A stretch of 59,114 nt of DNA, counting the filler. It is 5 parts of 5 records of this genome, joined end to end, with 100 filler letters (N's around TTAATTAATTAA, not from the genome) between each part and the next. Parts side by side here need not be neighbours in the genome. Positions count along the whole stretch, not along the records: positions 47,377 to 59,114 come from DRR723986_9894; 4 more parts are not named here. One strand, 5' to 3'. Every line of letters starts with the position of its first letter. Position 1 is the stretch's first letter. The notes beneath the pieces were generated by a model, which was given only the letters and a program-made list of their open reading frames with translations, did not search any database and was not told the origin of the DNA. Positions 1-59,114 of the stretch are shown one piece after another. A program made the translations under genes and the position numbers.

Positions 1-240
1 CTGCATCGCCATGTTCATCACATCCGCGCCCAGCCGTTTGCCCGCCAATTCAAAAGACGCCTGTGTCCGGGTGGAGTTTTCGAAGAACATATTTATCTGG
101 GTCATGCCTGAAAGAACATCGGCATGCTTGGTCGATTGTCTGTTCAGATCGACATAGGTTTCCGCCAGATCCAGAATGGCAGTAATATCGCTGGGGGAAA
201 GATGCTCGATGCCAAGAAGGTGACGGTGGGCAAAACTCAT
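1..240 (-). CDS. pyrB: Aspartate carbamoyltransferase catalytic subunit, 5' part (runs off window start)
   Basis: Not in ORF track. Manual translation from ATG at 240 gives [14 protein letters not shown]...[24 protein letters not shown], with the carbamoyl-phosphate-binding FFENSTRT motif. Confidence 0.95.
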
Positions 241-313
241 GGCGCAGCTCCGATCTGACAATTTTCCCGCTTATAGAAAGGTCCCGCCCAAGGGGCAATA
301 TGTTGTGGCAGGG

Positions 314-994
314 TTAATCACCCTCTTGTTTGGGCGGTGTTGGAAGACATGTTCCGTCAGATTGACAGGTGAACCCCAACTCGCAAAGGGTGCCGCCCGG
401 GCAACGTGTCGCTCCGATCGAGGAACATGCCCCATCCTGCAGGCACAGCTGACCGGGTTTGCACCATTTTCCAAATCCGCAATCCACAGCATTTTGCGGG
501 ACGCACCCGCGGATTAGCGAGCATTTGAAACCGGGACGGCATTGCGATCCGGTTTCGCATAAGAACTCACCCGGTCTGGTACAGCCTCCGGTGGGCAGGC
601 AGGTTGTTCCGACGGGGCAGGCGGAGCCATTTCGACAATCGGTGCGGGCTTTTGGGATGCAGGCCCCGGTGGCAGAGCATTTCGTTCCGGGTGGGCACAC
701 AAGGCCGCTGGTGCATTTGCTCGCCCCATGCGCCTCACACCGCGTGCCCCCGTCGGTGCAGAACTGACCAACCGGGCAAGAGCGCCCGCCGCCGCAATAG
801 GTGCCCCCAAGCGGGATGCAATATCCATCCCAAGAACAGCGCTCACTCTGGGCGCAACATCCACGCGCTCCGCATTGGTGGGTGCCAACAGGGCATTGAG
901 TGTGAAATCCTACGCGCATTTCGCCAGCAAAGGATTGGACCCCAAGGAACAGGGCCATTAGTCCGCTAGCAAGAAGGCAAATGAAGGTGCGCAT
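314..994 (-). CDS. Secreted cysteine-rich repeat protein
   Basis: Signal peptide MRTFICLLASGLMALFLGVQSFA, then ~26-aa repeats C-x5-C-x2-G-x2-C-x5/6-C; 30 Cys in the mature chain. Confidence 0.75.
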   Translation of the reverse strand: MRTFICLLASGLMALFLGVQSFAGEMRVGFHTQCPVGTHQCGARGCCAQSERCSWDGYCIPLGGTYCGGGRSCPVGQFCTDGGTRCEAHGASKCTSGLVCPPGTKCSATGACIPKARTDCRNGSACPVGTTCLPTGGCTRPGEFLCETGSQCRPGFKCSLIRGCVPQNAVDCGFGKWCKPGQLCLQDGACSSIGATRCPGGTLCELGFTCQSDGTCLPTPPKQEGD

Positions 995-1092
995 GCATTT
1001 TGATCCGGTTTTTTGCATCGTCGGTGCCAGATACGATCCTGACAAGTGCCAATCCGCTTTCCCTCACCGCAGGGCAGGATAAAGTGGGCGCC

Positions 1093-1857
1093 ATGGAATC
1101 GGCCATCGACTATTACACCGCGCGGGCGCTGCTGGATTGGCAGATTGAGCTGGGCGTCACAGAAACCATCGGGGACAGCCCGGTGGATCGATATGCGTTG
1201 CCCGATACCACAGCCAAGCCTAAGCAGGCTGAACCGGGTGTGATACCGATCAAACCTGCCGCCGAAGATCCGGCAACGGTTGCTAAGAAGCTCGCTCTCA
1301 AAGCTGGGTCGCTGGACGACCTTAGGGCGGCGATGGCCGGGTTTGAGTTATGTGAGTTGAAAAAGGGCGCCCGCAATTTGGTGTTTGGGGGCGGCAACCC
1401 AGCGGCCAAAGTGATGATCATTGGCGAGGCCCCGGGACGAGAAGAAGATCGTGCCGGCCGACCGTTTGTCGGGTCCGCAGGCAATCTGTTAGACAAGATG
1501 CTGGCAGCGATCGATCTGGATCGGGAAACGTCGGTCTATGTGACCACCGTTTTGCCATGGCGTCCGCCACAGAACCGCGACCCGCGACCCGATGAAATCG
1601 GAATGCTCAAGCCATTTCTTGAACGTCATATCGAATTGGTGCAGCCCGAGATCTTGGTCTTGATGGGGAATATCAGTTGTCAGGCTATTCTGGGCAAACG
1701 TGGGATTACCCGATTGCGCGGCAAGTGGGAGCAGGCGCTAAGACGCCCGGTTCTGCCGATGCTCTCACCGGATCAGTTGTTGCGCCAACCACAGGCGAAA
1801 CGACAGGCTTGGGCGGACCTTTTGGAATTACAAGCAAAGCTGAAAACTGGAACCTGA
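1093..1857 (+). CDS. Uracil-DNA glycosylase, family 4
   Basis: GEAPGREED...PFVG, PWRPPQNRDP and LMGN motifs; ATG at 1093 (MESAIDYY). Confidence 0.9.
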   Translation: MESAIDYYTARALLDWQIELGVTETIGDSPVDRYALPDTTAKPKQAEPGVIPIKPAAEDPATVAKKLALKAGSLDDLRAAMAGFELCELKKGARNLVFGGGNPAAKVMIIGEAPGREEDRAGRPFVGSAGNLLDKMLAAIDLDRETSVYVTTVLPWRPPQNRDPRPDEIGMLKPFLERHIELVQPEILVLMGNISCQAILGKRGITRLRGKWEQALRRPVLPMLSPDQLLRQPQAKRQAWADLLELQAKLKTGT

Positions 1858-1860
1858 GCC

Positions 1861-2403
1861 ATGTCACGCATCGACGAAACCAAATCCTTTATCCCAGTCC
1901 GCATTGCGGTTTTGACGGTGTCCGATACGCGCGCTGTTGCGGATGACAAATCAGGTCAGACATTGGTGGATCGGATCGAAAAGGCCGGGCACACCGTTGC
2001 TGATCGCAAAATTTTACGCGATGAGCGGGCTGAGATTGCAGACCAATTGCGGGCCTGGGTGGCGGATTCTGAAATTGATGTGGTGATCTCGACGGGCGGC
2101 ACCGGACTGACGGGGCGGGATGTGACAGTCGAGGCGCATCGCGATGTCTATGAAAAGGAAATGGATGCCTTTGGCACCATCTTTACCATTATTTCGATGG
2201 AAAAAATTGGCACCTCTGCGGTGCAGTCACGCGCCACGGGTGGCGTCGCTGGTGGAACCTACTTGTTTGCACTGCCCGGCAGCCCGGGCGCGTGCAAGGA
2301 TGCTTGGGATGGCATTCTCGAGAAACAGCTCGATTATCGGCATCGCCCTTGCAACTTTGTCGAGATTCTTCCGCGATTGGACGAACATCAGCGACGGAAG
2401 TAA
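1861..2403 (+). CDS. moaB: Molybdenum cofactor biosynthesis protein B
   Basis: IAVLTVSD, DKSG, STGGTGLTGRDVT, LPGSPGAC and RPCNF motifs. Confidence 0.95.
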   Translation: MSRIDETKSFIPVRIAVLTVSDTRAVADDKSGQTLVDRIEKAGHTVADRKILRDERAEIADQLRAWVADSEIDVVISTGGTGLTGRDVTVEAHRDVYEKEMDAFGTIFTIISMEKIGTSAVQSRATGGVAGGTYLFALPGSPGACKDAWDGILEKQLDYRHRPCNFVEILPRLDEHQRRK

Positions 2404-2509
2404 TCTGAACAGACGTTGAACCCAAAGTGACCGCGTGTGGCTTGGCATTTCAGGATGCCCGGCTACATTGTTGGTACGGCAGCTAAGTGCGACCAGAAAA
2501 GGGAATTGA

Positions 2510-3970
2510 ATGCGGTTTCTCCGGCAGAGCCTTGTAGGCGTATTTTTGGCGTCTCTGACGCTTGCGCTGTTGATTTACGCCGGACAATTGGTTCTGGGCG
2601 CTGTTCAAACCCGATTGGCCGATGAAAAACGCGCCCCACAGGCCCGGGAACGTATCTTTGCGGTGAATGTCCAAACGGCAGAATTGGATACGATTACTCC
2701 GGTTCTGGAGGCCTTTGGGCAAGTCAGCAGCCGTCGTACGCTGGAACTGCGTGCAGCGGCGGGGGGCCGGATCATCGCCTTGGCGGAGTCGTTTGAAGAA
2801 GGGGGATCAGTCACCGAGGGCGATGTGTTGGTTCGAATTGATCCCGCAGATGCGCAATCGGCGCTGGATCGTGCCAATTCTGATTTTCTGGACTCCAAAG
2901 CCGAAGAGCGAGACGCCGGACGCGCGTTGATCCTTGCTGGCGATGAATTGCAAGCGGCAGTAGATCAGTCCGATTTGCGTGCGCGTGCCCTGAAGCGACA
3001 GATGGACTTGCAGGACCGGGGGGTTGGTACGGCTGCGGCGGCAGAAACCGCAGAACTGGCATTGGCATCGGCGCGACAAGCGGTATTGGCACGGCGAATT
3101 GCAGTGGCACAGGCAGAATCCCGGGTTGATCAAACCATCACCCGTTTAGCACGGGCGCAGATCGCACTGGATGCGGCTGAACGGGACGTTCAGGAAACCA
3201 CCGTGACGGCGGGTTTCAGTGGTACGCTGGGATCAGTCAATCTGGTCGAGGGGCGATTGGTCTCTGCCAACGAAAAGCTGGCAGAGCTGGTTGACCCCAT
3301 GTCACTTGAGGTCGCGTTTCGGGTCTCGACGGCGCAATACGCGCGGTTGCTGGATGGGGCGGGACAGTTGATCCCGGCCCCTGTCATCGCGGCGTTGGAT
3401 GTCACCGGGGCCGATCTACGGGCCACAGGCGTGATCAGCCGGGATGCTGCCGCTGCCGGCGACGGACAATCGGGGCGCCTGATTTTCGCACGCCTTTCTG
3501 AAGCGCCGGGGTTTAAGCCCGGCGACTTTGTAACGGTTCTGGTGGATGAGCCGCCTTTGTCCGGTGTCGTTCGATTACCGGCGTCTTCGCTAGACGCGGC
3601 GCATTCGGTCCTGATACTGGGCGAAGATGAGCGATTGGAAAGCTTGAATGTGGAGCTGGTGCGCCGACAGGGGGACGAAGTCCTGTTGCGTGGCGTTGGA
3701 TTGGCGGGGCGCGAAGTGATCGTGGGTCGCACGCCCTTGCTTGGGGCGGGCATCCGAGTGCGCCCTTTGCGCGATGGGCCGCAACTCCAATCCCAGCCCG
3801 AAGCTGCGATGTTAGAACTGACCGACGCGCGACGGGCCAAATTGGTCGCGTTCGTAGAAGGCAACAACAAGATGCCCGAAGCGATGAAAGCCCGTGTGCT
3901 GGAAAAGCTGACCGAGGCTAAAGTGCCAATGAAATTGGTCCAACGCATAGAATCTCGGATGGGGGGATAA
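2510..3970 (+). CDS. RND efflux periplasmic adaptor (membrane fusion protein)
   Basis: N-terminal TM, lipoyl-like halves around a coiled-coil hairpin; directly upstream of an AcrB-family gene. Confidence 0.9.
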   Translation: MRFLRQSLVGVFLASLTLALLIYAGQLVLGAVQTRLADEKRAPQARERIFAVNVQTAELDTITPVLEAFGQVSSRRTLELRAAAGGRIIALAESFEEGGSVTEGDVLVRIDPADAQSALDRANSDFLDSKAEERDAGRALILAGDELQAAVDQSDLRARALKRQMDLQDRGVGTAAAAETAELALASARQAVLARRIAVAQAESRVDQTITRLARAQIALDAAERDVQETTVTAGFSGTLGSVNLVEGRLVSANEKLAELVDPMSLEVAFRVSTAQYARLLDGAGQLIPAPVIAALDVTGADLRATGVISRDAAAAGDGQSGRLIFARLSEAPGFKPGDFVTVLVDEPPLSGVVRLPASSLDAAHSVLILGEDERLESLNVELVRRQGDEVLLRGVGLAGREVIVGRTPLLGAGIRVRPLRDGPQLQSQPEAAMLELTDARRAKLVAFVEGNNKMPEAMKARVLEKLTEAKVPMKLVQRIESRMGG

Positions 3971-3976
3971 GGCCCC

Positions 3977-6900
3977 ATGATGCGCGAGATCCCAAGTGCC
4001 GCGGGTGGCATTCTTAGTTATTTTACCCGCCACCGGACGGCGGCCAATCTGTTGCTGGTTGTCTTGGTGGTGTTGGGTACCGCCTCGATCCCGAATATGC
4101 GCGCGCAGTTTTTTCCCGATGTCATCGTTGAAAATGTCAGCGTTGGTGTGGTGTGGGAGGGCGCAGGCCCCGAAGATGTAGACAGCGCTATTGTGCAGGT
4201 TCTTGAACCGGCATTGTTGGCTGTGGACGGGGTCGAAAGCACGGAATCCACCTCTCGTGAGGGGACCGCCTCGATCAAGCTGGAATTTGAGCCGGGTTGG
4301 GACATGTCCCGTGCTGGAGATGATGTGCAATCTGCCGTGGATGGGGTGACCACCCTGCCGGCAGATGCCGAAGACCCAACCGTTCGGCGTGGGGTTTGGC
4401 GCGACAGGGTGACAGATGTAGTCGTGACCGGCCCCATCGGGCCAGAGCAATTGGGCCTGTTCGCGGATGAGTTTATCACACGTCTGTTTGCCGAGGGAGT
4501 GACGCGGACCTCGATTAGAGGAGTGGCCGCGCCTCAGACCATCGTCGAAGTGCCCTCCGCGCAGTTGATTGCGAATGATATCGGCATGTCCGATATTGCA
4601 TCGGCAATCGCCGCCGAGGTGAATGCCGATCCGGCCGGGGATGTGTCGGGGGCAAATGCCCGTGTGCGTACAGGGGTGGCCAAGCGCACGCCGGAAGAGA
4701 TTGAACAGATTGTTCTGCGATCCAATGCAGATGGGTCAAAGCTGACAATTGGGGATGTGGCGACCATTCGGGTCGAAGGGGTCAATCGCAATCGCAGCTA
4801 TTTCGTTGGGGATGATCCGGCGATGTCGATCCGTATTGACCGGTCGACACAAGGCGACGCGATCAAAATACAAGCCGCAGTGCAAAAAGTTGCAGATGAG
4901 ATGCAGCTTAGCCTGCCACAGGGTGTGACGCTGGAGCTGATCAGAACGCGCGCGGCGGCAATCACCGGGCGTCTAGATATCCTTGTCGACAACGGGTTGA
5001 TGGGGTTGGTGTTTGTTGTTGCATTGCTGTTCTTGTTCCTGAACGCGCGCATTGCATTTTGGGTGGCGGCAGGAATTCCAGCGGCAATGTTTGCCGCAAT
5101 TGCATTGATGTATGTGGCGGGCCTGACGATCAATATGATCTCGTTGTTTGGCCTGATCATCACGTTGGGCATTGTTGTTGATGATGCGATTGTGGTCGGC
5201 GAACACGCAGATTTCAGGGCGCGGCGTCTGGGGGAGCATCCCGTTGTGGCGTCAGAGCGCGCCGCGCAGCGGATGGCGATGCCTGTCTTTGCGGCCACGC
5301 TCACGACCGTGATTGCCTTTTTTGGATTGATTTCGATTGGCGGTCGGTTTGGTGATTTGATCCGGGATATCCCGTTCACAGTCATCGTCGTGCTGATTGC
5401 ATCGCTGGTGGAATGTTTCCTGATCCTTCCTAATCATATGTCCCATGCCATTGCGCATTCAACCAAAGAGCATTGGTATGATTTGCCCAACAGGGTCGTG
5501 AACCGGGGGTTTCGCTGGGTGCGGGACCATCTGTTCCGCCCGCTCATTGGTTGGGTTGTTTGGGGGCGCTATATCGTTTTCGCAGGTGCTTTGGTCATCC
5601 TGGCGAGCCAGGCGGCCCTATTCATTCGGGGCGATGTGAAGTGGCGGTTTTTTAACGCCCCAGAGCGCGGCTCTGTGACGGGGAATTTCGCCATGGTCGA
5701 AGGGGCCACACGCGCGGATACTCTAGAGATGATGCGCGAGATGCAGCGCGCGACCGAGGCATTAGGCGTTCGATACGAAGAGGAATATGGGCGCAACCCA
5801 CTGGATTATGTCATGGCTGAAGTTGGCGGCAATGCGGGCTGGGGGCTGTCTGGCGTCGACACCAAGGAAAAGGATCTACTGGGGGGCATTTCAATTGAGT
5901 TGATTGACGCTGATTTGCGACCCTATTCCAGTTTTGCGTTTGTGGGCGAGCTGCAAGACATGGTCGTGCGTCACCCAATGGCTGAAATTGTCACCTTTCG
6001 GGGATGGCGGTCCGGCCCCGGTGGGGATGCGTTGGATGTGCAATTTTACGGGGCAGATGTTGCCACGCTCAAGGCGGCGTCAGAGGATCTGCAAACGGCG
6101 GTGTTGCGCTATCCCGAAGTGTCAGCGGTCGAGGACAATCTGGCTTATGACAAAGAAGAGGTTATCCTGGATTTAACTGCACAGGGGCAGTCGCTTGGGT
6201 TCACGATCGAAACATTGGGCCGCGCCTTGCGCGCCCGATTGAATGGGATCGAGGCTGCGACGTATCCCGAGGGTCCGCGTAGCGCTGAAATCCGGGTTGA
6301 GCTGCCTGATGGCGAGCTTACCGCTGATTTTCTGGAACGGACGCTGTTGCGATCCCCGCAGGGTGTTTACGTGCCGCTTGCGGATATCGTTTCAGTCACC
6401 CAACGCACAGGGTTTTCAACGGTACGACGTGAAAATGGTGTGCGCCTGATTTCGGTCACTGGGGATATTTCCGAAGACGATCCAGCCCGTGCCAGCGAGA
6501 TTACCCAAACTTTGCGGGATGAGATCTTGCCCAAAATTGCCAGCGAGCGGCAAGTTGAATGGCGCATGTCGGGCCTCAGCGAACAAGAGGATGATTTCCT
6601 CAATGATGCGCGCACGGGTTTGATTTTATGTTTGACCGGCATCTATCTGGTGCTGGCATGGGTTTTCGCCAGTTGGACACGCCCGCTGGTGGTCATGGCA
6701 ATCATTCCGTTTGGATTGGTTGGGACCATTTGGGGGCACTACATTTGGTCGGTTCCGCTCAGCATGTTCACGGTCGTGGGGTTGCTGGGAATGACCGGCA
6801 TCATCATCAATGATTCCATTGTTTTGGTCACCACGATTGACGAATACGCCGAAGAACGCGGTCTGGTTCCGTCAATCATTGATGGAACTGCTGATCGCTT

Positions 6901-7381
6901 GCGACCCGTGATGCTGACAACTTTGACGACGGTTTTGGGTCTTGCGCCCCTGCTTTACGAAAGTTCGCAGCAGGCACAGTTTTTGAAACCAACCGTGATC
7001 ACGCTAGTGTATGGATTGGGCTTTGGAATGGGCTTGGTGTTGTTGGTTGTTCCCGCCCTGATCGCAATTCAGCGCGATGTATCGCGTCCTTTGACTGCTT
7101 TGCGACGGGCCATCCGCAGTCCTGACCGGGGAATTCGCGCAATTGCGTTCGCGGCTTCAGTCACCGTTGTCGGGTGGCTTGCCGCAACTGTGGCTTGGGC
7201 AGCTTATTTTGGACATCTACCTGCCCCTCTTCTGACCGCGATACCGCGACTAGCGGAGATGGATGCGATGCGTGCTGGCTTGTTTGCGTTTGTGATTGGG
7301 GCGCTGGCCATTATTTTGGTGATTTATCTTCTGGCTGCAATGATTTACTGGCGCGTGTTTTCAAAGGCTAAAGGCGCGTAA
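3977..7381 (+). CDS. RND efflux permease, AcrB/AcrD/AcrF family
   Basis: 1134 aa; [21 protein letters not shown] and [12 protein letters not shown] motifs. Confidence 0.95.
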
Positions 7382-7787
7382 GGGCCAATTCCATCAAGTC
7401 GATGACCCGTGCACTCATCGGAAGGGTGTTTGCGCGGATCTCATCTATCGAAAACCACTGGGCATCGCTGACGTCATCGGCGGCAATCGGGGTGCCGCTC
7501 ACATAAGTGCAGGCGACGCCAACCAGCAGGTAGTGGGTGGTGACATGCCCCTGATCATCCGTGCGCAACAGATCGTAGTTGGTTAGATATTCGACAGGGT
7601 TGGCTAGTACACCGGTTTCTTCGTGCAATTCCCGTGCGGCAGCGGCCAACGCGGTTTCACCCCATTCCACGTGTCCGCCGGGAAACCCCCACATGCCTGC
7701 ATCGGGTTGTTTCTTGCGCTTTGCCAACAGGACGTGACCGTCAAGGATGACAACGGCAATCGCACCAAGAAGGGGGGGCTGTGACAT
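7368..7787 (-). CDS. NUDIX hydrolase
   Basis: Nudix box [23 protein letters not shown]. Confidence 0.93.
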
Positions 7788-7801
7788 GTTTCGGGGTACT
7801 C

Positions 7802-8605
7802 TTAGCTGGGGGAGCAGCCCAGAATGTCGACTGCGTGTTTACTGCCGAGCACCGTAATGCGCATTTCAGAGCGGTCCAGTGCAAAGGCGCCACCAGAGTT
7901 GTTAACCAGCTCTGAGGTTGCGATCAAAGTATTCCCTTGCCGACGGGTTTGCGCTTCGGACGCCCACAGCTGGGGGTTGCCGGGTTCAAACACCAAAACC
8001 TCGGGGCCCCCGGCAGAGGGCATTGCAATGCGAGCTTCGATCTGCATGCCATCGGCTGTGGGGGACAGGCGGCAGGTGGCCGATTTAACCCCGGCCTCGC
8101 GCTTGGAAAAGGGGCGCTGTGCCATCGCTGCCGCAATGGCCGGGTTACGTTTCGCATCGGTATTCAGCCGGTGATCGAAATCTAGATTCCCGGGCACACA
8201 GACATCTTTGCAGACACCAAAAGAAACGTCGCCGCGCAAACGCATCGGTTTACCGGATCGTTTCGGCGTGATTTCAACCGGCAAGACAAGCTGGTTCTTG
8301 TATCCGATTGAGCGAAGTCCGTTTTGGTCAAAGACATGTGGGGCCGGCCAGGTGATCGATACCTCGCCCACGTTCTGCGATTTGCTCCAATCGATCTCGG
8401 GCGGAATGCCTGCATCGCCGGGCGCGCGCCAATAGGTTTTCCACCCCTCTGACAGGGTCAGGCGAATTGCCCCCATGTACGTGCCGCGCTTGGTAACGCC
8501 GCCATCCAGAATATCAAGCTGCACCAGATCATCCATGCCCCCGGCAAAAGCGGAAGTCGAGAACACAGCACACAGGGCGAGGGCGGTAGAGGTCATCTTG
8601 AACAT
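7802..8605 (-). CDS. Secreted DsbD N-terminal-like domain protein
   Basis: Signal peptide; [16 protein letters not shown] and VCKDVCVP motifs. Confidence 0.85.
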
Positions 8606-8747
8606 ATCTCATAGATGCGATGCCAACCCTGAAATGCCAAGTCACGTTGACGTCACATCGGCGTTTTTGCGCATTTTTAGATGAGTTCCCTTGCGCATGG
8701 AGCAGGGCAGGGCCATTCTGAAACGAAGCAAGAAGGACTATACCCAA

Positions 8748-9305
8748 ATGATGGACCTGACCGGTAAACTGCTGATTGCCATGCCCGGCATGGAGGACCC
8801 TCGGTTTGATCATTCGGTAATCTATGTGTGCAGCCACACTGCAGATGGGGCCATGGGGCTGATTGTCAACAAACCGGCGGATTTGCCATTGTCTGCCTTG
8901 CTGAACCAACTTGATATTTCGTGCGACAATCCCGATGTCGGCGCGTTGCCAGTGCGCTTTGGGGGGCCGGTGGAAACCGCACGCGGGTTTGTGCTGCACT
9001 CAGCAGAATACGAGGCCAGCCTGCATTCAACCGACATCGCAGATGGGTTTCGAATGACTGCGACGTTGGATATTCTCGAAGATATCGCCAATGGCGAAGG
9101 GCCCAAGCAGGAGCTGCTGATGCTGGGCTATTCTGGGTGGGGGCCGGGGCAATTGGAAGGCGAGATTGCCCAGAACGGCTGGTTGACCACGGATGCGGAT
9201 GCGCATCTGATTTTTGCGCTGCCGGATCACCAGAAATGGGAAGCAGCCCTGAAATCTTTGGGGGTGGATGCGCTGACCCTCTCGGCCAGTGCCGGACACG
9301 CTTGA
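8748..9305 (+). CDS. YqgE/AlgH family protein
   Basis: [28 protein letters not shown] and [13 protein letters not shown] motifs. Confidence 0.93.
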
Positions 9306-9311
9306 TCTTTT

Positions 9312-10262
9312 CTACTGATCTCGTGGCGCCGCCGCACGGCTGAGGCGGTCGTTGATCGCTGCGCCCAGCCCGTGCATCGGGATCGGAGCTACTGCAATGG
9401 GTCGTCCGGTTTTGTCCAGTCGGTGCAAGGCGGAAAATAGCTGTGCGGCGGCTTCGGTCACGTCCCCAGCCTCTGACAGGTTCAGGTCACAGGCCATATC
9501 CCCAAACCCCAGCAGAATTTCATCGCCCTGAGGTGTTGAGACATTCAACCGAACCGCTGAATCTGGGGCGTAGTGGGATAAGAGTTGCCCCGGTGCGTTC
9601 AGGGCCTCACCTTGTTGATGCACGTGCAATTCTTGATTTAGCGCGGCTTCGATTTCTTCGCGAGCCAATCCACCGGGGCGCAGCAGTGTCGGATCACCGG
9701 CAAGGCCAAGTATGGTAGACTCCAGGCCGACATCGCAGGTGCCATCGTCAAGAATGGCTGCAATGCGTCCGTTTAACCCGTCGCGAACATGTTGTGCGGT
9801 TGTCGGGCTAATCCGACCAGACGGGTTGGCCGAGGGTGCAGCGACCGGACCATCAAACGATCGCAGCAGCTGTTGTGCTGCCGGATGGGCAGGCATTCGA
9901 ACGGCCAATGTGTCCAAGCCAGCGGTCACAAGTGATGAAATTCCGTGATCGGGCTTGAGCGGTAAGACCAGTGTCAGCGGCCCCGGCCAGAACGCTAGCG
10001 TCAGGCGCTCGGCTGCATCGTTCCAGTGAACATGGCGGCGCGCGGCCTCGGGACTGGCGACGTGTGCGATCAAGGGGTTAAAGCTGGGCCGTCCTTTGGC
10101 TGCAAAGATTTGCGCAACAGCATCGTCACTACGTGCGTCCCCGCCCAGACCGTAAACTGTTTCTGTAGGGAACGCGACCAACTCTCCGGCATCGAGCAGT
10201 TTTGCGGCCTGCTGGATGCCGTCCAAATCGGCGGTCAGATACAAAGTGTCTTTACGGTTCAT
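9312..10262 (-). CDS. L-threonylcarbamoyladenylate synthase (Sua5/TsaC family)
   Basis: PTETVYGLG, KGRPSFNPLIAH and PSANPSG motifs, plus SUA5 C-terminal PGQLLSHYAP. Confidence 0.95.
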   Translation of the reverse strand: MNRKDTLYLTADLDGIQQAAKLLDAGELVAFPTETVYGLGGDARSDDAVAQIFAAKGRPSFNPLIAHVASPEAARRHVHWNDAAERLTLAFWPGPLTLVLPLKPDHGISSLVTAGLDTLAVRMPAHPAAQQLLRSFDGPVAAPSANPSGRISPTTAQHVRDGLNGRIAAILDDGTCDVGLESTILGLAGDPTLLRPGGLAREEIEAALNQELHVHQQGEALNAPGQLLSHYAPDSAVRLNVSTPQGDEILLGFGDMACDLNLSEAGDVTEAAAQLFSALHRLDKTGRPIAVAPIPMHGLGAAINDRLSRAAAPRDQ

Positions 10263-10391
10263 GATGGGTGACGCGGCGTTTCGGTTGCTTGCAGGATCGG
10301 TCTAGAGTGGTAATCGTCCAAGCCCTGTTCAATACCGGTGCATTACGTGGATGCCAAGCCCACTCGCACCTTCAGCTTTTCGAGGGAGCCC

Positions 10392-12095
10392 ATGCCGTAT
10401 CGTGCACCAGTCACCGACTATGAATTTCTGTTCCGCCATGTGATTGGCTTTGATCAGGTTGCCGGAACCGAGCGATTTGCGGAAGCGTCCGATGATATGG
10501 TCAGCGCCATTTTAACCGAAGCTGGCAAGATGTCCGAAGAGGTGATGTCGCCCCTGCAACGCCCCGGTGATTTGGAACCTGCCCGTTTGGAAAACGGCAT
10601 CGTGCGTACGTCGCCCGGTTTTGCGGATGGATGGAACGCCATTGCTCAAGGCGGTTGGATCGGAATGAGCGGGAATCCGGAATATGGTGGCATGGGCTTG
10701 CCGATGACGGTTGCGACCTCTGTCAACGAGATGATGAGCGCGGCCTGCTTGTCCCTGCAATTGGCTCCGTTGATGAGCCAAGGTCAGATCGAAGCGATGG
10801 AACATCATGCCAGCGATGCCATCAAGGATCTATACCTGCCAAAATTGATGTCAGGGGAATGGTCCGGCACAATGAATCTGACTGAGCCACAAGCGGGTTC
10901 AGATGTTGGCGCATTGTCATCAAAGGCCGTACCAAATGGTGACGGCACCTATTCGGTTACAGGACAAAAGATCTATATCAGCTGGGGTGATAACGATTTC
11001 GCCAAGAATATATGTCATTTGGTACTGGCGCGTCTTCCTGATGGGGTGCCCGGAACCAAGGGTATCAGCCTGTTTGTAGTGCCGCGTAACCTGCCAGATG
11101 ACCAAGATGATGCGGGGGGTGCAAACAGCCTCAAGGTCGTGTCGCTGGAACACAAAATGGGCCTTCATGGGTCTCCCACTTGCGTGATGCAGTTCGACGG
11201 GGCCAAGGGGTGGCTGGTTGGTAAGGAACATGGCGGGATGGCCGCAATGTTCACCATGATGAATAACGCGCGTCTGGGTGTTGGCGGGCAGGGGGTTGGT
11301 GTGGCCGAGGGGGCTTACCAGCAGGCGCTCACCTATGCGTTGGAGCGCAAGCAGGGCAAATCAGCGGGGGGATCTATCGCGGATCATGCCGATGTGCGCC
11401 GGATGTTGATGAGCATGAAAGCAGATGTTTTCGCAGCGCGCGCCATTTTGTTGTCCTGTGCTGTTGCCATCGACATGCAAACCGCCACCGGCGATGCCGA
11501 TTGGGCGGCGCGGGCAGCGTTTCTGACACCGATTGCCAAAGCGTTTGGCACAGACACCGGAATATCCGTCGCAGATACCGGCGTGCAGGTCCATGGTGGC
11601 ATGGGTTTCATCGAAGAAACCGGCGCAGCCCAGTTCTATCGCGATGTGCGTGTCACCGCGATTTACGAGGGGACCAATGGCATTCAGGCCATGGATTTGG
11701 TCGCGCGAAAAATGATGGACGACGGCGATGCTGCGGCGCGTCTGCTGGATGAAATCGAAGATCACGCCGAGCAGGCGCGCAGTACTTTACCTGAACTCGC
11801 CGAATCCGTTTGGGAAGCGACAGAAACCCTGCGTGAAGCCACAGAATGGTTGGCCGATCAGAAAGATCTGAACGAGAGGTTCGCGGGGGCGGTTCCTTAC
11901 TTGCGCGCCTTTGCACGTGTACTTGGTGGGCATTATCATTTAATGGCGGCCTTGGCTGATCCGGGCGGGCCACGGGAAAAACTGGCGCGGTTTTACATAA
12001 ACGCTTTGCTGCCCGAACATACCGGCCTGCTGGTGCAATCACAAAATGGCGCTGGGGATCTCTATGCGCTTAATCTGGAAGAGTTGGCAGAATAA
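10392..12095 (+). CDS. Acyl-CoA dehydrogenase
   Basis: TMNLTEPQAGSDVG, GQKIYIS, EHKMGLHGSPT, QVHGGMG and IYEGTNGIQ motifs. Confidence 0.95.
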   Translation: MPYRAPVTDYEFLFRHVIGFDQVAGTERFAEASDDMVSAILTEAGKMSEEVMSPLQRPGDLEPARLENGIVRTSPGFADGWNAIAQGGWIGMSGNPEYGGMGLPMTVATSVNEMMSAACLSLQLAPLMSQGQIEAMEHHASDAIKDLYLPKLMSGEWSGTMNLTEPQAGSDVGALSSKAVPNGDGTYSVTGQKIYISWGDNDFAKNICHLVLARLPDGVPGTKGISLFVVPRNLPDDQDDAGGANSLKVVSLEHKMGLHGSPTCVMQFDGAKGWLVGKEHGGMAAMFTMMNNARLGVGGQGVGVAEGAYQQALTYALERKQGKSAGGSIADHADVRRMLMSMKADVFAARAILLSCAVAIDMQTATGDADWAARAAFLTPIAKAFGTDTGISVADTGVQVHGGMGFIEETGAAQFYRDVRVTAIYEGTNGIQAMDLVARKMMDDGDAAARLLDEIEDHAEQARSTLPELAESVWEATETLREATEWLADQKDLNERFAGAVPYLRAFARVLGGHYHLMAALADPGGPREKLARFYINALLPEHTGLLVQSQNGAGDLYALNLEELAE

Positions 12096-13141
12096 TGGAC
12101 GGAGCACAAACCTTGGCGATGCGTTATCCATGGGATACCCCTCCGGCACCGGGCGAAGCGATCGAAGTGGCCGAAGGCGTGCTATGGATGCGCCTGCCAT
12201 TGCCGATGAAGCTGGACCACGTGAATGTTTACGCTCTGGACGATGGCGACAGTTGGACGGTGATCGACACCGGGTTTGCCTCAAAAAAATCGCGCGGGAT
12301 CTGGGAACAGTTTATGGCAGGGCCACTGGCGGGCAAACCTGTCAAACGGGTTGTCGTAACCCACCACCATCCCGATCATATGGGCTTGGCCGGTTGGTTT
12401 CAGTCTGAATTCGGGGCCGAGCTGGTGACGACCCGCACCGCTTGGCTGTTCTCGCGGATGTTGACGTTGGATGTGCAAGAAAGCTGGCCCGAAGAAACGT
12501 TGGAATATTACCGCCAGTCTGGCATGGCTCCTGATATTTTGGCCAAACGCGTTGCGGACCGTCCCTTTAATTTTTCCGATATGGTGTATCCGATGCCCTT
12601 GGGATTCACGCGGATCAAACAGAACGACGTGATCCGCATGGGCGGGCGAGATTGGGATGTGCATATGGGCAACGGCCACGCGCCTGAACATGCAACATTC
12701 TGGAGCCGGGACGACAATTTGGTCATCACGGGTGATCAAATTCTGTCCTCTATCAGCCCCAACATCGGGGTCTATGCAACTGAACCGTTGGCGGACCCGC
12801 TGGCCGAGTGGTTGGAGGCGTGCGAACGTCTGGCCCTGCTCGCGCGCGAGGACCATCTGGCCTTGGGTGGACACAAGTTACCCTTTACCGGGCTACCGAT
12901 GCGGATGCGTCAGTTGATTGACAACCACCATGGTGCACTCAAGCGGTTGATCAAACATCTGGACACGCCAAAATCAGCCGCCGAATGCTTTGCCCCCCTG
13001 TTCAAGCGAAATATCGGCGAAGGTGAATATGGCCTTGCCCTGGTTGAAGCTGTTGCGCATGTGAACCATCTTTATCATACCAACGAGGTGACCCGAACGC
13101 GCCGCGAAGACGGTGCATGGGTCTATCAAAGCAAAGGGTAG
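12095..13141 (+). CDS. MBL-fold metallo-hydrolase
   Basis: THHHPDHMG, GHAPEH and GD motifs. Confidence 0.92.
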   Translation: MDGAQTLAMRYPWDTPPAPGEAIEVAEGVLWMRLPLPMKLDHVNVYALDDGDSWTVIDTGFASKKSRGIWEQFMAGPLAGKPVKRVVVTHHHPDHMGLAGWFQSEFGAELVTTRTAWLFSRMLTLDVQESWPEETLEYYRQSGMAPDILAKRVADRPFNFSDMVYPMPLGFTRIKQNDVIRMGGRDWDVHMGNGHAPEHATFWSRDDNLVITGDQILSSISPNIGVYATEPLADPLAEWLEACERLALLAREDHLALGGHKLPFTGLPMRMRQLIDNHHGALKRLIKHLDTPKSAAECFAPLFKRNIGEGEYGLALVEAVAHVNHLYHTNEVTRTRREDGAWVYQSKG

Positions 13142-13148
13142 GTTTGGT

Positions 13149-13598
13149 ATGGACGAAAAGATTGAAACCAGCGCAGAAGCCGCCGAAGCGGCCGCTTTGC
13201 CGCGCTGTCATGAGGTGCACGCCGACCCGGATTGCGCCAAACTGGAAGACGTGCCAGAGCCGCTGAAAAAGCCGGTGGAAAACAAAAGCGCGGCGCAATG
13301 GGCTTATGAACGTCTGATCCTTTACATTCAGAACTTTGAAAAACAACTGGATGCGACACAAGAGGTTGCTATGGGGTTCACTGGCGGTGACGCCGGTGTT
13401 CTGCGGATCGAGGGCATGGGGTATTTCGACCCTGATATCGTGACCTTCTATGGCAGTGACAACAGCGGTGCACGCACCCAGCTGGTGCAGCACGTGAGCC
13501 AGCTGAACGTGATGCTGCGCGCGCTTCCAAAACCTGTCGAAGAAGGCCCAGCCACACGCATTGGCTTCCGGCTGGCTGCAGATCTCGAAGACAGCTAA
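13149..13598 (+). CDS. Conserved hypothetical protein (DUF6173-like)
   Basis: YERLILYIQNFE...GMGYFDPDIVTFYG...LVQHVSQLN...RIGF pattern; operonic spacing. Confidence 0.75.
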   Translation: MDEKIETSAEAAEAAALPRCHEVHADPDCAKLEDVPEPLKKPVENKSAAQWAYERLILYIQNFEKQLDATQEVAMGFTGGDAGVLRIEGMGYFDPDIVTFYGSDNSGARTQLVQHVSQLNVMLRALPKPVEEGPATRIGFRLAADLEDS

Positions 13599-13668
13599 CG
13601 CTCCCACAGCGGCCTTGCCTTTCAACACCTTACCGCGTTCAATACGCGGTAATTTCAGGAGTTGAACC

Positions 13669-15510
13669 GTGTCGCATTTTTCCACGATTACCCGCGCGTT
13701 TGCGGATGCTTGGGCCCGCCGTCGGGTATTTGTCCCGCTGTATCTGTCCGTTCGTCTGTTATTGCTTGCGTTGGTCGCGCCCGGCGTGGCTGGCGCAATC
13801 AATCTAGCAGTTTCTCTTTCGGATCAGCCGGCGTTAACGGATCAGGACATAGCCTTTTTCATCCTATCGCCATTGGGTTTTCTGGCCACGCTGACGGTTC
13901 TCAGCTTGTTTCTGGTGGCCGAGGTTCTCAGCTTTTCTGTGATGGCAGCAAGTCTGCGGTATCAAGACAGTGATCTGTGGCAAACGGCACGATCAGCGTT
14001 TGCTCTGGTGTTGCGTCGCCTGCGTCATCTGTTGCTTTTTGCCGCCCATTTTGTCTTGCGGGTATTGGCCTTGGTGCTGCCGTTTGTCTTGGTCGCAGGG
14101 GGGATCGCGTGGTGGGCCCTGACAGAATATGACATCAACTATTACCTGACCTTTCACCCGCCTGAATTCATGGTTGCCGTGGGTCTGATCGCTGTTGTGG
14201 TGTTGGCCATGGCGGCGGTTTTGATCCCGCGACTGTCAGGCTGGGCGTTGGCGTTGCACCTTGTGCTGTTCGAAAATGTTGCACCTAACAATGCGTTCGG
14301 CGAAAGCACGCACCAGATGGCAGGTAAGCGGACACGGCTGAAAATTGAGCTAGCTCTGTGGCTTTTGATGCGTGTTGCCTTGGCCGCTGCGATTGCGATC
14401 TGTGTGACCGGTTTGATTGCGATGATCCCGGTCAGCGACGAGGGTGGATTGCGATTGGCCCTGATCTTGTCCTTGTCCTGTGTGGCGTTTGGATCCCTGG
14501 CGGGTTTGGTGCTGAGTGCGACCGCGCTGGGCGCTTTGGCCGCTTTGCTTGATGGCTTTTTCGAGGGCAAAACGCCCATTCCCCAATTGGCCCCTAAGCA
14601 GGGCAATTTCAAAGTGCGGCTAATCGTGGTGCTGGGGGCCACTACCGTGGCGGTTGTTGCTGGGATTTGGATGAGCAGTGATTTGCTCGAGCAGGTGCAA
14701 GCCGAAGACAATATCGAGATTATCGCCCACCGTGGGGCGGCTGGGGTACGACCTGAAAACACAATGGCCTCAATTCACAAGGCGATTGAAGATCGGGCTG
14801 ACTGGGTCGAAATCGACGTTCAGGAAACCGCAGATGACGTGGTCGTTGTGATGCATGACAGCGACTTCATGAAGCTGGCAGGGGTGAACCTGACGATCTG
14901 GGATGCCACGATGGAAGATCTTGCCGATATAGACATCGGCAGCTGGTTTGACCCGGTTTACGCCGACGAACGCACCCCGACTTTGCGGGCGGTGCTGGAA
15001 GCGGCGAAGGACAAAGCCAAGGTGTTGATCGAGCTGAAATATTATGGTCACGATGTCGATCTTGAAAATCGGGTGATCGCCTTGGTCGAAGAACTGGGGA
15101 TGCAGGATCAGGTCGCGACCATGTCCTTGAAATATCCGGCTGTCTTGAAAATGAAAGATCTGCGCCCGGAATGGCGCTCTGGGGTTTTGGCGGCCACGGC
15201 TGTTGGGAATCTTGCAGGGTTGGATGGCGATTTTCTGGCAGTGAATGCCAATATGGCGACACCGGGTCTGATCCGCTCAGTTCAGGAGAGGGGTAAGGAG
15301 CTGTATGTTTGGACGGTGAATGATCCCCTCAAAATGTCCAAGATGATTTCGATGGGGGTCGATGGTCTGATCACGGATGAACCAGCGCTGGTTCACGAGG
15401 TTCTATCTGTACGTGCACAGCTTAGCCCAGCAGAACGATTGCTGTTGTGGATGACCGAAGAGTTGGGGCTGGAGGTTGAAGCAAAGGAATACCGCGATGA
15501 AAACCCGTAA
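13669..15510 (+). CDS. Membrane-anchored glycerophosphodiester phosphodiesterase
   Basis: Multi-TM N-terminal domain; catalytic IAHRGA, PENT, EIDVQET, HD, WTVND and DGLITDEP. Confidence 0.92.
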   Translation: MSHFSTITRAFADAWARRRVFVPLYLSVRLLLLALVAPGVAGAINLAVSLSDQPALTDQDIAFFILSPLGFLATLTVLSLFLVAEVLSFSVMAASLRYQDSDLWQTARSAFALVLRRLRHLLLFAAHFVLRVLALVLPFVLVAGGIAWWALTEYDINYYLTFHPPEFMVAVGLIAVVVLAMAAVLIPRLSGWALALHLVLFENVAPNNAFGESTHQMAGKRTRLKIELALWLLMRVALAAAIAICVTGLIAMIPVSDEGGLRLALILSLSCVAFGSLAGLVLSATALGALAALLDGFFEGKTPIPQLAPKQGNFKVRLIVVLGATTVAVVAGIWMSSDLLEQVQAEDNIEIIAHRGAAGVRPENTMASIHKAIEDRADWVEIDVQETADDVVVVMHDSDFMKLAGVNLTIWDATMEDLADIDIGSWFDPVYADERTPTLRAVLEAAKDKAKVLIELKYYGHDVDLENRVIALVEELGMQDQVATMSLKYPAVLKMKDLRPEWRSGVLAATAVGNLAGLDGDFLAVNANMATPGLIRSVQERGKELYVWTVNDPLKMSKMISMGVDGLITDEPALVHEVLSVRAQLSPAERLLLWMTEELGLEVEAKEYRDENP

Positions 15511-16072
15511 CTGCATGGTTAGTCTCGTTTGTTTGCTGCCATTGACAGCGCAAGCCCAAGATATGCAGAGCCTCGTTGAAATGCCTGCCCACCGCGCGCT
15601 GATCCAAGAGCGCAATCAGTCCGATCTGATGCCGTTTGAGACTGATGGGTGTTCTGGCGGATTGTCGTACAGCTGGACACTGGTTGCAGATACGTTTCCC
15701 AATTTTGCCGAGGCACACAACCAGTTACCGCCTTGGGAAGACTGCTGTGTGATCCATGACCGTGCCTATCACAACATAGCTGGCGTTGAGACGGCTCAAG
15801 CCAGCTATGACGCCCGCATTGTTGCGGATGAGGCGCTGCGTTCCTGCGTCGTTAACAGCGGTGCATTGCGAGTCACGGAATTGGCCGAATTGTACGGAGC
15901 CACGGAAAAGCAGGTGCAGGGGGCTTATGAAACCATAGCCGGGGCCATGTACCTTGCGGTGCGGTTCGGGGGCGGGCCGTGTTCCGGTTTGCCGTGGCGC
16001 TGGGGTTATGGGTACCCAGAATGTAGCGTCTTTGGCGCTTCTTCAGGGGATGATAGCCCTGCGCGCGAATGA
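15497..16072 (+). CDS. Secreted protein with phospholipase A2-like motif
   Basis: Signal peptide; TDGCS...CCVIHDRAY...ADEALRSCV...AVRFGG. Confidence 0.65.
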   Translation: MKTRNCMVSLVCLLPLTAQAQDMQSLVEMPAHRALIQERNQSDLMPFETDGCSGGLSYSWTLVADTFPNFAEAHNQLPPWEDCCVIHDRAYHNIAGVETAQASYDARIVADEALRSCVVNSGALRVTELAELYGATEKQVQGAYETIAGAMYLAVRFGGGPCSGLPWRWGYGYPECSVFGASSGDDSPARE

Positions 16073-16136
16073 CGTGGTGACAGCCGCTTTCGAATCCAGT
16101 ATCCACCTTTCAAACTTCGCGAATAGGAATAGTCTT

Positions 16137-16271
16137 ATGGCAGACCACAAGCACGGTGAGATGGACATCACTGAACAGACCGCAACTTATGACGGTTTCA
16201 TCAAATTCACGACACGCTCGGCCTATGTTCTGGTTGGTCTGGCCGTCTTTCTGGCGATTTTCGCCTCTTAA
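16137..16271 (+). CDS. aa3-type cytochrome c oxidase subunit IV
   Basis: 44 aa: MADHKHGEMDITEQTATYDGFIKF plus one TM helix; SD AGGA upstream. Confidence 0.9.
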   Translation: MADHKHGEMDITEQTATYDGFIKFTTRSAYVLVGLAVFLAIFAS

Positions 16272-16286
16272 GATCGGAATACTCTA

Positions 16287-16901
16287 GTGCGTCGAATTCT
16301 GTGTGCCTGCGCGATTGCGCTGACTGTTGCTGGTTGTGCAAAGCCGGGACCTCAGGCGGATCAAGCGTCTATTGATGCGGTTGCGTTTCGCGACCCTGGC
16401 CCGGCTTACTTGACGCTTTACACCATGGTGAACAACCGCTCTGGTGAGGGTGGGCATACGTCGCTGATGGTGAACGCTAGCCAACGGGTTATCTTTGACC
16501 CCGCGGGTTCGTTTTATGCAGACATCGTTCCTGAGCGGAACGATGTGCACTATGGAATCACCCCAGCGATTGAAAAGGCATATCGTGGGGCACATGCCCG
16601 CAGCACGTTCCACGTTGTCCGCCAAAAGATCGAAGTCACCCCAGAGCAAGCACAGATTGCTCTGCAATTGGTTCAGGAGGCCGGCCCTGTCCCAGGTGCC
16701 TATTGTGCCAATTCTACCTCACGCGTGTTACAGGGAATTCCTGGATTTTCGAGGATCAAAACAACATTCTTTCCGGTGAACTTGCAAAATCAGTTCGAGA
16801 AAATTCCGGGTGTTGTGACGGATAAATACTACGAAGATGACAGTGACGATCTTCAAAAAGCTCTGACTGAGGGCAATACAAATCTGAACGCGCCGGCTTA
16901 A
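16287..16901 (+). CDS. Conserved lipoprotein
   Basis: Lipobox VAGC; GHTSL...IFDPAGSF...YCANS. Confidence 0.75.
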   Translation: MRRILCACAIALTVAGCAKPGPQADQASIDAVAFRDPGPAYLTLYTMVNNRSGEGGHTSLMVNASQRVIFDPAGSFYADIVPERNDVHYGITPAIEKAYRGAHARSTFHVVRQKIEVTPEQAQIALQLVQEAGPVPGAYCANSTSRVLQGIPGFSRIKTTFFPVNLQNQFEKIPGVVTDKYYEDDSDDLQKALTEGNTNLNAPA

Positions 16902-16924
16902 CCCGGCACGTTCTGCTCCAAGAT

Positions 16925-17257
16925 TTACCCTAGCAAATACAGTAAGCTGTAAAGCGTTATTGCCCCTGATCCGATGGCGGCGAGCACGTTCTTTGTGAAC
17001 ACTCCCACCACAAGTGCAACCGCCGCAGCGCTCATTCGGGGAATGTCTGCAGCCCCGTTCGTGGCGGCGGGCCAGACGACAAGCGGCGCAATCAAAGCGG
17101 GTAAAATCGCGACTGCCGTATAACGCAGATGCCGAAGCAGCCATGCTGGCATGGGGCGATCGCCTACAAACCCAAGAAAAACGAACCGCAGGCCAAAGCT
17201 GCCAAAGGCCATGCCAACGATGATGATCCAAATGGTGGTATCGTCGATTGGGCTCAT
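16925..17257 (-). CDS. azlD: AzlD domain protein
   Basis: Small hydrophobic protein with LRYTAVAILPALIAP; overlaps azlC by 4 nt. Confidence 0.88.
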   Translation of the reverse strand: MSPIDDTTIWIIIVGMAFGSFGLRFVFLGFVGDRPMPAWLLRHLRYTAVAILPALIAPLVVWPAATNGAADIPRMSAAAVALVVGVFTKNVLAAIGSGAITLYSLLYLLG

Positions 17258-17970
17258 GTCTTGGCTCCCTTCCGTTCAAACATCAGTTCGGCTTGTGCCC
17301 CTGCCATCATGCCCGCGCAGCCCGCGATCAACAGGCCAAGATTGAAAGGCACCGTTGTGGTGAGCAACGAAACGACAATTGCCACTAAAGCGGCAATAAC
17401 ATGTGGTGGGGTACGCAACATCGGACCGATCATGGACAGAAACGTGATCGGCAGGGCAAAATCTAAGGCCCAGCTGTCAGGAATCTGTGTGCCAACGACG
17501 GCCCCCATGTAGGTGGCAATGTACCAAAGCGGCGCGATGGGCGACACGGTGCCAAAGAAATACGCCACCTTTTGCTGAATGGTCAGGTCAGGTTCCTGCT
17601 CGAAGCGGACCGTGCAGCAGGCATAAGATTGATCCACTACAAAATAGGCCGCAAAGGCACGCTGCCACATCGGGGCGCCGCCCAAATGCGGGGTCATCGC
17701 CGCTGAATACATCGCCATGCGCAGGTTCACAGCAAGGGCCGAGGCCAAGACGATCATTGTCGGGGTATTTTCTTGCAATAACTGAAGGGCCGCAAACTGG
17801 GCGGCCCCGGCAAAGACCGTCGCCGTAAACGTCATCGTCTGATAAATATCGAGGCCAGCTTCGGTCGCCAGAACCCCAAACAGGGTCCCGAACGGGATGG
17901 CGACAAACACAAAGGGTGACCCGTCGCGAAAGCCTTTCCAATAGTAGGAATTCGATGTGGTGAATGCCAT
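17254..17970 (-). CDS. azlC: AzlC family branched-chain amino acid exporter
   Basis: FAGAAQF, VNLRMAMYSA, DQSYA and LDFALP motifs. Confidence 0.92.
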   Translation of the reverse strand: MAFTTSNSYYWKGFRDGSPFVFVAIPFGTLFGVLATEAGLDIYQTMTFTATVFAGAAQFAALQLLQENTPTMIVLASALAVNLRMAMYSAAMTPHLGGAPMWQRAFAAYFVVDQSYACCTVRFEQEPDLTIQQKVAYFFGTVSPIAPLWYIATYMGAVVGTQIPDSWALDFALPITFLSMIGPMLRTPPHVIAALVAIVVSLLTTTVPFNLGLLIAGCAGMMAGAQAELMFERKGAKT

Positions 17971-18019
17971 GAGGAAATCCTAAGTTAAGCCCGACAGGCG
18001 TAACGGGCTTTGGGAAGGG

Positions 18020-18910
18020 TTGCAATTGGCGAGAGCAGAGAATGTGACGGGCTATGTCATCGCCCCAGATCCTGGCGCAGCGCGGTTAACGCGCGCGGTT
18101 GAAGGGTTCGATCAGAACGGGGAAATGACCCAGATTTCAGTGGTCGAAGAACGCCCATTGACCATTTTCCTGAACGCACAGGAAATCGTGACGGCCATGA
18201 CCATCGGGGATTACCCTGAATATCTGGCGCTTGGGTTTTTGCGCAATCAGGGCATGCTGTTAGCTGATGACGAGATTATCGGCGTGGATTACGACGACGA
18301 TCTAGAAACCGTTGTGGTTCGGACCGCGCGTCAGACGTCGTATGAGGATAAGCTGAAGAAAAAGACGCGCACCTCGGGCTGTGCGGTGGGAACCGTGTTT
18401 GGTGACATGATGGAAGGGTTGGAGGATGTGACCCTGCCCGCGGTGTCGGTGCGTACCTCATGGCTCTATGATGTGGCGTCACAGATCAACCGCACGCCTT
18501 CGCTGTATCTAGAGGCCGGGGCCATTCATGGCACGGTTTTGTGTCGCGAAGACCGCCCGCTTGTCTATATGGAGGACGTCGGGCGCCACAATGCGGTTGA
18601 TAAGATCGCTGGGTGGATGCTGTCTGAACATGAACCGGCCGAAGATAAGATTCTCTACACGACGGGTCGTCTGACATCTGAGATGGTGATTAAAACCGCA
18701 ATGATGGGCATTCCTGTGCTTGCGTCCCGGTCGGGCTTTACCGCTTGGGGCGTTGAAATCGCGCGAGAAGTCGGGCTGACCCTGATCGGGCGGATGCGTG
18801 GTCAGCGGTTTGTCTGTCTGGCGGGTGAGGATCGTCTGGTCCGGGATGTGGATCCATCGACGATCAAAGTCGAAGACAAGAAACATCGACGTAAAAGCGC
18901 CGGGGAATAA
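18020..18910 (+). CDS. fdhD: Formate dehydrogenase accessory sulfurtransferase (alternative GTG start at 18044)
   Basis: EERPL, TSGC, EDVGRHNAVDK and TGRLTSEMVIK motifs. Confidence 0.93.
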   Translation: MQLARAENVTGYVIAPDPGAARLTRAVEGFDQNGEMTQISVVEERPLTIFLNAQEIVTAMTIGDYPEYLALGFLRNQGMLLADDEIIGVDYDDDLETVVVRTARQTSYEDKLKKKTRTSGCAVGTVFGDMMEGLEDVTLPAVSVRTSWLYDVASQINRTPSLYLEAGAIHGTVLCREDRPLVYMEDVGRHNAVDKIAGWMLSEHEPAEDKILYTTGRLTSEMVIKTAMMGIPVLASRSGFTAWGVEIAREVGLTLIGRMRGQRFVCLAGEDRLVRDVDPSTIKVEDKKHRRKSAGE

Positions 18911-18911
18911 T

Positions 18912-19550
18912 ATGATGAAACAACCACTTGGTGTCATTCTGGCAGGTGGGCTGGCCACTCGTATGGGCGGAGGCGATAAGGGAAAGCTGAAGCTGGCTGG
19001 GCGCCCCTTGTTGCGCCACGTGATTGATCGGTTGGAACCGCAGGTGGCCGGATTGGCGTTGAATGCGAATGGGGATCCGACGCGGTTTTCTGATCTCACC
19101 CTGCCAGTGATCGCCGACAGTATCGATGGGTTCGCGGGGCCATTGGCTGGAGTACTGGCGGGGCTCGACTGGGCCGCGGATCAGGGCGCGGATTGCATCG
19201 TTACAGCGGCAGCAGACACACCTTTTTTCCCTTGTGATCTCGTGCCTCAATTGCTGCTTGCAACCGAGGGGATGCAGGCGCGTTTGGCGTTGGCCACCAC
19301 GCCAAGGTCGGGTGAAGAGCTAAAATCTGGCGGCAATAAAAAGATTAATCGACACCCGACGTTTGGCATTTGGCCTGTTGCCCTGCGTGATGATTTGCGC
19401 GCGGCGTTGCAGGATGGGCTGCGCAAGGTGGTGTTGTGGACCGACAAACATGATGGGCGTGAGGCGCTGTTTCCGGTAGGGGACGTCGATCCATTTTTTA
19501 ATGTAAACACACCTGCCGATCTGGCGCATGCTGAGGCTCTGATCCGATGA
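18912..19550 (+). CDS. mobA: Molybdenum cofactor guanylyltransferase
   Basis: ILAGGLATRMGGGDK, GPLAGV, DTPF and FFNVNTP motifs. Confidence 0.95.
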   Translation: MMKQPLGVILAGGLATRMGGGDKGKLKLAGRPLLRHVIDRLEPQVAGLALNANGDPTRFSDLTLPVIADSIDGFAGPLAGVLAGLDWAADQGADCIVTAAADTPFFPCDLVPQLLLATEGMQARLALATTPRSGEELKSGGNKKINRHPTFGIWPVALRDDLRAALQDGLRKVVLWTDKHDGREALFPVGDVDPFFNVNTPADLAHAEALIR

Positions 19551-20038
19551 AACTGTTCGGCGTCACCGGATGGAAAAACGCGGGCAAAACCGGGTTGATG
19601 GAACGGTTGGTGACAGACATCACTGGGCGTGGTTTTTCGGTCTCAACAATCAAGCATTCCCATCACGGGGCTGATGTCGATCACGCGGGGACAGACAGCC
19701 ATCGACATCGTCTTGCAGGGGCCAACGAAGTGGTTTTGGCCTCGTCGGTGCGCGTTGCAATCATGCAAGAGCTGCGTGATGCGCCCGAACCCCCACTGAG
19801 TGAATTGCTGGCTCGTCTGCGCCCTGTCGATTTGGTTCTGATCGAAGGGTACAAACGTGAGACACATCCCAAAATCGAAGCCTATCGTGCCGAGGCAGGG
19901 CACGATTTGCGCGCACCCGAAGATGAGACAATTCAAGCCGTTGCAAGCGATGTCCCTTTAGATCTTGATCGGCCGGTGTTCGACCTGAATGATACCGGCG
20001 CGATTGCTGACTTTGTTCTGGCTCAGGTCGGGTTGTGA
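19547..20038 (+). CDS. mobB: Molybdopterin-guanine dinucleotide biosynthesis protein B
   Basis: GWKNAGKT, IKHSHH, DSHRH and VLIEGYK motifs. Confidence 0.95.
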   Translation: MKLFGVTGWKNAGKTGLMERLVTDITGRGFSVSTIKHSHHGADVDHAGTDSHRHRLAGANEVVLASSVRVAIMQELRDAPEPPLSELLARLRPVDLVLIEGYKRETHPKIEAYRAEAGHDLRAPEDETIQAVASDVPLDLDRPVFDLNDTGAIADFVLAQVGL

Positions 20039-22104
20039 CCGGGTTCGACACCTTTGCGATGGTGGATTGGTCTGGTGGCAATGATACCGGACCGCGTCCG
20101 CGCAAAGATGCGATTTGGGTCTGTGTCGCCCGAAAGGGTGGGGCGGAAACCCCGGTTTATCTGCGCAATCGGGCGCTGGCCGAAGATTGGCTTGCAGATT
20201 TGATTATTGCGGAACAGCAGGCAGAGCGGCGCTTGTTCATTGGGTTCGATTTCCCATTTGGCTATCCAGCGGGATTTGCTCAGGCTTTGACGGGTTCTGA
20301 TGACCCGCTGGTGGTGTGGGACTGGTTTGAAGCACATATTCAAGACGCCCCCAAAGCCAACAATCGTTTTGATCTGGCGGGCGAGATAAATCAGCGTTTT
20401 GGCGGGCAGGGGCCGTTCTGGACCAATGCCTTGAAACGGGACATTGCGGGGCTGCCTCGTACCAAAGCGAAGTACCGAAACCCATTCCCTGATCGCCGCG
20501 CTGTTGAACACCTTGCTAAGGGCAGCTTTACCTGCTGGCAATTGGCCGGTGCTGGCGCGGTTGGCAGTCAGGTGATGATGGGCATGGCGGTATTGTCGCG
20601 GTTGCGGCGTCGGTTCGCAGATCAGATTGCCGTTTGGCCGTTTCAGCGGCTGGATAAGCCGGTCGCGTTTGTCGAGATCTGGCCATCTTTGACCGTTGGG
20701 CCAGCGCCACCTGAAATGATCAAAGACGCATGGCAAGTGCAGCAGGTTGCCTTGGGGCTGGCGCGCCAGCTAGCAGCCGCGTTAAACAGGCAATTGGATA
20801 TCGAAGCGCCTGAGGAGGGGTGGATTTTGGGAATTGAACAGGAAAATTGTACGATTTCACCCCCGCCCTTGCGCAATGACTGTTTTGCACTGCCCGCTGG
20901 CATCGAATGGACCCTAGTAGATGAGGCGCTGGATTTACTGCGGCAGCGGCTGACTCCAGTGACCAGTGCAGAGCGCCTGCCTGTTGCCTCGTCAATGGGG
21001 CGTGTTTTGGCTGAGGATGTTGTGGCGCGTCGCTCTAATCCTCCGCACCCAAATACGGCGGTTGATGGGTATGGGTTTGCCGGTGCGATCCCTGAGGGGG
21101 ATCACGTCTTGCCATTGGTTGATGGGCGCGCCGCAGCTGGCGCGCCGTTCGATGGGACGGTTCCAAAAGGATCGGCGATCCGAATTCTGACCGGAGCGGT
21201 CCTGCCGCAAGGGGTGGATACGGTTATCCTGCAAGAGGATGTGACTGCTCAACTCGATCGCATTGCATTTCGCGGCCCTCTGAAAGCGGGGGCAAACACG
21301 CGCAAGGCAGGCGAGGATATCGTCGCTGGAAATACGGCGTTGAAAACAGGGCGGGTTCTGACCGCTGCGGATCTGGCGCTGCTCTCGGCTATTGGGGTGT
21401 CAGAGGTGGTTGTGCGCAAACCTTTGCGCGTGGCGGTGATTTCAACCGGTGACGAGCTGATTGAACCGGGGGTTGAACCCGCGGTGGGGCAGATCTTTGA
21501 TGCCAACCGCCCGATGCTGTTGGCGTTGGCAGCCCGATTTGGCTTTACCCCGGTTGATATGGGATGTGTGGCTGATGATCGAGAGGCGCTTCGGGCCGCG
21601 TTGGATCTGGCCGCGCAGCAGGCGGATGTGATCCTGACCAGTGGTGGGGCCTCAGCCGGGGATGAGGATCACGTGTCCTCTCTGTTGACGGATGCAGGGG
21701 CGATGCAGCGGTGGCGAATCGCGGTCAAACCGGGGCGACCTCTGGCATTGGGGCTGTGGAACAACGTGCCGGTCTTTGGCTTGCCGGGTAATCCCGTTGC
21801 CGCAATGGTGTGTACCCTGGTTTTTGCACGCCCTGCGATGGCGGTCTTGGCCGGGTCCGAATGGCATGAACCGCAAGGGTTTGAACTGCCTGCCGCCTTT
21901 TCGAAACGCAAGAAATCCGGTCGTCGTGAATATCTACGCGCGCGTCTGCGCGATGGTCAGGTCGAGGCTTTTGCTTCTGAAGGATCGGGGCGGATTAGTG
22001 GTCTGAGTTGGGCCGAAGGATTGGTCGAGCTCGAAGACGGTGCACGCGATATTCAGCCCGGTGACCCCGTGCGGTTTATCCCCTATGCCAGCTTCGGTCT
22101 CTGA
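20035..22104 (+). CDS. moeA: Molybdopterin molybdotransferase with N-terminal DUF429-like (RNase H-fold) domain
   Basis: C-terminal ~410 aa have AVDGY, RILTGA, STGDEL, TSGGAS, KPGRP and LPGNP; N-terminus has VDWSGG, GFDFPFGYP and VEIWP. Confidence 0.9.
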   Translation: MTGFDTFAMVDWSGGNDTGPRPRKDAIWVCVARKGGAETPVYLRNRALAEDWLADLIIAEQQAERRLFIGFDFPFGYPAGFAQALTGSDDPLVVWDWFEAHIQDAPKANNRFDLAGEINQRFGGQGPFWTNALKRDIAGLPRTKAKYRNPFPDRRAVEHLAKGSFTCWQLAGAGAVGSQVMMGMAVLSRLRRRFADQIAVWPFQRLDKPVAFVEIWPSLTVGPAPPEMIKDAWQVQQVALGLARQLAAALNRQLDIEAPEEGWILGIEQENCTISPPPLRNDCFALPAGIEWTLVDEALDLLRQRLTPVTSAERLPVASSMGRVLAEDVVARRSNPPHPNTAVDGYGFAGAIPEGDHVLPLVDGRAAAGAPFDGTVPKGSAIRILTGAVLPQGVDTVILQEDVTAQLDRIAFRGPLKAGANTRKAGEDIVAGNTALKTGRVLTAADLALLSAIGVSEVVVRKPLRVAVISTGDELIEPGVEPAVGQIFDANRPMLLALAARFGFTPVDMGCVADDREALRAALDLAAQQADVILTSGGASAGDEDHVSSLLTDAGAMQRWRIAVKPGRPLALGLWNNVPVFGLPGNPVAAMVCTLVFARPAMAVLAGSEWHEPQGFELPAAFSKRKKSGRREYLRARLRDGQVEAFASEGSGRISGLSWAEGLVELEDGARDIQPGDPVRFIPYASFGL

Positions 22105-22107
22105 CCG

Positions 22108-22710
22108 ATGGGGGTCAAGATCTGTCGGGGGTTTAGTGAGGCTGAGCAAGGCCATGTTGCGCAGCTCTTTTGGCAGGCGTTTTCGGCCAAACTAGGCCGG
22201 ATCATGGGGCCGGATGCCCGGGCATTGCAATTCTTCTGCGGGTGTCTGAACCCAGATTATGCTTTGGTTGCGCGCGATGAACAGAGTCGGTTGCTAGGTG
22301 TTGCGGGCTTTCAGACCGAAGCGGGCGGGCTTGTCGCCGGATCCTTGAAGGACATGGCGCAGGTCTATGGGTGGTTCGGGGGCACATGGCGGGGGCTGCT
22401 GCTGAGCGCGTTGGAGCGTAAAATTCAGCCCGGTGTGTTTCAGATGGATGGTTTGTTTGTAGACGCCAGCGCGCGCGGGCTTGGGGTTGGCACCGCGTTG
22501 TTAGAGGCGGTGTGCCAAGAAGCCCGCCAGCGAAATCTGGACAGTGTGCAGTTGGATGTCATCGACACCAACCCACGGGCGCGGGCCCTGTATGAACGTG
22601 TGGGGTTTGTGCCTATTAGCGAAGAAAAAACCGGGCCATTTGTGTATATTTTTGGGTTCAGCAAGGCAACGCGGATGCAAAAGACGCTGAGAGAGGCGAC
22701 GCCAACCTAG
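22108..22710 (+). CDS. GNAT family N-acetyltransferase
   Basis: ARGLGVGTALL and NPRARALYERVGF motifs. Confidence 0.9.
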   Translation: MGVKICRGFSEAEQGHVAQLFWQAFSAKLGRIMGPDARALQFFCGCLNPDYALVARDEQSRLLGVAGFQTEAGGLVAGSLKDMAQVYGWFGGTWRGLLLSALERKIQPGVFQMDGLFVDASARGLGVGTALLEAVCQEARQRNLDSVQLDVIDTNPRARALYERVGFVPISEEKTGPFVYIFGFSKATRMQKTLREATPT

Positions 22711-23732
22711 TCAAATGTGCCCGCGACCCGGCCCAGCAACATAAAGGCGCGCGCGGTTCGGGTGTCGCTGAGGGCGGAAATTTCTTCGTCACTGGCTTCG
22801 GGTTCGAATTCGGTGAACATCTGATCAAAGCGGCGTAGAAAATGATGCGCCGCGTCACGGAATATGGGATCTTGCTTCATGCGTCCGGCTGTCAAGGCAA
22901 GCGAGGACCGATCCCGGACCCCACCCAAGGCGGCCACGGCACGTCCGCGCGTCCCCTGGGCAAACTGGCGCCAGATTTCAGGACGGGACAAATCCGGGCG
23001 CAGGTCGTCCATATAAATGCCGTCCTGACTGAGCAGCGTCAGGACATCTTGCGCAGCTTGAATCAGCTGCGCGGCTTTGCGATCCCTGAGCGCTTTGCGC
23101 AGGGCAGAAAACCCATCGATATCTTCGGCGGTTTCTGGGAAGTTCAGCGCGCGAATAAAGTCATCACTAGGCAGGGGCGGGGACAGTGCTTCGGCTGGGG
23201 TGCCCAGTTCCAGAGATCCCTGATCGCCGCTTTCGTTCGCAGCTTGCGCCATCGGCGCCGCCGCGCGAGCGGGCTCTCGGCGCGAAGTTGAAAAAGTTGC
23301 CAGCGTTGTTTCTGTCTTGCGGGCCGTTTCCGCAATTTCATCCAACTTTTTGGCAACCGAAGGTTCTTGTCCGATGGTGGCGCGTTGTTGTTGCGTCACA
23401 TAGGCGTGGCGAATGGCGTCGATCGCCGCCTGCAGGCGATGGCTTTCTTCGCGCATGACACGGCTGGACCGGGCTGCTGTTGCAGCGACCCAAATCATGG
23501 CGACAGGCATAAAGACCGCCAACATGGTTACCAGAAACCCAACCCCAACCGATGCTGGTTGTTGCGTTGGGCTCACAAAGAAATAGGCCAATGCCCCGCC
23601 TAGCCATAACACGCTGAGCAGGATGGCGACGATTTCAATCCCGGTCACCATTTGCCGCTTTGGTTGGTCATAGACCCCAAACGGTGTTGGCTGGGCTGGG
23701 TCGTGATCTGGCTTGGGGCCGGACATAGGCAA
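22707..23732 (-). CDS. Conserved hypothetical membrane protein
   Basis: Two N-terminal TMs, coiled region, C-terminal RALNFP...DGIYMDDL...FRDAAHHFLRRFD. Confidence 0.75.
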   Translation of the reverse strand: MPMSGPKPDHDPAQPTPFGVYDQPKRQMVTGIEIVAILLSVLWLGGALAYFFVSPTQQPASVGVGFLVTMLAVFMPVAMIWVAATAARSSRVMREESHRLQAAIDAIRHAYVTQQQRATIGQEPSVAKKLDEIAETARKTETTLATFSTSRREPARAAAPMAQAANESGDQGSLELGTPAEALSPPLPSDDFIRALNFPETAEDIDGFSALRKALRDRKAAQLIQAAQDVLTLLSQDGIYMDDLRPDLSRPEIWRQFAQGTRGRAVAALGGVRDRSSLALTAGRMKQDPIFRDAAHHFLRRFDQMFTEFEPEASDEEISALSDTRTARAFMLLGRVAGTFD

Positions 23733-23740
23733 TGCTCCGG

Positions 23741-24211
23741 TCAGGAGTACGCGATTGTAAGCACTTCGTAAGAGCGTACACCACCGGGGGTGCGAACCTC
23801 AACGCTGTCGCCCTCGTCTTTTCCGATCAAGGCGCGCGCGATGGGGGATTTCATGTTGAGAAGACCCTTTTCAACGTTGGCTTCCATTTCGCCCACGATT
23901 TTCCAAGTCTTCTCTTCGTCGGTGTCTTCGTCCACCAAAGTGACGGTCGCACCAAATTTGATCGTCCCGGATAGGCTGGCCGGATTGATCACCTCTGCCA
24001 ACGACAAAGCGCCTTCAAGCTCTTTGATGCGTCCCTCGATAAAGCTCTGCTTTTCACGAGCGGAATGATACTCAGCATTCTCTTTCAAATCGCCAAGTTC
24101 GCGCGCGGTGGCGATCGCCTCGATGATAGCCGGGCGTTCGACGGATTTCAGCTGTTTCAGCTCGACTTCAAGGTTCTTGAAGCCCGTGGGGGTCATTGGA
24201 ATTTTATCCAT
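23741..24211 (-). CDS. greA: Transcription elongation factor GreA
   Basis: GDLKENAEY and [10 protein letters not shown] motifs. Confidence 0.97.
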
Positions 24212-24235
24212 GTGTTTTGATCCACGTAAATAAGT

Positions 24236-24266
24236 GTCGCCCCGCCGCGTGATGCGCCGGGGCGAC
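24236..24266 (-). terminator. GC-rich hairpin between the VOC gene and greA
   Basis: GTCGCCCCG...CGGGGCGAC stem, followed on the minus strand by ACTTATTT (weak U-tract). Confidence 0.5.
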
Positions 24267-24346
24267 TGTTTGGGTTAACGGTTACCTGACCTAAACGGGG
24301 GGTAAATTGCAAGAGGAGACACGAGTCGCCCTCTGCATATTATCGC

Positions 24347-24727
24347 TCAATCGTATGCGACGACTTCGAATTCGATGCCGTTGTCATCATCGAAATAGAA
24401 ACGCCGCCCGGGTTCATAATCCCCGTGATTGCCCGGGGTGAAACCGGCTGCAATGACACGCGCCTCGGCGGCATCAATGTCACTGACCACAACGCCAATG
24501 TGGTTCAATCCGCCTAAGACATCATAGCTGCTTTCTTGCGATGGGCGCACCTTCTTAGGTTTGTAGAGTGCAAGGTAAGTGTCCTGTGATCCGATATGGA
24601 CGGTGTATCCCCCGGCTTTGGCCTCCCCCTCCCAGCGGATGGTCCAGCCAAAGACGTCTTGCATCCATGCGGCTGTTGCATGGGGATCGGCGACGGTGAA
24701 ATTGCTGTGTTCTAGGGTTGCTGTCAT
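24347..24727 (-). CDS. VOC (glyoxalase) family protein
   Basis: MTATLEHSNFTV, LNHIGVVV and RRFYFDDDNGIEFEVV; SD AGGAG. Confidence 0.9.
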   Translation of the reverse strand: MTATLEHSNFTVADPHATAAWMQDVFGWTIRWEGEAKAGGYTVHIGSQDTYLALYKPKKVRPSQESSYDVLGGLNHIGVVVSDIDAAEARVIAAGFTPGNHGDYEPGRRFYFDDDNGIEFEVVAYD

Positions 24728-24764
24728 GTGACCTGCTCCTTGTATTTGACGGCTGTCGCGACTC

Positions 24765-24795
24765 ACTGTAATTTCTAAACCTAACTTTAGGTCAA
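24765..24795 (-). promoter_or_regulatory. SoxR-type promoter for the VOC gene
   Basis: Minus strand TTGACC-19 bp-TACAGT, overlapping CCTAAAGTTAGGTTTAGA, which resembles the SoxR box CCTCAAGTTAACTTGAGG. Confidence 0.85.
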
Positions 24796-24814
24796 GGTGT
24801 TTGTGAGGTGCGAT

Positions 24815-25270
24815 TTGGCGATTTCTGAAGGGTTGGCGATAGGCGCGTTGGCGAGCCGTACGGGACTGGCCGTTTCTGCGATCCGATATTACGAAGCGCA
24901 GGGGTTGATCAGCCCATGGCGCAATGCGGGCGGTCAGCGTCGGTATCAGCGTGCGGATATCAGACGGCTGAGTTTTGTGATGATCGCGCAGCAATTCGGG
25001 CTATCGCTGCCGGAAATCCGGGACGTGCTGTCGGGTCTTCCGGGGCAGCGCACGCCAACGCGGGATGACTGGACCCGGATCAGCGAAAAACTACGCGCCC
25101 ACCTGGATCAGCGAATCAACACACTGCTGCGTTTGCGCGATAATCTGGACGGCTGCATAGGGTGTGGATGCCTAAGTTTACCCAACTGCGCACTGTATAA
25201 TCCGGCAGATCGCGCGAAAAAGGGCGGAAGCGGCCCAAGGTACCTCATGGGCGACACACCTGAGGCTTAA
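24815..25270 (+). CDS. soxR: Redox-sensitive transcriptional activator SoxR
   Basis: MerR HTH, RNAGGQRRY and [2Fe-2S] motif CIGCGCLSLPNC; TTG start inferred. Confidence 0.95.
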   Translation: MAISEGLAIGALASRTGLAVSAIRYYEAQGLISPWRNAGGQRRYQRADIRRLSFVMIAQQFGLSLPEIRDVLSGLPGQRTPTRDDWTRISEKLRAHLDQRINTLLRLRDNLDGCIGCGCLSLPNCALYNPADRAKKGGSGPRYLMGDTPEA

Positions 25271-25399
25271 TCGCCGCGCCGCAGCATCGTGACGCTCAGT
25301 TTTGTTTGACCTTGCCCCGTTCCAAAGGGTAATCACCCACGAAACAAAATTGCGCCCGATGGGGCCACTAGCGACAAAAGATAGCCAAGGAGCCCCTCG

Positions 25400-25945
25400 A
25401 TGGCCGAGATCGAACGCGAAGCGATGGAATATGACGTAGTGATCGTCGGTGCAGGCCCTGCGGGTTTGTCGGCGGCCATCCGTCTGAAGCAACTGGATGC
25501 AGATCTGGACGTTGTTGTATTGGAAAAGGGCTCCGAGGTCGGCGCACACATCCTATCGGGTGCGGTTCTTGACCCTTGCGGTCTGGACGCCCTGATCCCT
25601 GACTGGAAAGAAAAAGGCGCTCCGCTGACCGTTCCGGTGAAAGAAGACAATTTCTACATGCTGGGCGAAGCGGGCAAAATCCGTATCCCCAACTTTCCCA
25701 TGCCGCCGCTGATGCATAACCACGGCAACTATATCGTGTCGATGGGCAACGTTTGCCGCTGGATGGCCGAACAGGCCGAAGAGCTGGGTGTTGAAATCTT
25801 CCCCGGCATGGCCTGTTCCGAGCTTGTCTATGGCGACAAGGGTGAAGTCAAAGGCGTGGTTGCCGGTGTCTTTGGCCTGGAAGCAGACGGATCTTATGGT
25901 CCGGGTACCGAGCCGGGCATGGAGCTGCACGGCAAATACGTCTTC
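25400..25945 (+). CDS. ETF-ubiquinone oxidoreductase, 5' part (truncated at contig end)
   Basis: YDVVIVGAGPAGLSAAIRLKQ and EKGSEVGAHILSGA motifs. Confidence 0.95.
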
Positions 25946-26045
25946 NNNNNNNNNNNNNNNNNNNNNNNNNNNNNNNNNNNNNNNNNNNNTTAATTAATTA
26001 ANNNNNNNNNNNNNNNNNNNNNNNNNNNNNNNNNNNNNNNNNNNN
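25946..26045. other. Artificial contig spacer
   Basis: N-run + TTAATTAATTAA (stops in all six frames) + N-run, 100 nt. Confidence 0.99.
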
Positions 26046-26285
26046 GATCAGCAGTTCCATCAGGTTGTCATTGGCGGGGTTCGAGGTGCTCTGGATGATG
26101 AACATATCCTCGCCGCGCACATTCTCGTAAACCTCGACGAAGATCTCGGCGTCGTTGAAGCGTTCAACGCGGGCCTCGACCAGGCTGACCGACATACCCC
26201 GATGGAGCGACATTCGGCGGGCGATTGCCTTGGCCAGCGGCTGGTTGGAATTGCCGGAAATGAGCTTGGGATCGGATGCGGACAT
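26046..26285 (-). CDS. prs: Ribose-phosphate pyrophosphokinase, 5' part
   Basis: [15 protein letters not shown]...ENVRGED and [11 protein letters not shown] motifs. Confidence 0.95.
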
Positions 26286-26376
26286 GGCAGCTGTCTCTCG
26301 GTGTGCTGGTGTAACAGGGCGTTGACACCCCCTAGCATCCAGCTACCAATCGCGAAAGACCAAAGGAAGGCGCGAC

Positions 26377-26976
26377 ATGGCGAACATTGACTACTATTTC
26401 TCGACCCTCTCTCCCTTCACGTACCTTGCTGGCACGGGATTGGAGGAGATTGCAGCCGGGCACGGGGCGGACATCACCTACAAGCCAATGGACATCATGA
26501 CGCTGTTCGCCCGCACCGGCGGCACTGCGCCCAAGGACCGGCACCCCGCTCGGATGGCCTATCGCGGGCAGGAACTGCGCCGGGCGCAGGTCAAGACGGG
26601 GCTGCCGCTGAACACCAAACCGATGTTCTGGCCGACCAATCCCGCCCCATCCTCCTACGCCATCATCACCGCACAAAAGACCGGCGGAGGTGATCTGCCA
26701 GGGCTGGTCCATGGCATCCTGCGCGCCTGTTGGGCCGAGGAAAAGGACATAGCCGAAAACGATGTGGTTCGTGCGGCCCTGGCAGCAAATGGCTTTGACC
26801 CCGACCTTGCCGACAAGGGCATGCTGTCGGCGGCCGAGGAATATGCCCGTAATCTGGAAGACGCGGTATCTGCCAATGTCTTCGGCGCACCCTTCTACGT
26901 TGTCGACGGGGCCGAGCATTTCTGGGGCCACGACCGGTTGCAGGATCTGGACCGCTTCCTCGCGGGCGTTCTGTGA
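26377..26976 (+). CDS. 2-hydroxychromene-2-carboxylate isomerase / DsbA family
   Basis: IDYYFSTLSPFTY, VFGAPF and FWGHDRL motifs. Confidence 0.9.
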   Translation: MANIDYYFSTLSPFTYLAGTGLEEIAAGHGADITYKPMDIMTLFARTGGTAPKDRHPARMAYRGQELRRAQVKTGLPLNTKPMFWPTNPAPSSYAIITAQKTGGGDLPGLVHGILRACWAEEKDIAENDVVRAALAANGFDPDLADKGMLSAAEEYARNLEDAVSANVFGAPFYVVDGAEHFWGHDRLQDLDRFLAGVL

Positions 26977-27749
26977 CAGGGTTTGCCAGACACTGGGGGC
27001 AGGGCCCACGACAGGCCCTGTTCCTGCACTGCTCGCTGGCGCATTCGGGTGCGTGGGAAGGATTAGCCCGGGCGCTTGGCCCCGGTTTTCATATCACCGC
27101 GCCTGATATTCTGGGTCACGGCAAGGCGCCCGATATCGACCCGACCCGCGACTTGCATGATCAATGCTATGAGGCGATTCTGCCGCACCTGCCCGAGGGG
27201 CGGTTCGATGCGGTTGGCCACAGCTTTGGCGCGACGCTGGCGCTGCGCCTGGCCGAGGACATGCCGGATCGCATCCGCAGCCTGACCTTGATCGAACCGG
27301 TTCTGTTTGCAGCGGCGAAGGGCAGCGGCGAATTTGGCCCCTACCAGCAGGTGATCGCCGAATATGACCGGCTGATCGGCGAACAAAGCCGGGAAGAGGC
27401 GGCCCGAGAGTTTCTGCGTCTTTGGGGGGCTGGTGGCGGTCTGGATGACATGCCAGCGGGTCAACAGCGATACATGATCGACCGGATCCATTTCATCAAA
27501 GCCTCTGACGATGCCCTGTTTCGGGACAGTGCCAATCTGGTGCCTCGCTTGGGGCAGGTCGCAGCGCCGACGCTGTTGGTGCAGGGGGATCTGTGCCAGC
27601 CGATCACATCAGCGATCATCGACCGGATGGAACAGGATATCGCGAACACCACCCGCATCCGCATTCCCGGCGCGGGCCACATGGTGCCGATCACCCATCC
27701 CGGCCCGGTGGCACAGGCAGTTCTGGATCTGTTCGCGCGGGCGGGGTAG
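26973..27749 (+). CDS. Alpha/beta hydrolase
   Basis: GHSFG nucleophile elbow and GAGHM. Confidence 0.9.
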   Translation: MTGFARHWGQGPRQALFLHCSLAHSGAWEGLARALGPGFHITAPDILGHGKAPDIDPTRDLHDQCYEAILPHLPEGRFDAVGHSFGATLALRLAEDMPDRIRSLTLIEPVLFAAAKGSGEFGPYQQVIAEYDRLIGEQSREEAAREFLRLWGAGGGLDDMPAGQQRYMIDRIHFIKASDDALFRDSANLVPRLGQVAAPTLLVQGDLCQPITSAIIDRMEQDIANTTRIRIPGAGHMVPITHPGPVAQAVLDLFARAG

Positions 27750-27830
27750 GGCGAAAGGCGCTTCGAAGCGCCTTTACAAGAGATTTCAAAAACTCTTGCA
27801 CGTGCCCAAAATTCACCCTCAGCTCAGAAA

Positions 27831-28883
27831 CTAGCCGCGAAAGAGCGATAGCAACCGCTGAACCGTCTCGCTTTCGCAGGACCAGTCACAGACGAAGCGG
27901 CAGCGTATGGGTTCGTCCTCTGGCCCCTCCAGCGAGGCGTTGAAGGGGAAGAGGTAGTACTTCGCCCCGGCCTCCATCGCCCGCTTATGGGCGCCGCGCG
28001 GGATGTGGGCGAAGATCATGTTGCCGGCCGGTTCCGCCTCTAGGCGCGCACCGGGCAACGCCTTGACGCCATCGGCCAGTTCCCGGCAGCGCGCATTGGC
28101 CTGCTCGGCCAGTCGCAGCCACAGCCCGTCGGTTACATAGGCCTCCATCTGGGCAGAAAGGAACCGGTGCTTGGAAAACAGATGCGCCCCCCGTTTGCGG
28201 CGCAGTTCCAGTTCCCACGCTTGGGCTGGGTCGAAGAACACCACCGCCTCCACCCCAAGACAGCCGTTCTTGGTGCCGCCGAAGCTGACGGCATCAATGC
28301 CCGCTTTCCACGTCATCTCGGCCGGGGTGCAGCCAAGCGATGCGCAGGCATTGGCAAAACGTGCGCCATCGAGATGGGTTTTCAGACCGTAGGATCTGGC
28401 CACATCGGTGATTGCGCGGATTTCATCCAGTGAATAGGCGGTGCCGATTTCAGTGATGTTGGTGATCGAGACGGGGCCGCGCTGAACGCCATGTACGCCC
28501 TTGTCGCCGGTCGCCTTGATTGCGGCATCAAGGCCCGCAGGGTCCATCTTGCCATCTGGCCCATCGACTAGCACCAGCTTGGCCCCGTTGGTGAAAAACT
28601 CGGGCGCGCCGCATTCATCCTCTTCCGCATGGGCGATGCGATGAACAAAGATCCCGTCCCAGGGATTGGCCAGCGTCGCCAACGACAGGGAGTTGGCGGC
28701 AGTCCCGGTCGCCACCAGATGCACGCTGGCCTCTGGCGCTTCGAACAGGTCGCGGATCTTTTGCGTGACATCCGGCATGATCGTGTCATTGCCATAGGGC
28801 ATCTGATAGCCCTGATTGGCGCGCAGCACCGCATCCATGATTTCCGGCGCGGCCGGGCCCGTGTTGTCAGAGGCAAAGATCAT
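27831..28883 (-). CDS. Low-specificity L-threonine aldolase
   Basis: FASDN, GTAAN, DECGAPEFF, HLDGARFANA and SFGGTKNG motifs. Confidence 0.92.
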   Translation of the reverse strand: MIFASDNTGPAAPEIMDAVLRANQGYQMPYGNDTIMPDVTQKIRDLFEAPEASVHLVATGTAANSLSLATLANPWDGIFVHRIAHAEEDECGAPEFFTNGAKLVLVDGPDGKMDPAGLDAAIKATGDKGVHGVQRGPVSITNITEIGTAYSLDEIRAITDVARSYGLKTHLDGARFANACASLGCTPAEMTWKAGIDAVSFGGTKNGCLGVEAVVFFDPAQAWELELRRKRGAHLFSKHRFLSAQMEAYVTDGLWLRLAEQANARCRELADGVKALPGARLEAEPAGNMIFAHIPRGAHKRAMEAGAKYYLFPFNASLEGPEDEPIRCRFVCDWSCESETVQRLLSLFRG

Positions 28884-29338
28884 GTGCCCGGCTCCTCGAT
28901 GATGTAATCTTCCCAGTCCTCTTCCGGCACCTCGAATTCGGGCACCGTCAGCCCGCGCATCGACACGCCGGCGGAATGGACGCTTTCGGGGTCACCAGAC
29001 ACCAGAGGGTGCCAGTGGTAAAGGGGTTTGCCTTCGTGGCGCAGCCGGTAGGCGCAGGTTTCGGGCATGAAATAGGCCACATCCGCCATCGTTTTCGGGG
29101 TCAGTTGGATGCATTCGGGGACCAGCGTCTTGCGAATGTCGTACTGACCGCAGCGGCAGGTCTGATCATCGAGCAAGCGGCAGGCGACACGGGTCAGCGC
29201 GACCTCTCCGGTTTCGTCGTCTTCCAGCTTGTTCAGGCAGCACTTGCCGCAACCGTCGCACAGGGCTTCCCACTCGCCGGGGGTCAGCTTGGCCAGTGGC
29301 AGGGTCCAGAAATCGGGGCGCAACCTGGCGCGGGTCAT
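28880..29338 (-). CDS. YcgN family cysteine-cluster protein
   Basis: EWEALCDGCGKCCL, TCAYR and WHPLVSG motifs. Confidence 0.92.
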   Translation of the reverse strand: MTRARLRPDFWTLPLAKLTPGEWEALCDGCGKCCLNKLEDDETGEVALTRVACRLLDDQTCRCGQYDIRKTLVPECIQLTPKTMADVAYFMPETCAYRLRHEGKPLYHWHPLVSGDPESVHSAGVSMRGLTVPEFEVPEEDWEDYIIEEPGT

Positions 29339-30264
29339 GCAAGCGCCTTCAGGATGGTACGGGCGCTGTCGCTGTCGGCATCCATCTGTGTGATCAGCGC
29401 ATCAAGCCCGTCGAATTTCAGCTCCGGTCGCAGATAGTCGACCAGGGCGACCGACAGATCCGTGCCATAGAGATCGCCCTTGAAGTCGAAGACGAAGGTT
29501 TCAAGGTTCGGCACGTCGCCGTTGAACATCGGCCGAACCCCAAGCGAGGCGACGCCGTGATAGTGGCCCGCATAGGGGCCGTCCAGCACATCGACCAGAA
29601 CCGCATAGACCCCCAGTTTCGGCAGGTGCAACCCGTCCAGGTTCATGTTGGCCGTTGGATAGCCCAACTGCCGACCCCGCTTTTCGCCATGCACCACCAT
29701 GCCCTCGATCCGGTGCCAATGTCCCAGCATCGCAGCGGCATCGCGCGGGCGGCCATCGGACAGGGCGTTGCGGATATTGGTCGAGCTGATGGCGCCAAGA
29801 TCGCCATGCAGGATCGGCACGATATCGACCTCGAACCCGAAGCGCTTGCCAAACTCCGCCAGCATGTCGGTGTTGCCGGACCGGCCTTTGCCAAAACAGA
29901 AATCGGCCCCCACGATGACGCGTTTGAGACCCAGGCCTTCGGCCAGCACATCGCGGGCGAATTCCTCGGCCGTCAGGTGCGAAAGGGCGGTGTTGAAGGG
30001 CAGTTCATAGAGGATATCAACCCCGAGCTTCTCCAGCCGGTGCGCCTTGGCCTCGGCGTTCATCAGCCGGAAAGCGGGGGAATCGGGCGCAAAGAACTGG
30101 CGGGGATGGGGTTCGAAGGTCAGGATTCCGAGCGGCAGGCCATCGACGCGAGCGCGGTCGATGACATGCTGATGGCCCAGATGTACGCCATCGAAATTGC
30201 CGATGGCGGCGGACGCGCCACGGTCCTCGGGCTGTGCATATTGGTGGTCGCGCAAAACTCTCAT
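29335..30264 (-). CDS. ribF: Bifunctional riboflavin kinase/FAD synthetase
   Basis: GNFDGVHLGH, TFEPHP, ISSTNIR and GYPTAN motifs. Confidence 0.97.
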   Translation of the reverse strand: MRVLRDHQYAQPEDRGASAAIGNFDGVHLGHQHVIDRARVDGLPLGILTFEPHPRQFFAPDSPAFRLMNAEAKAHRLEKLGVDILYELPFNTALSHLTAEEFARDVLAEGLGLKRVIVGADFCFGKGRSGNTDMLAEFGKRFGFEVDIVPILHGDLGAISSTNIRNALSDGRPRDAAAMLGHWHRIEGMVVHGEKRGRQLGYPTANMNLDGLHLPKLGVYAVLVDVLDGPYAGHYHGVASLGVRPMFNGDVPNLETFVFDFKGDLYGTDLSVALVDYLRPELKFDGLDALITQMDADSDSARTILKALA

Positions 30265-30392
30265 GGCACCGGCTTAGCGGGCCTGATGGGCAAGGGCAAG
30301 CGGGGCGGAGCGGGATTTGGCAAGGCGGGCAGAGGGGGTCTGACATCGCTTTGATACTTGACCGGTTTCGCCGCGCAATGCGCGTCGACCCG

Positions 30393-30441
30393 CGGGGGGC
30401 TAGCCCCCCGGACCCCCCAAGGTATTTTCACCAAGATGAAA
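30393..30441. repeat. REP-like palindromic intergenic element
   Basis: Perfect palindrome CGGGGGGCTAGCCCCCCG followed by GACCCCCCAAGGTATTTT...AAGATGAA; single copy in the window. Confidence 0.5.
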
Positions 30442-30444
30442 GGG

Positions 30445-30888
30445 TTAGTCGAATTTGCGCGAGGGTGCGAGCACCATGGCCTCGCCCTTCAGGACCGGTT
30501 TGCCGTCGATGGTGCATTGGGTTTTCAAGGTCACGCGGCGCTTGGCGATGTCCATGTCCATCACCTCGACCTCGGCCCGGACCCAGTCACCTGGGCGCAC
30601 GGGGGCGAGGAATTTCAGGGTCTGGCCCAGATAAACGGTGCCGTGGCCCGGCAGCTGTTCGCCGATCACGGCAGAGATCAGCCCGGCGGTCAGCATGCCA
30701 TGGGCGATGCGGCCCTCGAAAATGGTGTCCTCGGCGTAGTCATCGTCCAGATGCACCGGGTTTCGGTCGGTGGAGACTTCGGCAAAAAGCTCGATATCCC
30801 GGTCTGTTACCTGCTTCATCAAGTGGCGGGTCATGCCGATCTCGATATCTTCGATACAGATCGTTCCACGAGGGAAGTTGTCGAGCAT
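30445..30888 (-). CDS. MaoC family dehydratase
   Basis: DRNPVHLD, IAHGML and LPGHGTVY motifs. Confidence 0.92.
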   Translation of the reverse strand: MLDNFPRGTICIEDIEIGMTRHLMKQVTDRDIELFAEVSTDRNPVHLDDDYAEDTIFEGRIAHGMLTAGLISAVIGEQLPGHGTVYLGQTLKFLAPVRPGDWVRAEVEVMDMDIAKRRVTLKTQCTIDGKPVLKGEAMVLAPSRKFD

Positions 30889-31007
30889 ATCTGGAACCTC
30901 ACGAGTCATCTTGACCCGTGTCATAGCGGAAATCGGTAAATGCTGCAACGCAGAAGTAACAAAGTTCTGCAAATTGCCCCATATGTCGCAACTATGTTGC
31001 TTTCAGC

Positions 31008-31880
31008 CTAACGCAGGTAGCCGATGGTCCAGGTGGCTTCGACCTGTGCCGCAGTCAGCACTTGGGCAAGTTTTTCCGGGTCAGGCTGGTCGGTCGTGCC
31101 GGTGTCTTCGCGGCTGAGGCCGCCAGAAATAAACAGGGAATCAATGGGTTCGCCTTGTGCGCCGAGGATGTCGGTTTGCAGCCCGTCGCCGATGGCAAGA
31201 ATGCGGTCGGTCGGGCAATCGACGCCAGCCTGGGCCAGGCGCAGGCGGGCAAGTTCGTAGATCGGTGCGTGGGGTTTGCCGAAGTAGAGGCTTTCGCCGC
31301 CCATCTCGGAGTAAAGCTGCGCAAGGGCGCCTGCGCACCATTCGCGGGTCTCGCCGCGATCGACGACAGTATCGGGATTCGCGCAGAGGAGTTTCAGGTT
31401 TTTCTGCTTTGCATACAGGAACTTAGGCCGTATCACCGATGGGTCGGCACTGGGATCCTCGGGGCCGGTGCAGACGATGCCTTCGGCCTCTTCCAGCGGC
31501 ACCTGTTCAATCTCGACCGCATCTGAAAGCAGCCCCATGGGCGCAAAGAAGCTTTGGTCGTGGGGCTGGCCGATGAACCAGATTTTGCGGCCCACCAGAC
31601 CGCGCAACATCGCGGCGCGGGCACTGTCACCGGAGCTGGCGATTCCATCCCAGCAATCGCGCGGCACCCCGATTTTTTCCAATTGTTTCTCGACACTTGC
31701 GCGGGGGCGGGGCGAGTTGGTCAGCAGCAATACATAGCCGCCCTTGGCCTTGAAAGCGCGCAGCGCCTCGACCGCATCCGCAAAGGGGGTGTAGCCGTCA
31801 TGAAGGCACCCCCAGAGGTCGCAATAGAGCACGTCATAGCGGTCGGAAATCTCGGACAGCGAGTGGATGATGGTGGTCAT
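31008..31880 (-). CDS. HAD-superfamily hydrolase (TIGR01459 type)
   Basis: DLWGCLHDG, LTNSPR, CANPD, GKPH and IGDGLQTDI motifs. Confidence 0.92.
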   Translation of the reverse strand: MTTIIHSLSEISDRYDVLYCDLWGCLHDGYTPFADAVEALRAFKAKGGYVLLLTNSPRPRASVEKQLEKIGVPRDCWDGIASSGDSARAAMLRGLVGRKIWFIGQPHDQSFFAPMGLLSDAVEIEQVPLEEAEGIVCTGPEDPSADPSVIRPKFLYAKQKNLKLLCANPDTVVDRGETREWCAGALAQLYSEMGGESLYFGKPHAPIYELARLRLAQAGVDCPTDRILAIGDGLQTDILGAQGEPIDSLFISGGLSREDTGTTDQPDPEKLAQVLTAAQVEATWTIGYLR

Positions 31881-31930
31881 TTTGCCGGGCTCCTACTGGG
31901 TCAGGGGCTGATTACGGGAGCGGCGGGGGG

Positions 31931-32030
31931 NNNNNNNNNNNNNNNNNNNNNNNNNNNNNNNNNNNNNNNNNNNNTTAATTAATTAANNNNNNNNNNNNNN
32001 NNNNNNNNNNNNNNNNNNNNNNNNNNNNNN
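31931..32030. other. Artificial contig spacer
   Basis: Same 100-nt N/TTAATTAATTAA/N linker. Confidence 0.99.
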
Positions 32031-32534
32031 GATGTAATATTCGCGGGTGACGTCATAGCCAGCATAGTCCAGCAAGCTCGCCAAAGCATCGCCAAACACC
32101 GCACCCCGGGTATGCCCCACATGCAACGGACCGGTTGGGTTGGCGGATACGTATTCCACGTTCACCTTCCGGTTCTGGCCCATGTCGGATTTACCAAACG
32201 CGGTCCCCTGATCCAGAACGGCCGCCAAAACCCCTTGCCAGACCGAGGCAGACAAACGGAGGTTCAAGAACCCCGGCCCAGCCACTTCGGCACCGGTGAT
32301 GCGATCATCCGCTGCCAGCTTGGCTGCCAGAGCTTCAGCAATATCGCGTGGTTTCATCTTGGCTGGCTTAGCCAAAACCATAGCTGCATTGGTCGCCATG
32401 TCCCCATGCGCCGCATCGCGGGGCGGTTCGACGGCAACATTGTCAAAGCTGAGCCCCTCAGGCAGGGTACCTTCGGCTTGCATTGCGGCCAGCGCATCCA
32501 GCACGAGGCTGCGGATCTCGGAAAACAGGTTCAT
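32031..32534 (-). CDS. argS: Arginine--tRNA ligase, 5' part
   Basis: [17 protein letters not shown] and [15 protein letters not shown] motifs. Confidence 0.97.
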
Positions 32535-32612
32535 TTTGGCGTCCTTTTGCTTGCTCGGCGGTTTAACACGCGCGGCGCTAAGGTCAATGGAACCAAGCCG
32601 TTTGCGCGCAGA

Positions 32613-33767
32613 TCACACCCGGTTTGGGTCTGATCCAGTCAAACGCGCGTGATCCTGCAGGGCAAACCGGTCCGTCATCCCGGCGATGTAATCCGAAACG
32701 ATGCGCGCCAAAGCGGTTTCACAACGCGCCGCCTCAATGTCCCCATGCCAGCGATCTGGCATTTGTTTGGGGTCATTCAGATAAATCGGAAACAAATCTT
32801 CGACAACTTTGGACACCTCGGCCCGCACCACCATCACCGGCGCGGCGCGGTACATGCGCGTAAACAGAAAGACTCGAATTTCCTTCAGCTGCGCCCAAAC
32901 CTGAGGTGAAAATTGAACGACAGAATACCCCAGATTTCGTACATCTTCGACGCTTTGCGCCCCCGACCCCGCCAACAAGCCCTGAGCGGTCTGAATGACA
33001 TCCGACACCATAACGCCAAACACCCGGCGCAGCGCCTCGTGACGGCGGCGGTTTTCGTCAATCCCCGGATACAAGCGATCCACCTCGGCATAAGCCGGGC
33101 CGACAATCGGCAATTCTGCCACCTCTGCATCGCTGAACAGGCCCGCCCGTAACCCGTCATGCAGATCGTGATTGTTGTAGGCGATGTCATCCGCCAAAGC
33201 CGCCACCTGCGCTTCTGCGCTGGCATGGGTGTGCAGCTCCAAATCCAGAGCAGCGTTGCATTCAGCCAAGGCCCACGGCAGATCGCCCACAACAGGGCCA
33301 TTGTGTTTCGCGATGGCTTCCAGCGTTTCCCACGTCAGGTTCAACCCATCAAACTCGGCATAGTGGCGCTCTAGAGAAGTCACAATACGGATCGCCTGTG
33401 CGTTGTGATCAAACCCACCATACGGGGCCATCAGCGCATGCAATGCATCCTCGCCCGTGTGTCCGAACGGGGTATGACCCAGATCATGCGCCAGTGCGAC
33501 CGCCTCGGTCAGTTCGACATTCAGCCCCAGCGCTCCGGCAATCGTACGCGCCACCTGCGCCACTTCGATGGAATGGGTCAGGCGGGTGCGATAATTATCG
33601 CCCTCATGTTCCACAAAAACTTGCGTTTTGTGTTTCAACCGGCGAAACGCGCTGGCGTGTATGATCCGATCCCGATCCCGCTGAAAGCAGGAACGAAAAC
33701 TACTCTCTTCCTCCGGTACGAGCCGTCCTCTGGCACGTGCGGGATCCGAGGCAAAGGCCGCTCTCAT
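32613..33767 (-). CDS. dgt: Deoxyguanosinetriphosphate triphosphohydrolase
   Basis: FQRDRDRIIH, KTQVF, RTRLTHS, HDLGH and DYIAGMTD motifs. Confidence 0.95.
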   Translation of the reverse strand: MRAAFASDPARARGRLVPEEESSFRSCFQRDRDRIIHASAFRRLKHKTQVFVEHEGDNYRTRLTHSIEVAQVARTIAGALGLNVELTEAVALAHDLGHTPFGHTGEDALHALMAPYGGFDHNAQAIRIVTSLERHYAEFDGLNLTWETLEAIAKHNGPVVGDLPWALAECNAALDLELHTHASAEAQVAALADDIAYNNHDLHDGLRAGLFSDAEVAELPIVGPAYAEVDRLYPGIDENRRRHEALRRVFGVMVSDVIQTAQGLLAGSGAQSVEDVRNLGYSVVQFSPQVWAQLKEIRVFLFTRMYRAAPVMVVRAEVSKVVEDLFPIYLNDPKQMPDRWHGDIEAARCETALARIVSDYIAGMTDRFALQDHARLTGSDPNRV

Positions 33768-33843
33768 GAGGTCTGTCCTTGTCGCCTGTCCTTGCACTTT
33801 CTATATTGTACATCGAAGCACAAAGAAACATTGGAGTTCCGCC

Positions 33844-34167
33844 GTGAACCTGCCCCCCAAAGTCACCGACCGCGCGTTCGAACGCTTGGCCGAAATTGGT
33901 GCCGCCGATCAGGGCCAAGCCCTGCGCGTTGCCGTCGAGGGCGGCGGTTGTTCTGGCTTCCAATATGAAATCGCATTGGACGCCCCGGCAGCCGATGATC
34001 TGATCCTCGAAGGTCAGGGCCAACAGGTCGTCGTCGACACCGTATCCCTGCCGTTTCTGGAAAATGCCGTGATTGATTTCACCGAAGAATTGATCGGCGC
34101 GCGCTTTGTGATCGAAAACCCCAATGCCACCTCTTCTTGCGGCTGCGGCACGTCTTTCTCGATGTAG
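33844..34167 (+). CDS. HesB/IscA (ErpA-like) Fe-S carrier
   Basis: GGGCSGFQY and CGCGTSF motifs; GTG start with GGAG SD. Confidence 0.93.
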   Translation: MNLPPKVTDRAFERLAEIGAADQGQALRVAVEGGGCSGFQYEIALDAPAADDLILEGQGQQVVVDTVSLPFLENAVIDFTEELIGARFVIENPNATSSCGCGTSFSM

Positions 34168-34240
34168 GTGCCCCTGCGCCTTGCCCCCTGACGCAAGTTG
34201 GGGGATACATCGTCGGGCGTGCTAATCCGGGGACACCGCC

Positions 34241-35044
34241 ATGAAAATTGCCACCTTCAACATCAACGGTATCAAGGCGCGTGCGCAGGCTCTGCCGGCT
34301 TGGCTGGATACAGCCCAGCCGGATGTAGTCTTGCTGCAGGAAATCAAATCCGTCGACGAAGGGTTCCCCCGCGAGCTGTTCGAAGAACGCGGCTATAGCG
34401 TCGAAACACACGGCCAAAAGGGCTTCAATGGCGTCGCCATTCTGTCCAAGCTGCCATTGGAAGACGTGCGTCGTGGCCTGCCCGGTGATGACAGCGACGA
34501 ACAGGCGCGCTGGATCGAAGCGACAGTGATAGGTGAACAGGCGCTGCGAGTCTGCGGGCTCTATCTGCCCAACGGGAACCCGGTGGAACTGATCGATGGC
34601 AAACCCGTTGAGGGTGGAAAATACGACTACAAACTTAAATGGATGGAGCGTCTTTACGCCCGTGCGCAAGAGTTGATGGCAGCCGAAGAGCCTGCCCTGA
34701 TGGCGGGCGACTACAACATCATCCCGCAAGCCGAAGACGCCAAACGCCCCGATGCATGGCGCGAGGATGCGCTGTTCCGCCCTGAAAGCCGGGCCGCCTT
34801 TCAACGCATCGTGAACCTTGGCTTTACCGAAGCTTTCCGCGCCCGCACCCAAGGCCCCGGTCACTACTCATTCTGGGACTATCAAGCCGGGGCTTGGAAC
34901 AAGAACGATGGCATCCGAATCGATCATTTCCTGCTCACCCCGCAGGCGGCTGACTTGTTGACCGAGTGTAAAATCGATTCTGAAATTCGCGGATATGAAA
35001 AGCCATCCGATCACGTGCCGGTCTGGATTGATCTCACCCTCTGA
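34241..35044 (+). CDS. xth: Exodeoxyribonuclease III
   Basis: TFNINGI, LQEIK, YLPNGN, GDYN, RIDH and SDHVP motifs. Confidence 0.96.
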   Translation: MKIATFNINGIKARAQALPAWLDTAQPDVVLLQEIKSVDEGFPRELFEERGYSVETHGQKGFNGVAILSKLPLEDVRRGLPGDDSDEQARWIEATVIGEQALRVCGLYLPNGNPVELIDGKPVEGGKYDYKLKWMERLYARAQELMAAEEPALMAGDYNIIPQAEDAKRPDAWREDALFRPESRAAFQRIVNLGFTEAFRARTQGPGHYSFWDYQAGAWNKNDGIRIDHFLLTPQAADLLTECKIDSEIRGYEKPSDHVPVWIDLTL

Positions 35045-36223
35045 TCAATCCGACCCAGCGGTCACATCATAGCCATACAGCCAATCAAACTGACGGACCA
35101 TGCGTTCTGGTGCGACAGCCCCGCCCAAGCGTAAAGCCATATGTGCCAATGCACGCACTGGTGGAAAGCTCAGATGGTATTTCCACGCATTGCCGTTTGC
35201 GGCCTCGATCACCCGACTGGCCCGTTGATGACGACGGGCCTGATACTGCGCCAAACCCGTTTCGATATCCGGTTGCGTGGTCAATGAGTCGGCCAAAACC
35301 CAAGCATCTTCAAACGCCATGTTCGCGCCCTGCGCCATAAAAGGCAGCGTTGGGTGAGCAGCGTCACCCAAGATGGCCAGACGCCCCTGCTGCCAGACAT
35401 CCGCCACCGGATGACGGAACAATCCCCACTGGCGTACATCGTCGACCTGATCCAACAACGCCCGCGCAACGCCCTGAAACCCAGAAAAAGCCCGGCGCAG
35501 GTTTTCCGGATCATCGGCGTGATGCCACCCTTCGGCAGCCCATTCCGCCTTTTCCTGAACGGCCACGATGTTCACAACTGATCCGCCCCGCAGCGGGTAA
35601 CACACCAAGTGCCGCCCCGGCCCCATGAACACATTTGCCTCATTCGGTAAGTTCACTGTGTTTGGGACAATCGTACGCCAGGCCACCTGTCCGGTGAAAA
35701 ACGGCGCGTCTGTTCCGTTCAGTGCGGCCCGTGTCGGGGAATGCAATCCATCCGCCCCAATGATCAAATCCGCCTGCACATGCGCACCATTGGCCAAATG
35801 CAGCACCGGCTTGGGGCCATTTTCGACCCGCTCCACCTTTTGCAACAACCGCACATGCACACCAGCCGCGCGCACCGCACTGGCCAAGACATCAATCAGA
35901 TCCGCGCGATGAACAAAGGAAAACACCTGCTCTGTCGCGTATTTCGCAAGATCGAGCCGCAACACCTCAGCCTCACGCTGGTAATCGCGCAAAACAACAG
36001 ACTGCGCCTGCACCGAGACCTGATCAAATGCGGCGTCCAAGCCAAGCGCCTTTAGAACGACCCGCCCATTGGGGCTGATCTGTAGTCCAGCCCCGACCTC
36101 GGTGATCGCCTCGGCCTGTTCGAAAACCGTGACATCCGCCCCGCGTGCCCGCAGCGCCAAAGCCGCAGTAAGGCCACCAATTCCGGCGCCGACAACGATG
36201 ATTTTTTGATCCTGTAGTTCCAT
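35045..36223 (-). CDS. FAD-dependent monooxygenase (salicylate hydroxylase-like)
   Basis: GAGIGG, GADG and GDAAHPTLPFMAQGA motifs. Confidence 0.92.
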   Translation of the reverse strand: MELQDQKIIVVGAGIGGLTAALALRARGADVTVFEQAEAITEVGAGLQISPNGRVVLKALGLDAAFDQVSVQAQSVVLRDYQREAEVLRLDLAKYATEQVFSFVHRADLIDVLASAVRAAGVHVRLLQKVERVENGPKPVLHLANGAHVQADLIIGADGLHSPTRAALNGTDAPFFTGQVAWRTIVPNTVNLPNEANVFMGPGRHLVCYPLRGGSVVNIVAVQEKAEWAAEGWHHADDPENLRRAFSGFQGVARALLDQVDDVRQWGLFRHPVADVWQQGRLAILGDAAHPTLPFMAQGANMAFEDAWVLADSLTTQPDIETGLAQYQARRHQRASRVIEAANGNAWKYHLSFPPVRALAHMALRLGGAVAPERMVRQFDWLYGYDVTAGSD

Positions 36224-36237
36224 ACATCCCCTTTAAC

Positions 36238-36274
36238 GCAAAAACGCCGAGGCAACAGGCCCCGGCGTTTTTGC
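36238..36274. terminator. Intrinsic terminator downstream of dksA
   Basis: GCAAAAACGCCG...CGGCGTTTTTGC hairpin with A/T tracts. Confidence 0.75.
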
Positions 36275-36298
36275 ATTTTGTCGCGGCGTAGAACCGTC

Positions 36299-36775
36299 TT
36301 AGTCGTCGCGGTGCACTTTTTCGCGGCGCTCGTGCCGTTCCTGCGCTTCCAAACTCATGGTCGCAATTGGGCGGGCATCCAGACGCTTTAGCGAAATGGG
36401 TTCGCCGGTCACATCACAATATCCGTATTCCCCTTCGTCAATTCGACGCAGCGCCGAGTCGATTTTGGCAACAAGCTTGCGCTGGCGGTCCCGGGTGCGC
36501 AATTCCAGCGCACGATCCGTTTCTTCGCTAGCACGATCTGCGACGTCCGGGATATTACGTGTCCCGTCCTGCAAACCTTCGATGGTGTCGCGACTTCCCT
36601 CAAGAAGTTCATTTTTCCAATTCGTGAGCTTGCGGCGAAAATATTCAACCTGTCGCTCATTCATAAACGGCTCACTTTCAACAGGACGATAGTCGTCCGG
36701 CAGAATAGTTTCCTGCTTCATATTGGCTCCCTCGGTATGGCCAGCAACGTCCGTCATCTCAATTTCTCCAGACAT
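36299..36775 (-). CDS. dksA: RNA polymerase-binding protein DksA (alternative start at 36721)
   Basis: DVADRASEE, RDRQRKL and YGYCDVTGEPI...RLDARP motifs. Confidence 0.96.
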   Translation of the reverse strand: MSGEIEMTDVAGHTEGANMKQETILPDDYRPVESEPFMNERQVEYFRRKLTNWKNELLEGSRDTIEGLQDGTRNIPDVADRASEETDRALELRTRDRQRKLVAKIDSALRRIDEGEYGYCDVTGEPISLKRLDARPIATMSLEAQERHERREKVHRDD

Positions 36776-37238
36776 TTGGCTCCCCCTTCTGCCGCAGCAT
36801 TTATCCGACCAATTCCCGATTGTCACTACACAAAGCCTCTAGCAAGCTGTCGCAACAAGTTTCAAGTTGATAGCTCCCAGACATTGCAAGGAACACTTTG
36901 ATTTTGTGTACTGTTTCCTTCACTTTCGAGGACCCGGGTTAAAATGACGTAACGGCACCATTCCGCATACCCCAGCGCTGAAACAGACTGTTTTCAACCC
37001 TGAGTCTCTCTCGGTGTTCGTATTCTGCCCCAATACGACTTGAAAGCGCTTTCATTTCCACTCTCTCATGCATCCACTCTGCTCACACCCCGGCCAAAGC
37101 ACATCATCCGGTTGGCGCGCACCGTTTCTAATCCCGACGCAGCGGCGCACCTTGTCAAAAACGTGTCATCCATTTACCCCCTGTCCCCAACGCGCCTATC
37201 CGGCGCATCGCACATATGAACAAGATGAGGGCCAGTTA

Positions 37239-38084
37239 ATGACCGCACGTTTCCAGGGCACCGCCGATTACGTGGCAACCGATGATCTCACCATTGCGGT
37301 TAATGCCGCCGTCACGCTGGAACGGCCGTTGCTCGTCAAAGGTGAACCCGGCACTGGGAAAACCGAATTGGCCAAACAGGTCGCCAGCGCCCTTGGGTTG
37401 CGGATGATCGAATGGAACATCAAATCCACTACGCGCGCCCAGCAAGGCTTGTATGAATATGATGCCGTCAGCCGGTTGCGCGACAGCCAGTTGGGTGACG
37501 AGCGCGTCAATGACGTGGCCAACTACATCAAAAAGGGCAAGCTCTGGCAGGCCTTCGAAGCCGGCGAGAAAGTTGTCCTGCTGATTGACGAAATCGACAA
37601 GGCAGACATCGAATTCCCCAATGACCTGCTGCAGGAACTCGATAAGATGGAGTTCCACGTCTATGAGACCGGCGAAACCATCAAGGCCCGCCAACGCCCA
37701 ATCGTCATCATCACCTCGAACAATGAAAAAGAACTGCCCGACGCCTTCCTGCGCCGTTGCTTCTTTCATTATATCCGTTTCCCTGACGACCAAACGATGC
37801 GAAAAATCGTCGAAGTCCACCATCCCGGCATCAAAGAGGCGCTGCTCACCACCGCCCTGACCCAGTTTTATGAGATCCGTGAAACCTCCGGCCTCAAGAA
37901 AAAGCCATCTACTTCTGAGGTGCTGGATTGGCTCAAGCTGTTGCTGGCCGAAGATCTGACAGCGGACGATCTGAAAACAAATGGCAAGAACGCCTTGCCC
38001 AAATTACACGGCGCCCTGCTGAAGAATGAGCAAGATGTGCACCTGTTTGAACGTCTCGCCTTTATGGCACGTGGCCAACGCTGA
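37239..38084 (+). CDS. MoxR-family AAA+ ATPase
   Basis: GEPGTGKT, LLIDEIDKAD and ITSNNEKELPDAFLRRC motifs. Confidence 0.93.
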   Translation: MTARFQGTADYVATDDLTIAVNAAVTLERPLLVKGEPGTGKTELAKQVASALGLRMIEWNIKSTTRAQQGLYEYDAVSRLRDSQLGDERVNDVANYIKKGKLWQAFEAGEKVVLLIDEIDKADIEFPNDLLQELDKMEFHVYETGETIKARQRPIVIITSNNEKELPDAFLRRCFFHYIRFPDDQTMRKIVEVHHPGIKEALLTTALTQFYEIRETSGLKKKPSTSEVLDWLKLLLAEDLTADDLKTNGKNALPKLHGALLKNEQDVHLFERLAFMARGQR

Positions 38085-38118
38085 TCGCTGAATACCCTGC
38101 GTTTCATGCAATATCCCC

Positions 38119-38149
38119 AAAAAGGCAGAGAAAATTCTCTGCCTTTTTT
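38119..38149 (+). terminator. Intrinsic terminator
   Basis: AAAAAGGCAGAG-AAAATT-CTCTGCCTTTTTT after the MoxR stop. Confidence 0.85.
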
Positions 38150-38271
38150 CGTTGTAAAACAAAGACGCGTGATCCCTTGCCTTGGCAACGCCAGAATGCC
38201 ACCATAAAACGGCCGCGAACGATCCGCAAAAGTAGCAGATTGAGACCTTTTACCGATTTAGGATTTTTCCC

Positions 38272-38721
38272 GTGACCGATGCTCTGACTGTACGAGACTT
38301 GCGGACCACAGATCGCGCCGCTTGGGCCGAGATGTGGACGGATTACCTAGCGTTTTACAAAACTTCTGTTCCCGACGCCGTATATAACACCACATTTGAC
38401 CGCCTGATCGGTGACGATCCTCAGGATTTTTCCTGCCTGGTGGCGGAAAAAGACGGCACCCTTGTGGGACTCACCCATTTTCTGTTCCACCGTCACGCTT
38501 GGAAAGTCGAAAATACCTGTTACCTGCAGGACCTCTATGCCCGCCCCGAAACGCGCGGCACCGGCGTGGGTCGGGCCCTCATTCAGGCGGTTTATGACAC
38601 CGCAGACAAGAAAGACTGCCCCTCAGTGTATTGGCTGACCCAAGATTTCAACGAAACAGCACGCAAGCTGTATGACCGCATCGGCAAACAGACGCCCTTT
38701 ATTCGGTATCAGCGCCCATGA
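38272..38721 (+). CDS. GNAT family N-acetyltransferase
   Basis: YLQDLY, RGTGVGRALI and NETARKLYD motifs. Confidence 0.9.
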   Translation: MTDALTVRDLRTTDRAAWAEMWTDYLAFYKTSVPDAVYNTTFDRLIGDDPQDFSCLVAEKDGTLVGLTHFLFHRHAWKVENTCYLQDLYARPETRGTGVGRALIQAVYDTADKKDCPSVYWLTQDFNETARKLYDRIGKQTPFIRYQRP

Positions 38722-39394
38722 TCCGTCGCGCCGCCCTTATTTTGGGTCTTGCAGCCGCTGGCTGTAACACCGTCCCGCTCGAGGATCCGCCGACGCGGGC
38801 GCAAATTTCGGAGAGCACGCTGCCCCCGATGAAATCCTTTTCCACGCCCAGCCCCTCACGGCCGGTGCGCTCCAACGCCAATATCGCAGCCGATTTCCTG
38901 TCGCTTCATTTTGAACTGGAAAGCGGGCGCGCCCTGCCCGTGTTCACCCGGTTCGAGGCCCCGATCAGTGTGCGCGTTACTGGATCACCGCCCCCCAACT
39001 TGCAAAGCGACCTCACGCGGCTTATCGCACGGTTACGACGCGAAGCCGGGATCGACATCCAACAGGTCAGCGGCGGACAAGCCCGCATCACCATCGAAGC
39101 CGTCAGCCGTGATGACATCCGCGAGGCCCTGCCCCAAGCAGCGTGTTTCGTTGTTCCCAATGTCTCCAGCCTTGCTGAATTCCGACGCGACCGACGCAAG
39201 CCTAAAACAAACTGGTCTCTGCTGCGCGAACGCGAACGGTTGGGCATCTTCCTGCCTTATGACGCCAGCCCGCAAGAAGTGCGAGATTGCCTGCACGAAG
39301 AACTCGCTCAGGCCATTGGTCCCCTAAACGATCTCTACCGTCTTCCGGATTCGGTATTTAACGATGACAACGTGCATACGGTTCTGACCGGTTT
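38718..39394 (+). CDS. DUF2927-like lipoprotein, 5' part
   Basis: Lipobox AAGC; CLHEELAQAIG and SVFNDD motifs. Confidence 0.8.
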
Positions 39395-39494
39395 NNNNNN
39401 NNNNNNNNNNNNNNNNNNNNNNNNNNNNNNNNNNNNNNTTAATTAATTAANNNNNNNNNNNNNNNNNNNNNNNNNNNNNNNNNNNNNNNNNNNN
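39395..39494. other. Artificial contig spacer
   Basis: Same 100-nt linker. Confidence 0.99.
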
Positions 39495-40007
39495 AACCCG
39501 ATCGAACAAGAGGGCACCTACCCCTTGCCCGAAGCGCAAAGGGACAGGTTCCTCTTTCAGATTCAGGTCGACTACCCAGATCGCAATGATGAGTCTGAGA
39601 TCATTGACCGAACGACGGTTGACCTGGAGCCGAACGTCGAACGGATTGTCAAAGGGGACGAGATCATCCACTTCCAACGTCTTGTTCGACGTGTGCCACT
39701 CCCGCAGCAAGTCAAGCATCGTGTGCTGGATCTTGTGCGCAAGCTTCGCCCCGGCCCCGATGCAAGCGAGTGGGTTGGCGAGATGGTGGAGTGGGGACCT
39801 GGACCGCGAGCTGGTCAGCAGCTAGTGCTAGCCGCCAAGGCTCGAGCTCTGCTTGCCGGACGGTACCACGTTACTACAGACGATATACATGCATTGGCTG
39901 AACCTGTTTTGCGGCATCGTATCGTGCCATCATTCCTAGCCGAGGCTGAAGGGATTGCGGCCGTCGATATCGTCCGACGGCTCTCCAGTGAACTCCAGGA
40001 CGAGTAG
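39495..40007 (+). CDS. MoxR-family ATPase, 3' part
   Basis: Contig begins [26 protein letters not shown] and VLRHRI motifs. Confidence 0.93.
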
Positions 40008-40013
40008 ATCGTC

Positions 40014-41012
40014 ATGATGCACCAAAGCGGAGGCTACCAAGAGCCGGCTGCCACGCCCGGGAGGCTCCTATCGGCTGAGCAGCGGAGGATGTTGGCGACG
40101 CTGCGACTCCAAGCAGCTCGTGCGGTTCGCGGGCTGTCTGCTGGAGCGCACCGGGCGCTCGGTCGCGGGACCAGTGTTGAATTCCGAGAGCATCGCCCCT
40201 ACGTTGCTGGCGACGAGCTGAGGCAGTTGGATTGGAAGCTGTACGGGAAGACAGATCGCTTATTCATTAAGCAGTACGATGACGAATCGGACTTGCAAGT
40301 GATGCTGCTCTTGGATCAAAGTGGATCGATGGCGTATCCCTACAATGCTGCGTCAGGGAAGTTCTCTGACGAAGCCAGCTCGCCGATGCAGCCCGTTGCT
40401 CCAAGGCAGTTCGCGTCCTCGGTCAGCAAGCATCGTTTCGCACAGACGATGGCCGCTTCGTTGGCAACCCTATGTGTGCAGCAGCAAGATCGTGTTGGGT
40501 TGTTGACGTTTGATTCCGAAGTGGCAGCGGTGGTCGCACCCAAGTCGTCTCGCTCACATCTAGCGGCAGTCCTAGGCCAGTTGGTCCGTTCGCGCCCTAG
40601 TGGCGAAACCAGTCTGGCTGCGGCCCTGACCGGCGTAAGTAAGAAAATGCATCATCAACGCAGCACGGTCGTCGTCCTGTCTGATCTGTTCGAAGACGCC
40701 GCCAAGCTACTTAAGGCCGCAAGCAACATCGTTGCCCAAGGACATGAACTTATTTTGGTGCACGTCTTGCACGACGACGAAATTGACTTTCCTTTCGCAG
40801 AATTGCTGCGATTTGAAAACCTGGAAACTAGCGGTGAGTCGCGTACGGTCGATGCGGCGGCCATTGCAACCAGTTACCGCACCGCCGCGGAAGCTTTTTC
40901 TGCCAACATTGCAGCAGGCTGCCGCGACTTGCGCGCAAGCTACGTACCATGTCGTACGTCAGAGGATCCAATTCGGATCCTCAAGGCATTCTGCTCTCGA
41001 CGTCGAAGGTAA
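40014..41012 (+). CDS. DUF58 domain protein
   Basis: EFREHRPYVAGDELRQLDWK, LLDQSGSM and VLSDL; follows moxR. Confidence 0.92.
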   Translation: MMHQSGGYQEPAATPGRLLSAEQRRMLATLRLQAARAVRGLSAGAHRALGRGTSVEFREHRPYVAGDELRQLDWKLYGKTDRLFIKQYDDESDLQVMLLLDQSGSMAYPYNAASGKFSDEASSPMQPVAPRQFASSVSKHRFAQTMAASLATLCVQQQDRVGLLTFDSEVAAVVAPKSSRSHLAAVLGQLVRSRPSGETSLAAALTGVSKKMHHQRSTVVVLSDLFEDAAKLLKAASNIVAQGHELILVHVLHDDEIDFPFAELLRFENLETSGESRTVDAAAIATSYRTAAEAFSANIAAGCRDLRASYVPCRTSEDPIRILKAFCSRRRR

Positions 41013-41043
41013 GGCTCAAACGTCGCGTTCGCGAACCTATTCG

Positions 41044-42447
41044 CTACGTGGCGGATTCTTCGCCCGCGTCGGTCGGAGTCGACATGCTGTCCCAGAACGC
41101 AACTGCGAAGAGGACGCAAACGGCGGCAGCGAGGATGGCAGGATACATCCAGTAGTCCGCCCATGCGTTCATCGTTGGCTGGATGACGGTCTCGCGGTCG
41201 AGTGATTCCGGATACCCCTTGCTAAACATGTTTAACAGACTCTGAAGCGGCGACAGCGCTTCTCCGGTGCGAGCTTCCTTAATCGCCTCGGTCAGCTCAG
41301 CGCCGGGAGCGACACCATACTTTCCAATCTGTGTTGGCAACGGTTGGCCAATGAACGGCCAGTTGCCGCCAAATGCAAATCGGAAGCCAAAGAAAAGCCC
41401 AACGCCTTGGGTTAGGAATACGAGCAAGCTCTGCGCCTGGCCGCGAATTTCTTTCGGTGCTTTGTCATCGGTGTACATAAATCCGGTGACGAAGAAGAAG
41501 TCATAACAAATACCATGCAGCAGTACTCCCAGAAGGAGCATCCAAGCAACTTGGTCCGGCGCGCCGAATGCGAAGAGCAGGTAGCGCACAACCCAACTGG
41601 CCATGCCGACAAGCAACATGACTTTCACGCCAAGCTTGCGGAAGAAGAACGGGATCAACAGCATGAAGAAGATCTCGGACATCTGCCCGAGCGTCATCGT
41701 TGAGCCAGCCTCAGTAAAGCCCGCATCGCCCAGGTAGGATGACGTCTGGCCGTAGTAGTAACCCAGAGGGATGCAGATGAGTGTTGAGCAGATTGCGAAT
41801 ACTGCGAACCCAGGCGACTTCATCATGCGAAACGCATCAAGCATCAGCAGCGACCGAATGTCAAGCGGTTGCCCTTTCGCAGGAGGAGGTGTATCGGGCA
41901 AAGTGAAACAGTAGACACCGAGAACGATGCTGCTGATCGCACCCAGCCAAAAAATGTTGAGCGACGCTGACCAGCCTGCAAAGCCGAGTCCAAGTCCAGC
42001 AACGATCCAGCCGATGGTGCCCCAAACGCGAATCTTCGGGAAGTGCGATTGATCGGGGATGTGAGTGAAGGCAATCGTATTGCCCAAGCCAAGAGTTGGC
42101 ATGTAGCAGCACATATACGCAATCATCAGCCAGACCATCGTGCCGCCGTCTCCCGCCTCGGCGTATCCCGGCAGCAAGCACAAGATAATGCCGCCCAGAA
42201 TGAGCAGCACACCCATGACTTTTTCGGATGCGAAAAACCTATCGGCAATCAGCCCGAGAAAAAGCGGGGCAAAGATAGCCGCAATCGGAGCTGACTCGAA
42301 GGCACCGCCTTTGAAATCGGCCAAGCCGTGGCTGTCGAGCGCCAGTCCAAGGGTTGCAAACCACGACCCCCAAGCGAAGAACTGAAGGAACATCATGATT
42401 GACAGTCGTATCGTCATGGCAGACGAATTGACGCTAGAATCGTTCAT
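41044..42447 (-). CDS. MFS nucleoside:H+ symporter (NupG-like)
   Basis: MMFLQFFAWGSW, IRVWGTIGWI, GQMSE and HGICYDFFF motifs. Confidence 0.9.
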   Translation of the reverse strand: MNDSSVNSSAMTIRLSIMMFLQFFAWGSWFATLGLALDSHGLADFKGGAFESAPIAAIFAPLFLGLIADRFFASEKVMGVLLILGGIILCLLPGYAEAGDGGTMVWLMIAYMCCYMPTLGLGNTIAFTHIPDQSHFPKIRVWGTIGWIVAGLGLGFAGWSASLNIFWLGAISSIVLGVYCFTLPDTPPPAKGQPLDIRSLLMLDAFRMMKSPGFAVFAICSTLICIPLGYYYGQTSSYLGDAGFTEAGSTMTLGQMSEIFFMLLIPFFFRKLGVKVMLLVGMASWVVRYLLFAFGAPDQVAWMLLLGVLLHGICYDFFFVTGFMYTDDKAPKEIRGQAQSLLVFLTQGVGLFFGFRFAFGGNWPFIGQPLPTQIGKYGVAPGAELTEAIKEARTGEALSPLQSLLNMFSKGYPESLDRETVIQPTMNAWADYWMYPAILAAAVCVLFAVAFWDSMSTPTDAGEESAT

Positions 42448-42810
42448 AGCTATCTCAACGGCGATGGATTAAACGGACAGGGGCCGGTGGTCGGCGAAGT
42501 CTGCCCCAGGCAGAAGCACAAACCGAACACTTCGTGGCGCGTGCCAGATTCTAACATTACAATCGAGCCGAGGGTAACGCGGGGTTGCGCTTTTCAGGTC
42601 CAGACGCACTTGAGCGACACAAACGGGCGTCGACATGCAGGACGCTCTACCGGGCCTCGACCGTAGCAAGTGCCACAATTATGCGATTCGACGCCAAAAC
42701 GACTGGGTGTGGCTTATCGAATAGCGATAGTCAATCATTGTCGGCATGCCTAAGATGTCGGTAAGCTGTCGCGGCTGGGCGATCTAGCTCAGGCACCCCG
42801 CACGGATAAG

Positions 42811-42862
42811 CTGCAAGTGCACATCGCACGCGCACCCTGCAGTTGCACATCGCACGGGCACG
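42811..42862. repeat. Imperfect 26-bp tandem repeat (2 copies)
   Basis: CTGCAAGTGCACATCGCACGCGCACC / CTGCAGTTGCACATCGCACGGGCACG. Confidence 0.8.
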
Positions 42863-42926
42863 CTGAGTCAGAACTCGCGGTTAGCGAAATATTAGAGAAA
42901 CGCAATTACGTCCTATAGAGATAGAC

Positions 42927-43265
42927 ATGTCTGAAATCGTCGAAAAATACAACGCAGCGGAAAAACTGAAGGATGAAGGGAAGTACGACGAAGCGGTTGT
43001 GCTACTGAATGAAATCCTGGCCGTTGAACCTGAACATACGCTGACGCACCTAACACTTGGTCGCATCTACACACTTCAGCAGAAGTTTGAATTGGCCGTC
43101 GAGCACAGCCAGAAAGCTTGTGAGCTGGAGCCCAACGAGCCCTTCAACTTTACGGCTCTGAGCGTTACGCTGCAGCGAGTCTACGCCGGAACAGGCGATC
43201 AGTCGTACATTCAGAAAGCTGAAGACGCGATGGCTGAGTCGCGGCGTCTGGAATCGCTGAAGTAG
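42927..43265 (+). CDS. Small TPR protein
   Basis: TPR-like helices GKYDEAV...EPEH and LAVEHSQKACELEPNE. Confidence 0.8.
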   Translation: MSEIVEKYNAAEKLKDEGKYDEAVVLLNEILAVEPEHTLTHLTLGRIYTLQQKFELAVEHSQKACELEPNEPFNFTALSVTLQRVYAGTGDQSYIQKAEDAMAESRRLESLK

Positions 43266-43289
43266 TTCGTCGCCGAAGGGCAAGATTCA

Positions 43290-44624
43290 ATGGAAGTTAT
43301 TCACCACGGTGCTTTGCACGGTGTTACTGGGTCTTGCCATCGGCTAATTGTCGCCCCAGGTCGCAGCATTCTGGTTGACTGCGGCCTGTTCCAAGGGAAA
43401 GATGCCAAGGGGCGTGACGAGTCGAATCCGATCGATTTTGACATCGACGACGTCAAGGCTCTCGTTGTCACCCACGTGCACCTGGATCACGTCGGCCGCA
43501 TTCCATTCCTGCTTGCTGCAGGTTTTAACGGGCCGATCTACTGCAGCCCTCCGACGGCAAAACTGCTGCCGCTGATGCTGGAGGATGCTCTGCGAGTCGG
43601 TGTCACGCGGAACAAGCGGCTGATCGAGCGATTCCTGCTCGACCTTCGCAAGCACATTCGACCGCTTTCGTTTGCAAAGTGGCATCAACTCGACGGTGGG
43701 CTCGAAATCCGGCTTACACCTGCAGGCCACGTCCTTGGTTCGGCCATTGTTGAATTCGACTCCCAAGGCGAGAGAGTTGTCTTCAGTGGTGACCTGGGCA
43801 GTCGCCACCAACCGCTGCTGAAGGATCCGGTCAGCCCCGAACGAGCCGACTTGCTGATTCTTGAGAGCACATACGGCGATCGAAACCACGTCGGCCGCGA
43901 TGAACGGATCAGCCAGTTGCACCGCGTCCTGTGCCGCACGCTCGATGACAAGGGCGTGACGATTATACCCGCCTTTAGTGTTGGGCGAACCCAAGAGCTG
44001 CTCTATGAGATGAACCACATCTTCGAACTCATGCAGGCTGAGCAACGTTGCTCAATGCTGAATCGTGTCGATGTGATCATCGATTCCCCGCTCGCACAGC
44101 GGTTCACCGAAGTGTACAAATCGCTGCAAGCCTACTGGGACGACGAAGCTCAGAAGGTTCTCAAGTACGATGACCAACCATTGGTTTTCGAGAACATGGT
44201 CAACATTGAGAACCACGGCGAACATCGCGATACGGTCGAGTATCTCAAGGAAAGCGAGATTCCTGCCATCGTGATTGCCGCCAGCGGAATGTGCACGGGC
44301 GGACGAGTGGTGAACTATTTGAAAGAATTCATCGGCGATGAACGGACGGACATTGTGTTCGTTGGCTATCAAGCCGAAGGTACGCAGGGACGCTACATTC
44401 AGGAAGGAGACTGGGTGAAGTTCGATGGCAAGCGTTATGATATTCGAGCCAAAAGTCACCAGCTCTCGGGTTACTCAGCCCATGCCGATCAGTCAGACCT
44501 ACTCCGGTTTGCCGGAGGGTTTGCTGAAAAACCCAAGGCAATACGCCTGGTGCACGGCGAAACTCATGCAAAACGTGCGCTCCGCGAGAAGCTAACGCAG
44601 GCCGGCCACAGTGTTATCGACTAG
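43290..44624 (+). CDS. MBL-fold beta-CASP metallo-hydrolase (probable nuclease)
   Basis: VTGSCH, DCGLFQG, THVHLDHVG, AGHVLGS, ESTYG, SGMCTGGR, SAHAD and VHGE motifs. Confidence 0.93.
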   Translation: MEVIHHGALHGVTGSCHRLIVAPGRSILVDCGLFQGKDAKGRDESNPIDFDIDDVKALVVTHVHLDHVGRIPFLLAAGFNGPIYCSPPTAKLLPLMLEDALRVGVTRNKRLIERFLLDLRKHIRPLSFAKWHQLDGGLEIRLTPAGHVLGSAIVEFDSQGERVVFSGDLGSRHQPLLKDPVSPERADLLILESTYGDRNHVGRDERISQLHRVLCRTLDDKGVTIIPAFSVGRTQELLYEMNHIFELMQAEQRCSMLNRVDVIIDSPLAQRFTEVYKSLQAYWDDEAQKVLKYDDQPLVFENMVNIENHGEHRDTVEYLKESEIPAIVIAASGMCTGGRVVNYLKEFIGDERTDIVFVGYQAEGTQGRYIQEGDWVKFDGKRYDIRAKSHQLSGYSAHADQSDLLRFAGGFAEKPKAIRLVHGETHAKRALREKLTQAGHSVID

Positions 44625-44663
44625 CTGGGTTATTGACTAGCTAGCTGGGTTATCGACTAGCTG
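44613..44663. repeat. Triple tandem repeat spanning the stop codon
   Basis: GTTATCGACTAGCTGG / GTTATTGACTAGCTAGCTGG / GTTATCGACTAGCTG. Confidence 0.85.
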
Positions 44664-44709
44664 CATCACCCGGTCGGGTGCCTCGCTGGTTAGGAAACAC
44701 ACCAGCGGT

Positions 44710-47276
44710 CTATTGCTCGTCCTCGGAATTCTCCGGTGTTCTGTATAGAAAAGCATCACTGGTCAGAAGCGACATAATCAGGGCTTTCATGCTGCCGCCG
44801 TTGTCCCGATAGGCCCGATGAGCGGCTCGTAGAACGGGAGCATCGTGGAGCGTCTCGTTGCGGCCCATCCAAAAACGAAACGCGTGTCGCACAAAAACCT
44901 GCTCGACGCGCTCACTCTCGGCGAGCTTTTGAATCATATCGATCGCATTTTCCACTTCGCCGTCCAGCTTACTATCGCCCGACGCAATAATTTCTCCGGA
45001 AGTGTCGACTGGCCGGTTCAATTCTGTCGTTCGATAAATTCCCGCGTGGTTGTACATCTCAAAGGGCAACCCAAGCGGATCCATCTTCTGGTGACAGGTC
45101 CAACAATAGCTTTCGCGCGTGACCCGCATTCGCTCTCGCAGCGATTTGTGCGGTTCGTCAGGCAGCATCGCATCGACGGTAATGGGAACATCTGGAATCC
45201 CACCACCCAGCAATCGTTCACGGACCCAGCGTCCTCTGAGAATGGCGTGGTTGTCCATCGCATCAGAGTGAGACACCAACCAGCTTGGATGAGTGAGAAT
45301 GCCTAGTCGTTCGCCCTGCGGGACCGTAGCTAGTTCTCGCTCCGGTTTCATCGAACCGTTTCCAAAACTGCGGCGACTCACGCGTGCGAACAGTTTTGGA
45401 CCTTTCAGATCGGCCTCTTCTACATACTGGTTGCCGACATTGAGACTACGCTTGGCGGCAGCCTGCTTGCGCTCAAGGTTCGTGACCGCGCGTTTTGCAA
45501 GTGTAACCCGTCGCTCAAGAGGCTTCGAACTCGGCTCGGCCTCCAATTGCTTCTCAAGCTCCGCGAGTTCTTTCGACGCAGTTTCCAGTTCTTTCTCAGC
45601 ACGCTCAAATGCCCCTCGGGCGACAAGCTTGGCATCAGCTACAGCCGCCTTTGCCTCGGCCGGAGTACGGCGTCGACCGAAATAAACATTGTCTGACTTG
45701 GCGGCGACGACGCGATCGGTGGTTAGCAACTCTTTCAGTACATCGCGGTCTTCTTGCAAGATCAACTCGACCAAGCGGTCGGTGCTGGCGGTGGCACCAA
45801 ACATCGCACGATAATGGCCCTGGCCGCGATTGTTGGCACCAGTGTCGCCAAGAGCCCGAGTGTCTTTACAGATGTAGCCGGCAAGATCGTAATCAAAATA
45901 GTCGCGAAAGAACTGCAGCACTCTTGGTTTGCGAATTGAGTCGTCGTCGAGCATTCGCTCCACCTCGCGTCGAACATCCTCGCGGGTTCGCATTCGCCCT
46001 TCGATGATGGCTAAGCGCAGGGCCTCATCAGGCTGGAGGTAACGCAACGCGTGATTGACTGCTAGACCGAGCTGCCAGTCTTGCAGCATGACGCGACCAT
46101 GTGCATCGGCCACTCCGGTTGGCAACTCTGGCCGAAAGAGTGCATCGCGATCAAGAAAAATCGTCGACAGCCCCAGCACCGCCCCGTCTTCCTTGCCAAT
46201 TTCATCAATCGATTGCTTCAAAATGTCTAGATAGGCCTGAGATTCGTCCACCGTGGGCGGGCGAAATGTCAACGCTTCGAAAAGGAAGTCTACGGCAGCA
46301 CGCAGCTTCTGCTCAGTGGCTTCGGCGTCGGTGGCTTCGGCTTCGCCGTCCTTCATCAGCTCGTACACGGGCGTCAGCGGTCGCTTCACTTCAGTGCTAT
46401 AGACAAGCGCTGTGGGCAAACCGCGGAGGTCGCCATCAAACTTGTAAGAGTTCGGGTCATCGGTAATCTGCTCTGGATTCGCGATGCTCAGCGGCCCATA
46501 AGCCATATAGCGAATAATGTCCTTAGCAATCCCAAGGATCTGAGTGGCTTCGGCGCTGTTGACGGTATAGAACCCGGGGTAATTCTCCAAGCCATGTTTC
46601 CGCGCCGTTGACAGCACTGCCGGCACGCTCTTGACTGACGTTGCGTAAGCGACGGTGCCGCCTTGCCACTTGATGATTCGATCGGTGCCGAAATACAGCT
46701 TCAGCTCACCGCCGTGGTTCGTTGGTACCGCGTCGCCACGAGTGCGGCCCCCCGGCTTGGCCGGATCGAAAGCTGGTTCTGAGTTGATTAGCTCGTTCAG
46801 CCGCGTAATGTGCTCCGAAGGCGTAAGACGCCACAGCCTGGCAGGAGAAGAGGTTGGAACGAGCTTGATTTCTTCTGGCAACTGCCCGAAAAGCAAATCG
46901 TGACTGACGAAGTTACCTTTGTTTGGATCCAGATGTTCACGAAAGCCTCCCGTGTGAGCCATCGTGGCGTCGAGTGTGCTGATGATCCAATCGATGAACC
47001 TGAGTCGCTCGACGGCTTCAACTTCGCTGGCATCCCGAGGTGGCATTTCTTCCAATGCGACTTGCGCCCAGACAGATTTCCAAACGGCGGCGTTGACCGT
47101 GTCGATAGGTCCTAGGTCGGCTAGTGACAAGCCAGCTTCGGGATCTGACGCGCCATGGCAGTCCACGCAGTGCTGGGCAAGGAAGGGCTGAGCAAGATCG
47201 GAAAACGCTTGTTCGGCTGGCTGCCCCGGTGTGTAAGTGTTGTCGCCCTGACCGCTTGGGGCCTGACCGCTTGGGG
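44710..47276 (-). CDS. Planctomycete-type cytochrome c protein (DUF1592/1588/1585-like), 5' truncated
   Basis: Frame open to the contig end; HCVDCHG heme motif, [30 protein letters not shown] and [12 protein letters not shown]. Confidence 0.85.
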
Positions 47277-47376
47277 NNNNNNNNNNNNNNNNNNNNNNNN
47301 NNNNNNNNNNNNNNNNNNNNTTAATTAATTAANNNNNNNNNNNNNNNNNNNNNNNNNNNNNNNNNNNNNNNNNNNN
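47277..47376. other. Artificial contig spacer
   Basis: Same 100-nt linker. Confidence 0.99.
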
Positions 47377-47471
47377 CGTATTGGATAAGGACATGTCCTG
47401 AGCAAAAACGCCTCCGGACAGGACTGTGCAGAAGAGAAGACAAGCAGTAGCGACGTATTTTGACATCTTTT

Positions 47472-48002
47472 TCAGGCTTTCTTTGTGTTACGCTGATTGG
47501 CCGATACAGCTTTTTGGTAGAGCTTGTTGTTTTCAATAGCCTGCAGCACTGCGCCAATTAAAAAATCAATACTTGAAGGAGCTCTGACGCTGGCATCCGC
47601 AATCGCCATTCTCTGGATGGAGAGATCATTGTAAGTGAATTGATCCGATGTGATCACAACAGGGATCGTTGGGTTGTGCAATCGAAATTCCAGAAGCCAA
47701 TCAATAGCATTGTCGAGGCATTTAAAGATATCAACATCGACGAGAAGCACAATGCTTTTATTGGTGAAAAAAAGCATAGAGGGCGCTTCCGAGCAGTCAT
47801 TGAACACAACCCGCCCCCAATCGGGAAGCATAAAATTAGCCTTGTGCCATATGTAAGAACCGGTCCTAGACATAATATAAAGAGTTGTGTTGTGCTTTAT
47901 CGCCGCCTTCGCGGCGTCATCATTGAATTGAATGCGCGTCAAAGGGTTATCAAGCTTTACCTGAGCGCCAGCCAAATTAATTGATACTTTTGAAGCCGCC
48001 AT
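47472..48002 (-). CDS. Hypothetical protein, possible degenerate receiver domain
   Basis: LLVDVD...FRLHNPTIPVVITS...ADASVRAP resembles a CheY-like fold; start uncertain. Confidence 0.5.
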   Translation of the reverse strand: MAASKVSINLAGAQVKLDNPLTRIQFNDDAAKAAIKHNTTLYIMSRTGSYIWHKANFMLPDWGRVVFNDCSEAPSMLFFTNKSIVLLVDVDIFKCLDNAIDWLLEFRLHNPTIPVVITSDQFTYNDLSIQRMAIADASVRAPSSIDFLIGAVLQAIENNKLYQKAVSANQRNTKKA

Positions 48003-48201
48003 GTAGCTACGCAAGCCCCCGGGTCCCAGACATCATTTATTTATTGTAAATTAGCACGCCATGACACAGGATGGGTCAAGCATACGTTTCCCGGCTCTGT
48101 CTTTAGATAGACCTATTTCTAAGGGTGAGCTCTTATTTCTTTGATTGGCTGTGGGTACTCTACGTTGGTGGATTGATTTCACACTCGTAAGATAGACAGG
48201 G

Positions 48202-49068
48202 TCATTGACGAACAATCCCGCCGTTCACGGCCCCGATTACAGTCGTAACAACGTCATGAACAACCGCGGAGCGCGCATGGACGGTGGTCATAACCCTGCC
48301 AACTATGGAGGATGAATTGGATGCTATGTTCAGTGCGAGAAATGCGGTGTCTTCAGTGCCACCGATCGCGTCGGTTACCCCAGTAATTGCGTAGGTTGAT
48401 GTTGACTCTGCCTCGGAAACTGCTCCGTTGACGCCATTTGCGATTTGGGAAAGGGCGTAGTTCATTTCTGGAACTGAAAGGTCCGGATTGAAATCGATGT
48501 TGATACTGCTGACGATTTCTCCTGCGTTCACGGCACCGAGTGCAGTTGTTTGAATGGTCCCAACGTCGAATATTTGGTCAAAATCAAACTCGATGGCTGC
48601 AATTTCGGTTAGTTCAGGGAATATGACGCCGCTAATTTGTGTCGTGATGCTTGCATCAATATATGACGTCATCAAAACCTGTGCCGCTTCCAGGCTCTGA
48701 CCACTAAAATCGCTTTCGTAAAGTGAAAGTTGCGCTGCTGGTTCCAGTTGGAACAACATGGATCCCACTGGGTAGAATCCGGGCGGCAAGCCTCGAACAT
48801 GATCAAGCGCGTCTTCTGCTGTCACTGTCAGACCGGTTTCCCCGACTGTCGCATAGTCCGGTTGACCTGTTGCGTCATAGCCAACAATGACACGGTCGCC
48901 AGCCGTCAAGTATCGAGGCATCAGGATCATGCCGGAAGGGCTGTTGTCGGCCAGATTGATCATCATCGAGTTCACGTTTAGCGATTCAATTTCTTCCAGC
49001 AGAGGAAGCAAACGATCAAAGAACGTCTCTGCTTTCGCCATCGTTGACGTGGAGAGCACCAAAAACAT
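48202..49068 (-). CDS. Secreted TTALGAVN-motif protein, paralog C (start uncertain; frame open to 49374)
   Basis: Hydrophobic segment ending AKA; TTALGAVNAG and TTVIGAVNGG; C-terminal half aligns by eye with 49473-50330. Confidence 0.7.
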   Translation of the reverse strand: MFLVLSTSTMAKAETFFDRLLPLLEEIESLNVNSMMINLADNSPSGMILMPRYLTAGDRVIVGYDATGQPDYATVGETGLTVTAEDALDHVRGLPPGFYPVGSMLFQLEPAAQLSLYESDFSGQSLEAAQVLMTSYIDASITTQISGVIFPELTEIAAIEFDFDQIFDVGTIQTTALGAVNAGEIVSSINIDFNPDLSVPEMNYALSQIANGVNGAVSEAESTSTYAITGVTDAIGGTEDTAFLALNIASNSSSIVGRVMTTVHARSAVVHDVVTTVIGAVNGGIVRQ

Positions 49069-49106
49069 AAGATATAAAATGGTGACACTGACTTTTCCGA
49101 GCTGTC

Positions 49107-49332
49107 GACCCGCCGGCCTCTGAAAGAAACCAGCGGGCCTCCAAAGGGCTCTCACCGGGGAGCAAGAGCGCCCACGGCTACCGTCGCATGGCAAAAAGAC
49201 AGCAGCCGGTTCTTCTATTCGAAGGTCCGGCGACGCGCCGTGTGCGCCCAAGCGCGCGCCGAACCTTTCCTGGGCCTTGCCTGGGGGGCAAAACAGACCC
49301 AGCCCCGCGCTATCGGGCAGTTGATTGCGCGG
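49107..49332 (-). ncRNA. Candidate structured RNA / leader (six consecutive hairpins)
   Basis: Six adjacent stems whose mismatches are largely G-U pairs on the minus strand; GC-rich island in AT-rich surroundings. Confidence 0.55.
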
Positions 49333-49472
49333 ATTCAGAGATTTCCGTTTTCTTGGTTTGCAAATAGTCGGCATTTATTGAAAAATTTTGATTCACCTTA
49401 GTCTAGCTGTTGTCGTTGTTGTTTTCGGTGTGGTGGCGAAAATATCCGCCACCACTGTTCCGATAGGAACTA

Positions 49473-50330
49473 TCAGGGCAGGGTCTGCTGACCGGACGAC
49501 GAACCGGTGATGCCGGTGATCACACCGTCGATGCCCGATGTGATCGTACCGGTGTTAACCGCACCGAGCGCGGTGGTCGACAGGTTGCCGATCGTACCGT
49601 TCACTTCGTTCATCGTATTGGTGATCGAGCCGTTTACGCCGGTCATGTTCGACGCAACGTTGATCACGATTGCACCGGTGTCAGCCGAACCACCGATCTG
49701 GTTCATCACGGACGAAAGTGCGTTGGTGGTGCTGGTCGATGCCTCGTCGATGGCGGAGTTCACGCCGAGCGTGATGTCGCCGGTGTTGACAGCACCAAGT
49801 GCCGTCGTCGCCATGTCACCGAAGTTCAGCGTCGGCATGTTCCACTCGGTTGCCGATACGCCAGCAGATGCGACGGCTTCCTGAGTTGCCTGATCGATTC
49901 CGTCGACGATGTTGGTGATCGAGCCGTTGATGTCGCCACCTTGCGTTTGGAACGAGGTGTAGTCATTCGCAACATCAGATGTTGCAGCGTCTACTGCCAA
50001 ATCCATACTTGCGTAGTCTGAGCCACCGTAGGAGTAGACGGTGGTGGTTACGGGGGGGTCCCCAGCCGTGGTCGAAGATGCAGTAATCGAATCCAATGCA
50101 GAGTTAACCGCAGCATCATACTGGGCTTGCGAGATGATATCGCCGTTCGCATCCATGTATGCAGTGGTCGTACCACCACCGATGTTTTCAGCAATGTTTG
50201 CAAACGTGCCGTTCACGGATGCCAGGTTGGTGTCGTTGCTGATTTGGGTCAGTACACGCTCCAGAACGGATTGTGCGGAAGCTGTAGATGCCATTGCAAC
50301 TAGTGCGATGGCGGTAGTGGCAAGAACTGT
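49473..50330 (-). CDS. Secreted TTALGAVN-motif protein, paralog B (native start codon apparently lost at the element junction)
   Basis: TVLATTAIALVAMASTASAQ signal h/c region; TTALGAVNTG twice and NGSITN twice; upstream GTG at 50351 has no SD. Confidence 0.75.
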   Translation of the reverse strand, partial: TVLATTAIALVAMASTASAQSVLERVLTQISNDTNLASVNGTFANIAENIGGGTTTAYMDANGDIISQAQYDAAVNSALDSITASSTTAGDPPVTTTVYSYGGSDYASMDLAVDAATSDVANDYTSFQTQGGDINGSITNIVDGIDQATQEAVASAGVSATEWNMPTLNFGDMATTALGAVNTGDITLGVNSAIDEASTSTTNALSSVMNQIGGSADTGAIVINVASNMTGVNGSITNTMNEVNGTIGNLSTTALGAVNTGTITSGIDGVITGITGSSSGQQTLP

Positions 50331-50426
50331 TTGCCAGAAAAAATAAAGCACTGAAGCCGAATCAGAACTTTATTTTTTGTGTACAATGGGTATATTGATT
50401 TTGCAGGTGACAATCAACAGGATTCT

Positions 50427-51359
50427 ATGCACGATCAAACACCGAACTTCACGATAGATCACGATCAGTCTCAAACTATCATAACTTTGGCCGTGTTCTT
50501 TGATAGCTACTACCTTCCAGACGCCTCGATCCGCAAAAAGACTTGCAAACAGGATCAATATATATTCAACAAACACATTCGCTCACAGTTGGGGCATCTG
50601 ACGTTTACTGAACTTACGCCATTGATGCTTGACACTTGGGTGCGTAAACATCTCGATCAGGGCTACGCCCCTGTCACAGTCAACAAACATATTTTTCTAA
50701 TGAACCGCTTGCTGAACATGGCACGGCATTGGGGGTTTATTGCGCATAACTTTTTCGAAAACCGCCTGATCCGTAAGCTTCCCATTGGCAACTTCCGTCA
50801 AGTTTTTTTGACTGAAGACCAGATCAAGTCTTTACTTGAAGCATGCAAGGCGGATTCACACATGCACATTTATCACGTCGCCAAGTTGCTTCTTCTGACC
50901 GGGGCACGTGGTGGCGAACTTCGCAGTGCTTTATGGGAGCATGTCAACTGGCAAGGTTACATCTGGGAAGTACCTGTTGCAAAGGGTGGACGTCCCCGTC
51001 GAATATTCTTGGGCGATGCTGCTATACAGGTCTTTAAGGATATTCAGGACTTGAACCAAAGCAATGGATTGCCGACTCGTCCAAAAGACCCAGTGTTCAT
51101 GAACCCGTGGCGAAAGATCGCCTATGGGCATTTTCACAGTTGTTGGGTTCGCTGTCGTAATCGCGCCGGACTAACGGATGTTCGAATGCACGATCTTCGT
51201 CATACCTATGCAAGCATCCTGATCAACAAAGGCGTCAGTCTATACGAAGTACAACGCCTTTTAGGTCATCATCACATAACTATGACAGAACGGTATGCAC
51301 ACTTACAACCAAACACTCTGAAGTCGAAAGTTGATTTGGTTTCGGATTTCATCGCGTGA
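50427..51359 (+). CDS. Phage-type tyrosine integrase
   Basis: SAM-like N-terminal region; TGARGGE, K, HDLRH, LGH and ERYAH catalytic residues; SD AGGA before ATG 50427. Confidence 0.93.
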   Translation: MHDQTPNFTIDHDQSQTIITLAVFFDSYYLPDASIRKKTCKQDQYIFNKHIRSQLGHLTFTELTPLMLDTWVRKHLDQGYAPVTVNKHIFLMNRLLNMARHWGFIAHNFFENRLIRKLPIGNFRQVFLTEDQIKSLLEACKADSHMHIYHVAKLLLLTGARGGELRSALWEHVNWQGYIWEVPVAKGGRPRRIFLGDAAIQVFKDIQDLNQSNGLPTRPKDPVFMNPWRKIAYGHFHSCWVRCRNRAGLTDVRMHDLRHTYASILINKGVSLYEVQRLLGHHHITMTERYAHLQPNTLKSKVDLVSDFIA

Positions 51360-51549
51360 ATGTTCGGGACCAGATCAAGGGATGTCTGCCAATGGTTAGA
51401 AAACATTGATTATCTAACCAAATCACCTTACATCATTGTTTTATATATATATTTCCCCACACCCCCTTCGAGCCCCCTGCCCATTTGGTTAGATTATCCC
51501 CGATATCAAACTTTCTTAACCCTTCCCATCCCCCAAGCAAGGAGTTGCC

Positions 51550-52122
51550 ATGGCATTAGGCAAACAAGCCAAGACACTGACAGACCCCCAGATCAAGGCG
51601 GTGTTGTCACACCTGTCCGGCACCCGTGATCCAATCCGCAATCAGGTCATGTTCCTGTTGTCTGTGGATGCCGGATTGCGGGCCAAGGAAATCGCTTCGA
51701 TCACGTGGTCGATGGTCACCACATCGGATGGATCGATTGGGGATGTGATCCGCTTGCAGGATGTCGCCGCCAAGGGCAAGTCCGGTGGTGTGATCTTCAT
51801 CAGCAAGCGTTTGCGACAGCACTTGGACATTTATAGCCAATCGCAAAGATTGACGGGGGCGATCATCACATCGCGATCTAGCAAGCCCATGTCGGCACAG
51901 GTGGTCACGAACTGGTTCTGGACCCTGTATCGCGATCTGGGCATGGACGGCTGCTCCAGCCACTCAGGACGCCGTACAGCGATCACACGGTGGGCACGGG
52001 GCATCACGGCTGCTGGTGGCTCCCTGCGCGATGTGCAGGCCTTGGCACGGCATTCTTCCTTGCAGATGACCCAACGCTATATTGACGTATCCGAAGATGC
52101 GATGAAGAAGGTCGTGGGGTGA
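51550..52122 (+). CDS. Small catalytic-domain-only tyrosine recombinase
   Basis: 190 aa; GLRAKE, AKGK, HSGRR, ARH and QRY; SD AGGAG. Confidence 0.92.
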   Translation: MALGKQAKTLTDPQIKAVLSHLSGTRDPIRNQVMFLLSVDAGLRAKEIASITWSMVTTSDGSIGDVIRLQDVAAKGKSGGVIFISKRLRQHLDIYSQSQRLTGAIITSRSSKPMSAQVVTNWFWTLYRDLGMDGCSSHSGRRTAITRWARGITAAGGSLRDVQALARHSSLQMTQRYIDVSEDAMKKVVG

Positions 52123-52267
52123 CACCGGTCAAAAGCGGTCATCCGTGACTCAAAGCCGATAAAGCTGATAGCTTCCTTGGGTGAGAATCAGACGTCAGCC
52201 GATATATGTGCCGCCCATGAATGTGCTGTGGCGGCACGTAACGGTCTCAAATCAAGGAAGGTTCAGG

Positions 52268-52804
52268 ATGATCAAAAAACTTGCTGCAGCAGCTATCGCT
52301 AGCTGTCTTGGCTTCGGACCGATGGTGGTGCAAGCCCAAAACTTGACGCTCCATGACACCCTCGTCGCAGCGCAGGTTGTCAGCCACCACGATAGGCACA
52401 CCGTTCGCATGATCCAGCGCAACCTTGCCCATTATGCGTACTACTCAGGTCCTATCGATGGCATTTGGGGGCCTCAGACCGAAATGGCCGTAGATTTGGC
52501 CCATCGCGCGGCCTATCCGCATCTTTATCAAGTCGTAGATCACGAAGATGGGTCTGGGAACGTTACGTTGGTTCCCATTCAAGCCGCTGTGACAGTCGTG
52601 CAGTCCGACAGGTATGTAACCTTGCCGCATATCAATCGAAGCGTACCAGCCTATTACCATATTGAAGGGCAAGGAACTGTTTGGCTGGATATCGCCTATG
52701 ACACCCGCCCAACTGCTCAACGCTATGACACTTTGATGGTTGACCGTGTTGATGGATATCGTGTGATAGCGCCAACTGTGCGCGTGCCTGTTGTTCGTCA
52801 CTGA
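52268..52804 (+). CDS. Secreted peptidoglycan-binding domain protein
   Basis: Signal peptide MIKKLAAAAIA...AQ; IQRNLAHYAYYSGPIDGIWGPQT is a PG_binding_1-like motif. Confidence 0.75.
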   Translation: MIKKLAAAAIASCLGFGPMVVQAQNLTLHDTLVAAQVVSHHDRHTVRMIQRNLAHYAYYSGPIDGIWGPQTEMAVDLAHRAAYPHLYQVVDHEDGSGNVTLVPIQAAVTVVQSDRYVTLPHINRSVPAYYHIEGQGTVWLDIAYDTRPTAQRYDTLMVDRVDGYRVIAPTVRVPVVRH

Positions 52805-52808
52805 ACCA

Positions 52809-52851
52809 AAAAGCCCCGGGACAACACTCAAATCGTTGTTCCGGGGATTTT
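52809..52851. terminator. Bidirectional terminator-like hairpin
   Basis: AAAAGCCCCGGGACAAC...GTTGTTCCGGGGATTTT between convergent genes. Confidence 0.7.
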
Positions 52852-52871
52852 GAAGCACTCTTTGGTCCTGA

Positions 52872-53180
52872 TCAGATTTTCAGGTCTTCCAGCGACACAC
52901 CTTCTTCCAGATAAGCGATCACCCAGTTTGGACGACGACCACGGCCTGTCCATGTCCGATCTGGATTGCGTGGATCAGCGTATTGGGGAAGGCTGTCTGA
53001 TCGACTCTTGGCAGTTGTTCCCCCAAAGATTTCGTCAAGACTGAACCCGTATTCAGCGGCGACTGCTTTTGCAGCGGCTTGGGCTTCCAACTTGCGACGT
53101 TTTTCCAGTGTCACAAGGGCCTTATCGATGTCCTTGCTCAGTTGCTTCAGTTCAGCAAGGGATAGGTCATTCAAGTCCAT
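52872..53180 (-). CDS. H-NS family nucleoid protein
   Basis: LSLAEL coiled N-terminus; YADPRNPDRTWTGRGRRPNW DNA-binding motif. Confidence 0.93.
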   Translation of the reverse strand: MDLNDLSLAELKQLSKDIDKALVTLEKRRKLEAQAAAKAVAAEYGFSLDEIFGGTTAKSRSDSLPQYADPRNPDRTWTGRGRRPNWVIAYLEEGVSLEDLKI

Positions 53181-53246
53181 ATGGATCACCAGTCAGATTG
53201 TCAGATGCCGGACCGTATCTTGCCGAACATGGGAATGCAAACGCGA

Positions 53247-53459
53247 TCATTGCCACGGTTTTTGATCCTGTATCGCCAGACGAACCGCGTTCATGTAATC
53301 CCGTTCCGCTTCGGATAGGATCGACCAAAACTTTGTGATCGACTCGACAAGGCTGATCAGATCATCAAAATCCTGACCATGGCCCAAGTGTTTTTGGGAC
53401 TGCATGGACGTATGCAAAGTATCAAACCGGGATTGTAGTTTCTCTCGCAACTTGGTCAT
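53247..53459 (-). CDS. Hypothetical protein (70 aa)
   Basis: MTKLREKLQ... with SD AAGGA; co-oriented small-gene cluster. Confidence 0.6.
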   Translation of the reverse strand: MTKLREKLQSRFDTLHTSMQSQKHLGHGQDFDDLISLVESITKFWSILSEAERDYMNAVRLAIQDQKPWQ

Positions 53460-53484
53460 GCGATTCCTTTTGTTAGTAGATGAT

Positions 53485-53808
53485 TTATTGATCACGGAAC
53501 ACCCACCGGGTTTGACCACAGATTTGCATGGTGTAACCCGACAAGGACCGAACGAACCGATCATAGATGGACATCAGACGGTTATCGTGGGTGTTGTATT
53601 GAAAATACGGCAATCGGTTCTGGTAGATGTAGGATTTGATCACCCGTTCTATGTATCGGACAACTTTGACGGGGTTCTTGATAGTGCCGACTTGGTCTGT
53701 GGAATGGATCAGTCGATACCAATCCCAATCATCCCAAGTTTCGGTCCAGACAAGGAACTCGTTGCCGGTCTGATCTATACCAACGCCGTACCGGTGGCCT
53801 TCGAACAC
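53485..53808 (-). CDS. Hypothetical protein
   Basis: 107-aa ORF in the co-oriented cluster. Confidence 0.55.
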   Translation of the reverse strand: MFEGHRYGVGIDQTGNEFLVWTETWDDWDWYRLIHSTDQVGTIKNPVKVVRYIERVIKSYIYQNRLPYFQYNTHDNRLMSIYDRFVRSLSGYTMQICGQTRWVFRDQ

Positions 53809-53825
53809 GAATGTTTCAATGGTCT

Positions 53826-54008
53826 TTACTGCGGGGAGTCTCCTTCTTTTGGGTTGCGGGGTTCATAGTAGGTGCAGGAAGCAACTTCACTGATTTGTGG
53901 TGGTCGCTTTGCACCGGATCGATTGATGGGGTGGTTACACATGATGCCTTGGCCAACACCAACTGACCAGATCAGGTAACGGCATCCTTTACAGTCAAGA
54001 ATCTGCAT
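53826..54008 (-). CDS. Small Cys-rich hypothetical protein
   Basis: CKGC...C...C; overlaps upstream ORF, with GGAAGA upstream. Confidence 0.5.
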   Translation of the reverse strand: MQILDCKGCRYLIWSVGVGQGIMCNHPINRSGAKRPPQISEVASCTYYEPRNPKEGDSPQ

Positions 54009-54177
54009 CTGAGTCGTCTTCCTGATTTGGGGTGTCCAGCTTCAACTTGCCCGAATGTATCAGACCCAACATGAACTGCATGGATTCACGGGTGGGTCCG
54101 TCATATCCAGTTGTTTCACCCTTTGCTGACCCTGCTATAGGCTCCTTCGAGGCTTGGTTGTTCTCGTCATTGTTCAA
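53995..54177 (-). CDS. Hypothetical protein (60 aa)
   Basis: TTG start; coupled to the next ORF. Confidence 0.4.
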   Translation of the reverse strand: MNNDENNQASKEPIAGSAKGETTGYDGPTRESMQFMLGLIHSGKLKLDTPNQEDDSDADS

Positions 54178-54519
54178 AGTTTCGTAACTTCCCTATCTGT
54201 TGGATTCGTTCAGGTGGTCAGTTGTCGATAGAGTTGAGCAGCAAAGTTTATTCCGACGCCATTCGGAAATAGCTCGACAATGCGGACCGAATGTGCTATA
54301 CATAGACTATTCGAATTTATTTGAAGTCTTCTTGCCCCGACATTCGAGGTGGCTTCAAGTCGACTGCCCATCGTTAGTAGCAGGCATCTGGGTCTTGGAC
54401 CCGATCTGCGCAAAAATGGGCGGTATCCTTATAAATATATATAAGTCTGTGCCCACACCCCCTTCATTTTGGGGATCCATCAAGCTGGAAGGGAACTAAG
54501 AAACTAGAAAGGATCATTT

Positions 54520-57417
54520 ATGAAAGTGTCGTATTTCAAAGAACTGTATAAATCAAAAGGTAACGTCAAGAAGATAGTTGACGTTGTTGATGAAATCAAG
54601 TCTGGGACCCATAAGAAACTTATTGAATCCATCGAACTTCATCTGGAAGATGGGTCCCTGTCGGATTCTGAACGTTCAAGTTTGATTCAGAAGAAGAAGG
54701 CTAAACTACCCATCTTCAACCCATGCTTACTGACAACTAACAAATCATCTTCATCAAAAGGTGGTGTTGCTACAGGATTAGTTCAAGTTGACATTGATGC
54801 ATCTGACAATCCAGATGTCGATATGTTACAAGTCAAGAATATCCTATCGAACCTACCCTATACAGTTTATGTGTTTCAATCACCGAAGGGTGGCTTGAAG
54901 TGGGCTGGCAAGACCGACTTTGAATCTGAAGATGACGAAGCGTTCGCAAAGCTGTTGACTAGATTCCGCACAGCTTACGATAGAACATTACTTGAACTGA
55001 AGAAGCATGTCGATGTTTGTTTCGACGATTGTGCACGAAGCATATCCAGACTGTGCTTTTTGAGTCACGATCCAGATATCTATTTCAATTCCAATCCTGA
55101 AACATTGGTCTTGGGTCCGATAGCAGTTCCCGTGGACGTAAAGCAGATCACATCACATGTCATCCAAGACAGCGTAGCACCAGACTTCATCGACACATTG
55201 CTATCCTTCGTTCCAGCAGCATCGAAGCACCCAGAACGGTTCAAGGTAGGCTGCGTTCTGTTCTGCCAACTGGGCAGTGAAGGTCAGTATAAGTATGTCG
55301 ATAAGTTCGAAAAGAACCATGCAAAGCTACTGCATGAATGGTCGAATATTGAAAAACATCAAAAGCACGGACACATCGGCACGCTTGTAAACATTGCTAA
55401 GGAAAATGGCTACAAACCTAGGCAAAGTAATGGACGCAGGTTCGAACGGGCGAAGCCAAGTCAGCATCGCTTTGATCCACCAGTATCAGTTCAAGAAGCA
55501 CGCAAGCATCTGAACGACATCTTGACGGACTGTATCCGCAACAAAAAATCGCATTACATTTCCATGTCTTGTGGGTTGGGCAAGACAGATACGATGTTGG
55601 ATGCGATCTTGGATCACGGTTCCGACATGAAAATCATGATTTGCACGCCGACCGGGCAACTGCAGGATCAGATTCATCAGAACCTGATCAAGAAGATCGA
55701 AGATAAGTTTGATTTCTTCACAGCCCAGCAGATAATCACGGGTATCAAAGCGACAAAGGGTCGGCTGACATCTGATGAACACGGACCAATGTGCATCCAA
55801 GCGGATGTCGTGACTAAGCTTCAGAATATTGAAGCGGGGTTGCCCGTCACTGAATGTTACAAATGCCCAGTGTTCGACACTTGCCGATACCTTCGGCAGT
55901 TCCAAGACTTCGACACCATACGGATTGTTACCACAAGTCAGTATTTCAACGGTCCCGGTATCTGGGATGGTGGATCAAAGGATGGCAAAAAGGGCAAGCT
56001 ACCACTAGACAAGCCGTTCCAGCCCGATCTGATCATCATTGACGAAAATGCGATCCAAGAACAAGTCATTACAGCAGGCTTGGATACACCCTTCGAGTCG
56101 CTGCAGGTCGTCATATCGCATTGCGGGACCGGGAAAGGCTTAGCAAAGGCGGTCCAGAAATGTGCAAATCAAATCCTGACTGATCATGCCGTTGCCAAGT
56201 CTGCAAAGAAGACGCTTTCGAAGCAGATACTGAACGGATCGAAGTCTGTCGCCAATGACTACGACGCCAAGCACTTTGTGATCTTGGAAGCCTTCGCCAA
56301 GTATATCATGACAGGCTATGATGACAGTATGTTGGATGGCATCCGGTTTCGCAAGGCGAAGTATCACAACAAGCCCGGCATTACCCCACTTCTTGAAAAG
56401 TTGTCGATGAAGCAAGTCGCCGACGAATATCAAGATGTTCCTGTTATTATACTGGATGCCACGGCTGAAGAAGCTGTTGTGAAGGCCGTCTTTCCGAAGA
56501 TTCCTTTCACCAAGATGATCGTTAAACAAAACGATGATGTGAAGATTCACCAGTTGGAAGGCACGTCAGTGACCAAGCGATGGTTGAAAGGAAAGGGCAA
56601 CGTTAACAAAATAGTTGACAGGATCAACGGAATCCTAACGAAGAAAACGGCACCGAACAAAAAGGTTGGGTTGATTACTTTCAAATCTATAGATGGGGAT
56701 CAGCAGTTTCATCAGACGTTGGGTCAGCGTATCGGTGCAACTAAGATATCGTATTTCGGAAACCTACGCGGCAGCAACGACTTCGAAGATGTTGATTTCT
56801 TGTTCATAGTGGGACGCCATGCAGCAAACGGGATTGTTCATGAACGCTTTGCAAAGGCCGTGTTCGATCATGACTGGGCAGGTGATAAAGAATACGTCGA
56901 TCAGTTGGTCGCTATGCAGGATGGACGCAGTTTTGCCCTGAACGCATCATGTTACACAAATGATGTTGACCAAGTCATCTATCGGCATTGTTCTGTAAAC
57001 GAAACCATCCAAGCTGTTGGTCGATCAAGACCCATCCACGGTGGTCCGAAGCAGGTTTATTTATTTTCAAACGAAAGCCTTGGTGAAGATGTTCGGATCA
57101 CAAGCTTCTTTGGCCTGACCGACTCCCAGTATGCAGATCAGTTCGCAGCCATCCATGAACGGGGTTTCATAGACTGGAAATCAAAGCAGCATCGCGACGC
57201 TTGCGGCATTACAGATCACACACGAAAGCACCGGCAGGATGTGTTCTTCGAAGATGCCATGGCGAACGATCTTGAAGTCGTCGTTGTCGATGGCGTGGAC
57301 ACAAGTCGTCACGTTATCAGCAAAACTTTCATAACGGCGAACACAGAACTGTTGGTGGAATCGTTGGAAGCTGCGAACACGACTGTGCAGGAAGTTCGAA
57401 GTTATTCAACTGGGTGA
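54520..57417 (+). CDS. BT4734/VirE_N-like primase + PriCT-like + SF2 helicase fusion
   Basis: KAKLP, GLVQVDID, FQSPKGGLK and SRLCFLSHDP (BT4734-like); IGTLVNIAKENG (PriCT-like); GLGKT, IIIDE, LDAT, RGSNDF and QAVGRSR (SF2); SD AAGGA. Confidence 0.8.
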   Translation: MKVSYFKELYKSKGNVKKIVDVVDEIKSGTHKKLIESIELHLEDGSLSDSERSSLIQKKKAKLPIFNPCLLTTNKSSSSKGGVATGLVQVDIDASDNPDVDMLQVKNILSNLPYTVYVFQSPKGGLKWAGKTDFESEDDEAFAKLLTRFRTAYDRTLLELKKHVDVCFDDCARSISRLCFLSHDPDIYFNSNPETLVLGPIAVPVDVKQITSHVIQDSVAPDFIDTLLSFVPAASKHPERFKVGCVLFCQLGSEGQYKYVDKFEKNHAKLLHEWSNIEKHQKHGHIGTLVNIAKENGYKPRQSNGRRFERAKPSQHRFDPPVSVQEARKHLNDILTDCIRNKKSHYISMSCGLGKTDTMLDAILDHGSDMKIMICTPTGQLQDQIHQNLIKKIEDKFDFFTAQQIITGIKATKGRLTSDEHGPMCIQADVVTKLQNIEAGLPVTECYKCPVFDTCRYLRQFQDFDTIRIVTTSQYFNGPGIWDGGSKDGKKGKLPLDKPFQPDLIIIDENAIQEQVITAGLDTPFESLQVVISHCGTGKGLAKAVQKCANQILTDHAVAKSAKKTLSKQILNGSKSVANDYDAKHFVILEAFAKYIMTGYDDSMLDGIRFRKAKYHNKPGITPLLEKLSMKQVADEYQDVPVIILDATAEEAVVKAVFPKIPFTKMIVKQNDDVKIHQLEGTSVTKRWLKGKGNVNKIVDRINGILTKKTAPNKKVGLITFKSIDGDQQFHQTLGQRIGATKISYFGNLRGSNDFEDVDFLFIVGRHAANGIVHERFAKAVFDHDWAGDKEYVDQLVAMQDGRSFALNASCYTNDVDQVIYRHCSVNETIQAVGRSRPIHGGPKQVYLFSNESLGEDVRITSFFGLTDSQYADQFAAIHERGFIDWKSKQHRDACGITDHTRKHRQDVFFEDAMANDLEVVVVDGVDTSRHVISKTFITANTELLVESLEAANTTVQEVRSYSTG

Positions 57418-57757
57418 AGGCGATAAGGATACATGGTGGGGTTGCTTCTGTGGTCAATAAATGTTTCCCCATCGTTACATTGTTGAGATGGTGCTGGCGT
57501 TCGATGTGTATTTCGCAAGTCCTTTCTTCAGTAAAAAATCTCGTCATGATAACTATCTTGATGGCGATGTCACCAAAATCGACTAGTGTCTATTAGGTAT
57601 AGTAAGGGAATGTCGATTCTGGTGTCTTGAAAACTATGGGGACAGGCATCATGCATCAAAGGTGACGAGATTTCCTTCGACCGGGCGAAGTATACCAGAT
57701 TTACATCGGATTTCAAGTTTGTTGGCATCCAGTTTGCCAGAAATCGTCGAAGACGCC

Positions 57758-58126
57758 TTATATACCCGTTATCCCGTTCACGATGTCAGATACACCAGAA
57801 GTGATATCACCCGTGTTCACGCCGCCGATAGCAGTTGCCGTGATCTGAGCAATGCTGCCACCAATGTTGACAATCCTGTTGTCCACCCGACCACGAACAA
57901 CGGCTTCGGTGGCGGATATGTTCAAGACCAGAACAGCACTGTCAAAGCTGCCGCCAAGTTGGGCAAGCTGCATGGAAGACGCATCCGATGACGCTGTGCG
58001 TGCTTGGTCCAACGCCATGTTGGAACCAGTTGAAACGCCCGCCGTCACGTCTTCCAGCCTGTCCAAAACGATGCGACCGGTGTTTACCCCACCGATGGAC
58101 AGGGCGTCTTCCCCGACCACGTCCAC
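57758..58126 (-). pseudogene. C-terminal fragment of TTALGAVN-motif protein, paralog A
   Basis: SIGGVNTG...LGGSFDSAVLVLNIS...TAIGGVNTGDITSGV; in-frame stop at 58160-58162; no signal peptide or N-terminal half. Confidence 0.75.
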
Positions 58127-58810
58127 AACATTGATCGAGAACTGCGGGTCATTGACCTTTCAAATATCTTCATTCGCAACATATACCATGTGAATGACGA
58201 CGGGCATGTCAGTTACGGGCGGATGCACGGTGGGTTCTGGCAGGGCATCAAATCTGATCACCGCCACGGTATTAGAATCAATGGTCAGCCGGTAGTGATT
58301 CTGGATTACAAGGCAATGATCTTGAACATCGTTGCCGCACAACATGGCATACAGTTGGTTGGCGATCCGTATGATGTGGATTTTGGTTTTGCCGATTATG
58401 CAAAGAAGCTACAGCGACAGATGGTGAAGTCCGCTGTGATTATTGCGATCAACAGTCAAACGGAAGTGAAGGGCTACTTTGCAGCAAGGGAGCAACTGAA
58501 CGACGACTTCTGGGATGTGGTGGGCCTTGGATTTCCAAAGTCCGTCTTCGATGACATCATCGCGGCGTTATTGAAGCGTCATCCGTTCCTGCAAAATGTA
58601 TTCTTCAAGAGCATCGGAAAAGATATCTTCATGGAAGATGCCGCCATCGCGCGGGATATCATGGAGCGGTTCTTGGATGTGGGAAGGGTGGTCCTGCCGA
58701 TTCATGATGGATTTGTGGCCCAAATGGATGACAAGGATTTCCTGAGGAAGGCTATGGAAGACGCGTGGTATGATCGCTTCGGGACAACTATTGGCATCGA
58801 TGAGGAGTGA
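58110..58810 (+). pseudogene. 5'-truncated family-A-polymerase-like gene (left limit approximate)
   Basis: IDLSNIFIRNIY...GRMHGGFWQ, motif A VILDYKAM, DPY, motif B RQMVK, motif C LPIHDGF; no credible start upstream. Confidence 0.6.
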
Positions 58811-59114
58811 TCCCGTCTTCTGGCACCCTGATGGATTGCGCAAAATCGACCAGTCCCTATTACAGTATGTATAAGGCCTTGGTCGCTTTTGCGAGAATTT
58901 TATCCCTTCGCATCCAACGAACCAGAAGACGGGATTTCAGGAAGGGATGTTCAACACCAAGGTTGCGGCGAAGCCGCTTCATTTCCGAAGGAAATGAACG
59001 TCAACGGTTGAGGTTGCGACGCGGCGGCCACCGGCGCGTCGTGGGCGCTGTAAGGGCGCGTGTGGCCCCAACATGGTTTCGTCAGGGAGTGTCCTGAACT
59101 CTGTGTATCTGGCC

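Follow-up and report, generated by a model that had tools for sequence, protein, structure and literature searches.

What kind of element brings together two tyrosine recombinases, a primase-helicase fusion and, close by, a PolA-like gene, and does the last of these take part in its replication? The question is raised by the right-hand part of the window, by which we mean the whole stretch of DNA analysed here (59,114 nt, filler included). An earlier note had described an integrative, probably self-replicating element, and the genes that it listed (two tyrosine recombinases, H-NS, small ORFs, a primase-helicase and a PolA-motif ORF) were all recovered in their places (Table 1). Our results point to a joint reading that we consider probable: 50.3-57.7 kb holds an integrated mobile element, small (~7.4 kb) and plasmid-like, working as proposed below, and the polymerase remnant beside it was left by a different class of integrative element that once occupied this variable site or adjoined it. 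The element is seated in a variable part of the chromosome of a marine bacterium.

Table 1. Features of the right-hand part of the window (positions along the whole stretch; a dot marks features given no strand).
Feature	Position	Strand	Remark
Flanking 292-aa secreted repeat-protein gene	49473-50351	-	left flank
Candidate left attachment core GTTTGCCAGAAA	50329..50340	.	exact 12-mer; falls within the 292-aa flanking gene, at codons 4-7
Inverted repeat	50335..50381	.	20-nt arms, 85% complementary, 7-nt spacer
Tyrosine integrase, 326 aa, XerC/D-like	50379..51359	+	PF00589 E 1.8e-31; phrog_1 E 1.6e-59
Upstream motif copy 1 (TATATA...CCCACACCCCCTTC)	51442..51469	+	81 nt before the 190-aa recombinase gene
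Stand-alone tyrosine recombinase, 190 aa	51550..52122	+	PF00589 E 7.5e-18, residues 9-181
PG_binding_1 protein, cargo	52181..52804	+	PF01471 E 3.6e-07
H-NS-like DNA-binding protein, 105 aa	52872..53189	-	PF00816 (C-terminal domain) E 8.3e-15; phrog_10171 E 2.5e-14
Two overlapping small ORFs, 105 + 107 aa	53247-53564, 53485-53808	-	no family
Variable non-coding stretch	53997..54353	.	candidate zone for regulation or an origin (origin inferred), ahead of the replicase gene
Upstream motif copy 2	54438..54465	+	55 nt before the primase-helicase gene
Primase-helicase, replicase candidate, 965 aa	54520..57417	+	PF08800 BT4734-like_N + ResIII
Imperfect direct repeat, ~31 nt, left copy	57574..57595	+	partner 58841-58862
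Candidate right attachment core GTTTGCCAGAAA	57732..57743	.	14 nt past the stop of the repeat-protein gene fragment
Repeat-protein gene fragment, C-terminal, ~127 codons	57758..58141	-	5' part missing
5'-truncated TV-Pol gene (minimal family-A polymerase)	58142..58810	+	residues 289-510 of the 510-aa protein
PolA-motif ORF, 206 aa, open from GTG	58190-58810	+	phrog_4756 E 1.2e-37, profile positions 231-431 of 440
Imperfect direct repeat, ~31 nt, right copy	58841..58862	+	31 nt past the TV-Pol stop codon
Assembly branch repeat, short	59085..59114	.	final 30 nt of the window

Gene content and family membership were read directly: the element encodes the 326-aa tyrosine integrase, the 190-aa tyrosine recombinase, the H-NS-like protein and the 965-aa fusion of a BT4734-like primase with an SF2 helicase. 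The integrase matched the NCBIfam XerD-like model (E 8.6e-24, under its cut-off), is 26-30% identical to the integrases of four islands with related primase-helicases (L002, L003, L005 and L007) and may truly start at the ATG at 50427. The second recombinase, claimed earlier as a 190-aa protein, is on its sequence complete and consists of the catalytic domain only, rather than being a fragment; the R..K..HxxR..H..Y residues were read in it by eye, 7965 of the 8000 clusters scored were related to it at E<=0.001, and its best 120 relatives are 64-98% identical and nearly all 189-199 aa long. The likely start of the PG_binding_1 protein is the Met at 52268, followed by a predicted signal-peptide-like stretch. 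The small ORFs at 53247..53808 had no match in Pfam, PHROG, NCBIfam or PADLOC, and in each overlapping stretch one at most is real. Capsid, terminase, relaxase and secretion families found no match in Pfam (15 + 19 ORFs) or PHROGs (12 ORFs), which bears out the earlier claim of an element without capsid or conjugation genes. Moreover, no excisionase, AlpA or HTH regulator was seen among 19 small ORFs, nor a family-B polymerase in the Pfam search of the ORFs.

The candidate replicase has an N-terminal BT4734-like archaeo-eukaryotic primase-polymerase (AEP) domain (PF08800, 46.9 bits against a cut-off of 22.4) and a C-terminal SF2 helicase (ResIII, 23.7 against 22.5). Its AEP motifs I (D91xD93), II (G125-L-K127) and III (F168-D169) are kept in 5/5 aligned relatives, D91, D93, G125, K127 and D169 being invariant. 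The helicase part is equally constrained in the same five: Walker A, DExx and motif VI are invariant together with four cysteines placed between helicase motifs I and II (G352, G354, K355, T356, C425, C446, C449, C455, D508, E509, Q831, G834, R835 and R837). Since the predicted structure of the protein is poor (pLDDT 47.4), the helicase class is assigned from these motifs and from weak profile matches.

Relatives of this protein are rare: a word-based search of 5.8 billion proteins found 6 protein clusters, including P0002 and P0003, both 52% identical to it. They sit in integrase-bearing islands of other Proteobacteria and were absent from all 50,697 phage records; one partial, weak match was found among 72,556 plasmid records. 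The co-occurrence patterns were observed at the eight loci with a substantial relative (L001-L007 and L034). A tyrosine integrase of at least 300 aa lies within 10 kb at seven of them, and a small second recombinase within ~1.5 kb upstream at five (three tyrosine, two serine) and 4.6 kb upstream at a sixth; in the betaproteobacterial relatives a serine resolvase takes the position of the 190-aa recombinase. The expected pairing with two recombinases thus recurs, but not at every locus, and the integrase/primase-helicase pair recurs while the PolA-like gene, also expected alongside, was never found there. Neither a capsid nor a conjugation family occurs at any of the eight. Downstream of the primase-helicase the islands carry defence-like cargo: Mrr, HNH, FRG, type ISP restriction-modification, AAA_15, a reverse transcriptase, a Tse2-like ADPRT and Macro. 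That such rare proteins stand in integrase-bearing islands with defence-type cargo, usually with a second small recombinase just upstream, supports the integrative, probably self-replicating reading.

The same cargo raises the possibility that the 965-aa protein is itself anti-phage defence cargo, a VirE-N-type primase-polymerase with a DinG-like helicase in an ordinary, non-replicating island. PADLOC matched it to the DRT-associated RTasVirE-PriCT2 (E 5e-20), the CRISPR-associated PrimPol (E 1.2e-12) and the type IV DinG (E 1.1e-06), and NCBIfam to PrimPol_Db, the CRISPR-associated primase-polymerase type B (E 2.6e-09); most neighbours of its relatives are defence genes, and BT4734-like primases are reported in defence systems too, in the accessible part of PMC11724360. 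However, these matches span the primase domain or the first helicase motifs only, those to NCBIfam lie far under their cut-offs, and the gene is not accompanied by a conserved partner from any known defence system. The gene also stays in place beside the recombinase and a small ORF, although the cargo around it is entirely different from one locus to the next, which is how a backbone gene behaves. We therefore regard this explanation as unlikely.

Where does the element end? The flanking repeat that had been noted exists as an exact 12-nt direct repeat, GTTTGCCAGAAA, with two copies only in the window, but its score was reached by 10/300 shuffles (junction zones only, picked after the fact); it is thus weakly significant, and the ends that it marks are candidates only. 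If the crossover does take place at the 12-mer, the start codon of the 292-aa gene would be missing from the uninterrupted target, a point against the reading that we favour. The inverted repeat at 50335..50381 bridges the gap from the start of the flanking gene to that of the integrase and may serve as an operator or as a core site for a recombinase. Two further repeats were found: the 14-mer CCCACACCCCCTTC occurs in the window at 51456 and 54452 only, and the imperfect ~31-nt repeat (gapped alignment score 30, against a maximum of 27 in 300 shuffles; two matches only in the window) flanks both gene fragments, those of the repeat protein and TV-Pol. The repeat-protein fragment at 57758..58141 matches residues 184-283 of the 292-aa protein (38% identity, E 2e-19) and stems, by this similarity, from a third gene paralogous to the secreted repeat-protein genes of the flank.

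The element is accessory. It is missing from the four closest genomes compared, the two nearest sharing with the window only 36000-39394 (94% and 85% nucleotide identity), and the whole stretch from 39.4 kb to the window end is not present in the nearest genomes. It is held with intact contiguity, at 97.5-100% identity, by contigs of four sequencing runs, among which strain variants were observed directly. In X4 and X19, 53997-54164 and 54196-54353 are swapped for 181 and 154 unlike letters. X4 diverges from the window from 51174 to at least 59085 and lacks 57549-58270, and with it the right core GTTTGCCAGAAA. At the branch repeat, loose ends fall at 59085 in X1, X3 and X4 and at 59084 in X19; differing sequence both precedes and follows it in X1 and X4, only follows it in X3 and only precedes it in X19.

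Could the segment instead be a fixed, decaying patchwork of old insertions in a 20-kb variable region, its integrase and primase-helicase immobile and its short repeats due to chance? Two broken genes directly adjoin it, and its surroundings are absent from the nearest genomes, as is the segment. The 12-nt repeat is weak, and no att site, excised form, circular junction or empty site was seen in the assembled contigs, which hide rare forms. Against this, the five recognisable genes are all full length, and the primase-helicase keeps its catalytic motifs, its 965-aa ORF being unbroken in the 97%-identical relative P0001 as well. Moreover, strains with an identical left flank differ by 1.4-2.5% within the element, which suggests recent exchange. 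A patchwork is thus unlikely.

The PolA-like gene probably lies outside the replication module of the element, contrary to the earlier proposal. It stands beyond the candidate right end and is truncated, and a TV-Pol relative was found at 0/34 primase-helicase loci and in 0/5 whole genomes holding a primase-helicase relative; conversely, a BT4734 primase was found at 0/6 TV-Pol loci examined. Its truncation, noted before, was observed directly: homology to the 510-aa relative P0007 (99% identity) begins at ~58142, corresponding to residue 289, so that the first 288 codons are gone; the loss is at the 5' end and is not caused by the end of the window. The remnant is joined head-to-head with the broken repeat-protein gene on the opposite strand. 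Note that its breakpoint in X4 is a different one (58271), and that the contig of X3 carries an intact TV-Pol gene onward upstream of 58149. The PolA-motif ORF is a TV-Pol remnant, probably dead.

We also considered that TV-Pol is, or was, part of the same element, whose right end would then lie beyond the window and whose three-part replication module would combine a minimal family-A polymerase with the AEP primase and the helicase. In each of the four runs the remnant comes directly after the primase-helicase on the right, even in X4, which lacks the intervening fragment; the downstream cargo of the relatives means that the element could extend rightward, and the divergence of X4 runs past the remnant. 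However, the four runs are close relatives sharing one locus, so this adjacency counts as one event, although within this lineage the two genes may still be physically linked. The two genes were not found together at the loci and genomes surveyed above, strains differ in where TV-Pol is broken (two points), and between both genes stands an opposite-strand fragment of a paralogue of the flanking gene. Moreover, TV-Pols were predicted in 2008 to substitute for AEP prim-pols (PMC2579912), so either enzyme is expected, not both. Taken together, a shared module is unlikely; TV-Pol genes elsewhere mark other islands, with large integrases and restriction-modification cargo.

For the separate, plasmid-like element that we favour, we infer the following working. 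The XerC/D-type tyrosine integrase at the left end would insert and excise the element, with GTTTGCCAGAAA at the 5' end of the secreted repeat-protein gene as the candidate integration core. The excised circle would be copied from an origin that probably lies ahead of the 965-aa gene, in the variable non-coding stretch. The primer would come from the BT4734-like primase-polymerase domain of the 965-aa protein, the fused SF2 helicase with its 4-Cys cluster would unwind the DNA, and a host polymerase would elongate. The 190-aa recombinase would most likely resolve multimers of the circle, or serve as a second integrase, and the H-NS-like protein may silence the element. Lacking genes for packaging or transfer, the element would depend for its spread on a helper, either a phage or a conjugative element.

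How do these genes compare with known systems? The TV-Pol family was described in 2008 (Iyer, Abhiman & Aravind, Biol Direct 3:39; PMC2579912) as the polymerase of other small mobile elements and a predicted combined primase-polymerase. By description its members resemble the 510-aa relatives of the remnant (400-600 aa, a minimal family-A core, no exonuclease), and they share the context of integrases or a resolvase as neighbours and restriction-modification-rich sites (PMC2579912). The N-terminal part is mixed alpha/beta in the P0007 model, whereas an all-helical one had been predicted (PMC2579912). The PolA-like identity given earlier holds: the 510-aa relatives have the TV-Pol motif set (hairpin R315, catalytic D343 and D477, fingers D363, RxxxK R380 and K384), and the P0007 model is predicted to fold as a family-A polymerase, matching Klenow, Bst and Taq polymerases and the T7 and mitochondrial RNA polymerases (Z 12.8-14.3, residues 207-510). 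The window copy differs in having lost residues 1-288, which comprise the thumb and the N-terminal domain; it is most likely dead. The CcPol-MP primase and the Cch helicase of SCCmec were reportedly the subject of Bebel et al. in 2020 (PMC7581432). CcPol-MP, a mobile-element A-family polymerase that primes de novo with this partner, is the sole TV-Pol-type enzyme with biochemistry, according to the accessible part of PMC10061031. Profiles of the window's TV-Pol family matched no PDB chain at E up to 10 and so showed no sequence-level link to it.

With the BT4734-like (VirE-N) AEP family the 965-aa protein shares the motifs, including in motif II the Lys-for-His substitution that the available text of PMC11724360 gives as typical of these enzymes. 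The integrated AEP-helicase elements of Kazlauskas et al. 2018 (PMC5862659) likewise show, in the part of that survey available, a primase-helicase fusion, an adjoining integrase and a lack of genes for virions or transfer. The fusion partners differ: BT4734 itself carries a VirE ATPase and DUF3874, and the families surveyed in the accessible sections of both papers have D5, DnaB/RepA, MCM, VirE, DUF927 or DUF3987 helicases (PMC5862659, PMC11724360), whereas the 965-aa protein has an SF2 (ResIII/DEAD-type) helicase in which four cysteines are conserved. PICMI (Barcia-Cruz et al. 2024, PMC10803314), as far as the available portion of its description goes, is likewise small (6-7 kb), marine and integrative; it has an integrase and a primase-type replicase but no capsid genes, and its defence genes gather downstream of the replicase, as in the islands of the primase-helicase relatives. 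The element of the window differs from it in having no alpA/excisionase, a primase that is not of the DUF3987/DUF5906 type and no fis recognised alongside. Unlike PICMI-type satellites, it is not known to use a helper, to be packaged or to respond to phage induction. P4-like and PICI elements are other small phage satellites. Pipolins are self-replicating integrative elements that encode piPolB and have tyrosine recombinases without capsid or conjugation genes. The present element differs from them in lacking a family-B polymerase, its replicase being an AEP primase-helicase that would rely on a host polymerase.

The DNA carries every gene of a list drawn up in an earlier note, as the ORF listing and the family scans confirmed (see the table). 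Both recombinase genes matched PF00589 above its cut-off of 27.1 bits, with scores of 109.6 and 65.3. No capsid, terminase, portal or tail gene was found among the ORFs of 47.4-59.1 kb with Pfam and PHROGs, and Pfam scans of the element ORFs revealed no relaxase, coupling-protein or type IV secretion family, although a lone oriT would escape such scans. No Rfam family was found in the window, and the promoter and terminator scan gave counts that were not above those of shuffled sequence.

Features of the element and of the adjoining repeat-protein and PolA-like genes
Feature	Position (nt)	Strand	Length	Basis
Repeat-protein gene, full	48202-49374	-		repeat-protein family
Repeat-protein gene, full	49473-50351	-	292 aa	repeat-protein family
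Tyrosine integrase, XerC/D-like	50379-51359	+	326 aa	PF00589, E 1.8e-31
Tyrosine recombinase, catalytic domain only	51550-52122	+	190 aa	PF00589
Peptidoglycan-binding-domain protein	52181-52804	+		family scan
H-NS-like protein	52872-53189	-		family scan
Two overlapping ORFs without family	53247-53808	-
Primase-helicase	54520-57417	+	965 aa	PF08800, 46.9 bits (cut-off 22.4); ResIII, 23.7 bits (cut-off 22.5)
Repeat-protein gene, C-terminal fragment	57758-58141	-	127 codons	38% identity, E 2e-19
PolA-like ORF	58190-58810	+	206 aa	C-terminal half of phrog_4756, E 1.2e-37

The 965-aa protein begins with a BT4734-like archaeo-eukaryotic primase domain, and its C-terminal two thirds open with SF2 helicase motifs. 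In an alignment of the five best sequences the primase motifs D91xD93, G125-L-K127 and F168-D169 are invariant, as are, in all five, the helicase Walker A (GLGKT), DENA and motif VI (QxxGRxR). A Lys in place of the His of motif II is a mark of the BT4734-like primases in the excerpts of PMC11724360 and of the family overview PMC5862659 that we used. By its PF08800 score and motifs I, II (with Lys) and III, the N-terminal domain is a primase of this type. Four cysteines, C425, C446, C449 and C455, lie between helicase motifs I and II and are also invariant in the five sequences. In the DinG/XPD helicases, a four-Cys 4Fe-4S cluster sits between motifs I and II. DinG-type profile matches to the 965-aa protein span only about 70-85 residues and are well under the cut-off (NCBIfam, 23.3 bits against 794); the PADLOC type IV DinG profile matched partially (E 1.1e-06), and so did the CRISPR-associated and DRT-associated VirE-N primase-polymerase profiles. 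The DEAD profile reached 21.5 bits, under its cut-off of 26, and Helicase_C gave no match at E up to 5. The structure model, built from only 5 sequences, was too poor to be of use (pLDDT 47.4, pTM 0.26), and a search of the PDB with the sequence profile returned unrelated chains (best E 0.18). In the passages of papers covered by a limited literature search, no fusion of a BT4734 primase with such an SF2-type helicase is described.

Both this architecture and the island family that surrounds it are rare. A word-based search of 5.8 billion proteins gave six clusters of relatives, at identities of 97%, 52%, 52%, 31% and, for two, 22-23%. From genome, viral and metagenome collections 34 loci were obtained; eight (L001-L007 and L034) carry a substantial relative, and the ORFs of these eight were scanned with Pfam. 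A tyrosine integrase of at least 300 aa lies within 10 kb of the primase-helicase in seven of the eight, and in five a second, small recombinase lies at most about 1.5 kb upstream of it. A Cellvibrionaceae MAG, with two copies, and a metagenome contig have tyrosine enzymes of 218-258 aa as the small recombinase; Cupriavidus and Paraburkholderia have a serine resolvase in that position, and Ralstonia has a resolvase 4.6 kb upstream. Identity between the window integrase and its counterparts in four of these islands is 26-30%. Phage structural and conjugation genes were absent from all eight loci by Pfam. The islands carry a changing defence-type cargo, namely Mrr, HNH, FRG, a type ISP restriction enzyme and AAA_15+HNH, and also a reverse transcriptase, a Tse2-like ADP-ribosyltransferase and Macro. 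The primase-helicase was not matched by any of 50,697 phage records; among 72,556 plasmid records there was a single match, weak and partial, and viral contigs gave just three, all to the N-terminal domain. Such a pattern is that of the backbone replication gene of an integrative, non-self-transmissible element, and it supports the proposal, made from the sequence at the outset, of an integrative and probably self-replicating element without transfer genes.

The same proposal joined the primase, the helicase and the PolA-like gene into one replication module of three enzymes, and every test run spoke against this part of it. The family of the PolA-like ORF fits TV-Pol in both its motif set and its gene context. 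TV-Pol was predicted in 2008 with a hairpin Arg before the palm, two palm Asp, an Asp and RxxxK in the fingers and no nuclease; its thumb is a two-helix coiled coil, the integrase-linked subset has in addition an N-terminal all-helical domain, and the genes lie with a resolvase, a lambda-type integrase or a transposase in hot spots that hold restriction-modification operons (PMC2579912). A profile search of 1.84 billion representative proteins, clustered at 50% identity, gave 7343 clusters at E<=0.001, of which 592 reached E<=1e-30. In an alignment of 70 sequences, R315, R329, D343, Y365, K384 and N392 do not vary, and at least 90% of the sequences keep D363, R380, H476 and D477; the window fragment retains R315, D343, D363, K384, R380, H476 and D477. 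No exonuclease family was found with Pfam.

The fold was approached through P0007, a full-length relative of 510 aa that is 99% identical to the window fragment and the closest of the longer relatives (about 450-520 aa). Sequence profiles of the family found only unrelated PDB entries (best E 1), and hhalign against five Pol I sequences was weak (E 0.0044, probability 7.9%), with the TxxGR, A, B and C motifs in register. The AlphaFold model of P0007 (pLDDT 85.6) matched 37 PDB chains at E<=0.001 in Foldseek and, among the 49 matches listed, all were family-A DNA polymerases. In VIA-align, 234-260 residues of the model, mostly within 205-510, could be aligned to the Bst and Taq polymerases, to the apicoplast polymerase and to the T7 and yeast mitochondrial RNA polymerases, at Z 12.8-14.3 and rmsd 3.3-4.5 A. 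On this predicted structure, the fold comparison settles the assignment of the family to the family-A/T7 RNA polymerase fold. The N-terminal 200 residues of the model are mixed alpha/beta. In a protein atlas the homologue P0016 fell in unnamed clusters, and one of its structural neighbours bears the automatic name 'family A palm domain-containing', which serves as a lead only.

A TV-Pol member was present in 15 of 401 sampled Pseudomonadota genomes. We scanned six TV-Pol neighbourhoods, leaving out a seventh (L055). A tyrosine integrase lies within 10 kb in five of the six (527-563 aa, two with DUF6538), an adjacent resolvase in one, and restriction-modification genes, DNA methylases or Vsr lie near the gene in five. 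A PolA-motif ORF beside an integrase will usually be a TV-Pol gene. Large integrases with an N-terminal DUF6538 (545-563 aa; L006, 8089-9726; L052, 6757-8433; L054, 2672-4363) recur at the ends of TV-Pol islands and of one primase-helicase island, and the literature search found no mention of DUF6538. TV-Pol relatives were also found in 74 large phage genomes, of Vibrio, Pseudoalteromonas, Shewanella and Klebsiella, with up to three per genome, and a TV-Pol scan of viral contigs found none. These phage genes, mostly from Vibrio phages and including one in ICP1, are annotated as hypothetical. Since some phages carry two or three copies, the genes are probably accessory or selfish there and not the replicative polymerase of the phage. 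In the sections of PMC10061031 used here, CcPol-MP of SCCmec is the sole biochemically studied TV-Pol relative, and it primes DNA synthesis. The family is very large and has been barely tested since its prediction.

TV-Pol and the primase-helicase did not occur together in the other loci and genomes scanned. No TV-Pol relative was found in any of the 34 primase-helicase loci, nor in the five whole genomes that carry five of them, and the BT4734 primase was absent from the six TV-Pol loci scanned. In the window some 340 nt of non-coding sequence and a gene fragment of 127 codons on the opposite strand lie between the two genes; the fragment is a distant paralogue of the pair of secreted repeat-protein genes on the left flank of the element. 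This fragment and the TV-Pol remnant abut head-to-head at about 58141/58142, both without their 5' parts: similarity to P0007 begins at residue 289 (about 58142), upstream of the GTG, and is lost before that point, so the copy has neither the thumb helix 249-265 nor anything N-terminal of residue 289. The junction is present in contigs of three public sequencing runs, X1, X3 and X19, and is real, not an assembly error. Note that a fourth run, X4, from a related isolate, lacks 57549-58270 and has 21 other letters instead; its TV-Pol remnant therefore begins elsewhere, at 58271. The X3 sample also has an uninterrupted copy of the TV-Pol gene. An imperfect direct repeat of about 31 nt, at 57574 and 58841, brackets both fragments, with a score above all 300 shuffles. 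We conclude that the PolA-like ORF is most likely the dead remnant of a TV-Pol element of the kind predicted in 2008, and that adjacency of a polymerase-like gene to another replicase is no evidence of a joint module.

The 190-aa recombinase is not a fragment, since its family normally has this length. At least 7965 of 8000 scored clusters matched at E<=0.001, and the best 120 were 64-98% identical to the window protein and nearly all 189-199 aa long. The family has a catalytic domain without a core-binding domain. The close matches came from many metagenome sources, and the few that are named were a Nitrosomonadaceae bacterium and an alphaproteobacterium. Members were present in eight of the 401 sampled genomes, from which nine loci were fetched (L069-L077); these lie at the edges of variable regions, with restriction-modification, methylase (Dcm)/Vsr, ParB or MobA-type genes. 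Relatives of the 326-aa integrase, the primase-helicase or TV-Pol were found near none of the nine. On these nine loci a fixed partnership of the 190-aa protein with the integrase or the replicase was rejected, and two tyrosine recombinases do not form a conserved pair. The primase-helicase islands do conserve a position, the one upstream of the replicase, which some small site-specific recombinase occupies. Tyrosine and serine enzymes swap there, from which we infer a plasmid-like multimer-resolution role for the small recombinase. The alternative is that it acts as a second integrase. The sharing of one position in related islands by a tyrosine recombinase and a serine resolvase points to multimer resolution. 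The catalytic R, K, HxxR, H/W and Y of a tyrosine recombinase, read by eye, are all present in the 190-aa protein. The 14-nt motif CCCACACCCCCTTC follows a TATATA run 81 nt upstream of the 190-aa gene and 55 nt upstream of the primase-helicase gene and has no further copy in the window, a placement that suggests common control of the two genes.

The ends of the element were sought among repeats. The exact 12-mer GTTTGCCAGAAA, at 50329 and 57732, is the only direct repeat that fits both junctions; its score was reached by 10 of 300 shuffles, with the junction zones chosen after the fact. These candidate ends would give an element of 7403 bp within the first codons of the 292-aa gene. Integration at the 5' end of a gene has a precedent in the dusA-targeting integrases (PMC4482086). 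Since the reconstructed target would leave the 292-aa gene without a start codon, the GTTTGCCAGAAA copies are treated here as candidate ends. Exactly between the flanking gene and the integrase lies an inverted repeat, whose 20-nt arms are separated by a spacer of 7 nt. An alternative right end at about 57529-57549, which resembles one arm of this left inverted repeat and is the X4 breakpoint, was rejected as an att site, the putative overlap sequences being different. The tRNA scan found no tRNA in the window, and the element is therefore not tRNA-targeted.

Neither a join that skips the whole element nor a circle was present in the contigs of the four runs; assembled contigs hide rare forms, and because the data were contigs this result weighs neither way on mobility. 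X4 does not differ from the window in the left flank or over the initial 800 nt of the integrase gene; divergence then amounts to 1.7-6% between 51174 and at least 59085, and unlike sequence stands in place of the non-coding stretch 53997-54353. This pattern suggests a recent recombinational exchange of element variants. Separately, contigs of three runs continue into other sequence at either end of a 36-nt stretch inside the peptidoglycan-binding gene (52658-52693), which must therefore have further copies in those genomes. The window ends in a branch point, its last 30 nt (59085-59114), and the final junction is unsupported by the runs compared: the contigs of X1, X3 and X4 that cover the element diverge after 59085, and those of X1, X4 and X19 that cover the last 30 nt differ before that point (59084 in X19).

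The window is chromosomal, with housekeeping genes in its first 39 kb. The two nearest of the genomes compared match 36000-39394 at 94% and 85% nucleotide identity and do not match beyond about 39394, and nothing of 39.5-58.8 kb was found in their next 20 kb. The primase-helicase and the repeat-protein genes are also absent from the four nearest of these genomes, and the element therefore sits in a strain-specific region of at least 20 kb. This region matches the hot-spot setting described for TV-Pol (PMC2579912). The left edge of the variable region is the end of a DUF2927 gene, and the missing stretch (39395-59114) includes a DUF58/VWA gene, a nucleoside symporter, a beta-CASP nuclease, a DUF1592/DUF1588 protein and the repeat-protein genes. 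The secreted repeat proteins bear repeated '(T)ALGAVNTG(D/E)I' motifs and matched nothing in Pfam, NCBIfam or PHROGs. In a low-GC gap left of a 180-aa ORF (47247-47276 and about 47321-47332), the 15-nt CCTGACCGCTTGGGG is perfectly duplicated in tandem, with masked letters nearby. In the core part, short ORFs at 25400-26285 and 31983-32534 correspond to the N-terminal parts only of ArgS (183 aa), ribose-phosphate pyrophosphokinase (95 aa) and an FAD oxidoreductase (197 aa), and may be broken genes, frameshifts or assembly errors.

Small integrative elements that replicate without packaging or transfer genes of their own are increasingly seen as satellites or 'hitchers' that bear defence genes. 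It is improbable, in our judgement, that the islands with an integrase, a small recombinase and a BT4734 primase joined to a four-Cys SF2 helicase form an undescribed family of helper-dependent replicative elements of this sort, satellite- or hitcher-like, in Alpha-, Beta- and Gammaproteobacteria. If they did, the single fused protein would initiate replication by itself and represent a new initiator architecture, perhaps holding an iron-sulfur cluster, and the slot downstream of it would gather defence genes. The island would moreover have landed here on a TV-Pol element and helped to destroy it, a direct competition of two unrelated minimal replicons for one chromosomal site.

Finally, we compared the element with known systems. 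Neither the larger ORFs nor the 19 small ones, the latter searched at E up to 0.1, matched an AlpA or HTH family, and the ORFs left of the element gave no match to a Fis-type family. The ORFs scanned gave no match to a family-B polymerase either; pipolins are defined by the primer-independent family-B DNA polymerase piPolB, and the element, which lacks one, differs from them in this. The PICMI satellites, according to extracts of PMC10803314, consist of int, alpA and a DUF3987/DUF5906-type primase and are inserted beside fis. The element shares the integrase with them and differs in its primase, which is of the PF08800 type and not DUF3987/DUF5906. To small integrative elements it adds a rare replicase architecture, a BT4734-type primase fused to a putative SF2 helicase that has a conserved cysteine cluster.
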